A program made the position numbers and the translations under genes. Shown here piece after piece: positions 1 to 64,000 of a DNA stretch of 64,000 bases; positions within the stretch are counted from its first letter, which is position 1; the number at the start of each line of letters is the position of its first letter. Below the pieces are notes generated by a model. That model ran no database searches and was not told the DNA's origin. It saw nothing but the letters and a program-made list of their open reading frames with translations. The DNA lies in assembly GCA_041697335.1 (NCBI GenBank), contig JBGUGD010000010.1, positions 28,883 to 92,882 on the forward strand, written 5' to 3'. This DNA comes from Vampirovibrionaceae bacterium NZW_1234. GTDB taxonomy: Bacteria > Cyanobacteriota > Vampirovibrionia > Vampirovibrionales > JAGQHJ01.

Positions 1-867
1 ATTCGTGATGAACGTGAGGCCTCAGAAGCTTCAGCTGACTGGACCGACACCTATTTAAAGCGGCTTTGCCAAACCTCGGCCTTGCTGACAAAGGAACAGG
101 AGATTGAACTGGCCAAGCGCATTGAGGCGGGTGATATCCGGGCCAAGCATCAATTGATCACGGCCAATCTTCGCCTGGTGGTCAGCATTGCCAAGAAGTA
201 TACAGGGCGTCCGGGATTGTCATTTCTGGATTTGATTCAGGAAGGCAATGTGGGTTTAATCAAGGCCGTGGAAAAGTACAATTGGCGTCTGGGGTTCCGC
301 TTCTCGACCTACGCCACCTGGTGGATCCGCCAAAGTGTCTTGCAGGCGTTTGGGGAGCATGATCGTTCTATTCGTTTGCCAGGACATATCATTGACGCCA
401 TTAGCAAGTTACGTCGAGTGTTGGATGAGGAAAAGGAAGTGCATGGCCGCATTCCGACAGAGGCTGAGCTGGCAGCACGGCTCCAGATGTCGCCGAAAAA
501 GGTCAGTCATCTGCTTCGTATTTCCCAGAAGCCTCTGAGTCTTGAGGCAGAAGTTCCTGGGGCCGATGAGGCGGTTCAAACCTTGTCCGATGTCATTCCT
601 TCCGATGAGCCTGCGGTGGATGAGGCTTTTTGCAAGCGGGATCATCAGCGGGTCTTGCGCGAGGCCATGCGCACGCTCAACCCCAAAGAGCGCGAAATCC
701 TCCAAAAACGCTACGGCATGATCCACCATCCGGAGTCCAACAAAAAGTGGACCCTGGAACAGCTAGGGGCCCAATACGGTGTTACCAGAGAGTGTATTCG
801 TCAAACCGAAAAACGGGCCATTGCGAAATTGCGGACCGCGTTTCTCCTCCAACAGATGGTTGAATGA
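1..867 (+). CDS. RNA polymerase sigma-70 family factor (RpoD-like group 1/2), 5' end outside window
   Basis: Frame is open from base 1. Region 1.2 [20 protein letters not shown], region 2 [33 protein letters not shown], region 4 [15 protein letters not shown]. Confidence 0.95.
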
Positions 868-955
868 GGGTATAAGACTTGCTATTATCTATGGAATGGA
901 CTATGTTATTATGGTCCATTCTAATCTTTGTCTGTCTGGAGGTTACCTCATCTTT

Positions 956-2125
956 ATGTCCCCCAAGGGTAAAAAGATGCACGATACGGAAGATAATGCA
1001 TCAAATCCGTTTAAAGAGGAATTTGAAAAGCTCCTTAACAAATACGACTACAATTTCAACAAAGGCGATATTGTTAAGGGTACCATCATCAGTGTCGAAG
1101 GCTCTGGTGCAATGGTTGACATTGGCGCCAAGACCGCGGCGTTTTTGCCGTCCAAAGAGATTTCCAATGTGGGGAGCTCTTCGGAAGCCATTAAACCAGG
1201 CGACGAGATGGACTTCTATATCCTGCGTGAAGAAAACGAAGAAGGTCAGCTGACCTTATCCCGCCGCCGTGTCTTTACGGCCCAAAGCTGGAACGATCTC
1301 CAAGCCTTGGTTGACAGCGACGCCGTCATCGAGTGTAACGTCACTTCGGTGGTTAAAGGTGGCCTGTTGATCGATGTTATGGGTCTCCGAGGCTTTGTGC
1401 CTTCAAGTCATCTGCGGGTGAAGTCCTCGCTGGAAGAATTGGTGGGTCAGACCTTGCCCTTCAAAATTCTGAGCCTGGATCAGCAACGTAACAATATTAT
1501 TCTGTCTCACCGCAAGGTGATGGCAGAGCAAATGGCCGAGCAACGCAAAGAACTCTTTGCCGACCTGCAGGTTGCCGATGTCGTGGAAGGTGAAGTCGTT
1601 CGCCTCACCGATTTTGGTGCCTTTATTGACCTGGGCGGTGTAGATGGTCTGTTGCCCCTGTCACAAATGTCCTGGCGCTGGGTGGAGCATCCCTCCGATA
1701 TCCTCAGCATCGGCGAAAAAGTGAAAGTGGAAGTCATCGGCATCGATTATGAAAAGCAACGGGTCAGCCTGAGCATCAAGAGCCAGTTCCCCGATCCGTG
1801 GCTGGAAGTGGTCAAGATTCTGTCCTTGAACGAAAAGGTGGAAGGCACCGTCACCCGGATCAAGCACTTTGGCGCCTTTGTCGAAGTCTATCCCGGTGTG
1901 GAAGCCCTCTTGCCCAGCCGTGACATTACGGAATACCAAAACCACTCTGGCAAGCAGATTAACGTGAGCGACAAAATTGAGACCTACATTGTGAAGTTCA
2001 ACCCTGAAGAACGTCGCATCAGCCTCAGTTTTGAACCGCTGTCGGAAGAAGAAGCAAAAATGGCCCTGGCTCACTCCTCAGGTGGCGATATTCGCCGCAG
2101 TGAAGAGCAGCCGGCGTCTTCCTAG
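956..2125 (+). CDS. rpsA: 30S ribosomal protein S1 (short, four S1 domains)
   Basis: Repeated S1 motifs (VDIGAKTAAFLP, GLRGFVPSSH, DFGAFIDLGGVDGLL, HFGAFVEVYPGVEALL). GGAGG at 938-942. Start is ATG 956 or 977 rather than 779. Confidence 0.93.
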   Translation: MSPKGKKMHDTEDNASNPFKEEFEKLLNKYDYNFNKGDIVKGTIISVEGSGAMVDIGAKTAAFLPSKEISNVGSSSEAIKPGDEMDFYILREENEEGQLTLSRRRVFTAQSWNDLQALVDSDAVIECNVTSVVKGGLLIDVMGLRGFVPSSHLRVKSSLEELVGQTLPFKILSLDQQRNNIILSHRKVMAEQMAEQRKELFADLQVADVVEGEVVRLTDFGAFIDLGGVDGLLPLSQMSWRWVEHPSDILSIGEKVKVEVIGIDYEKQRVSLSIKSQFPDPWLEVVKILSLNEKVEGTVTRIKHFGAFVEVYPGVEALLPSRDITEYQNHSGKQINVSDKIETYIVKFNPEERRISLSFEPLSEEEAKMALAHSSGGDIRRSEEQPASS

Positions 2126-2218
2126 CCTTTCGCCGACGCAATAACGTAATATCCCATGACAACACAGCCTGAACGACGGGCTGTGTTGTTATTTGTGGGG
2201 CGCTTTCTTGGCCTTGAC

Positions 2219-2782
2219 TTACACCCACGGGTTTTGATCGACATAAAAGCGCCACGGATACTCCTGGGCCTGGGAGATGCCAATACGGGTGGTGGTGATG
2301 ATTTGGGCGTCCGGGTAGGTGATGCCGTCGGCCAGGTAGAGTGGCTGGCTTGGATCCGTCAACAAACGTTCATTATGGCGGTCTTTGGTAATATTCAGGG
2401 CTTTGCACAGGCGTCCAGGCCCATGCGTCTTCAACTCTCGGGGAGTCGGGTTATAAACGGGTTCCAGGGCCCGGAACAAGACGGCCCCGGCTGTGCCTGT
2501 CGGTTCGGTCACCACATTCAGGCAATAGTACATGCCGTAGATGAAATACACGTAGGCCAGCCCTGGTTCCTTGTACAGCGTTGCCGCTCGGCCCGTGGTG
2601 CTTTTGTGGGCATGGCATGCCGGATCGTTCTGAGTATACGCTTCTGTCTCTACAATCCGGCAGACAATATGATCGTGGGCATCGGCATCCCACACCATCA
2701 GGTGTTTGCCCAACAGCCTTTTGGCCACCCACAGGGTGTTCTGGGCAAAAAACTCCGGGGACAATGGAAGCAACTGTGTCAT
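2219..2782 (-). CDS. DNA-3-methyladenine glycosylase (AAG/MPG family)
   Basis: RIVETEAY, DPACHA, AYVYFIYGMYYCLNVV, GPGRLCKAL, RIGIS..PWRF motifs. Confidence 0.95.
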   Translation of the reverse strand: MTQLLPLSPEFFAQNTLWVAKRLLGKHLMVWDADAHDHIVCRIVETEAYTQNDPACHAHKSTTGRAATLYKEPGLAYVYFIYGMYYCLNVVTEPTGTAGAVLFRALEPVYNPTPRELKTHGPGRLCKALNITKDRHNERLLTDPSQPLYLADGITYPDAQIITTTRIGISQAQEYPWRFYVDQNPWV

Positions 2783-2872
2783 GAGAAATCCGCCAAGTAG
2801 TCCTCCAACAAGAGGTTATCTTATTTTGGAAGAGGTATGCTATGATGTCCATAGGAGCAAGCTGAATCTGAA

Positions 2873-4195
2873 GTGGTGGAGACGAAGACATTGCATACCC
2901 AGGACAAACTGGTGATTCAAGGATGCCAATCCTTAAAGGGCACAGTCACGATTTCGGGTGCCAAGAATTCTGTGTTAAAGCTGATGGGGGCGGCCCTGCT
3001 CACGGAACATCCCGTAGAGCTGCGCAATGTACCCCAACTCAGTGATGTACGGGTGATGACCGAAGTGCTTCGCCATTTGGGTGCCAAAGTTACCCACCAG
3101 GGCGATGTGATGGTCATTGAGGCCAAAGATGTCACCAATACCGAAGCGTCCTATGAGTTGGTCAGTAAAATGCGGGCCAGCTTTATCGTCTTGGGGGCTT
3201 TGTTAGGCCGTTTCCATGAAGCACGGGTTTCGTTGCCGGGCGGATGCTCTATTGGCAAGCGCGGCGTGGATTTGCATATCAAAGGCTTGCAAGCCCTCGG
3301 GGCTCAGATTGTGATTAACCAGGGCTATGTGGAAGCCACGGCCAGTCGCCTGGAAGGCCGTGAAATCCTGCTCGATACCCCCAGTGTCGGGGCGACTGAA
3401 AACATTATGCTGGCGGCTGTCTTAGCCGAAGGCGCCACGATTATTTCCAATGCGGCCCAGGAACCCGAAATTGCCGATTTGGCCAATTTCCTCAACACCA
3501 TGGGAGCCGATGTGTCCGGGGCCGGAACCACGGAAATTATTATCAACGGGGTTCCCAAGTCCTCCCTCACCGGTACCTCCTACAATGTGGTCCCCGATCG
3601 GATTGAAGCGGCCACCTACATGATTGCGGCGGCTGGAACCCAAGGCAACGTGGTGTTGGAGAACGTGATTCCCGGTCATTTGAATTCCGTCATTCGCAAG
3701 TTGGAAGATGTGGGTGCCCAGGTCATTACCGAAGGTCCCAATACCTTGCGGGTCATTGGCACCGGCAAGATGGAAGCCCAGAATATTGTGACTCAGCCGT
3801 ATCCCGGCTTTCCAACGGATTTGCAGGCCCCGTTTATGTCTCTTCTCACCATTGCCGAGGGCGTCAGCATTATTACCGAAACCTTGTATGAGAACCGCTT
3901 TAAGCAAGTGGGCGAACTCAACCGCATGGGCGCCAACATCCAGTGCCAGAATGAGATTGCCGTGGTTACCGGGGTGCCTCACCTCACCGGAGCCCAAGTC
4001 AAGGCCAGCGATTTGCGGGCCGGTGCCGCTCTGGTTATTGCCGGTCTTCAGGCTCAGGGAACGACGGAAATTACCGACTTACAGCACATTGATCGGGGCT
4101 ACGAGGCTCTGGTTGAAAAGCTGACCGGGCTGGGAGCACAAATCCAGCGGGTTCCCGTGGACGAATCCGAATTACCGCTGTCCTTGGAAGGCTAA
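2873..4195 (+). CDS. murA: UDP-N-acetylglucosamine 1-carboxyvinyltransferase
   Basis: [17 protein letters not shown] (catalytic Cys), [26 protein letters not shown]. Confidence 0.98.
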
Positions 4196-4234
4196 GCCCT
4201 CGAACATTGTGTCAACTGTTAGAATGGACGTTCT

Positions 4235-4600
4235 ATGAGTTCTGAGCAAGACAACCCCAAATATAAACGCTGGTACGATCATGACCCGCTTCTGGTCGAG
4301 GTCCTTGAGACCTTGCGCTCGTTTCAGGATGAGTTGCGGGCTCAATCCCAAGTCTTTATCGATAAGATTACCGCTGAGGTGGGTGCTGAGGCCGTCGAAA
4401 AGTTTTACAAAGCGATTCTCGAGCAGCAAAAAGACCATTTTGGCCGTCGTTGGTATGATCAAGATCCGGTGGTTTCCAAGGCTGTGGAGTTGCTCCGGGT
4501 GGTGCCACCTGAAGCGCAGCGTAAAGCGGCTGAAAGTTTCTTAAACGGGTTGAAATCCCAAGGGGTTTCCATTCCCATCGAGCGCAATCCGGCCTCCTAG
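4235..4600 (+). CDS. Hypothetical protein with duplicated RWYD motif
   Basis: Clean ORF co-oriented after murA. Internal repeat KRWYDHDPLLVEVLETLR / RRWYDQDPVVSKAVELLR. Confidence 0.85.
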   Translation: MSSEQDNPKYKRWYDHDPLLVEVLETLRSFQDELRAQSQVFIDKITAEVGAEAVEKFYKAILEQQKDHFGRRWYDQDPVVSKAVELLRVVPPEAQRKAAESFLNGLKSQGVSIPIERNPAS

Positions 4601-4624
4601 TTAGTATAGGGGCCTTGGTGTTTC

Positions 4625-5002
4625 TTGGATAATCAGGCGTTGTCGGTCAGGGATGCGTTGCGTCGTGCTGCCCAGCAGTTTAACGAGGCACAGTTCTGGG
4701 AATCGCATGAGACTCTGGAAGAGGTTTGGCAAGTCTCGTCAGATCCTCAAAAACGGTTTTTACAAGGCATTATTCAGGCTGCTGCCGGCTTTGTGCATGT
4801 GCAAAAGCACAACCCCAAGGGGGCCATCAGCTTGTTTACCCAAAGTCTGGAGAAACTCACGGCGGTTGAGGATGTTGCCGACTTTCATGCCTGGATTGAC
4901 CTGCATGGGTTGATTGAGGCAGTTCGTCATGCGTTGCATACGGTTCAGGCGCAAGGCACAGGTGGCATAACCCAATTTCCGACATTGATCGTGTATGACT
5001 AA
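4625..5002 (+). CDS. DUF309 family protein
   Basis: FNEAQFWESHETLEEVW...LQGIIQAAAGFVH..N..GA signature. Confidence 0.88.
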   Translation: MDNQALSVRDALRRAAQQFNEAQFWESHETLEEVWQVSSDPQKRFLQGIIQAAAGFVHVQKHNPKGAISLFTQSLEKLTAVEDVADFHAWIDLHGLIEAVRHALHTVQAQGTGGITQFPTLIVYD

Positions 5003-5056
5003 ATGTCTTATCATGGGGCGACCGATTGGGAAGGCGTTTATGGGGAGGCTATCGAG

Positions 5057-6019
5057 ATGACCATGGTTTCACCTGTTGCGGGTCGTCCACTGCTGATTGC
5101 TCATCGGGGGGCTCAGGTTGAGCGAGCTGAGGCTATGGATACCCCGGCAGGACCAGCCTACCGAATTTACCCGGAGAATTCCGTTGCAGCCTTGGTTCGG
5201 GCTGCCGAATTGGGCACGGCCGGGGTGGAACTCGATGTGATTGCCACCCAGGACGGGGTCTTAAAAGTCCATCACGATGATGCCACGGGGCGGGTGTTTC
5301 GGATGCCCGATGGGGCAGAGCGTTTGGTCAAGGATATGACCGCGGCTGAGGCGGATCAGGCTGTCTACCATCCACCGGGAGTGCTTCAGACCATTGCACC
5401 GAAACTGGCGGATATTCCTCAGGCCCAATTGCTCCTGGAGCCTCCTGATCCCGATAATCCACCGGAAGTTCCCCAAAAAGTGCAGATGCCCACGTTGGCG
5501 TCGGTCATTGATGCCGTCTTAAAAGCCAAGCCTGACATGCAGTTTTTTGTGGAACTCAAAACCACCCAGGATCCCCCCTACCCATGTGAGACCAACCAGG
5601 CCGAAGAAAGGCTGGTGGCCTTGGTTCAGCAGAAAAACCTGTTTGACAGGGTGACGGTCATCAGCTTTAATCCCTGGAGTTTGCTGAAACTCAAGCACCT
5701 GGAACCCCGCCTGAAGACCGGCCTGGATCTGGTGGTTCAGCAATATCAGCCCCATATTGGTCTTCAGGGGCTGATGAGCTGGGCCAAACAAGTACTCCAG
5801 GTTGACACTGTTTTGCCGCCTTACAAGGAAGCGACAGCGGCCTTTGTGAGTGCTGCCAAGGCGGTTGGCCTTAAGGTGATGCCTTGGGTCTGGAAGGAAA
5901 CCTGTCATCAGGAGCTTGCCGAAGCCGATCGCCTGTCTGCCCTGGGTGTCGATGGGCTCGTAACCAACGCCCCTCAGCTGATTCAAAGCCACTGGCAATA
6001 CGGCGCAACGCTCCCCTAG
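5057..6019 (+). CDS. Glycerophosphodiester phosphodiesterase family protein
   Basis: IAHRG, PENS, VELDV..TQDG...HHD, FVELK, SFN, GVDGLVTN. Start placed at ATG 5057 after GGAGG (ORF open from 5003). Confidence 0.92.
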   Translation: MTMVSPVAGRPLLIAHRGAQVERAEAMDTPAGPAYRIYPENSVAALVRAAELGTAGVELDVIATQDGVLKVHHDDATGRVFRMPDGAERLVKDMTAAEADQAVYHPPGVLQTIAPKLADIPQAQLLLEPPDPDNPPEVPQKVQMPTLASVIDAVLKAKPDMQFFVELKTTQDPPYPCETNQAEERLVALVQQKNLFDRVTVISFNPWSLLKLKHLEPRLKTGLDLVVQQYQPHIGLQGLMSWAKQVLQVDTVLPPYKEATAAFVSAAKAVGLKVMPWVWKETCHQELAEADRLSALGVDGLVTNAPQLIQSHWQYGATLP

Positions 6020-6351
6020 AGGGTGTGGCTTTACGCGGACTAAATTTCCGATCCAAATTATTGTTTTTATAAATAATGATGAAATAATCGACCTGCAAAC
6101 GCCTTGGCGGTCGGGCTTTAAAATGATTGTATATATATGGATAATATTTAAGAAATAATTAACAATCCGGCAAAGTGCTCTCCAATAAACTCTTTTGAGA
6201 CCTAAAACCCTTGCCAAAAGAGGGGGATAGCCTTCTGAAACGTGTTAAGACAACGTTACAATGGGGCAATTTTTGCCCCCAAACTGTTTTTATTTGTATA
6301 TACAGAAGAAGGATAGAGATAGTAACAACTAGCGTGGAGGACACTTTCACT

Positions 6352-6549
6352 ATGGCAAAAGTCCTGATTTCTATGAAAGAAGAGTTCCTGGATGAAATCG
6401 ATAAGCTCGCGGACAGCGAACACCGCTCCCGCAGCGAATTGATTCGTGAAGCATTGCGCTTGTACATGCGTGCTCGCCAAAAATCGTCCATGGACGCCAA
6501 ACAAGTTTCCAATCAAGCCAAGCTGATTGAATCCTTGTTGCTGGATTAA
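6352..6549 (+). CDS. Ribbon-helix-helix (CopG/NikR-like) DNA-binding protein
   Basis: MAKVLISMKEEFLDEIDKLA..EHRSRSELIREALR is an RHH pattern. GGAGG RBS upstream of ATG 6352. Confidence 0.9.
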   Translation: MAKVLISMKEEFLDEIDKLADSEHRSRSELIREALRLYMRARQKSSMDAKQVSNQAKLIESLLLD

Positions 6550-6629
6550 TCCAACGTTTACTCCGCTTTTGATCAACGGATCCTGCGGATCCCTCTGCCA
6601 CGAGGCCTAACGGTGTTGCCCTGCTTTTG

Positions 6630-7337
6630 TCAGGGGCAGACACATGTGCCTGTTGCTGTGGCTGCGGGGGGTACCGGTGGTGTCTGGAGATTGGGCGACT
6701 GAGCGTTAGGAAAAAACGGCAATGGGAGCCACCCTGAGCCTTTTTGGGCATCCGGGTCGGATGATGGTACACCCAGGTAACTGAATCCATCGGGCAATAG
6801 CGTACTTGCCGGATTGGCTTTTCGATCGAGGACCCGAATCTGGTCTTCGAGCAAATGGATGTCATCATCAATGGCTTTTAATTCTTTTTGCTTTGCGGCA
6901 ATTCGGTTTTTCAGTGCAGCGATGTCTTTTTCCGCTTTCTCCTGTTCCGCCTTGGCTTGCGGATCTGGAAAGAAATAGCCACCGACTGCTTTTGAGACCC
7001 GGTTTCCGGAGTCGACCAGTTTGCCAAATGCATTCCCCGCCCCTTCCAAGGCGGGATATTGGTTGTTGAGGGACTGGCCTGTTTGGGCAAGACGTTCACC
7101 CGTAGAATACATCAGATTGTTCAGTCCGGTCGTGTCGGCAACCCATTGACCGGCATCGGCGATGTGTCTGCCCACCTGATTGGTGGCTTGAATCAGACCT
7201 TTAATCACTGGGACTTCCTCGCCAATTACGGTCGGAAACCCGGTGAATTCGTCTAACAGATAACTGGACCAGCATAAGGTCCCTAAGAGCATACTGCCGA
7301 TAAGCGCAGGTTTAATGATTTGACGATAACGTGACAT
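6630..7337 (-). CDS. Hypothetical protein (N-terminal membrane anchor or signal, coiled coil, Pro-rich tail)
   Basis: Hydrophobic N-terminus ALIGSMLLGTLCW. Heptad segment AEKDIAALKNRIAAKQKELKAIDDDIHLLEDQI. Confidence 0.75.
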   Translation of the reverse strand: MSRYRQIIKPALIGSMLLGTLCWSSYLLDEFTGFPTVIGEEVPVIKGLIQATNQVGRHIADAGQWVADTTGLNNLMYSTGERLAQTGQSLNNQYPALEGAGNAFGKLVDSGNRVSKAVGGYFFPDPQAKAEQEKAEKDIAALKNRIAAKQKELKAIDDDIHLLEDQIRVLDRKANPASTLLPDGFSYLGVPSSDPDAQKGSGWLPLPFFPNAQSPNLQTPPVPPAATATGTCVCP

Positions 7338-7423
7338 CTCTCTGGGTCATCCGGCTCTGCCATGAGTAATCGTGGTGTTACTATCCTATCATAGGGCCAT
7401 TGGCTTCACGAGAGCCGAAACGA

Positions 7424-7461
7424 ACAACGGTGCTGTGACACCTTGTCTTCAGCACCGTTGT
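7424..7461 (-). terminator. Stem-loop downstream of atpC
   Basis: ACAACGGTGCTG (7424-7435) and CAGCACCGTTGT (7450-7461) form an inverted repeat just after the atpC stop. Confidence 0.6.
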
Positions 7462-7483
7462 CGTAGAAAGATAGCAACGAAAT

Positions 7484-7882
7484 TTAGGGTTTGGTTTGCT
7501 TTAACCGAATCCGAGTAAGTGCCCGGGTCATGGCCAATTTGGCTCGGCCTTCATCCACGGTGCTGTTCAGTTGTCTTAAACGGGCTTCAGCACGTTCCTT
7601 GGCCTGTTGAGCTCGGACCAAATCGATTTCAGTCGCCAGCTCAGCGGCATCGGCCAACACGGAGACCTCTTTTCCATTGGTTCTCAGGATGCCTCCCATA
7701 ATGGCAATCTGTTCTTTTTGGCCTTGTTTGACAAAGCGCAGAACATCAATGGCCAAGGGCGTCACCATGGGAATGTGCCGGGGAAGAATCCCCACATCCC
7801 CATCTACGGTCTGGGCGTAAACCGCCTCGACATCCTCGGTCTCCAGGACCACGCGATCGGGGGTAACAACTTTAAGCTTCAC
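7484..7882 (-). CDS. atpC: ATP synthase F1 epsilon subunit
   Basis: LKVVTPDR, GILPRHIP, GG, DLVRAQQAKERAEARL. Directly follows the beta subunit gene. Confidence 0.96.
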   Translation of the reverse strand: MKLKVVTPDRVVLETEDVEAVYAQTVDGDVGILPRHIPMVTPLAIDVLRFVKQGQKEQIAIMGGILRTNGKEVSVLADAAELATEIDLVRAQQAKERAEARLRQLNSTVDEGRAKLAMTRALTRIRLKQTKP

Positions 7883-7893
7883 AGAAGGCCTCC

Positions 7894-9438
<1,545 letters not shown>

Positions 9439-9712
9439 TTATGAGGGATAAGCTTCTTTCCTGCGCGCCTTGGGCCTCGGATCTGCATCTCCCCAGCCCA
9501 TGCGTGGCGAGGGACAAATAAGCCACACAGGCATAATCTGAGGAGTTTAACACCATTGTGTCACATCAAACCGTTTCGTCAACGCCATCAAAAAGGCTCC
9601 AGGGCCTGGGGTTTTCCATAAGGCAGTGTGGCAGACGCTTTCACAGCACTTTTTGTGGTTGTGGTTGTTGGGCACCGCAATGCCCCGGCGCTTATGTGCC
9701 TGTTGGGGGTGG

Positions 9713-9753
9713 CTCAGGCTCCGAGCGCGCACTTTGCGCGCTCGGAGCCTGAG
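9713..9753. repeat. Perfect 19-bp inverted repeat (3-nt spacer)
   Basis: CTCAGGCTCCGAGCGCGCA-CTT-TGCGCGCTCGGAGCCTGAG in the divergent atpD / 9895 intergenic region. Confidence 0.9.
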
Positions 9754-9894
9754 GAGACAGGGGCCTTATGGCACGGGATTCAAATTTCAATAGCAACAAA
9801 ATCATTAACAAAGTTTTAATACATTTACAGGGGACTATCTCATCGTAGTCGCGGGAGACTACGGGGCGGAGGAACGAAGGGGGTATTCGACGAT

Positions 9895-11736
9895 ATGATT
9901 CGAGGGGTATCGACAGGGTATGACAATGAGCAACTTCAACAGGCCTTAGGGGGCCGCTTTCCTCGTGGGACCTTTGTCCCGATGCAAGGGCCCATGGATA
10001 CCGTTGAGATTGGACAATCAGGTCGTCCCAAGCGCAGTTTCAGCTTTATCGGCGCTGCCGTCAACTTTGTGAAAGGCGCGGTGGTCGATACCATTTCCGG
10101 GATGTTCAGCATGAAAGGCCTCTTAACCATGGCCGGATCGGCTGCCTTGATTTGGGCCACCGGCGGCGCGGCATTGATTCCGTTAGCCGCATTGGGGGCC
10201 GGTATGGGAGCGTTCCAGGTTGTGAAGGGATCCTTGAATGCCGCCAGTGCCTTATCCCAAGGGGACGGTGAAGCGGCTGAAAATGCTTTCCGCGGGATTG
10301 GTTCCGGGACTTTCACCGCCGTTGCCAGCTTACTGGGTGCTCGTGCCGCTTATCGTAATGGGGTGGTAAAAACGGGAACCCAGGTCAAGGGTGGTAAAGT
10401 GGAACTGGCCAGCGATGTGGTCAAAGGCGAAGGTTGGTTTGGAGGCTTTAAAGGCACCGTTAAACAGATGTACCGTGATCTCAGTGGCCAGTCCCGAGCC
10501 GTCACTACGAATAAAAGTGGGGCACCCGTATTAGACAATAACAAGAACCTGCTCAATATGGGCTGGGATAGCATGAAGGGCAAGTGGGACAGTCTGACCG
10601 GCACCTTCCAGAAAAACGGATTGCAAGGGGTCAAAGACAATGTCACTCGCATGGTTCGCGGCAAGGATGCGGCTGGAAAAACGAAAGCCAAGCCGGGTGA
10701 ACAGAAGTTATCCAAAGCCGAAGAAAGCTTGCAGCAATCTCGTACGGCCTTACAAGAGAAGCGAGCTCGGGTAGCTGAGCAGGTTCAAAAAGAAACGGCC
10801 GGGAAAAAATCCGGATCGACTACAGAATCGGCAAAAGAGAGCGCAGCCCAGGCTCGCCAAACTGCGGCTCAACGTGCGGTGAAAGAACAGCAACTCAAGG
10901 CGGCTCAGGAACGGGCCAATACGTTAAACCAGAAATACACCGAAGTACGCGGGAAATTGAAGGTTCTTGAATCCAAACGCCAGGCTTTGGCCGAAAATAT
11001 TCGGGCCGCCCAGGTCGAGCGCCAGAACCTGATGGCTCGTCGCAGTGCCGGGGAAAAACTTTCTTCGCAAGATTCTGCCAAGCTCTCTGAATTAAACCGC
11101 TTTGTGGCTGAGAAATCCGGGGAGTTTGCCAAGATGTCCCGTGAGTCGGCCAGTTTGAGTCGTCAACTTTCGGGGGATAAAGCCTCTGGCGGCCAGAAGA
11201 TCGGCATTAACGAAGATCTGCGTCAAGCCCGCCAGACCTTGTCTGAGCGTGAAGCGGCCTTGAAACGGTCTGAGCGTTCACCAATAGAGGTTGAGGTGGA
11301 CAAGCGCCTGGTCAAGGACCTGGAAGCTGTGAAAGCTCAAGAGGCGGCTGTCACGAAAATGCGGCTTGAGATGCGTCGCAAGGATCCGACCACGGTCACC
11401 TTTAAGCGGGAAATGGCTGAACTCAACAAGACACGCCTACCGTTGAAAAAAGAAGTTGCTGAGCTACAAGCCAACATCGATAAACTGAAATACAATCTGG
11501 ATGCCGACTCCCAGTTTGTCCTTCAGCAAATGAACCAGCAATTGGCTCAGCGTCAAGCCCAGTTGTCGGTCTTGAATGAAAATATGGCCTCCATTGTCAA
11601 CAATGCCCGGGCATCCTTTAATCCCAGCATGATGCGCTCAACCCGTTTCTGGCTCAACGGCCAGCTACAAACCGGCGGCATGCAGATCTACTTGACCCGA
11701 GCCAACCAGGCCGGTAATACGGATGATGACATGTAG
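9895..11736 (+). CDS. Hypothetical protein: Gly/Ala-rich hydrophobic hairpin region plus long coiled coil
   Basis: 613-aa ORF. LLTMAGSAALIWATGGAALIPLAALGAGMGAF hydrophobic segment. About 300 aa of K/E/Q/R-rich heptads. Confidence 0.85.
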   Translation: MIRGVSTGYDNEQLQQALGGRFPRGTFVPMQGPMDTVEIGQSGRPKRSFSFIGAAVNFVKGAVVDTISGMFSMKGLLTMAGSAALIWATGGAALIPLAALGAGMGAFQVVKGSLNAASALSQGDGEAAENAFRGIGSGTFTAVASLLGARAAYRNGVVKTGTQVKGGKVELASDVVKGEGWFGGFKGTVKQMYRDLSGQSRAVTTNKSGAPVLDNNKNLLNMGWDSMKGKWDSLTGTFQKNGLQGVKDNVTRMVRGKDAAGKTKAKPGEQKLSKAEESLQQSRTALQEKRARVAEQVQKETAGKKSGSTTESAKESAAQARQTAAQRAVKEQQLKAAQERANTLNQKYTEVRGKLKVLESKRQALAENIRAAQVERQNLMARRSAGEKLSSQDSAKLSELNRFVAEKSGEFAKMSRESASLSRQLSGDKASGGQKIGINEDLRQARQTLSEREAALKRSERSPIEVEVDKRLVKDLEAVKAQEAAVTKMRLEMRRKDPTTVTFKREMAELNKTRLPLKKEVAELQANIDKLKYNLDADSQFVLQQMNQQLAQRQAQLSVLNENMASIVNNARASFNPSMMRSTRFWLNGQLQTGGMQIYLTRANQAGNTDDDM

Positions 11737-11787
11737 TCAACAGCATTGACACTCGACGTCTAACACTGGTTAGAATTGAGCGTTAGC

Positions 11788-11819
11788 AAAGGGATCTGCC
11801 ACTTTTGGCAGGTCCCTTT
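11788..11819. terminator. Bidirectional intrinsic terminator
   Basis: AAAGGGATCTGCCA-CTTT-TGGCAGGTCCCTTT between the convergent 9895 gene and leuD. Confidence 0.8.
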
Positions 11820-11826
11820 AGGGGTT

Positions 11827-12429
11827 TTAAAGCGCTGCGGTTTTGCCCAGAGCTTTTTCATAGGCTTCGATTTGAGGCAGGTGGGCTAAGACAAAGGCAA
11901 TGTCATCCAGGCCTTCCAACAAACAGGTCTTACGAAACGCGTTGATTTCAAAGTGATGCTGCTCCTGGTTGGGCAGGGTGACGCACTGTTCTGCCAGGTT
12001 TACGGTAATGGTTTGGCTGGGATCCTGCTCAATGGTCTGGGCCAGGTGCTGAACCACGGCTTCAGGCAAGGCAATGGGCAGGAGAAAGTTCTTGAGCGCA
12101 TTATTATAAAAAATGTCCGCAAAGGACACGGCAATAATGGCGCGAAAGCCAAAGTCTTTCAGGGACCAAGGGGCATGTTCGCGAGAGCTGCCACAGCCGA
12201 AATTGTGCCCGGCAATCAGGATCTGGCTGCCTTGGAAGCGGGTGGAGTCGAACAGTGACTCTGCCTTGATCTGGCCTTGATCGTCATAGCGCCAGTCATA
12301 AAACAATTTGGCGCCCAGGCCCGCTTTGGTGGTGCCGGTTAAAAACCGGGCCGGGATAATTTGATCGGTATCAATATCATCTTTTAAAAACGGCAGGGCC
12401 GTTGCGGTGAGGGTGGTAAAGGCGTTCAT
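11827..12429 (-). CDS. leuD: 3-isopropylmalate dehydratase small subunit
   Basis: DIDTDQIIPARFL, NFGCGSSREHAPW, SFADIFYNN. Confidence 0.98.
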   Translation of the reverse strand: MNAFTTLTATALPFLKDDIDTDQIIPARFLTGTTKAGLGAKLFYDWRYDDQGQIKAESLFDSTRFQGSQILIAGHNFGCGSSREHAPWSLKDFGFRAIIAVSFADIFYNNALKNFLLPIALPEAVVQHLAQTIEQDPSQTITVNLAEQCVTLPNQEQHHFEINAFRKTCLLEGLDDIAFVLAHLPQIEAYEKALGKTAAL

Positions 12430-13844
12430 CAGGCATGAGTCTCCCAGGTACGGATATCAACAAGGCGGCCGGAAATGGCGGCGGCCGCTGCCATGGCCGG
12501 GCTCACCAGAAACGTGCGGCTGCCCTTGCCTTGGCGACCTTTGAAATTTCGGTTGCTGGTGCTGGCACAAGCTTGGCCCGGCGCTACAACATCGCCGTTC
12601 ATGGCAATACACATACTGCATCCCGGCTCTCGCCATTCGCAGCCGGCATCGAGAAAAATTTGGGACAGACCTTCGGCTTCGGCTTGGCGTTTGATTTCTG
12701 CCGAACCGGGTACCACGAGGGCTCGAACGTGAGAGGCCACTCGTTTGTCCGCAAGGACCTCGGCGGCGGCACGTAAATCCTCCATGCGAGAGTTGGTACA
12801 GCTGCCAATAAACACCACATCAATGGGGGTGCCGGCAATGGGATGGCCCGGCTCCAACTTCATGTAGTCCAGAGCGGCCAGAAGCTCTTCCTGTTCTTGC
12901 AGGGTGTTGAAATCGTCTTTTTTGGGCACCATGGCCGAAATCTTCATGGCCATCCCCGGATGGGTCCCATAGGTGACCATCGGTTCGATGTCTTCGGCCT
13001 GAAGGATGACCTGGGTGTCGTATTTTGCCCCGACATCGGTTTTAAGTTCCCGCCAGCGCTGGCAGGCAGTCTCGAAGGCTTCGCCCTGGGGGGCAAAGGG
13101 TTTGTCTTTGAGATAGGCAAAGGTTACTTCATCAGGGGCAACCATGCCAGCCCGGGCACCGGCCTCAATGGACATATTGCACAGTGTCATCCGGCCTTCC
13201 ATGCTGAGGCTGCGGATGGCCGAGCCCGTGTATTCAATGACATGGCCCGTGGCGCCACCCACCCCGATTTTGGAGATGATGTACAAGATGACATCTTTTG
13301 CAGTCACACCCAAGGGTAAGGTGCCTTCAACCCGAATTTCCATGGTCTTGGAGGGGGCCTGAAGCAAGCATTGGCTGGCAAGAACCAGCTCCACCTCACT
13401 GGTGCCGATACCAAAGGCCAGGGCCCCAAAGGCTCCGTGGGTCGAAGTATGGCTGTCGCCACAGACCATGGTCATGCCAGGCTGGGTCAGCCCAAGTTCC
13501 GGGCCAATAACATGGACAATGCCCTGGTGGTTGCTGGCCACGTCAAACAGGGTGATGCCGTGTTTTCGGCAGTTTTCGGCCAGGGTCGCCAACTGGGTCC
13601 GAGCGGCTTCGTCCTCAATGGGCTTGGAACGATCTGTGGTGGGAATGCTGTGGTCCTCAGTGGCGGTGGTCAAATCCGGCCGACGGACGGGAATCCCCCG
13701 AGCGGCAAGGCCGGAAAAGGCTTGTGGCGAAGTGACTTCATGAATTAAATGGCGATCGATATATACGATGGCCGGGCCGCCTTCGGTTTGGTGAACCACG
13801 TGGGCGTCCCAAATTTTTTCGTATAAGGTTTTTGGCGCACTCAT
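12429..13844 (-). CDS. leuC: 3-isopropylmalate dehydratase large subunit
   Basis: [45 protein letters not shown]. Start at MSAPK (13844). Confidence 0.98.
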
Positions 13845-14179
13845 GGTGGGTTGTCTTTCTGTGTTATCAACGTCAAAAAGGCCATTGGGCCAGAAATTCA
13901 ATGGTTATACCCCAGTAAAGAGCAAGGTGCTGATCGCAGCACGACCGGGTTGTTTCTGGCATTGTATCGCAAACCATGGTCTGTGTCCGGCGCGACGTGG
14001 AGGCCGGAGCGGGGCTTGTGACGGTTCAATTCTTAAGATAAGGGGAAAATATTAAGGAAATGTTAATTGTCTGAAACCTTCTGTTTATAGGCTTCTTCAG
14101 GTTTTTGCCCAGGTCCGGTTTAAGGAAAAATTAATAATCTAACACCAAATCTTAAGAAACTGTTTTTATATTAATACAA

Positions 14180-14636
14180 GGGCTAACGAGGCAAAACGAA
14201 AGGACAATAGGGTGGGGCGAATCGCTTGACAGAATTTTAACAATCCAATCATTTCTGAGTCATTGGCTCCCCTGAGAGCCGTGAGTGGCTGAGAAACCGC
14301 ATGAAATAGCTTTTTCTTCCTTCACACACATACACATTCACATTTTCCATTAAATGAACTAGCGAGACCCATAAGCAAGGGCACGTCAATTGGAGAGTGC
14401 CTTCCCTTAGGGGAAGGTCCGGTTTTTTTCCTACCTATCTTAACTAACGAGACCCACAAGCGATTACAAGTTACATTGGAGATTGCCTTCCCCGCAAGGG
14501 GAAGGACAGATTTACTAACCTACATCACACACACACACATTCCTCACATGCGAGGCGATGACAGACATTGGGGACACGTTACAGGGGCGATTTTAAAGCA
14601 GCCGGGCAAGGAATGCCACGGCTGTTTTAAACTTTC
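14180..14636 (+). ncRNA. Candidate structured non-coding RNA with two tandem ~85-nt repeat units
   Basis: No credible ORF. Two units (14357-14417, 14442-14505) share sequence and hairpins. CA-rich tracts and a terminal hairpin at 14592-14631. Boundaries are approximate. Confidence 0.5.
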
Positions 14637-14848
14637 AGACGGGATGTTCAGCAGATCACTTTTAGGCTCACTCACACCCAGCCGGGGCTCCTGCCCAGGG
14701 GCGGGTTGTGTGGCGAGGGTCCTCCGGGTCTGTTTGATAGGATAACACCCAAATCCCCCAAGTCGGTCTGTTTGCTAGCTCATCCTTCTTGTTATGGTGT
14801 CCATGGCACAAAACCGAGAGACAGCGCATTTCAAGGGCGTAACCAGGG

Positions 14849-16294
14849 ATGATGACCGTTTTGGATCGACTTCGACATTGGACCTACGGTGCAGTGAAAC
14901 ACTGCACCGGATCTCGCTATGCTGAGAACCTGCGCTGGTTACATGCCCATCAGTTTGATTCCTACGAGGACAACCTGGCTTGCCAGCAGAAGATGTTGCG
15001 TGATTTACTCATCTTTAGTGCATCTCATATTCCGTATTACCGTCAATTACTGCGTCAAACCGGCGTAGTCGATGGTCAGGGGCGCATTCATCTGGCGCGC
15101 TGGAGTGATCTGCCGGCTTTGACGCGAGGGGATCTGCAGGCCCATTTAAGTCAGCTTCTCAGCGATGATGCGTCCTCACGCCGTCGCATTATTGCCTTGC
15201 CGACCGGAGGCACCACGGCAACCCCGGTGGTACCCAAAGCCGATTTGACTTATTGGGATTGGACTCAGGCCCAGACGTGGCTTTATTTTAGCTGGATGGG
15301 GCTGAATATCGGGATGCCTTATTTTTACTTCTGGGGAGCACCCCAGGACATTGGCGCACAAGGGAAAACCTGGAAGGATAAATTGTGGCTGCAAGGCATC
15401 CAGAACCGCTATGTCCTTAACTGCCGGCGGATGTCACCCGAAATTATGGCGGCCTATATTGACCGGATGAACGCCATGCCCGAGCGCAACCATATGGTGG
15501 CATGTGTCCAGGAACTCTATGAATTGGCCTGTTTCAGCCAGGAACATGGCTACCCGGTTCGCCGGGGAATGGTTGGCATTTGTGTTACGACAGCCGCGCT
15601 GACCGAACCGATGCGCGAGACCATTCAATCGGTTTTCGGTTGCCCTGTCTTCAGCCGCTATGGCAGCCGAGAGGTCGGGGACTTGGCATGTGAATGCCAA
15701 TATCAGGCCGGTCATCACGTCAACCCGTTAACTGCCTTTATAGAGGTGGTTGATGAACAGGGACAGCCGGTTCCTCCCGGCGTGGAGGGACGCATTCTGG
15801 TGACGAACCTCCATAATTACCTGATGCCCCTGATTCGCTACGAGCTTCAAGACCTTGGGATCTGGAGCGAGGCCTGTCGGTGTGCGTGCGGGCGTCAATG
15901 GCCGACCCTGAAAATGATTACCGGACGACTTCATGAGCGCCTGGTTCTGCCCGATGGATCGACCTTCGGCAAGGTCTTTCTCCACTACATCATGGATCCG
16001 TTTCAGAAGCTGCGGGCTTATCAATTTCATCAAGTCAGCCCCACCCAGGTGGAAGTCCATGTGGTGTCACCTATCCGGGACTACTTGCAGGTGTTCAGGC
16101 AGGAGTATCAGGAATCGCTAAAACGGTTTCATCAGGTTACGGAGCAGCAGTTTCAGGTGACGTATAAGCAAGTGGACCTGCTGGAAAAGACCCCTTCGGG
16201 CAAGCAGTTGGTGATCGTCAATCATGTGTTGCCGGCGCGCCAGCCCATGCCTGTGTCTGCAGCGACTGAGGCGGCGGTGCCGGTTTTTTCCTAA
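14849..16294 (+). CDS. Phenylacetate-CoA ligase / CapK-like adenylate-forming protein
   Basis: IPYYR, TGGTT, YGSREVG..ACEC, GRILVTNLHNYLMPLIRY..D, C.CGR, GR, TPSGK. Confidence 0.88.
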   Translation: MMTVLDRLRHWTYGAVKHCTGSRYAENLRWLHAHQFDSYEDNLACQQKMLRDLLIFSASHIPYYRQLLRQTGVVDGQGRIHLARWSDLPALTRGDLQAHLSQLLSDDASSRRRIIALPTGGTTATPVVPKADLTYWDWTQAQTWLYFSWMGLNIGMPYFYFWGAPQDIGAQGKTWKDKLWLQGIQNRYVLNCRRMSPEIMAAYIDRMNAMPERNHMVACVQELYELACFSQEHGYPVRRGMVGICVTTAALTEPMRETIQSVFGCPVFSRYGSREVGDLACECQYQAGHHVNPLTAFIEVVDEQGQPVPPGVEGRILVTNLHNYLMPLIRYELQDLGIWSEACRCACGRQWPTLKMITGRLHERLVLPDGSTFGKVFLHYIMDPFQKLRAYQFHQVSPTQVEVHVVSPIRDYLQVFRQEYQESLKRFHQVTEQQFQVTYKQVDLLEKTPSGKQLVIVNHVLPARQPMPVSAATEAAVPVFS

Positions 16295-16560
16295 GCCTGG
16301 GCTTGTTGCGATTTTCGGGCGGCCCACACCATCAGTCCGGCTAGAACCATGGTGCCAAAGTAGACGCAAGCCCACTTGGCACAGGCCATGGCGACGACAA
16401 GGCCCAGGGCCGCATGCCAGGGGTGCTGTCTGACATAGCTCAGGACTTGACCAAAGAAGGCTTTACTGCGCTGAGTAATCGGGCAACAGGTTTTGGCGCC
16501 GGATACCTGATCCAGGGCCTGATGAATATCCGGTTCAGGGGAGTTTGGGGGAACGGTCAT
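16291..16560 (-). CDS. Small hypothetical membrane protein
   Basis: MTVPPN... ORF with a C-terminal hydrophobic hairpin HAALGLVVAMACAKWACVYFGTMVLAGLMVWA. Confidence 0.6.
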   Translation of the reverse strand: MTVPPNSPEPDIHQALDQVSGAKTCCPITQRSKAFFGQVLSYVRQHPWHAALGLVVAMACAKWACVYFGTMVLAGLMVWAARKSQQAQA

Positions 16561-16731
16561 GCATGGGTCCTCGGCTGATGCATGTCTGCGATAGGGCAGT
16601 CGGCATGGTATCGGCATGAAAGGGCAAAACCTGAATGGACCCTCTCTTTTTCTTAGAGCCTTGGCGTATATCCGGAATCCGATGCTAGAATAAGCAAAAG
16701 GCCCGATTTTAAGGGTAGGTAAGGAGCCCGT

Positions 16732-16965
16732 GTGATGAAGCGGCGATCGGTGTGGCATTATATCGGCTATTTTGGGTTTATTTATCTCCTGATCATGGGG
16801 GTGCTGTGGTTAGGCTATCCGACAGCCCAGCAGTATGCCAAGCCATTTGCGGCGCTTATTTTTCCAATTAACGAAAACAATTCGATCGGGAAAACCCTGT
16901 TGGTGACCTCGGGGATGTATTGGCTCATGGTGGGGGGCTATTTGTGGGTGTTGGGCAAACGCTAA
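16732..16965 (+). CDS. Small hypothetical membrane protein (two TM segments)
   Basis: AAGGAG RBS upstream. Two hydrophobic segments. Confidence 0.7.
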   Translation: MMKRRSVWHYIGYFGFIYLLIMGVLWLGYPTAQQYAKPFAALIFPINENNSIGKTLLVTSGMYWLMVGGYLWVLGKR

Positions 16966-17010
16966 AAAACCGGGCCACGCGATAAACGCCGAAAACCAGT
17001 CTTCACGACC

Positions 17011-17040
17011 AAAGGCACCCCGGAGAAGTGGGGTGCCTTT
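17011..17040. terminator. Bidirectional intrinsic terminator
   Basis: AAAGGCACCCC-N8-GGGGTGCCTTT between convergent genes. Confidence 0.8.
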
Positions 17041-17077
17041 GTAAACGTCTTGGACAGAAGAGGGTGGGAATAAAGGT

Positions 17078-18835
17078 TTATTTTTTATCTTTATCCTTAT
17101 CCTCGTAGTTCGAGCTGCCGGAGTTACCGGCATTTCCGGAATTTCCAGCGTTACCAGAATTGCCTGCATTTCCGGAGTTTCCAGCGTTATAGTTATTGCC
17201 GCTTCCGGAGTTGCCCGCATTGCCGGAATTACCAGCATTGCCTGAGTTTCCGGAATTTCCAGAATTTCCAGAGTTACCGGCATTGTAATTGTTGCCGGCA
17301 TTCCCGGAGTTACCCGCATTGCCGGAATTACCGGAGTTGCCTGAGTTTCCAGAATTGCCGGAATTGCCGGAATTATAGTTGTTGCCGCTGCCTGTAGCGC
17401 CCGCATTCCCGGCTGCGCCGGCATTGCCAGCGGCACCGGAATTGCCTGTGCCTTGGGTGGAGCCACCGCCGCCACCACCGCCATCGCCGCTGTTAAAACG
17501 GTTGATGGCTGTGTTGTCGAATGAACGCTGAGGCTCTTGATCGGCACCGGAGCTGATGCGGTTGATCAGGGCTCGGCCTTTTTCCTTGTCGGTATCAAAG
17601 GCTTTAACACCTTCCTGCAAGTCTCGGGCATCGAGCTGCAAACCGCCTTTAGAAACATAGTCAATGGCCTTGCGGTATTCTTTCGGGTTATTGACGTAGG
17701 TTTTGTCGTCATCGCTACTGAAGATTTGACGTAGCTGTAACGTACCTCGGTTCAAGGCTTTAGTGACGGCATTTAACGTTGCCACATCCTTGTCGCCAAC
17801 ACCGGGATCATCGGCCAGATCCTGGTTTCCGCTGTTTGCAAGCAGGGTCTTCAGTTTGGCGTTGTTATAGTTGTTGGCCGTGCCTTTTTCATCGGTGCCG
17901 TTTTTGAAGGTGGCAGCCACAGCAGCAAACATGTCACCCGGCTTGGTCAAGTCGACTTGCACGCTTGCCAGTTTGTCTTCCGAATCCCGGGTATTATCGA
18001 CACGGAAGTTACCGATGATCTCACGCGTGTATCCGTCGATAATATTGACACGGGCCGCAGCAACCGCATTGTTGGTGCCCATTTTAATAAAGCGGTCTTT
18101 AATGATGGTTTGGTTGACGTTGCCGTTTTTATCCACGGCACGGGCGTAGTCGTCAACCAGGCGACCATCGGGGGCCGGTAGCTTGGTTAATTCTTTTTCA
18201 TAGTTCACCGCAGGTGGTGTGGTTGTTCCGCCGCCACCACCGCCGGTTGCCGGTGCAGGAGCTGGGTTAGGGGTTCCTGCCGGAGATGGGGTCGGGGTAG
18301 CTGCAGGGGTAGGCGTTGCTGCGGGTGTAGGTGTTGCAGCGGGTGTAGGTGTTGCAGCGGGTGTGGGGGTTGCCGCCGGGCTTGGGGTCGCTGCTGGGCT
18401 GGGCGACGGCGATGGGCCTGCTGCCGGGGAGGGTTTTGCCGCAGGTTTCGGTTTGGACGAGCCAAACAGATCGCCCTGGGTCAGCAAGACCACAAAGAGC
18501 AATAAGAAGATCATGGACGAGGGATCCTGGCCCATCATGCCATTCATCATGCTCATGCCGGAGGACGATGATGGGGCAAAATCATCCGGTGGGCCAAATA
18601 AAGGACTGGATGCGGTGGGCAGATTGGCACCAAATGCGCCACTCAAGAGCCCGGATAAGGGATCGGCCGAGCCGCCAATCAGGGATGAAGCGCCAAAAAG
18701 GGATCCGGCTCCTCCGCCCAAGATACTGCTCAGAGGCGAGGGCGAGCCAAAGCCAGAGCCCTGGAGTCCTGAAGCTCCTCCAAGCAAGCTGGATCCAAAA
18801 ATGGATGACAGCGATGTGCTAAATAAACTGTTCAT
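17078..18835 (-). CDS. Low-complexity Gly/Ser-rich protein with PAATPT linker repeats and a C-terminal (G-N-S/A)n tract
   Basis: GGAGGAG RBS before MNSLF (18835). Repeats use varied synonymous codons. Central globular region. Confidence 0.85.
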   Translation of the reverse strand: MNSLFSTSLSSIFGSSLLGGASGLQGSGFGSPSPLSSILGGGAGSLFGASSLIGGSADPLSGLLSGAFGANLPTASSPLFGPPDDFAPSSSSGMSMMNGMMGQDPSSMIFLLLFVVLLTQGDLFGSSKPKPAAKPSPAAGPSPSPSPAATPSPAATPTPAATPTPAATPTPAATPTPAATPTPSPAGTPNPAPAPATGGGGGGTTTPPAVNYEKELTKLPAPDGRLVDDYARAVDKNGNVNQTIIKDRFIKMGTNNAVAAARVNIIDGYTREIIGNFRVDNTRDSEDKLASVQVDLTKPGDMFAAVAATFKNGTDEKGTANNYNNAKLKTLLANSGNQDLADDPGVGDKDVATLNAVTKALNRGTLQLRQIFSSDDDKTYVNNPKEYRKAIDYVSKGGLQLDARDLQEGVKAFDTDKEKGRALINRISSGADQEPQRSFDNTAINRFNSGDGGGGGGGSTQGTGNSGAAGNAGAAGNAGATGSGNNYNSGNSGNSGNSGNSGNSGNAGNSGNAGNNYNAGNSGNSGNSGNSGNAGNSGNAGNSGSGNNYNAGNSGNAGNSGNAGNSGNAGNSGSSNYEDKDKDKK

Positions 18836-20080
18836 GAGTTCTTCTCCTCCGTCTGACAAGTCTGTCCAACACGATCCAATCTCGAATTGGATGAAAACCA
18901 TATTTCAGTTTTTAGATGTCACATGCGCAGGGCATAGACTTCTCTCTTGTGAGTATAAAAACAATCAATTAAAATTTTTATCCCTTATGTTAAGAAATTG
19001 TTATGTAAGGTTTTCAGGATGGGTAAGAAAACCTTGCTTGGCCTTGGATTCGGCCTGTTCGTTTATTACGGATTACTGGTTTGACCGTGCGGACAATTTG
19101 TCCACACGGTGATTTGGGGCCAATTTTGGAAAAATTCCGTACGGGGAATAAGACCCATTGGGGCGATAGGTGCCATGGGGGTCAAGACGGTGCCACGGCA
19201 CATATCGCTCCAGGTGGAGAAAATACCGAGATTTTTAGGGGCTGTTTTGGGGTGCATTTGTAAAAACCTTTAATTGATTGTGTTTTACTTGTTTTATTCC
19301 ATAAAACCCTTTGTTTTAAACGTTTTTTTATAAAAATTTTGTTAAAATTGCTATGATGGCTTATTTTTTGGATTTTAATGTCTTTAATTTCTGCCATTAA
19401 AAGTTGATTGTGGGTTTTGAGGTGTGTTTTTTCTGTCTGGAAGATTGCTTTTGGTTTTTGTGTTTTTTGGGTGCGGGCAGGTTGGCTGTCTCATGTGGGT
19501 TTTGGCCCCGGCGATATGCTTGGTAACGGCTTTATGGCCTTTGGCTTTCTGAATCTCCTCTTGCCATTCTCGTCTCTCCTCATCAATTTCATTCCCATAA
19601 GAGCAGATGATTTTTAAGGCAGGGTGGTTTTTGATCCGAGAACCATGTTGTTTGGCAAGAAACAGAGATGGCCGGGGGGGGAGGGCGTCACGATGGATGG
19701 GTGCGATTGAGGCCGCTGTCTGATGCGTGGGTTTTCTCGCGGTATTTAGGGTCCATTTTTTTTCAGACGTCCAAAGAATCCATACCCGGGGCGCGCAACA
19801 ATTTGTGAGCGTTGTTTTTGGTGTTTTCTCAATCTCCTCGATTTTGTCAGGCAGGTTCGATCATGGGCCGCGAGGGCGGCCCTTCTGTCATAAAAGCCAC
19901 AGGGAACAGCTGCGAGTGTGGTTATGCGAGAGCGTAAATGTAACGAAGAATTTACAAAGTAACATCGAGAAAAATCAAATTTGTTTTTATAAAAATAAAT
20001 GAATTATTAATACCCTTGGTTTGTCAGGCGTCCATGTTGGCGCGGTTTGTTGAGAGAAGTTACCTTAAGAGAGAAGCACC

Positions 20081-21349
20081 ATGTTTGGTAATCCTATCAT
20101 CAGTTCATTGTTGCCATCCTCGGGGCTCACTGCATTGCAGGGCTCGCAGATGGGGGCAGCCCGCCCGATGGGTGGGATGATGCCGGGTGCCTCAATGCAG
20201 GTATCTTCCTGGGGCAATGCCTTTGGTTCCCAAAATCAGTCCATGGGAATGCAGCAGAGTTGGATGCAACTGCTTTATGGCCTTGTGATGGTGCAATTGT
20301 TTCAGACATTGTTGCAAAAACCCCAACCCAAGCCATTACCCGAGCCGGAGCCCATCAGTCCAACGTTAATTGAGGATCGTCCGGAGGCCAAGGTGATTGG
20401 GGACATCAATTACCGTAACCTCAATCTGGAAGAACGTCGTAAACTGAGTAATATGTCGGATCGGGAACGGGCCGTGCTTCACTTATGGGGCCGCCAAATG
20501 ATTGCCGAGGGCAAGCAGGACGGTGGTATTCTGCTTACCGTGCTTGAATCGGCCCAGACGGGTCAAAACGATGGAACTGTCTTGACGGAGAATGCGGAAG
20601 TGCTTCTGGCTCAAGAATTGGTGGCCAAGGAGAAAGAACGGTTTGGTGCCGTGACGGGACGCACCCTGGACGAAGAATTTTTTAAACTCTATGAAAAACT
20701 GACGGGCAAGGATATTTCGGCTCGCTATGCCAATGCGCCCTTGCATAAAGCCGATGGCCCCACGCGAATGCCCAAGCAGTTTCGGTTGGATTCGCCGGAA
20801 TGGGAAAGTGCCTTGCAAGAGCAAAGCGGCTTAAACGGCTTTGAGAATTCGGTCCTGCGCCTTTGGGGCCATAATCCCCTGTTTACCGGGAATATTGATG
20901 GCTCTATTCTGGCCTTTACCCTGGCCAATGAAAAGTCATTGGATCCGGGTCTGAACAAAGCGGATGTCAGAAACTTGCTGGAAGCCGATATGGTGGCCGA
21001 TGGCAAATTGAACGGCGATGCTCTTGAAAAGGCCTTTGTGGATGTGATGGACAAAATGTATCTGGGCACCGAAGGGGCTTCTGTGGAAAAGACCAAGCAG
21101 TTTGCCCTGGACAGAGCCCGTGCCTTGAAACGCACGGCCCAGCAGATAAAGCAAAGCACCACGGAAGGCGTTCAGGATGCCATTAAGTCTGTGGGCAAAA
21201 CCATGAAGGATCACCCGGTGCTCACCGGCATCAGCATTTCCGGTTTGCTGACGGCTGCCATTATTTGCCCTTTCCTGGCGGGCTTGGGCATGGGAGGCGC
21301 TGGCGTTGCCATAGCCCAGCGCTTGATTGAAGGTGGCAGAGACGATTAA
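20081..21349 (+). CDS. Hypothetical protein with Gly/Met-rich N-terminus, internally duplicated domain and C-terminal hydrophobic segment
   Basis: 422-aa ORF. Repeat VLHLWG..DGGIL / VLRLWG..DGSIL. Confidence 0.85.
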   Translation: MFGNPIISSLLPSSGLTALQGSQMGAARPMGGMMPGASMQVSSWGNAFGSQNQSMGMQQSWMQLLYGLVMVQLFQTLLQKPQPKPLPEPEPISPTLIEDRPEAKVIGDINYRNLNLEERRKLSNMSDRERAVLHLWGRQMIAEGKQDGGILLTVLESAQTGQNDGTVLTENAEVLLAQELVAKEKERFGAVTGRTLDEEFFKLYEKLTGKDISARYANAPLHKADGPTRMPKQFRLDSPEWESALQEQSGLNGFENSVLRLWGHNPLFTGNIDGSILAFTLANEKSLDPGLNKADVRNLLEADMVADGKLNGDALEKAFVDVMDKMYLGTEGASVEKTKQFALDRARALKRTAQQIKQSTTEGVQDAIKSVGKTMKDHPVLTGISISGLLTAAIICPFLAGLGMGGAGVAIAQRLIEGGRDD

Positions 21350-21596
21350 GCGTTCACAATGATAACGGTCTTTCGCTTGCAGTCCTGCAAAGCGGCACAA
21401 TACGTTTTGTCATTGTCGGGTCTAGCGTGATTCGATGCATTGCTTGCGATGTACCAGAGCCCCCTCGCCATCAACGGCTTGGCGTTGACTTGGGGCTTAT
21501 CGCGTCCGAGAGTTGGAGGTGTGTTTTTTTTCACGTAAAATAGGACTGTCAAAATAGCGTGTTAAAAACAGACTAAAGAAAGAAACGAAGACAATT

Positions 21597-23786
21597 ATGG
21601 AATTTAACATTGTTGAACAGACCTTGATGATTGATGACAAACAGGTCACCCTTCGCACAGGTGAGTTGGCTCGTGCAGCCAATGGTGCGGTGACAGTGAC
21701 TTGTGGCGATACCGTGATTCTGGTGTCTGCCACTGGGAGTAAAAAGCCTCGTCCCGGCATTGATTTCTTTCCACTGCTGGTGGATTACGAAGAAAAAATG
21801 TTTGCCGTGGGCCGCTTGCCGGGTGGGTTTATTAAACGTGAAGGCCGTCCCTCGGAGAAGGCTGTGCTCACGTCTCGTCTGATTGATCGCCCTATTCGTC
21901 CGCTTTGGCCGGATGGGTATCGCAACGATGTTCAAATTGTCGCAACCCCATTAAGCGTATCCAGCGAGAATCCGCCGGATGTGCTGGCTGTATTGGGTGC
22001 CTCTGCCGCCCTTATGCTCTCGGGGCTTCCCTTTGAGGGGCCCATTGGTGCCGTACGTATTGGCATTCATGAAGGCGAAATGGTCGTTAACCCGTCACAC
22101 GAGCAGATTGAGAAAAGCGATCTGGATTTGGTGGTGGCTGGGACGGCCAGCTCTATTCTGATGGTTGAAGCCGGTGCCAGCTTTGTGAACGAAGATGCCA
22201 TGCTTCGGGCCATTGAATACGCCCACGAAGAGATTAAAAAGCAGGTTCAGGCTCAAATCGAGTTTGCCCAAAAATGTGGTGTCGAGCGGACACCCTTTGT
22301 GCCGACCGAAGACCTGACCCCCTTGTATGAGTTTGCCTCCCAGTTACTGTTGGATGACATTAACGCAGCCTTTCATGACTTTGAGCGGGAATCTCGCCAG
22401 GAAAAACTGGAAGCGGCCCGGACCAAACTGGACGAAGCCGTTGCTGCTCTGGCGGAAGATCACCCCATTAAAGTGCTTTTAGCCTCTTCCGAATTGGATT
22501 TTGTGTCTGAAATCTTCAAGAAGGTCGAGAAAAAAGTGATGCGGGCCATGGTTATCAATGAAAATGTCCGTGCCGATGGTCGTAAGCCGGAAGAAATCCG
22601 ACCCATCACTTGCCGGGTGGGCTTGTTGCCTCGTACTCACGGCAGCGGTCTCTTTACCCGAGGCAATACTCAAGTTCTGTCTCTCTGTACCCTGGGTTCG
22701 CCCGGGGATGCCCAATCCCTGGACGGTGTGGATCCGATGACGGAAAAACGCTGGATTCACCACTATAACTTCCCCGGCTTCTCCGTGGGTGAAGTCAAGC
22801 CCCTTCGCGGCGCAGGGCGTCGTGAAATTGGGCACGGTGCGCTTGCCGAACGTGCCATTACGGCTTCTTTGCCGCCGAAAGAAGAGTTTGGCTACACCAT
22901 TCGTGTGAACTCCGAAGTCTTGGAATCCAACGGGTCGACGAGTATGGCCAGTACCTGTGCGGCTTCGCTTTCCTTGATGGATGCCGGTGTGCCGGTATCG
23001 ACCCCCATTGGCGGGATTGCCATGGGCCTGATTAAAGAAGGCGACCAGTACAAGGTTCTTTCCGACATTCAGGGTGTTGAAGACTTCCTGGGTGATATGG
23101 ATTTTAAAGTCACCGGGAACGAGACCGGGATTACGGCCTTGCAGATGGACATCAAGATCCAGGGGATCTCGGTGGACATTATGCGCAATGCCTTGGAACA
23201 GGCCCGGGTCGGGCGGCTTCATATCCTGTCCAAAATGACCGAAGCCATTCGAGAGCCGCGTCCAGCCCTGTCGCCTTACGCCCCGCGGATGATCACCATG
23301 AAGATCGATCCCGATACCATTGGGACGGTTATTGGCCCGGGTGGGAAGATGATTCGCTCCATCATTGAAGAAACGGGTGCCACCATTGACATTGAAGACA
23401 GTGGTCTGGTCACCATTACTTCTTCGGGTGATGGCGGCGAGCGGGCTCGTGACATCATTAAGCGCCTGACCATGAAGATTGAGCGGGGTCTGGTGACTAA
23501 AGGGCGTGTGGTCCGCATCATTCCGGCCGGTGCCTTTGTCGAAATCACGCCAGGTAAAGACGGCATGGTGCACATCTCTCAACTGGAAAACCGTCGGGTT
23601 GAAAAGGTGGAAGATGTGGTCCGGGTGGGTGATCAGGTCGTTGTGAAAGTGGTCGAAATCGACGATCGCGGCCGGATTAACCTCACCATGAAAGGGGTTA
23701 CCCCCGAAGAGCGGGCTCCCTTTGAAACCAATGGGGCGGCTGAAACCGTTGACGCACCCGAGCACGCTGAACAACCCGTTGGCTAG
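21597..23786 (+). CDS. pnp: Polyribonucleotide nucleotidyltransferase
   Basis: DFFPLLVDYEE, RLIDRPIRP, RREIGHGALA, ESNGSTSMAS, GDMDFKV, KH and S1 domains. Confidence 0.99.
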   Translation: MEFNIVEQTLMIDDKQVTLRTGELARAANGAVTVTCGDTVILVSATGSKKPRPGIDFFPLLVDYEEKMFAVGRLPGGFIKREGRPSEKAVLTSRLIDRPIRPLWPDGYRNDVQIVATPLSVSSENPPDVLAVLGASAALMLSGLPFEGPIGAVRIGIHEGEMVVNPSHEQIEKSDLDLVVAGTASSILMVEAGASFVNEDAMLRAIEYAHEEIKKQVQAQIEFAQKCGVERTPFVPTEDLTPLYEFASQLLLDDINAAFHDFERESRQEKLEAARTKLDEAVAALAEDHPIKVLLASSELDFVSEIFKKVEKKVMRAMVINENVRADGRKPEEIRPITCRVGLLPRTHGSGLFTRGNTQVLSLCTLGSPGDAQSLDGVDPMTEKRWIHHYNFPGFSVGEVKPLRGAGRREIGHGALAERAITASLPPKEEFGYTIRVNSEVLESNGSTSMASTCAASLSLMDAGVPVSTPIGGIAMGLIKEGDQYKVLSDIQGVEDFLGDMDFKVTGNETGITALQMDIKIQGISVDIMRNALEQARVGRLHILSKMTEAIREPRPALSPYAPRMITMKIDPDTIGTVIGPGGKMIRSIIEETGATIDIEDSGLVTITSSGDGGERARDIIKRLTMKIERGLVTKGRVVRIIPAGAFVEITPGKDGMVHISQLENRRVEKVEDVVRVGDQVVVKVVEIDDRGRINLTMKGVTPEERAPFETNGAAETVDAPEHAEQPVG

Positions 23787-25170
23787 TGCCCTTCAGGGGC
23801 TGTGCCAACTGAATAATCATCGCTTTCATGTGCCGGCTCATGCCGGCCATGACGCGATTGGGCTCCTGGATCACATGGGTCTCGGTCCCTTTGCACTGGA
23901 TTTGACAGAGCTGCCGCCCTTGGACGTTTTGGGCCAACCGACCGGCGTTTTGAAGGACTCACAGGCCATGGTGGCGCGCCTGTATGGGGCAGCCCACAGT
24001 TTTTACCTGGTTAATGGTGCCTCGGTCGGGATTATGGCCGCTCTATTGGCCGCCGGGGTCCGAGAGGGCGATACGGTCCTGGTGGCCCGCAATTGCCACC
24101 GCTCCGTGATTCACGGACTCATTTTAAACGGAGCCACGCCCGTCTGGATTCTTCCGGAATCGCATCCGGATTGGGGTATTTGGGGATCCGTGTCGATGGC
24201 ATCGGTGGACGCGGCCTTGCGAGAGACGCCCCAGGCTCGGGTGCTGGTGATGACCCACCCGACCTATGAAGGCATTTCGTCTGATGTCCTGGCCATTGCC
24301 GATGTGTGTCATCGGCATGGGGTGATTCTCATCGTGGATGAGGCCCATGGGAGCCTCTGGCCGATTACACCGGGGATGCCGGTTTCAGCCCTTCAGGCGG
24401 GTGCCGATGCGGTGATTCATTCGATGCATAAGAGTGGCGGGAGTTTAACACAGACGGCGCTCTTACATCTGTCGGCCGGTTCAAGCCTGATGCCGGAAAT
24501 GGTGCAGCAGGCTTTGAACGTGCTTCAAACCACCAGCCCTTCCTACTATTTGCTGGCGAACCTGGAGGCTACGGCCCTTTGGATGGGCTCTAAGGAAGGA
24601 CAGGGTTGGATCCAGTCACGCCTGGAACGAATCTCTCGTTTTCGAGAGTGGCTGGTAGAGACATGTGTGACGATTCAGGCATGGTCGGATAACTCGGATA
24701 GGGAGCAATTTCAGGTGTTTCTCAAATCGTCCGTGATGTCCGGGGAAGCCTTTGCCATGATGTTGGAAGAGGCCTACGGCATTTCCTTCGAGTCTTACTC
24801 CTCTCATGGGGTTCTGCTTCAAATCAATCCCGGCCTTGAAGAAAAGGCTTTGGAAGCGTTAAAAACTGCACTGGTAGCCATTGATGGCCAGAGCCAATTG
24901 ATGCCGCTCTGGAATGGCAGCCAGGCGACAGGACAGGTTCGATTTGAGCGTCCTCAGTTACGGATATCGCCGCGTGAGGCGTTTTGGGCCCCCGGAGAGT
25001 CTGTTCAGCCTGAGGATGCTCTGGGACGTATTTGTAAACAGATTGTGGCGACCTGTCCGCCTGGGATCCCCATCTTGATGCCGGGTGAGATCATTACGGA
25101 CTGGCATTTGGGCTTCTTGGAAGAACCGGTGCTGGTGGTCGCGGCGGATGCGTGTTCATCGCGTACGTAA
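23731..25170 (+). CDS. Orn/Lys/Arg decarboxylase (class I, PLP-dependent)
   Basis: FHVPAH, DLTEL, LVNGAS, RNCHRS, PTYEG, VDEAHG, HSMHK (PLP lysine), TTSPSY, PPGIPILMPGE. Start uncertain (23722-23749) and overlaps pnp. Confidence 0.9.
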   Translation: MGRLKPLTHPSTLNNPLASALQGLCQLNNHRFHVPAHAGHDAIGLLDHMGLGPFALDLTELPPLDVLGQPTGVLKDSQAMVARLYGAAHSFYLVNGASVGIMAALLAAGVREGDTVLVARNCHRSVIHGLILNGATPVWILPESHPDWGIWGSVSMASVDAALRETPQARVLVMTHPTYEGISSDVLAIADVCHRHGVILIVDEAHGSLWPITPGMPVSALQAGADAVIHSMHKSGGSLTQTALLHLSAGSSLMPEMVQQALNVLQTTSPSYYLLANLEATALWMGSKEGQGWIQSRLERISRFREWLVETCVTIQAWSDNSDREQFQVFLKSSVMSGEAFAMMLEEAYGISFESYSSHGVLLQINPGLEEKALEALKTALVAIDGQSQLMPLWNGSQATGQVRFERPQLRISPREAFWAPGESVQPEDALGRICKQIVATCPPGIPILMPGEIITDWHLGFLEEPVLVVAADACSSRT

Positions 25171-25206
25171 GCATGGAGCCGGGGCCCTGTGCTTTAGGAT
25201 ATGAGC

Positions 25207-25527
25207 CTAAGTCGCATCATGCTGGTTGTCAAAGATATCAATGATGGAGCCAACCACTTCGGTTGCCTTTTGAAAGGCCATGGCATTGGAGAGATAGCTG
25301 AATTCGGCCTGTTTGAGATAGATGAGGTTACTGGCCAAATCCATGCTGAAGACCGACTCTTGAGAGCCTAGTCGGCTTTGCACCCCGCCACCATTGGGAG
25401 CTGGGGTGGTAATCACTTCCTGCTCATCAATTGGGGGCGGCGTATTGAGGTTGGCTATGTTCTGTGCTGCGGCATTAAAGCGTAACCGGGCGTCATTCAT
25501 GCCGCTGGCTGGAATTGACAGGTCCAT
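25207..25527 (-). CDS. Flagellar basal-body rod (FlgC-like) short protein
   Basis: N-terminal SGM..A..RFNAAAQNIANLNTP. C-terminal DLASNLIYLKQAEFSYLSNA..F....GSIIDI. Confidence 0.8.
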   Translation of the reverse strand: MDLSIPASGMNDARLRFNAAAQNIANLNTPPPIDEQEVITTPAPNGGGVQSRLGSQESVFSMDLASNLIYLKQAEFSYLSNAMAFQKATEVVGSIIDIFDNQHDAT

Positions 25528-25695
25528 CGCGCTCGCTTGATTTTGGGGTGATAAAAGGAACGGTCCCCCTGGCAAGGGGCTATTATGGTTATACCCAGTT
25601 GGGGTGGTATTGAATCATGGGAATTTGACTCTGGGCGAGGTACAATACCTAACGTTCACCTAAGGTCCCAAATGTCCAAATGGAGGAACCATTCA

Positions 25696-25956
25696 ATGGC
25701 AACACCGAAAGAACCCAGAGACGGAAGCGTCACCATTGCCGGTGTTTACTGGCTGGCTCGGATGATTGATAAAGCCCGTTTAGAGGCGGCCGGTCAAATT
25801 GAAATCTTTGATTTGGAATACCCATGTCCTATGGATCAGCGTTTATTGCGGGATTTGGGCTTGAGCGGCCAAGAGTTCCAGAACATTGCCGTGAATGCCC
25901 AGAGCGATGAGGAGATTGTTGAGGCCTTGAAAGCCCGCAACGCATTGCCGGTTTAG
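25696..25956 (+). CDS. DUF5069-like small protein
   Basis: PR....IAGVYWLARMIDKAR..A.G....YPCPMD..LL. GGAGG RBS. Confidence 0.75.
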   Translation: MATPKEPRDGSVTIAGVYWLARMIDKARLEAAGQIEIFDLEYPCPMDQRLLRDLGLSGQEFQNIAVNAQSDEEIVEALKARNALPV

Positions 25957-26037
25957 CGCCTGAGGCTTTAATCGCATCGGGATTTCACCTATAATGCCCA
26001 TATATAAGGTAGTTTGCGATTTTTGAGGAATGGACCC

Positions 26038-26328
26038 ATGACGGATGTTGAAAACGTAACAGCGGACAGTGCCACGGCGACCGAATCGGTCAGCTCGGTT
26101 GATATGATGGTTCGGGTTCAGGAAGTTCTGGACGCGGTTCGTCCTTATCTTCAGGCCGATGGCGGTGACTGTGAGTTGATTGATGTGACGCCGGAGGGCG
26201 TGGTTCAATTGAAGCTCCACGGGGCGTGCGGCTCGTGTCCCAGCTCTACCTATACCCTGAAATTGGGGATTGAAGAGCAGCTCAAGCAGCATGTTCCTGG
26301 CATTGTCGAGGTGCAGCAGGTCTTTTAG
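26038..26328 (+). CDS. NifU/Nfu-type Fe-S cluster carrier
   Basis: [27 protein letters not shown]. Confidence 0.93.
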
Positions 26329-27494
26329 TGGGCTCCTCTGGAGAATCATCCCTGACACAAACGCTGGCCTCCCTGGCGAAGGAGCATCGCCTCCGAAGCT
26401 TGCGGACGATGCGTCCCCTTTGTCGTCCCGAAATTGTTCTGGACGGGCAGTCGCGGGTTGATTTTTGCAGCAACGATTACCTGGGCTTGTCCCAGCATCC
26501 GGCTTTGAAAGCCGCTACTCAGGCAGCGGTGGATCAGTATGGCACCGGAACCGGCGGCGCTCGCCTTATCGGGGGCACTCTGGACTTGCATACGCAATTG
26601 GAAGAGGCTGTGGCTGCCTTTAAAGGGACCGAAGCGGCTTTGGTGTTTAATAGCGGCTATCAGGCCAATGTGGGTGTTCTTTCGGGGTTGGTTCAGCGAC
26701 GGGATATAATTCTGGCGGATAAACTCAATCACGCCAGCTTGGTGGACGGCGCCTTGTTGGCTCAAGCCAAGCTGATTCGCTATCCTCATCTGGATTTGAC
26801 GGCTTTAGAAGATAAGTTGGCGCACTGTCCCAAAGGGGTGCAAAAGTGGATTGTGACCGATACGGTCTTTTCCATGGATGGGGATCAGGCGGATTTGACG
26901 GCCTTGGCGGCCTTAATGGAACGTTATGATGCCTGGCTGATTCTGGATGAGGCCCACGCAACCGGGATCTATGGGGAACATCATCGCAGTGGTCTGTGGG
27001 AAACAACGGGTATCGGGGCCCACCCCAGGGTGATCCAAATTGGCACCTTTAGCAAAGCCCTCGGGAGTTTTGGGGCCTATGTCGCTGCTTCACGAGAAGT
27101 GGTGACGGCACTGATCCAGTTTAGTCGCAGTTTTGTCTACTCAACGTCACTGCCTCCCGGGGTCGTTGCGGCCAATCTTGCGGCCTTGGAGCTGGTTCAG
27201 GAAGAGGCCGCGTTGACGCAGCAGTTGTGGGCCAATGTGGATGGGTTTCGAGGTCGTCTTGACGCATTGAATCTGGGGCTGCCTGCGTGGCGAAGCCCCA
27301 TTATCCCCTGGATTTTAGGGGACGCTTCACGGACGGTTCAGGCGGCTCAAACGCTTCTGGAGGCCGGGTTTTTTGTGCAGGCCATACGCCCGCCCACAGT
27401 GCCTGAGGGCACGGCGCGTCTTCGGATTACCGTTTCGTCCCTCCACCAGCCGGATCACCTTGAGGCCCTGGCGCAGGTCTTGAAAACACTCTAG
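26328..27494 (+). CDS. bioF: 8-amino-7-oxononanoate synthase
   Basis: FCSNDYLGL, FNSGYQAN, LNHASL, FSMDGD, DEAHA, GTFSKALG, IRPPTVP. Confidence 0.94.
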   Translation: MGSSGESSLTQTLASLAKEHRLRSLRTMRPLCRPEIVLDGQSRVDFCSNDYLGLSQHPALKAATQAAVDQYGTGTGGARLIGGTLDLHTQLEEAVAAFKGTEAALVFNSGYQANVGVLSGLVQRRDIILADKLNHASLVDGALLAQAKLIRYPHLDLTALEDKLAHCPKGVQKWIVTDTVFSMDGDQADLTALAALMERYDAWLILDEAHATGIYGEHHRSGLWETTGIGAHPRVIQIGTFSKALGSFGAYVAASREVVTALIQFSRSFVYSTSLPPGVVAANLAALELVQEEAALTQQLWANVDGFRGRLDALNLGLPAWRSPIIPWILGDASRTVQAAQTLLEAGFFVQAIRPPTVPEGTARLRITVSSLHQPDHLEALAQVLKTL

Positions 27495-27623
27495 GCTGCC
27501 TTTCGTAGAGATATGCCTGAGCAACATTTGAGGTTGATGGGGTTTTCTCTGTATGTCTCTGTCTCGTAAACCCGTTGCCGTATCGCGTTGGCCTGGAGCT
27601 TTTGTGCTGTGTTTCTGTCCCCC

Positions 27624-28709
27624 ATGTCTCGGATGTATTCGCCCCACCCATCAATGCCACGTTTGATGAAACGAGACTCCCACTCCCGGCGGTTTGGGAG
27701 TGAATCTCAGGCTAAACCTTCAACAGCCCTGGCGATTCCTGAAGCCGTGAAAATTGTACCCAATCCCAGACTCTCCCCAAAGGACGTGTTGGAGCTGTTT
27801 CCCCAAGGGCTAAAAGATCTTGTCTTTCAGCAAGGCACGTTGGAAAACTGTTATTTTTTGGCCTCGGTGGATGCCTTGTCTCGCAATCCCTATGGCAGAA
27901 GACGCCTTATGCAGCTGATTCGTCCCTTGGGGGGCGGCATCTATGACGTCTATTTCCCTGGAAAACCCGGGTCGGTTTATCGCGTTACTCTGGCCGACTT
28001 GGCGATGCCTTGCTTTCGCCAGGCGTCGCTTCGAAATGGAGAGCCCCTTGCATTGATTCGGTTGAAACCGTCACAGGGAGCCCGGGGGGTGCAGATTCTT
28101 GAGCATGCCTTCGGACAAATGCTGTTGGACCTGAAGGGTGACCGATCCCATCCCTGGATCGCTTATCCCGACGGGGCTTCTGCACTGGCGATGTTGGCTT
28201 TGACAGGACATCCCCCTGGTCTTGAGATCAGCACCCGTGTGGCCAAAAATCGTGCATGGGAAGATTCCAACTCCTTCTTGGCGGAATCGCTGACTAAGCC
28301 GGAATTGCTGGATGCCGTGGCGTATGAGTTGAATCAGCTATCAAGACATCCTGCTCGCAACCTGGTAACGGTGGGTACGCCCGCGGAAGAATTGGCCGCC
28401 TTTAATGCGCAGGACGGAACACCCTATGTGGACAAGGTACTTCGCTTTTTGGCAGGCCATGAATTCTCGGTGCGCCATATTGATGCCCAGCGTCGAACCT
28501 TGACCCTGGTTGATCCCCATGATACCGGCCCGACCTTGACGCTGAGCTATGCCGAGTTTTTTCGGTATTTCAACTACTTGCAGGCGACTCCGGTCCCGGA
28601 AGTGTTGTCGGGTGAAGAAGAGCTGCCCATTCCTGCCAGTGATGCCCGTTATGACCCACTTCGCTCGTCGCTGATGGCTGCCATCCGACTGGCTATGCAA
28701 TCAGAATAG
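27624..28709 (+). CDS. Calpain-like (peptidase C2-type) cysteine protease
   Basis: QQGTLENCYFLASVDAL (catalytic Cys), LEHAF, GHEFSV (His), LVDPH at the Asn position. Start uncertain. Confidence 0.75.
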   Translation: MSRMYSPHPSMPRLMKRDSHSRRFGSESQAKPSTALAIPEAVKIVPNPRLSPKDVLELFPQGLKDLVFQQGTLENCYFLASVDALSRNPYGRRRLMQLIRPLGGGIYDVYFPGKPGSVYRVTLADLAMPCFRQASLRNGEPLALIRLKPSQGARGVQILEHAFGQMLLDLKGDRSHPWIAYPDGASALAMLALTGHPPGLEISTRVAKNRAWEDSNSFLAESLTKPELLDAVAYELNQLSRHPARNLVTVGTPAEELAAFNAQDGTPYVDKVLRFLAGHEFSVRHIDAQRRTLTLVDPHDTGPTLTLSYAEFFRYFNYLQATPVPEVLSGEEELPIPASDARYDPLRSSLMAAIRLAMQSE

Positions 28710-28736
28710 TCCTGAAACGTTCTTGATTACTTGAGA

Positions 28737-29375
28737 CTAAAGAGAATCAAAGGTATTGTCCGGGGCGATGGTTGCTTTATATTCCTCGGCATCTTCTTGC
28801 GTTGTTTTCAGGCGATCGATATCCGAACTGGTCAGTTGCCATTCGTTTCGCTTGGTCCTGGGATGCTCCGTGTTCTGTTGTGCTTGGGACTCGCTATTGG
28901 TTGGTTTACTGGGATGATGGCCTGCTGGGATCGGGGCGGCTTCTACTTTTTGCCTGAAACCCTGCAGGCAGTCTTGGACGGCTTTGTATGCCCCTTGGAC
29001 CAGCTCGTCGCTGGAGCCGCCTAAGACGTCCAGGGGCGGCTCGTATTCAATGACAATGCGGACTTGTGTCTGCTCAGGGGAGACGGGATTCAACGTCACA
29101 GCCCCTGCCTGCCGGACATCTGCCTGACGGACCGAATACCAGCTGATGGAATGGTGCCCGCGATCCGGGCGAGGCAGTTCAACAGCCAAATCCCACACCA
29201 TCGGCTTGCCCGTCGGGCCAGTCAGCGTCCAGACCCAGGTGTGGTGTGAGGGATTGTGCTGATGGACCTCCTGGACGTAGGGCATAAAGCTGGGGTAGTT
29301 TGGGAAGTCGGCCCAGACCTGATAGCAGGCCTCCAAAGGGGCGTTGACGGTGATGGTTTGATCAATACGGGCCAT
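28737..29375 (-). CDS. SRPBCC / polyketide cyclase-dehydrase family protein
   Basis: ITVNAPLEACYQVWADFPNYPSFMPYV, ISW, GAV, T.V..IEYEPP. GGAGG RBS before MARID. Confidence 0.88.
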   Translation of the reverse strand: MARIDQTITVNAPLEACYQVWADFPNYPSFMPYVQEVHQHNPSHHTWVWTLTGPTGKPMVWDLAVELPRPDRGHHSISWYSVRQADVRQAGAVTLNPVSPEQTQVRIVIEYEPPLDVLGGSSDELVQGAYKAVQDCLQGFRQKVEAAPIPAGHHPSKPTNSESQAQQNTEHPRTKRNEWQLTSSDIDRLKTTQEDAEEYKATIAPDNTFDSL

Positions 29376-29647
29376 AATTTGGGTTCCTCCTATATCCAAT
29401 GAGGGTTTTATGCATCGTAGCTGAACCGCCGAGGCAGCCTGGGCGAGCAAGCCACTCTGGGGGCATTGTAAATGAGGTTCTTGTCGGTGATATGCCCTGA
29501 AGGGGCAATGTTCTGGATTGTTGCTCGGCTTTGGGCACGGGTGACAAACTCAGCCGCGACAGCATATCCGTTGCCTTGTTCTCGCCGTTCGGTTTCGTTA
29601 AGATAGGGAATAGTTCCACCCCCCTGAGAAAGAAGGATACCGAACCC

Positions 29648-31447
29648 ATGCGCATGTCCACCTTGTTGGCACCCACGTTGCGAGAAAACCCAGCAGAGGC
29701 TGAGGTTGTTAGCCATCAGTTATTGATGCGGGCAGGGTATATTCGGCGTCTGGCCAGTGGGATCTATAATTATCTGCCGTTGATGTGGCGGGTGATGAAG
29801 AAAGTGGAAGAGATTGTTCGCCAAGAGATGGATCGTGCCGGGGCTCAGGAATTGTTGATGCCGATTTTACAGCCCGCTGATATCTGGCAGGATTCTGGGC
29901 GCTGGGAAGTCTATGGGAAAGAGCTGATTCGCTTAAAGGATCGCCATGATCGCGACTGTGTCTTGGGGCCAACCCATGAAGAAGTAATTACCACTATTGC
30001 CAAGAACGAAGTCCACTCCTATCGTCAGTTGCCGGTGAATCTGTATCAGATTCAAAACAAATATCGGGATGAAATTCGCCCGAGATTTGGCTTGTTGCGA
30101 GGCCGGGAGTTTATTATGAAGGATGCTTACAGCTTTCATGCCTCCGATGCCGATTTGGATCGGGAGTACAACGTCATGGCAGAGACCTATAAAAATATCT
30201 TCAAACGCTGTGGTCTGGAGACGCGGATGGTTCGTAGCGATAGCGGCGCCATTGGTGGGGATGTCAGTCATGAATTTATGGTTCTGACCCAAACCCACAG
30301 TGGGGAGTGTGATGTGTATTATTGTAATCAATGCGAATATGCCGCCAATGGCAACCGGGCAGAGTCGATTTTGCCTCCTGCCGACGTCAATGGGGCCAGT
30401 CAGTTTCCAGAAGCCAAGGCCATGGAGACGCCCAACTGCACCACCATTGATGAATTGGCGACCTTCTTAAAGATTGCACCCAGCCTGATCTGTAAGGCCC
30501 TGCTCTACATTAAAGATGAGAAAGAGCCGGTTTTGGCCCTGATTCGGGGTGATCTGGAAGTGGAAGAGGTTAAGCTGCAAAATGCGGCGGGTGCCAACGA
30601 GATTCGCTTGGCTTCGGCTGAAGAAGTCGCACGCTATTCTCAGAGCGAAAAAGGCTATGTGGGTGTTGGGGACTGGACGCTTACCGTGAAAGACGGCAAG
30701 ATTTTCTGGGGGCCGCAAGGTGGCCAAGCTATCTGGACGTTAATGGACAGCAGTTTGGAGGCCTTATCTCACTTTGTGGTCGGTATGAACCGCAAGGATT
30801 ACCATAAAGTGGGCTTTACCTGGCCCAGTTCACCCAGCCTCCAGGGGATGTTTTCTGATCTGCGTTTGGCTCGCGTGGGCGATACGTGTCCCGAGTGCCA
30901 ATCCGGAACCCTGGAAATGACCCGGGGCATTGAAGTGGGAAATATCTTCAAGCTGGGAACCAAGTACTCCCGAAAGATGAATGCAACCTACAGCACCGAA
31001 GACGGCAAGGAAGAGCCCTTTATCATGGGCTGCTATGGCATCGGGATCAGCCGGACTGCTGCGGCCGCTGTGGAGCGCTATCATGATGAGAACGGGATCA
31101 TCTGGCCGATTCCGATTGCCCCCTACCATGTCGTGGTGATTCCCGTGAATACTGGCGATGAGACCCAAATGTCTCTGGCTACCCAGGTCTATGACACGCT
31201 GAAGGCGGCAGGCATTGAGGTGGTGATGGATGATCGCGATGAACGAGCCGGGGTCAAGTTTAAAGACGCCGATTTATTAGGCTTTCCCTTACGCCTGACG
31301 GCGGGTAAGAAGGCCGCTGAAGGAATTCTGGAATTTAAACGGCGTTCTGACGGGTCCATGCAGGACGTTGCGGTGGGTGATGTGTTAGACTTTGTGAAAA
31401 AGCAACTGGCAGAAGGCCAAGTGGAAGCGGTTTTGACCCATGTCTGA
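29648..31447 (+). CDS. proS: Proline--tRNA ligase (bacterial type with editing domain)
   Basis: [55 protein letters not shown]. Confidence 0.98.
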
Positions 31448-41289: not shown

Positions 41290-41847
41290 CTAGACTTTTA
41301 AAAAGGATTTAATGCCTTTAAACATAGCTTGAATCAAGCCGGCATTGGCGAGCGGGTCAATACCACCGGCAATCAAGTGTTGTTGCAAGCGGGTTTCCCA
41401 GTATTGGTAGAGTTCTTCACGAGACACGCCCAACACATCACCAATGGCGCTCAATTGGTTCCAATCCAGCGGCAAGGGCAATGCACCACGCCACATATCC
41501 ACGATTTCAACCCGTTGAGCGCGGGGAAAACGCTTTAAAAGCTGGACATTGCTCAAGTTTGCCTGTTTCTGCTTTTCTTTCAGGAATTGCACACCGTAGT
41601 CAATGACCCGAGGCTCTTCGCTGTGCTTGTATTCCGGGAATGATTCGGGAGCCACGCCCATGACCACCGCAATGCGCTCCAAGGTGGTGGTCCGGGTCGA
41701 AAAGGACACTTCCGAACCGATAAGACTGTAGACGTAGGACAGCGTCACACCAATCATTTCTGCGAAGTCTTTTTTATGCAGGTTGGTTTCTTCCAGAAAC
41801 TGAATGAGGCGCTCACTACTATTTGAAACGGTTTCAGCCGTAACCAT
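41290..41847 (-). CDS. XRE/Cro-type helix-turn-helix regulator
   Basis: LHKKDFAEMIGVTLSYVYSL...TTLERIAVVMGV. Second degenerate HTH in the C-terminal half. Confidence 0.85.
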   Translation of the reverse strand: MVTAETVSNSSERLIQFLEETNLHKKDFAEMIGVTLSYVYSLIGSEVSFSTRTTTLERIAVVMGVAPESFPEYKHSEEPRVIDYGVQFLKEKQKQANLSNVQLLKRFPRAQRVEIVDMWRGALPLPLDWNQLSAIGDVLGVSREELYQYWETRLQQHLIAGGIDPLANAGLIQAMFKGIKSFLKV

Positions 41848-42208
41848 GATTATATTTTCCTCCCCCTGAGTGTTACTGCTATTGCTTGCGTAAACATGTT
41901 TTTACGAGGTCTCACTTTCATGACGTACGTAAAGCAACCTATGACAGGATTCTAACAAAAAAACATGATTTGTATAGAATTTTAGTAAACTTCTTGTGAA
42001 ATTTGAGTCAAACCTCTGCATCAAGGGCGTTTAAAGAGTTCATAATTCGACATATTTTCAATATCATCTTCATCGGCCAAACCCCATGGCGCGGGCGGAT
42101 TGGAGAAACACAAGGCAGGATAGTCCGTTTTTTGCCGGGCGATTCTGCTACAATAAGTCCACGGCCCTTGAGGCCAGGGGTGATTGCAATTTCGGAGGGC
42201 GTTGTCTC

Positions 42209-43003
42209 ATGGTGTCAGATGAATCTGTATTACAACCCATTATGCGCTTTTATTGGGTGCCCTCTTTTATGGCAGAGGGTGTTGATCAAATGGCGCTGGA
42301 TGAGGCCCTGCTCGAGTGGCTTCATCAAACAGAAACGCCGGCGCTGATTGTAAGGACCTATCAATGGGCGCAACCGACCCTTTCGTTGGGGGTTCATCAA
42401 AACGATCGCGACACATTGGCGGCCTATCGCTTTTACAGTGCGGACAAACCGGTGGCTTTGGTCAGACGCCCTACGGGTGGACGGGCTATTTTACATGGGG
42501 CGGATGTCTCCTATGCCATGGTGACCAATGCCCCTGGCATTTTGAGCCTATCGCTGGATGAGAGTTACTGCCTGATGATGACCTGGGTCCGCCAGGCTCT
42601 GGAGTCCGCAGGGGTCCCGCTGGTTACCTCTTGTGAAACGGATACCAAGCAATACCTGCGTTCGGCCTTATGCTTTGACACCAAGACGCCTTCGGATCTG
42701 ACCGCACCGGATGGCACCAAAGTGGCCGGGGCCGCTCAGCTTCGACGCAAATACGGGATTATGCAGCATGGTGCCATTTTTGCCGCACCTTTCGGGGTGT
42801 CTGCCGAGACCGTGGATCAAGCCTTATTTAAGCTTCTGTCGGCACGGGTGCCGAAGCCTTTTGACATTTTAGATCCAAACCGAACCAAGGCGTTGGCTGA
42901 TCAGTGGGCGATGATGAAGGATCGTTATTCAACAGAAACGTCACAAATCGTGATGAGGCTTTCCACCACGGCCGGATCCCACTTTGTGCCGGCTTCCAGC
43001 TGA
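42209..43003 (+). CDS. Lipoate-protein ligase / octanoyltransferase (LipM/LplA-like)
   Basis: MALDEALL, YQW..PTLSLG..Q, VRRPTGGRAILH, CF, KVAGAAQ, QHG. GGAGG RBS before ATG 42209. Confidence 0.92.
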   Translation: MVSDESVLQPIMRFYWVPSFMAEGVDQMALDEALLEWLHQTETPALIVRTYQWAQPTLSLGVHQNDRDTLAAYRFYSADKPVALVRRPTGGRAILHGADVSYAMVTNAPGILSLSLDESYCLMMTWVRQALESAGVPLVTSCETDTKQYLRSALCFDTKTPSDLTAPDGTKVAGAAQLRRKYGIMQHGAIFAAPFGVSAETVDQALFKLLSARVPKPFDILDPNRTKALADQWAMMKDRYSTETSQIVMRLSTTAGSHFVPASS

Positions 43004-44292
43004 AGCACTTTGAGGGCGGCTTCTTGCGATAAGGGGGTATCCCGGTAGGGCCGTGGGTGGGTCAGGGCATGATAGGCGTCGGCCACGGCGATAATCCGGG
43101 CTCCTAACGGAATGCTTCGACCCGAAAGGCCATGGGGGCTATCTTGGCCGTCCCAGCGTTCTTTCTGATAATCGATATACGGGATCACCTCGGCCAGGAA
43201 ATTCATCTTCATCAAAAGACCCACCCCGATGTTGGGCGAGTTTTTCAGGGCTTCACGCTCATCGGTTGTGAGGGCCTCTTCTTTGGTGAGAATTTCCTGC
43301 GGCACATGGATACGGCCCAATGAGCCTAAGAGGCCTGCATAGTAAACCAAATCCACGGTTTTTTCGTTCAGGTTCATGGCTTCGGCCAGTTCTTTGGCAA
43401 TTTTGGCAACCCCTTGGGCATGGCCCATAGTGTAGTCGTTTCTGGCATCAATGGCATAGGACAGGGATTCCACGAAGAACTGCTGATAGCGCCCCAGATC
43501 CGCAATGATCTCTGTCAGTTGCGCGCGTAAGCTCAGCATTTCGTTTACATCGGGTTCTTCATCCTCAAGCAATTGTTTGGTTTGATCCAGAAGCTGTTGC
43601 AGATGAAGGGAAACCACGAAGACTTTGGCAGTGGCTTCGGCCAAATCCACCAGTTCCTGGTTGAAGTCGATGGATTCGTAGGATTCAAACAGCAGCAGAC
43701 CTACATGCTTTGCCCCTTCCTGCATGGGGGCGGCAATCAGGGCCTGAACTTTGTCCTGTTGCAATTCGGGAATGGGTTTCCAGCCATGACTGCCTTCTTC
43801 CAGATACGGGATCATCATGGGGAAACCATCGTCATAGGCTTCGACCAAAAACAGTGATTTATCGGACAGGTCGTACCCAAGGTTCCAGCGTTTCTCGGGA
43901 ATTCCGTGAACGGACGTGCCGGTGAGGCTTAAAAAGTGCTCTTTATGGTCTTTATGAATGGTTTGGAAGATATGACACGCATCAACCTGAAACATTTCAG
44001 CCAGGCTCATGGCCATGGAGTCGTAGAGGACAAAGCCTTCATTGGTGTTAAATCCCAATAAGCTTAAGGTGTTATCTAACGAGTAGATTTGCACCAGCTC
44101 TTCGAGCTGCTTCTGAAGTTTTTCAGGGTTGGTGGTGACGGTCGCATTGATTTTGGAAAGCAAATCGTCCGAGATGAGATGCTCGGTGACGAAGTCGCCC
44201 ATATTTAAAGCAAAGATGGCTTCAAAAGCGTCGTCATTTTCCAGGTTGGGGGGATTAAAGGCTGAATCAGTCACGATCTTGTCTACGCTCAT
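42925..44292 (-). CDS. GAF plus degenerate HD-GYP domain protein
   Basis: GAF-like ALIAAPM..VGLL. DARNDYTMGH, ERWDG, IPLGARIIAVAD, RPYR, AGTKWDP. Confidence 0.88.
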   Translation of the reverse strand: MSVDKIVTDSAFNPPNLENDDAFEAIFALNMGDFVTEHLISDDLLSKINATVTTNPEKLQKQLEELVQIYSLDNTLSLLGFNTNEGFVLYDSMAMSLAEMFQVDACHIFQTIHKDHKEHFLSLTGTSVHGIPEKRWNLGYDLSDKSLFLVEAYDDGFPMMIPYLEEGSHGWKPIPELQQDKVQALIAAPMQEGAKHVGLLLFESYESIDFNQELVDLAEATAKVFVVSLHLQQLLDQTKQLLEDEEPDVNEMLSLRAQLTEIIADLGRYQQFFVESLSYAIDARNDYTMGHAQGVAKIAKELAEAMNLNEKTVDLVYYAGLLGSLGRIHVPQEILTKEEALTTDEREALKNSPNIGVGLLMKMNFLAEVIPYIDYQKERWDGQDSPHGLSGRSIPLGARIIAVADAYHALTHPRPYRDTPLSQEAALKVLQLEAGTKWDPAVVESLITICDVSVE

Positions 44293-44535
44293 GGTTGTCC
44301 TTGACGCAATGTCCTACGTGGTAGGTTTGTCGGCAAAGATGAGGGACTCTTTAGATGTGATTTTATCGTATCGGTCCAAACGCCGGATTTCAAAAGTGTT
44401 TTCGTCCATTTTACAGTTCGACAGGATCCTTTTTCAGAGGCAATTTTTCAGAGGGCTTTGAATTTATTGAAGATATTGCAATCGTATAGAAGTATGCCCC
44501 ACATTTTTCCTCGCGTGATGAAAGGACCCTAAGTT

Positions 44536-45132
44536 ATGCGCCTTACTGGATTTTCCCCTGCTGCTACCCTGCCTCGATTTCAAGGCAAAAGTGTCCGCTC
44601 GCATCAAGTGGAGGGTGAGCGCTCCCAAAATCAGCCAACGGTTGTTGGCCGTGGTAAATTTTCCGATTTAAGAACGCTTCAGGCCAATATCAGTCAAGCC
44701 CTGGGTGATCAACGTGTCTTTTTGACAGAATCCGGTGACAAGGTCTTGGGAATGATTATTGACGACAAGATTCCCCTGAGCACGGTCAGCCGGATTTTAG
44801 GGCCTGATGCCAATGCCGGAATTGCCCGCTTCCAGAGCTTCGAGCGCCATGTGTTGGTGTTGTTGGCTTCGGATAATCGCCAACAGCGAGAATACCAATT
44901 TGCCTATGACCCAGCCAATGACGAGTTAAGGGTCTCCACTCGGACTGGGATTCGTCTTCCACCTCAGGATAAAGATCAGGTGTTGTGGCAACTGGTTGCC
45001 CTCCCGCGCAAAGAAGCACTGACCTATGCCAATTATGAGGCAGGTGAGGATCAGGTCAGCCGCCTGGATAGCAAGTCGAAGATGGGGTACTTTGACAAGA
45101 CGTTGACCAATCGCCTGCCCAAAATGTATTAA
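44536..45132 (+). CDS. Hypothetical protein with PRFQG leader
   Basis: AAGGA RBS. MRLTGFSPAATLPRFQG. Followed by a terminator. Confidence 0.8.
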   Translation: MRLTGFSPAATLPRFQGKSVRSHQVEGERSQNQPTVVGRGKFSDLRTLQANISQALGDQRVFLTESGDKVLGMIIDDKIPLSTVSRILGPDANAGIARFQSFERHVLVLLASDNRQQREYQFAYDPANDELRVSTRTGIRLPPQDKDQVLWQLVALPRKEALTYANYEAGEDQVSRLDSKSKMGYFDKTLTNRLPKMY

Positions 45133-45155
45133 ACTGTTTTCACCGGTCTCAAAAG

Positions 45156-45194
45156 AAAACCCTGTCCAGCTGGAATGCGTGGGCAGGGTTTTTT
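45156..45194. terminator. Bidirectional intrinsic terminator
   Basis: AAAACCCTGTCCA...TGGGCAGGGTTTTTT between convergent genes. Confidence 0.8.
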
Positions 45195-45255
45195 GAGTGT
45201 TGAGGAGAGCCTCAAAAGTGGCTCGATTGGGTATGGGGTTTACTCATGTATGGCG

Positions 45256-46287
45256 CTATTGAGCCGCCAGGTATTCCCGAAGATGCTGGATGTCTTTGTT
45301 CATCCGCAACTTCTTCAACGACCGCTCTTCAATCTGGCGGATCCGTTCTTTGGAATAGCCCATGGCTTTGCCGATTTCCTCTAATGTCTTGCGATGACCA
45401 TTGTTCAGGCCATAACGTTCCTTCAGGATATGCTGTTCCTTCGGCGATAGAATATTAATGGCCTCCATAATGTCTTCGGACAAGAGCTTTTTGGAAATGA
45501 CATTGGTCGGGGAAACCTCTTCTGTGGGATCCTGGACGTAATCTTCCAACGTCAGGTCTTCGCCCACCGGGGTATCCAAGCTTTTTGACTCGGTAGCCAT
45601 GGCGGTGAGAATCGCCCGAATTTTCTTTTCCGGCAACTTCATTTCCTTGGCCAGCTCTTTCACATTGGGTTCCCGCCCCAACTTCAGTGACAAATCCCGG
45701 CTGGTGGTTTTCAACAGGCGGATTTTGTCGGACATGTGGATGGGAATCCGGATGGTCCGAGCCGTGTTGGCAATGGAGCGGATAATGGCCTGACGAATCC
45801 ACCAGGTGGCGTAGGTCGAAAACTTAAAGCCCTTGCGGTAGTCATAGCGCTCGACAGCTTTAATCAGACCCAGACAGCCTTCCTGGACCAGATCCATAAA
45901 CAGCACGCCCTGGCCAATGTATTTGCGGGCAATGCTAATAACCAGACGCAGGTTGGCATTCACCAGTTGTTCTCGGGCTTTTTGGCCTTCCTCGCCGCCC
46001 TGGCGGATTTTCTTCCCCAGTTCGATTTCCTCTTTATGGGTCAATAACGAGGAGCGGCCTACGTCCTTCAGAAACATCTGAAGAATGTCATCGCTCTTGT
46101 AATTGTACCGATCGCCCGAAGACAGGCTTTCGGATGCCAAGATCAACGGCTCTTCCGCATCTTCAAGGGTATCCTCTGCATCGTCGGCATCTTCCAACAA
46201 GATTTGTTCAATGATGCTGTCATCATCGACGACAACAGCGCTCTCTTCGGCAATATCAAATTCATCAACTCGTGGTTTCTTCCCCAT
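45256..46287 (-). CDS. RNA polymerase sigma-70 family factor (RpoD-like group 1/2)
   Basis: Acidic N-terminus, [48 protein letters not shown]. Confidence 0.96.
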
Positions 46288-46472
46288 GGCCTCTTCCTCT
46301 CATGGTTAAAGGTCGTGACAGCGAACACATCGTTTTTCAGGATATAGTGATTGGAACACCTATACGTCTCATGACGGATCGCAGTGTTAGTTTGTTCCCC
46401 AGGTTGGGAATTGTTTTCTGTCCATTACTGTAACGCTTTTTTAAAACCAGATCCAGCAAACTCAGCAGTTTT

Positions 46473-46501
46473 AGAGGGTATCGAACTGGTCGATACCCTC
46501 T
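46473..46501. terminator. Stem-loop downstream of purH
   Basis: AGAGGGTATCGA-ACTGG-TCGATACCCTCT, a 12-bp inverted repeat. No clear U tract. Confidence 0.5.
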
Positions 46502-46573
46502 GATAGTCAGGATTTTTTTAATTAAAACAAATTGAAAGCGATGCCATGAAACGAACTCGGCAGTTTGACGGTA

Positions 46574-48115
46574 TTAATGCTTAAAGCATCGCTCATGGGT
46601 CAAAATCATGGCCAAGCCGTGCTGATCGGCGGCCGAGATGACCTCGGGGTCCTTGATGCTGCCGCCAGGCTGCACAATCACCGAGATGCCGGCCGAGGCT
46701 GCGGCCTCAATATTGTCTGTTGCCGGGAAAAAGCCGTCACTGGCCAGTACTGCCCCTTGGGCATTCTCACCGGCCTGGCGAAGTGCATTCTCCACGCTGG
46801 CAATCCGACTGGTCTGGCCGATACCAAAGCCGATGGTCTGACCATTTTTAACCACCACAATGGCGTTTGAGGTCAGGTGCTTCACGATGGCCCAGGCAAA
46901 GGCTACATCTGAGGGAGTGTGATCCGGCAGGGCGTGTTGGGTGACGGTGGTCAGTTCCGGGGTGTCCCGAGACACCGTGGTTTCCTGCAGGAGAACCCCA
47001 AAATCGTCCAGATCCTTAATCATCCAGGAGGGGCCTTGGGCGTGGGGCTGGGTGATACCCGGCACCTTCAGCACTCGCACATTTTTCTTGCTGCTCAGCA
47101 TGGCCAGGGCTTCCGGGGTAAAATCGGGGGCCATCACGATTTCCACAAAGTGCTGGGTGATATCGGCCACAATGGTTTCGGTCACGGTACGGTTGAAACC
47201 GAAGATCCCGCCAAAGGCACTAATCGGGTCTGCCTGGTAGGCTTTATGATAGGCTTCTTCGATGGATCCGGCAATGGCCACACCGCACGGGTTGTTGTGC
47301 TTGATGATGCAGCAGGCCGGATCCCGGGGAAATTCCCGCAGGATGGTGTAGGCCGCATGGGCGTCCACCAGGTTATTGGCGGACATCTGCTTGCCCTGAA
47401 GCTGCTCGAAGGGCTTGGTCATGGGGCCTGTTCCTTGTTTGTACCAAGAGGCTTGCTGATGCGGATTTTCGCCATACCGTAAATCTTCCAGCTTGCTGAA
47501 GTGGAGGTTCAATTCCGCCGGGGTGACATCACCTTCGGCCCGAAGCAGGTAGGCCGAAATCAAGGCATCATAATGTGACACGGCTTCAAAGGCTTTTCGT
47601 GCCAGCATCTGGCGGAAGGTTACCGAGGTTTTGCCCCCGTTGTTGATGACTTCCTGAAAGACACTGGCGTAAAACGTGGGGTTGGGGATGACGACAGTGC
47701 GACTGTAGTTTTTGGCCGCTGCCCGAATCAGGGCTACGCCACCGATGTCGATGTTTTCAATAATCTGATCGTGAGAAGCGTCGGGCTTTCGAGAGACGGA
47801 CTCAAAGGGATACAGGTTCACAATGACCATATCAAAAGAGGGAATCTGGTAGGTTTCCAGTTGATGGGCATGTTCCGGCGTGCTCTTGGCTAAGATGCCG
47901 CCAAAGACCTTGGGGTGAAGGGTCTTCACGCGTCCATCCAGGATTTCAGGAAAGCCGGTGACGGATTCCACCGTTTCGCAGCTCAGGCCGGCTTTCTGCA
48001 AATGCTGGGCCGTGGAGCCGGTGGCAATAATACGAAGCGGGCTTACGTTCTGGAGGTTCTGGAGAAACTCCACCAAGCCGGTTTTATCGGACACACTGGC
48101 AAGAACCGTAATCAT
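46574..48115 (-). CDS. purH: Bifunctional AICAR transformylase / IMP cyclohydrolase
   Basis: SVSDKTGL, GRVKTLHP, IDIGG, LRYGENPHQ, KHNNPCG, ASDGFFP, QPGGSIKD. Confidence 0.98.
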   Translation of the reverse strand: MITVLASVSDKTGLVEFLQNLQNVSPLRIIATGSTAQHLQKAGLSCETVESVTGFPEILDGRVKTLHPKVFGGILAKSTPEHAHQLETYQIPSFDMVIVNLYPFESVSRKPDASHDQIIENIDIGGVALIRAAAKNYSRTVVIPNPTFYASVFQEVINNGGKTSVTFRQMLARKAFEAVSHYDALISAYLLRAEGDVTPAELNLHFSKLEDLRYGENPHQQASWYKQGTGPMTKPFEQLQGKQMSANNLVDAHAAYTILREFPRDPACCIIKHNNPCGVAIAGSIEEAYHKAYQADPISAFGGIFGFNRTVTETIVADITQHFVEIVMAPDFTPEALAMLSSKKNVRVLKVPGITQPHAQGPSWMIKDLDDFGVLLQETTVSRDTPELTTVTQHALPDHTPSDVAFAWAIVKHLTSNAIVVVKNGQTIGFGIGQTSRIASVENALRQAGENAQGAVLASDGFFPATDNIEAAASAGISVIVQPGGSIKDPEVISAADQHGLAMILTHERCFKH

Positions 48116-48131
48116 AGGTGTCTTCCTTTCT

Positions 48132-49136
48132 TCAGGGGGTCGAATGGGTCACGGTAATACTGTAGGCAGGCAGACGAACCTGGCCACGAGCGTCGGTCAC
48201 TTCGCCCACCACGTGGGCTGGGAAACCTGCCGCCGCAAGATCGTCGGCAACAGCCTGGGCCTGGGATTCATCAACGATTATGGCAAGCCCCATTCCCATA
48301 TTGAAGGTCTTAAACCCTTCTTCCACAGGAAGCCCAAGGGCCAGCATCTTTTCAAACACGGGCAGCAGGGGCAGGGGGTGGGTCAAGTCGAATCCCACAT
48401 CCGGATTCAGGCGAAACAGGTTGCGAAGGCCACCGCCCGTGATATGGGCCAAGCCATGAACGGCTGCGCCATGGCGTTTAAGCACCGAGAGCACCGGGCG
48501 CACATAAATACGGGTGGGCTCCAGCAACAGACGCAGGTCGCTTTCCTCGGTCAACAGTTTTCGGGCCAGAGATAAGCCGTTGCTATGAATACCGCTTGAG
48601 GCCACGCCCACCACCCGTTGGCCCGGGCGAATGGTCGTGCCGGTAATCAGGTTTTCTGGGGAGAGGTCTCCCACGGCAAAGCCCGCCAAATCGTAATGAT
48701 CGCCCTCGTAGACGTTGGGCATTTCGGCGGTCTCGCCGCCCACGAGGAGCATGTCCGCCTGATCACAGCCTGCCGCAATCCCTTCCATCAGGGCAAGGCC
48801 CATCTCGACATTCAGGGTCCCGGTGGCATAATAGTCCAGAAACAGGGTGGGGGTTGCCCCGACGCAAATCAGGTCGTTGGCACACATGGCGACCAGGTCA
48901 ATGCCGATGCCGTGATGCTGGCCAAACTGATGGGCCACTAGGACTTTGGTCCCAACCCCATCGGTCGTCAGGGCAATCCAGCGCGCCTCCGTTAGAGGGT
49001 AGACGGCGGCATAGCCTCCGGCCCCGGCTTTCAGTTTGTCGTGTCCCGGGCGTTTGACCAGGTGCTTGAGTCGAGCCACAAATTGATCGCCGCGCTCGAC
49101 GCTGACGCCTGCAGCTTCGTACGAGGACAGGGTCAT
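48132..49136 (-). CDS. purM: Phosphoribosylformylglycinamidine cyclo-ligase
   Basis: Y..AGV, DGVGTK, GGETAEMP, SSGIHSNG, AHITGGG, TFNMGMG. Confidence 0.98.
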   Translation of the reverse strand: MTLSSYEAAGVSVERGDQFVARLKHLVKRPGHDKLKAGAGGYAAVYPLTEARWIALTTDGVGTKVLVAHQFGQHHGIGIDLVAMCANDLICVGATPTLFLDYYATGTLNVEMGLALMEGIAAGCDQADMLLVGGETAEMPNVYEGDHYDLAGFAVGDLSPENLITGTTIRPGQRVVGVASSGIHSNGLSLARKLLTEESDLRLLLEPTRIYVRPVLSVLKRHGAAVHGLAHITGGGLRNLFRLNPDVGFDLTHPLPLLPVFEKMLALGLPVEEGFKTFNMGMGLAIIVDESQAQAVADDLAAAGFPAHVVGEVTDARGQVRLPAYSITVTHSTP

Positions 49137-49918
49137 ACGGCGCTCCTCTCCGGGGTCCCAGCGGTGCTCAGCGGGGTGTCTGATTGCCCGTTGCGGACAG
49201 CCGAGACCATATTCTGGAAGATCTGGAGGCCCGGGGGCGTGCTTTGACGTTCCTCCGGGGTCATGCTGGTCCAGGCCGGATGTTGGGTCCAGCGCACAAA
49301 GGCTTCCGGGTGCGGCATCAGCCCCAGGACATTGCCACGCTCGTTAATGAGTCCGGCAATCTGCTGATGGGAGCCGTTGACGTCGTCGGTATAGGTGAGG
49401 CCGATGTGGGCCGCAATGGGGGTGTCTTCCGGTACAATCAGGCGGCCTTCGCCATGACGGATGGGGAGCATAAACTCGCTGAGCCCCTTGAAGAACAAGG
49501 TGTCCGGGTTGGCCTGGACGGTCACCCAGCGATTGATAAAGCGCTTTTGCCGATTGTGGGTTAACGTAACCTGTTGGGTTTTGGCATCGCTTCGGGGCAG
49601 AATCCCTAGCTTGACCAGGGCTTGAAAGCCATTGCAGATGCCAATGACCAGCTTGTCTTCAGAGATAAAGGTCTGAAGCAGTTCGCCCAATTGCTGCTGG
49701 AGTTTTAACGCCAGAATCTTGCCGCTGCTCACTTCATCGCCAAAGGAAAACCCTCCGGGCAGGGCGAGGATTTGGGCGTCTGACAGTTGACCGGGATGGG
49801 CAATGAGCTGATTGATGTGCAGGATCTGACACTGGGCGCCGGCCTGGCTTAACGCAAAGGCGGTTTCTTCTTCGCAGTTAATGCCATCGCCGGTGATAAT
49901 CAAGGCGTTTGGGCTCAT
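49133..49918 (-). CDS. purQ: FGAM synthase glutaminase subunit
   Basis: GINCEEE, PGGFSFGD, GICNGFQ, HGEG, GLMPHPE. Confidence 0.96.
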   Translation of the reverse strand: MSPNALIITGDGINCEEETAFALSQAGAQCQILHINQLIAHPGQLSDAQILALPGGFSFGDEVSSGKILALKLQQQLGELLQTFISEDKLVIGICNGFQALVKLGILPRSDAKTQQVTLTHNRQKRFINRWVTVQANPDTLFFKGLSEFMLPIRHGEGRLIVPEDTPIAAHIGLTYTDDVNGSHQQIAGLINERGNVLGLMPHPEAFVRWTQHPAWTSMTPEERQSTPPGLQIFQNMVSAVRNGQSDTPLSTAGTPERSAV

Positions 49919-52900
49919 GCCGGTTCCTCCGTATTGTAGCAGGTGGCTGGGGCCGTCTGCCACGCTTTTCTTAAGGTCGAAACATCGGTTCTGACCACAG
50001 TTTTCTGGTGCTGATGAATGGTAAAGGCTCCATCAGCCGTGACCGTGCCCAGGACCATCAAGGGTATGTCCTGAAACGCCGCTTTGACGGCATCCACATG
50101 CTCGGGGGCCACACTCATTACAAAGCGGCTGGGGGACTCGCTAAAGAGCGCTTCATCCCAGCGCAACTCCGGGGAGTCGTTTAAGATGGGATCCAGCGAA
50201 ATGTCGGCGCCATAGGGGCTGGCCAGAGCACTTTCGGCCAGGGCGATGCCCAAGCCGCCATCGGACAGATCATGGCAGGAACGGATAAGACCCTGTTGGA
50301 TGCACTCGAAGGTTGCCTGGTAAAGTGCTTTTGCCAGGTGTGGCTTGACATGCGGGCAATAGCGAGAGTACCAGCCCTTGACCAGGTAGTACAACGAGCC
50401 ACCCATGTGGACATTGGTTTGCCCCGCCATCAGGATGACATCGCCGGGACGTTTAAAGTCCATGGAGACCGCTTTTTCAATGTCCGGGAGTTTGCCCATG
50501 GCTGAAATCAGGAGGGTGGGCACGATGGACAGGCGATAGGTGCCGTCGTCAAAATCGTTTTTCATGCTGTCTTTGCCCGAGATGAAGGGGGCACCATAGG
50601 TCACCGCGGTTTCGTAAAGCGCCTGGTTGGCCCGAACCAGTTGGGCCAGTTTGAGGCGCCCGTCATAGTTTCGGGGAGAGGCCACCGGGTCGGGCCAGCA
50701 GAAATTGTCCAGTAACACCATCGAGGCCGGATCTGCCCCCACGGCCACGGCATTGCGGATGGCTTCATCCACCGCGTTGGCCGCCATGTGATAGGGATCC
50801 CAGTCGCTAAAGTGGGGGCAAATGCCGTTGGAGACCACCAGGCCTTGGGCCTCACCCAGAATGGGTTGAATGACAGCGGCATCGCTGGGGCCGGTTTGCA
50901 GAGGACCCATCAGGGGCTTGATGACGCTGCGTCCCTGGACTTCGTGATCGTACTGGCGGATAAGGCTTTCCCGGCTGCAGACATTGGGGTGACTGAGCAT
51001 CTTCAGCAGAACCGGGGTGGCCGAACGCGGTGCCCGGGCGTAAATGGTGGGGAGTTTCTGGACTTCCCACACGGCTTCCAACTCCATTTGGGGTAGGCCG
51101 TTGTGGAGAAACGCCAAGTCCAACGAGCCCACCAGGGTGCCATTATACTGGATATCAAAGGTCCCTTGATCATGGAAGTGACCGATGGCGCTGAGTTCCA
51201 CATCGTACTGGGCGGCCAGCTTCAGAAGATCATCAATCCGGTTGGTGCTCAGGGTCATCCGCTCCTGGGATTCGGAAATAACCATTTCATAGGGGGCCAG
51301 GCCCGGATATTTCAGGGGAATTTGCTCTAGGTTCAAGAGGGCTCCGTTGGTTTCCTGAGCCATCTCGCCCACGGATGAGGACAGGCCACCGGCCCCATTG
51401 TCTGTCAGCCCCGTAATCAAGCCCTGATCCCGGGCGGCCATGAGAAAGTCGCTCAGGCGCTTTTGGGTCAAGGGGTCGCCAATTTGAACCGCCGACACCG
51501 GGGAGCCTTCATGCAAGGCCTCTGAGGAGAACGTGGCCCCATGGATGCCGTCTTTGCCGACACGTCCACCGGCCATGACGATGGTATCTCCGGGTTGGGT
51601 GTATTTCTCATAGCCCAAACCCTGAGGCACCTTCAGAGGCAAAAGGCCGCCAGTGCCACAAAAGACCAAGGGCTTCGCCCGGTAGCGTTGGTCAAAGACC
51701 AAGGCACCATTGACCGTGGGGATACCGCTTTTATTGCCGCCATCTTCCACGCCTTTTCGGACCCCTTTGAGAATGGCTTCCGGGGGAAGCATTTTGGGGC
51801 GCTGCACATAGGGCTTTTCCGGGTGGGCAAAACAGAAGACATCGGTATTGAACAGGGGCTTCGCCCCCATGCCGGTCCCGAGGATGTCCCGGTTGACCCC
51901 GACAATGCCGGTCAAGGCTCCACCATAAGGCTCTAGCGCGGAGGGGGAGTTGTGGGTTTCTACTTTGAAGCACACGGCGGTGGTGTCGTTCCACTGGACC
52001 ACCCCGGCGTTGTCCTTAAAGACCGACAGCAAGTCGGGGCGGGTGGGCATCAGTTTTTTCGTGGCCCCGGCAATATAGGTCTTAAACAGGCTGTCAATTT
52101 GGGTCACGCGGGGGTAATCGGGATCTGACGCATCGGTATAGGTGATTTTCGCGGCAAAGATCTTGTGCTTGCAGTGCTCGGACCAGGTTTGGGCAATGAT
52201 TTCCAACTCGACATCGGTGGGCCAGAGGCTCAAGCCCTTGGCCTTGCGGGCCTGTTGTGTACTGGGGGCTTGATAGTATGTCTGGATGACCTTCATCTCA
52301 TCCAGGGTTAATGCCAGATGGCGCTGCTGGCTCAAGGCCAATAGGTCGGCATCGTTGACATCCAAGGGGATGACATCGACAGGGGGAACCTGGGGGGCCA
52401 TCACATGGGGAAAGCCAAACCGGCTTGTCGCATGGGCCTGCCATTGGCTCGCCGGGTAGACCGACAGCCGTTGAACCAAGGGGTTGAATAACTGGTATTG
52501 GGCTTGTTGATAGAGAGCGTCAGGGGAGAAAGACGTTTTTGGCACCAGGTAAACGGTACCGGAGGCGACAGAAATGGCCGGAAGTGCCTGATCTGAGAAC
52601 AGCAATGACAGGCTTTTGCCCACTGTGGTCGCCAGGTTGTCGGTGACCCCCGGCAGGAACTGCTGCTCCATGATCCAGTCGATGGGCTGGGGCCAAGTGC
52701 TGAGGTCCAGCCACTGGGCGGTATCGGCCTGACTGAGATGGTAGGTTTGAACAACCGGATCGATGAGGGCCTGTCGGGCCAGGGTGTCCAGAATGCTGTC
52801 GATGGGGACGGGACTTGAAAACCAATACACCGGATAGCATGGAACCGGACCCACACCGGGCAGGTCCACGGTATCTGCCTGATCGGGGTTCTTCGGGACG

Positions 52901-52989
52901 ACATCCACCCGATAAATCAGGGAAGAGGCCGCCGACGGGGGGTCAGTCAAGGTGTGGGTATCTCGAGAAACGGTCTCAGCATGGGACAT
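49915..52989 (-). CDS. purL: FGAM synthase synthetase subunit with extended (PurS-like) N-terminus
   Basis: WSEHCKH, ETHNSPS, DNGAGG, SESQERM, QYDHEV, SGKDS, HDLSDGG. About 1024 aa from MSHAE. Confidence 0.96.
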   Translation of the reverse strand: MSHAETVSRDTHTLTDPPSAASSLIYRVDVVPKNPDQADTVDLPGVGPVPCYPVYWFSSPVPIDSILDTLARQALIDPVVQTYHLSQADTAQWLDLSTWPQPIDWIMEQQFLPGVTDNLATTVGKSLSLLFSDQALPAISVASGTVYLVPKTSFSPDALYQQAQYQLFNPLVQRLSVYPASQWQAHATSRFGFPHVMAPQVPPVDVIPLDVNDADLLALSQQRHLALTLDEMKVIQTYYQAPSTQQARKAKGLSLWPTDVELEIIAQTWSEHCKHKIFAAKITYTDASDPDYPRVTQIDSLFKTYIAGATKKLMPTRPDLLSVFKDNAGVVQWNDTTAVCFKVETHNSPSALEPYGGALTGIVGVNRDILGTGMGAKPLFNTDVFCFAHPEKPYVQRPKMLPPEAILKGVRKGVEDGGNKSGIPTVNGALVFDQRYRAKPLVFCGTGGLLPLKVPQGLGYEKYTQPGDTIVMAGGRVGKDGIHGATFSSEALHEGSPVSAVQIGDPLTQKRLSDFLMAARDQGLITGLTDNGAGGLSSSVGEMAQETNGALLNLEQIPLKYPGLAPYEMVISESQERMTLSTNRIDDLLKLAAQYDVELSAIGHFHDQGTFDIQYNGTLVGSLDLAFLHNGLPQMELEAVWEVQKLPTIYARAPRSATPVLLKMLSHPNVCSRESLIRQYDHEVQGRSVIKPLMGPLQTGPSDAAVIQPILGEAQGLVVSNGICPHFSDWDPYHMAANAVDEAIRNAVAVGADPASMVLLDNFCWPDPVASPRNYDGRLKLAQLVRANQALYETAVTYGAPFISGKDSMKNDFDDGTYRLSIVPTLLISAMGKLPDIEKAVSMDFKRPGDVILMAGQTNVHMGGSLYYLVKGWYSRYCPHVKPHLAKALYQATFECIQQGLIRSCHDLSDGGLGIALAESALASPYGADISLDPILNDSPELRWDEALFSESPSRFVMSVAPEHVDAVKAAFQDIPLMVLGTVTADGAFTIHQHQKTVVRTDVSTLRKAWQTAPATCYNTEEPA

Positions 52990-53623
52990 GGGAGGGTACC
53001 TCAATGTAGGAACGGCTGGCACCAGGGGGCGTATGAAAGCGTAGGACGTTTTGGGCCAGAAGCTGAAGCGCTTCCGGGTACAGTTGATGCTCCAGGGCCA
53101 GGCCTCGGGCTTTAAAGGTTTCCAGGGTATCGTCATCCCGGCGCTCAAAGGTCCGTTGCAGTAGGATCGGGCCGTTGTCCATGGCTTCATCCACGAAATG
53201 CACCGTCACGCCGGAGACTTTGACGCCGTAATGGAAAGCGTCGTCATAGGCTTGGGTGCCGGGAAAGGCTGGAAGCAGCGATGGATGGATATTGACGATA
53301 CGGTAATGGGTGTCGGTCTTGAAGGGGGCTAAGAACGAAGGGGTCATCAGGCGCATATAGCCCGCCAGGACCACGTAGTCAATCTCATGCCGTGAAAGCT
53401 CGGACAGCATCCGGGCTTCGTGATCTTCGCGGCTAAGCCCTTTATGCGGGATGCAGACGGTGGGAAGGCCAGCCTGCTGCCCAATTTCCAAGACGGGCGC
53501 GCCTTCCACGTTGGCAATGAGGCATTGCACCTGGGCGTCGAGGGTGCCGTTTTCGATGGCATCCAGGATGGCCCGAACGTTTGATCCTCGTCCGGAGGCA
53601 AGAAGGGCTATTTTGAGAGACAT
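52976..53623 (-). CDS. purN: Phosphoribosylglycinamide formyltransferase
   Basis: ASGRGSN, LAGYMR, NIHPSLLPAFPG, GVTVHFV..D.GPI, EH.LYP. Confidence 0.97.
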   Translation of the reverse strand: MSLKIALLASGRGSNVRAILDAIENGTLDAQVQCLIANVEGAPVLEIGQQAGLPTVCIPHKGLSREDHEARMLSELSRHEIDYVVLAGYMRLMTPSFLAPFKTDTHYRIVNIHPSLLPAFPGTQAYDDAFHYGVKVSGVTVHFVDEAMDNGPILLQRTFERRDDDTLETFKARGLALEHQLYPEALQLLAQNVLRFHTPPGASRSYIEVPSHVPC

Positions 53624-54912
53624 AGGGCCACGTCCTTGGCAATGTCCGTGCGACATGCCATGCCGGTAAAGTGAATCTGATCGACTGCCCCATAAGCAAT
53701 GCTGGTGGCTTCCGGGAGCGATGGGCCGACGCCCACCACGTTTAAGATCCGACCGCCCTGGGTTACGAGGGAATTGTCCTGATTCAGGGCTGTCCCGGCA
53801 TGGAAGACAATGACGTCGTCCGGCCACTGAGTGGGCATGGTGATCGGTTCACCGGAACTGCCTTGCTGAGGATAGGTGTCTGCGGTCAGGACCACGCACA
53901 CAGCCGCATTGGCGTGCCAGATAACCTCATGCTGATCCAGGGTGCCGTCCACACAAGCCCAGAACAAGGGCACGATATCCGACTCCAGGCGGGGCAGAAG
54001 ACACTGGGTTTCAGGATCGCCAAAGCGGGCGTTAAATTCCAGGATATAAGGTGCGTCATTGACCATCATCAGCCCGACGTAGAGGAGGCCTTTAAAGGTA
54101 AAGTCGGCTTGTCGCAAGGCCTCGGCCAGAGGGGTTAATACCTGTTTGGCCACCCGATCTTCCCAGACGGAGTAGTTGGGAACAGGGGAGTAGGAACCCA
54201 TGCCACCAGTGTTCGGCCCTTGGTTGCCATCGAACCGGCGTTTGAAGTCCTGGCTGCTGGCCAGGGGGATCAGGGTCTGGCCATCGGACAAGACCATCAA
54301 CGACACTTCGGGGCCGTGCAAGCGCTCTTCAACAACCACACGCTGGCCGGATGCTCCAAAGCGGTTGGCTTCGAAGATTTCCTGAAGGGCCTCTTGGCAC
54401 TGCTCCAGGGTGTCACAGACATACACGCCTTTGCCCAGGGCCAAGCCGTCCACTTTAATGACTCTTGCCCACGTATGTTGGGCACAGTAGGCGTAGGCTT
54501 CCGTCGGGTTGTCAAAGACGGCAAAGCGGGCAGTGGGCAGATGATGTGTCTCCATGAATTCCTTGGAAAAGGCCTTGCTGCTTTCCAGTCTTGCGGCCGC
54601 TTGCGTGGGGCCGAAAATCGAGAGGCCTTCGGCGTGAAACGCATCAACCACCCCATCGGCAAGGGCATTATCCGGGCCGACCACCGTTAAGGCAATGCCC
54701 TGGTCTTTGGCAAAGGCCACCAGCGCCGGGAAGTCCGAGGCACTGATGGGGACATTTTGGGTTTTATCCGTGGTCGCCGTGCCGCCATTGCCCGGGGCAC
54801 AATACACCCTGTCAACCAGCGGACTTTGGGCCAGCTTCCAGCACAGTGCATGCTCTCGGCCGCCGCTGCCGATGACCAGAATCTTCTGATGGGGGGTGGT
54901 GGCACGTGTCAT
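53608..54912 (-). CDS. purD: Phosphoribosylamine--glycine ligase
   Basis: GSGGREHAL, PGNGG, K.DGLA.GKGV, GPNTGGMG, EFNARFGDPE. Confidence 0.98.
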   Translation of the reverse strand: MTRATTPHQKILVIGSGGREHALCWKLAQSPLVDRVYCAPGNGGTATTDKTQNVPISASDFPALVAFAKDQGIALTVVGPDNALADGVVDAFHAEGLSIFGPTQAAARLESSKAFSKEFMETHHLPTARFAVFDNPTEAYAYCAQHTWARVIKVDGLALGKGVYVCDTLEQCQEALQEIFEANRFGASGQRVVVEERLHGPEVSLMVLSDGQTLIPLASSQDFKRRFDGNQGPNTGGMGSYSPVPNYSVWEDRVAKQVLTPLAEALRQADFTFKGLLYVGLMMVNDAPYILEFNARFGDPETQCLLPRLESDIVPLFWACVDGTLDQHEVIWHANAAVCVVLTADTYPQQGSSGEPITMPTQWPDDVIVFHAGTALNQDNSLVTQGGRILNVVGVGPSLPEATSIAYGAVDQIHFTGMACRTDIAKDVALCLSK

Positions 54913-56111
54913 ACTGTGGCAGCTCCTATGGGTTGCGGGGGGTGCGTTTTCATGGCGTCAATCAGGGCATCCAGGGCCACGGCTGACCCGATGTAGGGGG
55001 CGTCAAAAAGATGGTTGACCAGGGCGCCATAAAGATTGTCTACCAGGTGTTTTTGAGAGGAGGGCAGGGCCGACGGGGCTTGACCCAATTCCTGCTGGCA
55101 GATGTCTTTCCAATCCTCGCCGGGGCGGGTGTCCGCCAGAAGCTTGGCTTCTCGAACCGCATGCTCCCAGGGGGTGCTGCGATAGAACTGGCGAATCAGT
55201 TCTTTGGAGAGGTGGACTTGATGCCGAAGGAGCCGCAACTCGTCGGGGCCGATGCTGTCCACCAGGATAATGCCTTCCGGGGTCCAGGCAAATTCGAATT
55301 TGCCGTCCCAAAGCTCGATGCCTCGCTGGGCAAAGAATCGATACAGCCACAGGGAGACCAAGAGGGCCGTATCATAGAGACCGGCAAACTGGGACTCGGT
55401 GAGGGCCGAGATAAAGTAGGCCTCCTGGGAGGTGAGGAACCGATCCGTGGGTTCGAGCTTGGTAAAGAACTCAATGACGGGTCGAGAGAAGAGGGTCTCA
55501 GGCTGCGGTGGCTCTAAGAGGCCCAGAGTGCGGTAATAACCGCTGTCGGCCTTCAGGCGTTTTTCCAGCGAGCTGCCTTGGGGCATGCCAAAGCGAAACA
55601 CTACCTCCAAGGGGATCAATGCCGGGATGCTGGAGGGGACCACCGTAAAGTCATAGGTATAGAGGGTCTGTCTGTCTACATGAAAGGCCGTGGGGCGACT
55701 GACATGGACCGAGCGCACCTTCATCAGTGGGGCACTGGGATACTCGGCCAGATCGTCCGAGCTAAGGCTTTGGCCGTCCGGGGTGGACCACCCCAGGAAA
55801 TGATGGCCAAGGCCATCCTGACAGAGCTTCTGAAAGGTCGGGCTGGCGAATACCTGGGCCCGAAAGTCGGGGGACAACGCGTGCAATTCCTCCGCCTGGG
55901 GTAAGGAACGCCACGTTTCGGGCAGGGCCAGTTGCCGAAACAGGAGGCCGCCTAAAATCGACAGCGCTTTGCCTTTATGGGCAATAGTGTCCGGCATCTT
56001 GCCCCAGTCAAAGATGGAGTAGTCGTCGGTAAAGTGGAAGTAGTTGATGGCCGGGTTTTTGACGTCTTGAAAGACGGTTTTGACCGATCCCTCGTAAATC
56101 GGCTTCATCAT
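54909..56111 (-). CDS. purC: SAICAR synthase (long variant)
   Basis: GSVK, FTDDYSIFDWGKMPD, IPLEVVFR, FFTKLE, DGKFEF, DSIGPDELR, SKELIR. Confidence 0.9.
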   Translation of the reverse strand: MMKPIYEGSVKTVFQDVKNPAINYFHFTDDYSIFDWGKMPDTIAHKGKALSILGGLLFRQLALPETWRSLPQAEELHALSPDFRAQVFASPTFQKLCQDGLGHHFLGWSTPDGQSLSSDDLAEYPSAPLMKVRSVHVSRPTAFHVDRQTLYTYDFTVVPSSIPALIPLEVVFRFGMPQGSSLEKRLKADSGYYRTLGLLEPPQPETLFSRPVIEFFTKLEPTDRFLTSQEAYFISALTESQFAGLYDTALLVSLWLYRFFAQRGIELWDGKFEFAWTPEGIILVDSIGPDELRLLRHQVHLSKELIRQFYRSTPWEHAVREAKLLADTRPGEDWKDICQQELGQAPSALPSSQKHLVDNLYGALVNHLFDAPYIGSAVALDALIDAMKTHPPQPIGAATV

Positions 56112-57559
56112 CCTGCGGGGACCTCCTGTTTGGGGGGCTCGTTTCGCTCTTGGGCCCGCTGGGTTTCAAAGCGGCTGGCATCGGAGATGTCGGTGGGGTA
56201 TTCGCCACTGAGGCAGGCTGTACACAAGGCTTTGGTTTGCAAGGCTTCTGCCAGACCCTGAAGGGTTTGGTAGACAACTTTATCAACCCCGAGAACCCCT
56301 GAAAGTTCTTCCTGGCGGTATTGGCCCGCCAAAAGCTCTTGACGGCTCGGGAAGTCGATGCCGTAGTAGCAGGGGTACTGGATGGGCGGGCAGGTCGAAG
56401 CCAGGTAGATCTCCTGGGCACCGCACTTTCGCATCAGCTCCACGATCTGAATGGCTGTGTTGCCCCGGACGATACTGTCGTCTACCACGAGGATCTTCTT
56501 GCCGGCAAGCTCGGAGGCCACCGGGTAGAGCTTTCGTCGAATCGCTTCCTGGCGGGCCGACTGGGATTCGAGAATGAAGGTCCGGTTGACGTAGCGGTTC
56601 TTGATAAGGACTTCCCGGAAGGGCACATTCAGGCTTTCCGCAAGTGCGATGGCCGAAATGCGACTGGTTTCCGGCACCGGGACAACAATGTCCGGCGTAA
56701 TCCCCAGGCGGCGCACTTCGGTCGCGAGGCTCAAGCCCAGATTGAACCGGGCCTGATAGACCGACAGATCGTCCATCTTGGATTCGACCCGGGCAAAGTA
56801 GACCCATTCAAACATGCAGTGCTGGACCTGGGTCTGGGTGTAGTGGCGTCGCTCGACAAGTCCTTGGGGGGGCACGACGACGACTTCGCCCGCGTTGACA
56901 TTGGAAAGATCGCTGTAGCCAATGAACTCCAGGGCCATGGACTCACTGGCAAAGGCATAGGTTGTCGTGTCAGCCTGATCGCCCGGACGGCTTCCCATCA
57001 CCAGGGGGCGAAGGCCGTTAGGGTCCCGGAAGGCAAACAAGCCGATGTCTTTGGCAATGCCCACCACCGAGTAGCTACCCACCAGGGTTTCGGAGAGAAC
57101 CTTGAGGCTTTTCACCAGGCCATCAAGATGATAGCCGTGACGCTGAAGCTCCTGGCTCAAGAGCCATAAGATGAGCTCGGAGTCGGACCCGGTCGCGAGC
57201 GCATCCGGGTGTGTCTGGCGAATCTGCTCTCTAAGGCTGTGGTAGTTAACCAGGTTGCCATTGTGGGCGATGGCCACCCCGGTGGCTGCATCGAAAAAGG
57301 GTTGAAGCAAGGCCATGTCTTTCTTGCCGGTGGTGGCATAGCGGGTGTGGCCGATGCCGGTTGTCCCAGTGAGGCGGGCAAAGTTTTCCGGAGGAAAGGC
57401 AATGTCGACCAGGCCCATGCCATGTTGATGGGAGAAGCCGGTTTCATCCAGGGTGACAATGCCGCCGCCGTCCTGGCCGCGGTGTTGTAGGTTTTGAAGA
57501 CCGAGAAATATCTCTTTGGCAACTTCTGAGGAGTTCGTGACGCCGATAATGCCACACAT
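56108..57559 (-). CDS. purF: Amidophosphoribosyltransferase
   Basis: MCGIIG, LQHRGQD, GHTRY, HNGNL, CMFEWVYFAR, VDDSIVRG. Alternative ATG at 57577. Confidence 0.98.
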   Translation of the reverse strand: MCGIIGVTNSSEVAKEIFLGLQNLQHRGQDGGGIVTLDETGFSHQHGMGLVDIAFPPENFARLTGTTGIGHTRYATTGKKDMALLQPFFDAATGVAIAHNGNLVNYHSLREQIRQTHPDALATGSDSELILWLLSQELQRHGYHLDGLVKSLKVLSETLVGSYSVVGIAKDIGLFAFRDPNGLRPLVMGSRPGDQADTTTYAFASESMALEFIGYSDLSNVNAGEVVVVPPQGLVERRHYTQTQVQHCMFEWVYFARVESKMDDLSVYQARFNLGLSLATEVRRLGITPDIVVPVPETSRISAIALAESLNVPFREVLIKNRYVNRTFILESQSARQEAIRRKLYPVASELAGKKILVVDDSIVRGNTAIQIVELMRKCGAQEIYLASTCPPIQYPCYYGIDFPSRQELLAGQYRQEELSGVLGVDKVVYQTLQGLAEALQTKALCTACLSGEYPTDISDASRFETQRAQERNEPPKQEVPAG

Positions 57560-57845
57560 ATGCGAGGGGAAGGCCATCCAGGTTGCGTATTACCTGCCTA
57601 TTTTAGCGCAGAAAAAAAGGGTTGAAAAGCCTTTGGTTTCCACTGCCGTGTTTGTCCTGGGGGTTTTGCTGCGGGCAGGGCACGGTACGAGTGCTTGAAA
57701 ACCCTGAGGGATAGCTGATTTGGGCCATGAGGGTGTTGGGGTCGATTCACGTCTTTGGTTGGGAGGGCAATGTGGTGTGGCCCGGCGTTTTTTTTGAGGT
57801 AACATACTGACCATGGCGAGCACAGACACAAAAGGTGGTACACGC

Positions 57846-59765
57846 ATGACGGCATCTCCCGTTTCACAACCAACGCTTCCCCCGGCCCATAGCGCAGTCC
57901 AGAAGGTGGCTATCCTCGATTGCGGGGCGCAATACACCAAGGTCATCGATCGGCGCGTCCGGGAGTTGAACGTCTGCTCCGACATTTTGCCGATGACGAC
58001 TCCGGCATCGGCTCTGGAAGGCTATGCAGCCATTATTCTCTCCGGGGGGCCCAACAGTGTCTTTGCCGACGATGCCCCGGCCTTTGACGATCAGGTGTTG
58101 GCCTTGGGCCTGCCGGTCTTGGGGATTTGTTACGGCATGCAGCTTCTGGCCCATCATTTGGGCGGGCAGGTGCAGCCGGGGGTGGTCAAGGAATTCGGCG
58201 AGACCGTGATTGAGGCAAACCCCGAGAGCCTGCTATTTGCCGATTTACCTGCCCGCCAAACGGTGTTGATGAGCCATGGGGATAAGGTGGCCCAGTTGCC
58301 GCCCGGCTTTGTGTCCCTGGCCACGTCTGGGGATATTCTGGCTGCGATGGGCGATGCCGAGCGGCGCATTTACGGCGTGCAGTTCCACCCGGAAGTCGAG
58401 TTGTCCGAGCATGGGGTGGCACTCTTGCAGAACTTCCTCTATCGGGTGGCCGGGTTGACGGGGGATTTCCCGTTGAGTGACCGGCTTCAGGACAGCATTG
58501 CCGAGATTCAAGAGCAGGTGGGTGATGGCAACGTCTTTGTCCTGGTCAGTGGCGGGGTGGATTCGGCCGTGACCGCGGCGCTTCTGCTCAAGGCGCTGGG
58601 GCCCGAGAAGGTCTATGCCCTGCATGTGGATACCGGCTTTATGCGCCACGAAGAGAGCGATACGGTGTGTGAGGCTTTGAAGGCTTTGGGGCTGAAGCAC
58701 TTGCAGCACCTGAAGGCCGAGCAGGACTTTTTGAACGCGACGACCGACATTGACGGGCGCCATGTGGGCCCTTTGTCTCAAGTCTCTAACCCTGAGGACA
58801 AGCGCCGCATTATTGGCGATACCTTCTTTCACCTGACCCAGGCCGCCATTGAGGCGATGAACCTGGACCTGGACGCGACCTTTATTGCCCAAGGGACCTT
58901 GCGCCCCGATCTGATTGAGAGCGGCAATGTCGGGGTCAGCCAGATTGCCCACAAGATCAAGACCCATCACAATGACGTGCCCTTGATTCAGGCCCAGCGC
59001 GAGAAGGGGCTGATCATTGAACCCAACCGGGATTGGCACAAGGATGAAGTGCGCCGGGTGGGGGCGATGCTGGGCTTGACCCAGGATGTCGTGGAGCGTC
59101 AACCGTTTCCGGGCCCGGGCTTGGCGATTCGGTTATTGTGTACCGATACCCCCTATGTGACCGAGGACTTTGACGCCTTGAACCAGGCCGTGCATCAACG
59201 GGCCCAAGGTGTTGGGCTTCAGGGGCAGGTGCTGCCGGTAAAGTCCGTTGGGGTGCAAGGGGATTATCGCTCCTACAGTTATCTGGCCGTTTTAAGCGGC
59301 CCCTATGTCCGGGATTGGGAGGCCTTGAAGGCTGTGGCCGTTGAAATCCCCAATACCCTGCACCAGATCAACCGGGTGGCCCTGGTGTTGAACCGGGATG
59401 TTACCTTGGCGCCGGTGATTCGTCATGTGACGCCCACGTTCCTGTCGCCTGAGAGCCTGGGACTGCTTCGGGCCATGGATCATACCGTGAACGAGCATCT
59501 GAGGGCCGCCGGTGTCCTCTCGAAGACCAACCAGTTGTTGACGGTGCTGGTGCCGGTGGATGCCCATCAAGAAGGACGTCACAGTGTGGCCATCCGGGCC
59601 GTGGTGACCTCCGACTATATGACGGCTCGCCCCGCCAAACTGGGCAGTGAGCTGCCCTGGGAGGTCATGGAGTCGTTGGCCGAAACCCTGGTGGCCCAGT
59701 ACCCGGTGGATTGGGTGATGTACGATATGACCTCCAAGCCGCCCGCCACGGTCGAGTGGGAATAG
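57846..59765 (+). CDS. guaA: GMP synthase (glutamine-hydrolysing), long form
   Basis: GICYGMQ, QFHPEV, SGGVDS, KTHHN, PFPGPGLAIR, KPPATVEWE. Confidence 0.97.
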   Translation: MTASPVSQPTLPPAHSAVQKVAILDCGAQYTKVIDRRVRELNVCSDILPMTTPASALEGYAAIILSGGPNSVFADDAPAFDDQVLALGLPVLGICYGMQLLAHHLGGQVQPGVVKEFGETVIEANPESLLFADLPARQTVLMSHGDKVAQLPPGFVSLATSGDILAAMGDAERRIYGVQFHPEVELSEHGVALLQNFLYRVAGLTGDFPLSDRLQDSIAEIQEQVGDGNVFVLVSGGVDSAVTAALLLKALGPEKVYALHVDTGFMRHEESDTVCEALKALGLKHLQHLKAEQDFLNATTDIDGRHVGPLSQVSNPEDKRRIIGDTFFHLTQAAIEAMNLDLDATFIAQGTLRPDLIESGNVGVSQIAHKIKTHHNDVPLIQAQREKGLIIEPNRDWHKDEVRRVGAMLGLTQDVVERQPFPGPGLAIRLLCTDTPYVTEDFDALNQAVHQRAQGVGLQGQVLPVKSVGVQGDYRSYSYLAVLSGPYVRDWEALKAVAVEIPNTLHQINRVALVLNRDVTLAPVIRHVTPTFLSPESLGLLRAMDHTVNEHLRAAGVLSKTNQLLTVLVPVDAHQEGRHSVAIRAVVTSDYMTARPAKLGSELPWEVMESLAETLVAQYPVDWVMYDMTSKPPATVEWE

Positions 59766-59794
59766 GCCGCATCGCAATAGACGTTCAGGTTTCT

Positions 59795-59825
59795 GCGCCG
59801 TACGCGCAAATTGCGCGTACGGCGC
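59795..59825. repeat. Perfect 15-bp inverted repeat between convergent guaA and kbl
   Basis: GCGCCGTACGCGCAA-A-TTGCGCGTACGGCGC. Confidence 0.9.
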
Positions 59826-59850
59826 GTGTCTTGAGGCGTGCCAACGGGCG

Positions 59851-64000: not shown

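Follow-up and report, generated by a model that had tools for sequence, protein, structure and literature searches.

A predicted tandem-module RNA of a Vampirovibrionaceae bacterium as a candidate sponge for two predicted small RNAs

Results

The locus and its predicted transcript

The window, i.e. the whole stretch of 64,000 nucleotides that was analysed, belongs to a host genome (G000) of 3.70 Mb that is 95% complete. At the locus under study, leuCD on the minus strand and a phenylacetate-CoA-ligase-like gene on the plus strand border a gap of ~1 kb, and the features found in and around it are collected in Table 1. Gene starts and terminators were taken from simple purpose-made callers, not from curated annotation. 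The gap had been described in the original prediction as free of open reading frames; its length of ~1 kb stood, but a TTG-started frame of 89 codons (14476-14745) and several short frames lie inside it. On the minus strand, a terminator-like hairpin was seen at 13927-13942, ~85 nt before leuC, and a Leu-rich leader was not seen there. Farther out in the window, 17078-18901 and 9895-11736 encode long orphan proteins with weak compositional family matches only, one of them bearing Pro-Ala-Ala-Thr and Gly-Asn-Ser-Gly-Asn repeats and the other being coiled-coil.

Table 1. Features of the locus, with positions in the window, and the two partner seeds, with positions elsewhere in the host genome
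Feature	Position	Strand	Remark
leuC, divergent, then leuD	12429-13844	-	context only
Predicted promoter	14139-14179	+	upstream box 14139-14145, AT-rich box 14161-14179
Predicted non-coding RNA	14180-14636	+	~457 nt; short form ending near 14430; from promoter and hairpins
GTG-started frame	14285-14353	+	22 codons; weak ribosome site; probably untranslated
CA tract 1	14322-14340	+	mean unpaired probability 0.77; predicted single-stranded
Predicted antiterminator arm	14341-14349	+	pairs with 14391-14399
Unit 1 core, candidate seed	14357-14376	+	shares best non-self partner with unit 2 core
Decoy site 1	14385-14398	+	bulged match to seeds A and B; overlaps lower arm of terminator 1
Unit 1 hairpin	14389-14429	+	terminator-like, run of 7 U, predicted conditional
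Unit 2 core	14442-14461	+	11 contiguous pairs and 4 more with C29:95527 ribosome site
Decoy site 2	14467-14482	+	16 contiguous pairs, one G-U, with seed A
Unit 2 hairpin	14486-14505	+	8 pairs, GCAA loop, no U run
CA tract 2	14523-14538	+	unpaired probability 0.92; predicted single-stranded
Decoy site 3	14560-14574	+	15 contiguous pairs, one G-U, with seed B
Closing hairpin	14592-14631	+	AGGAA loop; likely 3' end; not called canonical terminator
Phenylacetate-CoA-ligase-like gene	14849-16294	+	downstream, context only
Seed A	C5:235031-235053	+	just before terminator, family-conserved
Seed B	C15:6493-6515	+	23 nt; end of promoter-to-terminator unit

When the gap was compared with the genome by blastn, the segment 14139-14179 was found to recur. 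A two-box weight matrix gave 136 sites genome-wide, among which the one in the gap ranked 5th (33.1 bits), and the best minus-strand promoter score in the gap was −0.7. A long open reading frame started no more than 150 nt downstream of 82 of the 136 sites, against 20 of 136 when the sites were read backwards; since the motif thus points at genes, it is most likely the promoter for one of the sigma factors of this genome. Eight sigma-70 region-2 matches were found, and the sigma factors comprise three RpoD-like members plus FliA-, SigB/F- and ECF-like ones. Twenty of the 136 promoter sites lead to a terminator without a sizeable open reading frame and may represent sRNAs. The genes under this promoter family include many orphan, low-complexity or EF-hand-like ones with shared leader tags.

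From the promoter and the hairpins, we infer that an RNA starts near 14180. Simple scans called the unit 1 hairpin as its sole terminator, leaving the closing hairpin uncalled. When 14180-14432 was folded, however, the pairs of the predicted antiterminator reached probabilities of 0.88–0.98 and the lower stem of the terminator 0.00; because the upstream arm captures this lower stem, read-through to the closing hairpin is predicted. The short GTG-started frame in this region is rich in His and Ile because it crosses CA tract 1.

Tandem units, hairpins and CA tracts

The duplication at the heart of the original prediction was confirmed: two units lie 85 nt apart, and their cores are identical at 18 of 20 positions. 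The units aligned at 76% over 72 nt (E 1e-5 against the genome), the best self-repeat score was 56 against a maximum of 29 in 200 shuffles, and nhmmer found these two copies only in the genome. The cores have been kept at 90% and the spacers have diverged. Public metagenome contigs, which may be of the source sample, cross both units without differing letters, showing that the duplication is not an assembly artefact. Duplication of a coding segment was rejected, since the 85-nt spacing breaks the frame.

The three hairpins were likewise predicted, with a UUAG loop at 14400-14417, a GCAA loop of the GNRA type in unit 2 and the AGGAA loop of the closing hairpin, which had a z-score of −4.75; the whole 457 nt folded with a z-score of −3.9 against 100 shuffles. 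The CA tracts also proved real, (CA)4 runs occurring at 5 overlapping positions against 0.07 expected, a number reached in 0 of 1000 shuffles. By contrast, the proposal that an overlapping alternative stem is maintained by compensatory change in the two units did not survive the comparison, which rests on two sequences only. In the alignment of the units the 5' arms stand five columns apart and are out of register, and each proposed stem, when transferred to the other unit, retains 3 of its 5 pairs. One register gave one double change together with two broken pairs, matched by 259 of 500 shuffles, and the other gave no double change with two broken pairs, matched by all 500. The pair probability of the proposed stem was 0.35 in unit 1 alone and 0.03–0.05 in unit 2 alone, and in the full RNA it was 0.00 and 0.16–0.27, respectively. 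A 9/11 match to the cyanobacterial Yfr1 motif is indeed present at 14539, but its significance is near chance (such a match occurs in 96 of 1000 shuffles and 494 times in the genome), its unpaired probability is 0.42, and the Yfr1 model (RF01116) had no match in the genome.

Distribution of the element

An Rfam 15 scan of 13000-16000 gave 4 matches at E up to 5, far below the gathering score and none of them to a riboswitch, so the expectation that the motif is no existing family held; at five partner loci, tRNA alone passed. Conservation in relatives, proposed along with it as a check, was not borne out by BLAST or a covariance model: no homologue of 14180-14636 was found by blastn among 60 relatives, and the covariance model returned chance matches only over 48 genomes of the order. 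A 13-base pattern matched 21 of 300 other genomes of the class, all in chance contexts and similarly to a reversed control, and pattern scans of public metagenome, genome and viral collections gave 0, 7, 2 and 4 matches, none with the hairpin. In the relative G001, a core-like 10-mer adjoins a CA tract at one place; promoter, site and hairpin are all missing there, and the place was left out of the count. The DNA upstream of leuC in G001, G003 and G004, and that upstream of homologues of the CoA-ligase-like gene in G002 and G003, is unrelated. Since the nearest genomes searched belong to other genera, these results show a narrow range rather than absence. Among public data, the sequence is best represented in metagenomes from hot springs and microbial mats, every one of them from DNA; this habitat reading leaves out runs that contain a small share of it.

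Complementarity to two predicted small RNAs

Seven segments of the RNA were scanned genome-wide for complements, and the middle of unit 2 matched a family of intergenic elements. A ACAUUGGAG-like site is present in each unit, with a third at 14560 (decoy sites 1–3 in Table 1). The target-mimic match of site 2 to the seed of predicted sRNA A comprises 16 pairs, and that of site 3 to the seed of predicted sRNA B comprises 15. On both genome strands, non-self partners with at least 15 pairs numbered 2 for seed A and 1 for seed B, the present RNA supplying one for each; 24 shuffled seeds gave 3 such matches in all. Because the seeds had been found post hoc, all 855 predicted intergenic terminators were tested against 14180-14636. 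The plus strand gave 2 matches, seeds A and B, and the minus strand 0; one match was found for 56 of 714 control tiles and 38 of 1000 shuffles, and two or more for 4 of 714 tiles and 0 of 1000 shuffles, the 4 tiles being palindromic repeats or the promoter motif by inspection. The contrast shrinks at 14 pairs, where two matches are likewise attained by 22 of 714 tiles and 15 of 1000 shuffles, and the two matches are not independent, since seeds A and B share a 9-nt core.

Ranked by free energy, the decoy sites stand 12th to 28th genome-wide, the duplex of site 1 being 19th for seed A and 12th for seed B. Co-folding yielded larger gains than in shuffles for seed A with either unit (0 of 60 in both cases; −17.7 kcal/mol at site 2) and for seed B with unit 1 (1 of 60) and site 3 (−27.0; 2 of 60), but not for the 5' part of the RNA (45 of 60 and 12 of 60). 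In the full fold most of site 1 is base-paired, its unpaired probability being 0.25. No usable start codon follows any of the three sites.

Seed A sits where a gene of 78 codons has its 3' end. It is identical letter for letter in G001, G003 and G004, that is, in three of four family relatives, the fourth being 56% complete, and the terminator is conserved along with it. That gene (C5:234753-235075) adjoins an rpsO-like gene, with csrA 5 kb away, and its pyrimidine tract, seed A, terminator and a promoter variant are kept in three relatives. The unit of seed B runs from promoter to terminator without a sizeable open reading frame; seed B has a 20-nt perfect complement in the leader of another member of the promoter family and is complementary to several gene leaders, including tag-bearing ribosome sites. 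In G001–G004, neither conservation of seed B nor a sponge-like partner of seed A was seen.

The same layout of site, hairpin and terminator recurs in a second family-promoter unit at C21:39767-39450 on the minus strand, whose seed-A-complementary site has duplex rank 3 and is likely a sibling decoy. The gap at C14:32000-32300, minus strand, combines a CA-rich stretch with a site that matches seed A perfectly over 18 pairs and with CU-rich anti-ribosome-site tracts; no family promoter was found nearby.

Possible mRNA targets

Among 5858 prefiltered windows, the non-self site that paired best with the two cores jointly was the ribosome site at C29:95527, directly before the start codon, with which both letters that differ between the cores pair as G-U. 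The gene is an orphan of 321 aa with three paralogues in the host genome and none in G001–G004, and its protein gave no clear family. The four paralogous orphan genes (C29:93150-96490 and C13:143076-143957) are 62–70% identical to the query and have related leader motifs; 12-nt matches to the 3' UTRs of these paralogues were not above chance (50 against 51 in shuffles) and were discarded. Core 1 also has a 14-pair match to a C26 transcript, where core 2 fails. The C26 unit (70552-70176, minus strand), 376 nt long and under a family promoter, contains a frame of 14 codons and precedes a tRNA gene.

CA tract 1 may serve as a seed against GU-rich tracts that precede ribosome sites. The 25 start regions that it matched best include 5 of the promoter family, with 1.1 expected and a maximum of 4 in 60 random 24-mers; the corresponding number for CA tract 2 was 4. 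The best enrichment of a CA window was beaten by 10 of 82 shuffles, and overall complementarity to start regions was unremarkable: it covered 37 genes at 10 nt, a number equalled in 14 of 300 shuffles and in 78 of 422 other gaps. The motif ATGTGTG occurs in 8 of 108 start regions of the promoter family against 6 of 2300 others. Around C8:97719 on the minus strand, a CA-seed and terminator element nearly identical in G003 was seen, a conserved candidate sRNA. Pairing of the cores and CA tracts with start regions of mRNAs, C29:95527 being the best of them, is probable as well, and this claim is weaker than that for the decoy sites.

Discussion

We give about an even chance to the reading that the RNA stands alone and is an sRNA sponge for the predicted sRNAs A and B, working like RosA. 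Transcription would start near 14180 from a promoter of the same family as those of the two predicted sRNAs, and the unit 1 terminator would be read through, with the upstream arm holding its lower stem; were this terminator to fire, the two best sites would not be transcribed from the 14139-14179 promoter. Pairing would begin where site 2 is unpaired, at its 5' end, and would open the base of the hairpin, and the titration of A and B would free mRNAs that have the same tag at their ribosome sites. Helices of 15–16 pairs fit the absence of a found Hfq, for which the 95% complete host genome was searched. Core, decoy site and hairpin would together form one module, of which the duplication made a second copy, and if the cores and CA tracts also target mRNA starts, the RNA would be both a sponge and an sRNA. 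Complementarity as such is compatible with control running in either direction between sponge and target. A wider form of this proposal, which we regard as rather unlikely, is a bifunctional hub RNA in which one seed represses mRNAs and partner-specific decoys in the terminator arms trap two paralogous sRNAs, conditional termination setting the length (one or three sites) and a large sigma-factor regulon being wired by sRNA-sponge pairs in an Hfq-less relative of cyanobacteria.

Several other readings have to be weighed. The RNA may mainly be a multi-seed repressor of mRNAs, whose cores would block ribosome sites of the C29:95527 type, whose CA tracts would pair with GU tracts in co-regulated leaders and which would itself be silenced by A and B. 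The partner shared by the two cores, with their differences tolerated as G-U, the higher frequency of ATGTGTG in family start regions, the CA-seed and terminator element conserved between the host genome and G003, and GU tracts after the promoter at 7 loci of G001 all speak for such a repressor; with the cores not enriched for family genes (1 of the top 25), no relative of C29:95527 in G001–G004 and weak shuffle and other-gap controls, we consider it unlikely, though to be taken seriously. It is improbable that the segment is decayed, recently rearranged untranslated DNA without function, its matches stemming from shared ancestry or common leader motifs. No conservation of it was found outside the host genome, whose intergenic DNA has many low-complexity complementary motifs and leader-like tags on both strands, but the promoter is intact and high-scoring, the fold has a z-score of −3.9, the cores were kept as the spacers diverged, and on the plus strand the letters in which the sites depart from seeds A and B still allow G-U pairing (2 of 2, a weak point). 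There is a slim chance of a long 5' leader of the CoA-ligase-like gene acting as a tandem attenuator, in which sRNA binding or alternative pairing at the bases of the hairpins would control read-through: sites 1 and 2 overlap 5' arms of hairpins, terminator and antiterminator folds compete, and the gene lies on the same strand, 213 nt beyond the closing hairpin. However, unit 2 has no U run, homologous genes have no such leader, the gene itself could use an extended -10-like box at 14790-14798, and since the terminator would be blocked by sRNA binding and by the default fold alike, an attenuator would have no clear switch.

The remaining explanations are less probable still. The original prediction had left the choice between an sRNA, a protein sponge and a tandem cis-regulator; the promoter, the folding and the pairing sites fit an RNA sponge, and the GGA count speaks against a protein sponge. 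With csrA present, one AGGAA hairpin loop and two unpaired CA tracts, titration of CsrA or of a CA-repeat-binding protein is conceivable, but GGA occurred 8 times against 11.5 in shuffles and ANGGA 3 times against 3.4, most GGA lie in stems, and the 15–16 pair matches would be left unexplained, so that its probability is small. It is very unlikely that a His/Ile leader peptide encoded by 14285-14353 stalls the ribosome and thereby controls the unit 1 terminator. Its stop codon adjoins the antiterminator arm and hisD was not found in the 95% complete genome, but the GTG start has a weak, paired ribosome site, a CA repeat encodes His/Thr whichever frame is read, the antiterminator arm lies directly next to the His codons, and the downstream gene is neither related to histidine nor to His/Ile in general. 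The cis-regulator in the form of a tandem ligand-binding riboswitch is hardly to be expected, in spite of the tandem units before a terminator and the GCGAGACC of the core, which we take to resemble the 3' end of yybP-ykoY. No riboswitch family of Rfam was matched at E up to 5, the 5' half of yybP-ykoY is absent upstream, the core region has no stable shared fold, and the lack of homologues disfavours a riboswitch, since riboswitches are usually widespread; likeness to yybP-ykoY and to hammerhead RNAs was rejected, as judged by eye.

The SroC, QrrX and chb-derived sponges are Hfq-dependent, and CsrB and RsmY carry many GGA motifs in loops. By the tests run, 14180-14636 is outside Yfr1, CsrB and all Rfam families. 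Read as an RNA sponge, it shares with SroC, QrrX and the chb-derived sponges, which a review of RNA sponges describes (PMC13501541), the titration of a regulatory sRNA by pairing, whereas these sponges are proteobacterial and no Hfq was found in the present host. With CsrB and RsmY as outlined in the same source (PMC13501541) it has in common that it is a gene-free structured RNA with one GGA loop in a genome that holds csrA, but it shows neither GGA enrichment nor a series of GGA loops.

The closest likeness is to RosA of Bacillus subtilis, which is described as binding RoxS and FsrA through separate G-rich regions (PMC8216469). Like RosA, the present RNA would stand alone, measure a few hundred nt and use different sites among three target-mimic regions to bind two related sRNAs. 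The Hfq of Bacillus subtilis is described as having no global role (PMC8216469), and Hfq was not found here. As reported, RosA is experimentally shown, driven by sigma-A and repressed by CcpA, and has accessible GGGG sites, whereas the present RNA is predicted from sequence; its ACAUUGGAG-like sites arose partly from tandem duplication and lie in hairpin arms. In the cyanobacterial pair, Yfr2 is stated to counteract Yfr1 (PMC6778093), whose motif is given as invariant, unpaired and insufficient alone (PMC2190773). The resemblance lies in CA-rich single-stranded seeds against GU-rich ribosome-site regions and in sRNA-sRNA antagonism via complementary motifs; Yfr1, in the accounts cited, has 54–69 nt and an unpaired 11-mer between two hairpins, whereas the motif here matches at 9/11, is partly paired and is part of a 457-nt RNA. 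Among the matches listed, no study on small or non-coding RNA of Vampirovibrio or Melainabacteria was found, going by titles and the start of abstracts, and the main text of a 202-genome cyanobacterial RNA screen names neither (PMC12873609).

The sponge as a kind is known; its sequence and circuit appear to be new. Because the predicted pairs are long and specific, they can be tested with synthetic RNA even though the organism is uncultured. If the sponge reading is true, the locus would provide the first concrete sRNA-sponge circuit for this lineage, in a genome without a found Hfq, and would show a sponge growing by duplication of a site-plus-hairpin module.

Follow-up and report, generated by a model that had tools for sequence, protein, structure and literature searches.

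Results

Leader genes in the window

We analysed a window of 64,000 nucleotides from Vampirovibrionaceae bacterium NZW_1234 (contig JBGUGD010000010.1, positions 28,883 to 92,882) within the context of its genome. Five open reading frames (ORFs) in the window begin with a leader that ends in an RF motif, and all five are present as a sequence-only reading of this DNA had described them. On the plus strand, ORF 27624 (27624..28709) encodes a 361-residue protein with a calpain-like Cys-protease domain and a leader ending in RFGS (27690-27701, RF at residue 23), ORF 33390 (33390..34268) a 292-residue protein of no known family (RFGV at 33498-33509, RF at residue 37), ORF 37402 (37402..39984) an 860-residue sigma70-like-repeat protein with a weaker leader (RFRG at 37456-37467, RF at residue 19), and ORF 44536 (44536..45132) a 198-residue protein of no known family (RFQG at 44575-44586, RF at residue 14). 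ORF 41152 lies on the minus strand (39995..41152) and encodes 385 residues, with RFAS at 41039-41050 and RF at residue 35.

The leaders had been described as acid-poor and rich in Ser, Thr, Pro and Arg. The former holds for all five (0–2 acidic residues ahead of the motif) and the latter for four (S+T+P+R fraction 0.44–0.55), with only 0.28 in ORF 37402. ORF 9895 (9895..11736, plus strand), which encodes a 613-residue protein with no assigned function and had been put forward as a weaker member, does not belong to the set: its motif is RFPR, its S+T+P+R fraction is 0.15 and the leader rule does not call it.

The description of all five as orphans agrees with the searches for ORFs 33390 and 44536, neither of which has a paralogue in the genome or a Pfam/NCBIfam match, and fails for ORF 41152, which has 219 relatives at E ≤ 0.001 and two paralogues. 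ORF 27624 has six paralogues in the genome, three of them leader-called. The cargo assignments made from the letters alone were weakly borne out for the protease and the sigma-like protein, and by fold for the HopA1-like domain (see below). ORF 27624 carries the motif QGTLENCYFL and matches Pfam Peptidase_C2 below the cut-off (E of 8e-4), with no PDB match by sequence. ORF 37402 matches TIGR02937 (E of 6e-5), scores 0.95 in Atlas features and clusters with 10–33% Sigma70 members; no relative was found among 7,999 scored candidates.

The leader across the genome

The set is far larger genome-wide. A rule-based search called 297 leader genes, of which ~50 are false (for example ObgE read from an upstream ATG, the native TRFG of FliW, and agmatinase), leaving ~250 true carriers among 2,768 genes, or ~9%. 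The leader is an acid-poor, S/T/P/R-rich N-terminus with the end motif S-[PVL]-R-F-[GSA]-[GSA]. RFG was found 149 times in residues 8–60, against 30.4 expected from the rest of the proteins or 21.2 from shuffles (log10 P of -53, 2,768 genes). The motif is therefore strongly N-terminal and not at the background level that the sequence-only reading had named as grounds for abandoning it. RF[GAS] in the coding frame occurs 293 times N-terminally and 87 times internally, a 3.4-fold excess, with flat counts in the two other frames (160/158 vs 151/154) and on the opposite strand (140 vs 146), such that the excess is restricted to the coding frame. Synonymous codons differ between copies of the motif, and the leader pattern occurs at 234 of 2,768 gene starts compared to 175 of 15,737 internal Met residues. 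The view that the leader only reflects how start codons were chosen, the composition of the proteins or a repeat in the DNA has the ~50 false calls in its favour, but the frame and strand counts and the internal-Met control rule this out; the synonymous variation, an independent upstream element and conservation across lineages also oppose it, and its probability is negligible.

Leader calls are commoner in genes lacking a Pfam match (104/189 vs 32/120; the Pfam scan covered 189 of the 297 leader genes), in line with the proposed enrichment in orphans. A Sec-type N-terminal hydrophobic segment is present in 10/297 leader genes and 417/2,471 others, although the calling rule itself shuts out hydrophobic leaders ahead of the motif. 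In its sequence features the leader fits the type of signal found on T3SS substrates, being N-terminal, Sec-independent, disordered and acid-poor. The Phe of the motif has a Met at most 10 residues away in 97/297 leaders, and is at most 19 residues from the first Met in 119/297. Other known motifs did not account for the leader. RxLR, to which it had been likened, occurs in 3/297 leaders against 4.2 in shuffles, and the Tat signal S/T-R-R-x-F in 0/297, with no hydrophobic core; the mitochondrial R-3 motif and PP1 RVxF were not enriched among the 297 leaders. A second motif, DxVxLS, was not enriched in leader genes (8/297 vs 51/2,471), and a comparison of contigs gave no usable variation within leaders.

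A shared upstream element

Leader genes share an upstream consensus, TAGCAA-N9-TTGAG-N4-TTTAT, found before 55/297 leader genes and 54/2,450 others, and this holds in both held-out halves. In the window, the element precedes ORF 27624 (27509..27564, plus strand; GCAA-N9-TTGA-N-TTT, PWM 24.7, 115 nt before the ATG) and, near consensus, ORF 41152 (41177..41232, minus strand; PWM 34.7, 80 nt before the ATG). ORF 44536 has a partial match (score 4.6), whereas ORFs 33390 and 9895 score only 1.1 and 3.3, and the GTG start of ORF 37402 lacks independent support (score 2.7). Since the element is common to leader genes, their starts lie upstream of the motif, not downstream as the sequence-only reading had allowed. 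It resembles a promoter and, since it is shared by part of the set, the leader genes are probably co-regulated. The element matrix also ranks Gastranaerophilales leader genes picked by protein pattern alone (p of 4e-6). A class-wide search with the exact pattern was dropped, as it matched 61/61 genomes, f5 among them, and the control with the reversed pattern was invalid.

Leaders on duplicated enzymes

Besides orphans, additional copies of enzymes from the cytosol carry the leader. PurA, MDH, GDH, citrate synthase, ClpP, FtsH and PRPP synthase occur as leader-tagged duplicates with leaderless twins retained, and 48/297 leader genes have such a twin. An N-terminal extension of at least 10 residues relative to the twin is present in 35/48 leader genes and 65/193 controls, and the motif precedes the aligned part in 43/48 pairs; in PurA the leader is fused directly to the mature N-terminus. 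At the level of sequence, these comparisons show a leader grafted onto duplicated cytosolic enzymes and orphans. NAD synthase, GlpD, PrkA/YeaH/SpoVR, both GH13 enzymes and Lon carry leaders and have no leaderless twin. The cargo further includes lipases, glucan hydrolases, trypsin-, calpain- and C39-like proteases, sigma-like proteins, TCA, purine and NAD enzymes, Clp/Lon/FtsH, and RtcB with PrfH. No ankyrin, F-box, U-box or LRR domains were found among the 189 leader genes scanned.

The fold of ORF 41152

We used AF2 to model the C-terminal 221 residues of ORF 41152 (pLDDT of 95.9; single-sequence folding gave only 40). The model was similar to LxmY (180 residues, RMSD of 3.5, Z of 11.9), HopA1 (4rsw; 176 residues, RMSD of 3.6, Z of 11.7) and SpvC (135 residues, RMSD of 3.7, Z of 6.8). 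The Z scores for LxmY and HopA1 stand clear of those for unrelated entries, and Foldseek agrees. The modelling thus confirms a predicted HopA1/LxmY/phosphothreonine-lyase fold for this domain, with lyase activity putative. W, R, K and D columns are conserved in the family alignment, no Pfam HopA1 match was found among 70 members, and the domain also occurs in giant multi-domain proteins.

A second flagellum-derived export apparatus

The genome encodes two full flagellar-type export sets. The second, system 2, comprises second copies of FlhA/B, FliOPQR, FliI/H/J and FliF with a C-ring (a SctQ-like ring), the complement of an export apparatus, as well as FliE, the rod proteins FlgBCFG, a short hook-like protein, a lytic transglycosylase and a FliA-like sigma factor. 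FliA-like sigma factors are encoded at C29:179872 and C16:18950, and fliI2 is followed by genes for two small proteins. It has no flagellin, hook cap, L/P rings or FliG/FliM of its own and does not qualify as a motile flagellum; FlgH, FlgI, FlgA, FlgD, FliK, FliG and FliM are each single in the genome by tblastn. The protein encoded in the FliG slot does not match FliG, an Atlas comparison giving a lead only, and the genome carries a second MotAB pair.

In a quick tree, FlhA2 grouped with flagellar FlhA and with none of the SctV sequences, on a long branch specific to the class; it scored 678 bits against TIGR01398 and 586 against hrcV, both under the cut-off. No secretin is linked to system 2, the two in the genome residing in T2SS/T4P-type and Tad clusters. 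We reject the assignment of system 2 as an injectisome, given the position of FlhA2 outside the SctV clade, the absence of a linked secretin and the presence of FlgB, FlgC and FliE. System 2 is an intact, separately evolving machine, and its derivation appears independent of the injectisome because it kept FlgB, FlgC and FliE and FlhA2 branches inside flagellar FlhA. No VirB4, VirD4 or VipB was found in this 94.75% complete genome (positive controls matched), nor a T4SS, T6SS or injectisome; a plasmid T4SS might be missed at that completeness. For chaperones, CesT gave no match in the genome, its control also matching nowhere, and YbjN gave one match below the cut-off (E of 0.036).

Other Vampirovibrionia

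FlhA was found in all sampled genomes of families f7 (35/35), f8 (8/8) and f9 (11/11) and flagellin in none (0/35, 0/8, 0/11), nor was an L ring (0/18 genomes). These 54 flagellin-less relatives retain the second export apparatus. Non-flagellated Gastranaerophilales have a variant leader with the same upstream element; in gut members it is N/S/Q-rich and 10–18 residues long. Variant leaders are enriched in frame in f7 (31/64), whereas no such enrichment was found in the FlhA-less f5/f10 (24/66), and the pattern is not in excess in f8/f9 (3/18 in frame). Seven other system-2 genomes, sampled at 95–115 random ORFs each, showed no RF excess (3/727 vs 29/3,021) and looser motifs were flat, samples too small for a rarer f7-type variant to be detected. 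There was no leader excess among 321 ORFs from an f5 genome, and thin samples from the family members G151 and G152 gave 1/21 and 0/27 ORFs with a leader.

Discussion

We propose that the leader is probably an export tag independent of Sec, which is recognised within the cell that makes it and directs proteins to system 2 (probability of about 0.55). The export signal suggested in the sequence-only reading therefore survives as the best reading, with system 2 as candidate machine, while the T4SS route is not supported, no VirB4 or VirD4 family member having been found. Export is favored by the motif statistics, the rarity of Sec-type segments, the leaderless twins, the upstream element, the second export set that flagellin-less relatives retain, the absence of VirB4, VirD4 and VipB matches and the precedent of Chlamydia, and also because the cargo ORF 41152 has a T3SS-effector fold and because variant leaders occur in FlhA-bearing f7 but not, as an excess, in FlhA-less f5/f10. 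It is weakened by the lack of leader excess in the seven system-2 genome samples and of the variant pattern in f8/f9, of L/P rings or a linked secretin in system 2, of the upstream element at the system-2 structural operons, of leaderless twins for some leader enzymes, and of classical eukaryote-targeting domains among the 189 scanned genes. Nor did the searches give a receptor, or a CesT or YbjN chaperone above the cut-off, the CesT control having matched nowhere. In this mechanism, the sigma factor linked to system 2 would switch on the leader genes when the cell touches its prey or host, the motif would be bound by a receptor or chaperone, and system 2 would then export the leader proteins. 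The exported set (proteases, some of them ATP-dependent, with lipases, glucan hydrolases, nucleotide/TCA enzymes, sigma-like proteins and the protein with a phospho-Ser/Thr lyase fold) would digest and rewire a compartment with bacterial-type biochemistry, which would be either a bacterium taken as prey or the plastid or mitochondrion of an alga.

The co-regulation implied by the upstream element would also suit an N-terminal degradation or intracellular-sorting tag of a stage-specific regulon (attack, dormancy or cyst), whose enzymes are cleared or clustered via an adaptor and never leave the cell. The presence of PrkA-YeaH-SpoVR and of additional Clp, Lon and FtsH proteins among the cargo, sole-copy cargo, and the system-2 genomes without leader excess agree with such a tag, but lipases, glucan hydrolases, proteases and an effector-type lyase fold fit an outside role better and variant leaders occur in f7, which has FlhA, and not, as an excess, in f5/f10; we consider it unlikely. 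The tag might instead serve another exit, namely the motile flagellum (system 1), the T2SS/T4P or the Tad secretin systems. Known flagellar substrates of this genome begin in a similar way, both FliD proteins with xFGG and a FlgJ-like protein with RFS; the genome encodes two secretins, and system 2 has no outer-membrane ring. However, f7 has leaders and neither flagellin nor L ring, and T2SS/Tad substrates require Sec or Tat signals, absent in leaders, which makes this route quite unlikely.

It is improbable that system 2 is a cell-to-cell channel, akin to a feeding tube or nanotube, through which leader proteins reach a sibling, an offspring cell or a partner as its second bacterial proteome and no attack occurs. 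Such a channel would explain a bacterial-type kit as cargo, the missing outer-membrane ring and the retention of system 2 in gut lineages not known as predators, but many cargo proteins are hydrolases or divergent orphans and giant multi-domain proteins carry the lyase domain as well; we know of no cell-biological evidence for such a compartment. Many cargo types have counterparts in organelles, and the S/T/P/R-rich, acid-poor composition fits an organelle transit peptide for import into prey plastids or mitochondria, a likeness raised in the sequence-only reading. As the main function this is highly improbable: many leaders are too short for the at least 25–30 residues needed, given the proximity of the Phe to a Met, mitochondrial R-x-[FYL]-[SA] is not enriched (16 vs 21.7 in shuffles), gut Gastranaerophilales leaders have a different composition and length, and a transit peptide would leave the signal for export itself to be supplied.

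Known systems offer partial parallels to the proposed export tag. To our knowledge injectisome signals have no sharp consensus, whereas here a fixed motif marks ~9% of genes; moreover, the gate is flagellar-type rather than SctV, and a linked secretin, a needle and class I chaperones were not found. RxLR and PEXEL are each one short N-terminal motif that marks hundreds of unrelated cargo, as here, but the leader has no signal peptide ahead, a different consensus and a bacterium as producer cell. Chlamydia exports glycogen enzymes via N-terminal T3S signals (PMC4829429). These signals share with the leader a Sec-independent, S/T/P-rich, acid-poor extension of ~20+ residues on metabolic enzymes and a flagellum-related gate in the genome; Chlamydia tags sole copies, however, while many cargo genes here are duplicates. 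The flagellar gate-recognition motif (GRM; FLTLL in FlgD), placed in PMC8983047 at least 19 residues from the N-terminal signal and at least 30 residues in, is likewise a short Phe-led motif near the N-terminus of FlhA/FlhB-gate substrates. We reject identity with the GRM, as the Phe comes too early for that spacing in the 119 leaders named above, F+4 is hydrophobic in only 29% of leaders (background 38%) and the GRM is not enriched. Non-flagellar T3SS (NF-T3SS; PMC3459982) are export apparatuses exapted from the flagellum. System 2 resembles them in being filament-less and flagellum-derived and, like the secretin-less systems of Myxococcales, has no linked secretin; it differs in keeping FlgB, FlgC and FliE, there given as flagellum-specific markers, and in the place of FlhA2 inside flagellar FlhA.

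More tentatively, and with the odds against it, Vampirovibrionia may have made a duplicated flagellar base into a delivery machine independently of the injectisome, with a readable export code. This species would tag ~9% of its genes and inject the products, gaining control of a bacterium or plastid of its prey from within, and gut Gastranaerophilales would use the same code for a partner cell. Proteases, enzymes of TCA, purine and NAD metabolism and sigma-like factors, as a second set, would be among the tagged products. Within the same class, the attack model of Vampirovibrio chlorellavorus, as outlined in PMC4451040, rests on a plasmid T4SS as weapon, without match in this genome. The 'reduced flagellum' of Gastranaerophilales, a partial set including two flhA that PMC3787301 and PMC5877343 read as decay, corresponds here to an intact second machine, and in the human gut would become a working device for cell contact that has cargo of its own. 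With a sharp motif, sequence data would suffice to read the secretome of an uncultured class, and work on type III export would gain a substrate signal that has a true consensus. It would also be an independent flagellum-to-secretion transition. Among the runs listed, none of them RNA, DNA of this genome occurs in hot-spring and microbial-mat runs.

An N-terminal RF motif across the genome

The genome under study (G000; 3.70 Mb, 50.4% GC, 94.75% complete) gave 2,768 genes by a hexamer model, with starts picked blind to the motif. Near-identical DNA was found in hot-spring and microbial-mat runs, possibly representing few independent samples. The window spans C20:28883-92882 of G000. In it, five ORFs (27624, 33390, 37402, 41152 on the minus strand, and 44536) carry RF motifs as the sequence-only reading described; the weaker sixth candidate, 9895, does not fit the leader pattern. 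RFG is the top enriched N-terminal 3-mer genome-wide, with 149 occurrences where 30.4 and 21.2 were expected; PRF, VRF, LRF and RFS come next. The motif is commoner at N-termini than expected, rather than no more frequent there than in controls. The excess is confined to the coding frame and uses all synonymous codons, so the motif is a protein-level one.

Leader genes were called by RF[GAS] or RFxG, with the F within 75 aa, at most 10% acidic residues and no hydrophobic run. This rule returned 297 genes but also 155 of 8,601 internal windows, so that about 50 of the 297 calls are expected to be false; a stricter rule passed 234/2,768 starts versus 175/15,737 internal Mets. The consensus is S-[PVL]-R-F-[GSA]-[GSA], with the F at aa 6–49 (5th–95th percentile), in leaders rich in S, P, T and R and poor in D and E. 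Leader genes mostly stand alone (45/297 within operons versus 674/2,471 others) and are weakly clustered (51 adjacent pairs versus 31.8). The motif runs directly into a β-strand-like segment in 37/127 short and 17/170 long leaders. At contig C37:61025-63975 (L015:11025-13975), four neighbouring small orphans have very short leaders with the motif abutting such a segment. The leader phenomenon is real, genome-scale and apparently so far undescribed; searches of literature listings and some open-access texts brought up neither a description of such a leader nor one of a further export system in Vampirovibrionia.

A promoter-like element shared by part of the leader genes

An element, cTAGCAA-N9-TTGAgg-N3/4-TTTAt, is enriched before leader genes, mostly 60–120 nt 5' of the ATG. 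At a score of at least 13 it precedes 55/297 leader genes versus 54/2,450 others, and in held-out halves 22/148 versus 13/500 and 20/149 versus 10/500. Many of the "non-leader" matches have variant motifs (KFG, HFG, QFG, SFSG) or Y/P/Q-rich N-termini. In the window, two leader genes have strong copies and the other three score below 5. The shared element supports true starts upstream of the motif, as the sequence-only reading needed, and not downstream. Y/P/Q-rich N-termini with the element and lacking the RF motif occur at C2:129963, C14:7905, C8:150349, C25:67248 and elsewhere, and could form a further class of signal within this regulon.

Leaders on duplicated and orphan proteins

No Pfam match was found in 104 of the 189 leader genes scanned (of 297), versus 32 of 120 non-leader genes drawn at random from the stretches that hold them (p 1e-6). 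The 85 matched genes include a striking set of usually cytosolic proteins. Among them are proteins resembling FtsH, Lon, ClpB and ClpP, peptidases (one of the M16 family, the others trypsin-, calpain- and C39-like), hydrolases (lipases, two GH13 glucan enzymes, NUDIX and Ppx hydrolases) and metabolic enzymes (citrate synthase, ICD, MDH, GDH, PurA, PRPP synthase, guanylate kinase, adenosine deaminase and NAD synthase), together with RtcB, a PrkA-SpoVR-YeaH-ClpP cluster and three sigma-like proteins. Catalytic motifs were present in 11/13 cases checked. FliW, cytochrome b, LptA, ObgE and agmatinase were among the matched calls rejected as false.

A leaderless paralogue covering at least 60% of the length was found for 48/297 leader genes. 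The leader copy is N-terminally longer by at least 10 aa in 35/48 pairs versus 65/193 controls, and the motif precedes the aligned part in 43/48. Identities between copies are 51.5% for PurA, 49% for GDH, 41.5% for MDH and 55% for citrate synthase; the leader-bearing PurA is absent from the four other genomes of the same family, f1. In G000, no leaderless twin was found for NAD synthase, GlpD, PrkA/YeaH/SpoVR, the GH13 pair or Lon, which counts against a simple duplicate rule. A NAMPT-type enzyme may bypass NAD synthase.

Five consecutive genes at C5:195806-205961 (L012:5806-15961) carry leaders: PrkA, SpoVR, YeaH, a second PrkA and a ClpP-like protein. Leaders also occur on three long sigma70-like proteins (C2:10943-13102, C8:33258-36494 and window 37402-39984), which are RpoD-like with region-4 repeats. 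If exported, these could act on an RNA polymerase of bacterial type in a prey cell or plastid.

A second flagellum-derived export apparatus

G000 encodes two copies each of FlhA, FlhB, FliP, FliR, FliI, FliF, FliE, FlgB, FlgC and FlgF/G. The parts of a normal flagellum make up system 1: it has L/P rings, a hook and FliG/M/N, and its flagellins number three. System 2 lies on C32, C8, C29 and C30 and comprises rods, MS ring, gate, ATPase, FliJ and a SctQ-like protein. It also includes a hook-like protein of 280 aa and a transglycosylase that bears a leader, and a FliA-like sigma is encoded behind flhB2. A second copy of FlgH, FlgI, FlgA, FlgD, FliK, FliG or FliM was not found in G000. In system 2, the FliG slot (C32, L009:14371-15528) is taken by a Melainabacteria-specific protein of 385 aa, which has no FliG match and just a weak Atlas lead to FliG_M. 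Two MotAB pairs lie at C4:11627-13225 and C10:135698-137695. The words xFGG/RFS start both FliD caps, a FlgJ-like protein and the system-2 transglycosylase (C5:100662, C5:141547, C23:124969 and C32:18041), and the motif could possibly derive from such flagellar substrates.

In a quick 92-row tree, the system-2 FlhA (FlhA2) forms a single clade (SH-aLRT 100, stem 0.98) within flagellar FlhA, apart from SctV. It is 62–67% identical to Gastranaerophilales/Melainabacteria records, placing G000 in class Vampirovibrionia, and at most ~40% identical to most other bacteria. PMC3787301 and PMC5877343 list two flhA and interpret a partial flagellar set as reduction. Among 150 class genomes, FlhA is absent solely from families f5 (0/33) and f10 (0/2) and one f6 genome, and the sigma shows the same distribution (50/50 versus 0/10). 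Families f7, f8 and f9 keep FlhA with no flagellin or L ring; thus, system 2 is not for swimming. Most f7 genomes have two FlhA matches and no flagellin; a third FlhA type is possible there, the tree holding one FlhA per f7 genome.

Leader and element across the class

The leader is enriched in G146, also of f1 (9/105 versus 7/586). No excess was seen in small samples from seven further genomes with system 2 (3/727 versus 29/3,021) or in a sample of one f5 genome. A variant leader was sought at the DNA level as M-[KQR]-I...[NS]-F-x-[GA], with in-frame matches counted by hand. These made up 31/64 in eleven f7 genomes (p 0.009), 24/66 in fourteen f5/f10 genomes (p 0.34) and 3/18 in five f8/f9 genomes, the kin in each set not being independent. 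We took f7 as Gastranaerophilales because one class genome, G144, nests among named records in the FlhA tree.

Seventeen of the 18 f7 matches judged leader-like by eye were retrieved, and all begin ORFs of 80–333 aa; 15 have no in-frame Met upstream and none has a G000 homologue. Of three f5 control matches, one was an internal Met and the other two were not genes. Scored with the element matrix trained on G000, the 17 f7 upstream regions rank higher than 210 controls (p 4e-6), with GCAAAAAA in 7/17 versus 7/210. Leader and element are thus jointly conserved between f1 and f7. The two were not seen in every system-2 lineage. G151, a genome of the same family as G000, also has one gene with motif and element together.

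Possible export routes

The leader was compared with the patterns of RxLR and PEXEL, of organelle cleavage and of RVxF. The suggested RxLR likeness fell away, and the proposed organelle transit peptide is disfavored by motifs just 3–10 residues from a Met, which argue for a receptor inside the producer. A T4SS route, also raised earlier and modelled in PMC4451040, finds no VirB4 or VirD4 family match in G000; VipB likewise has no family match there. By analogy, the leader may work like a type III export signal, for which PMC4829429 served as comparison. It does not belong to the injectisome (PMC3459982), the motile flagellum or the Tat signal, and does not follow the flagellar gate-recognition rule of PMC8983047.

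Beyond the observed motif, its grafting onto duplicates, the shared element, the second machine and their partial co-distribution, we propose that system 2 or a chaperone would read the motif, that the system-2 sigma would drive the element and that the cargo would reach another cell. Against export by system 2 stand a gap at the outer membrane and a missing receptor, and the element was not seen at the system-2 structural operons of G000. As a kit of bacterial type, the cargo points to a target that is either a bacterial prey cell or a plastid or mitochondrion.

Other genes of the window

The cargo of 41152 was confidently predicted to adopt a HopA1-like fold, in agreement with the sequence-only reading; the model matches LxmY (Z 11.9) and HopA1 (Z 11.7), and then lanthipeptide lyases and SpvC. 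The domain is present in 12/151 class genomes and 0/33 of f5, and several AT-rich relatives begin, by eye, with x-F-x-G leaders. This HopA1/LxmY-like domain (window 39998-40660) also lies inside proteins of 3,000–5,600 aa (P0022, P0034, P0087, P0102, P0135 and P0140), like polymorphic-toxin domains. Orphan ORFs at 17078-18721, 20135-21349 and 35563-35793 are low-complexity, Gly/Ser/Met/Gln-rich and free of Pfam matches. The translations of 46574-59765 read as an ordinary gene cluster for purine biosynthesis (purH, M, Q, L, N, D, C, F and guaA-like).
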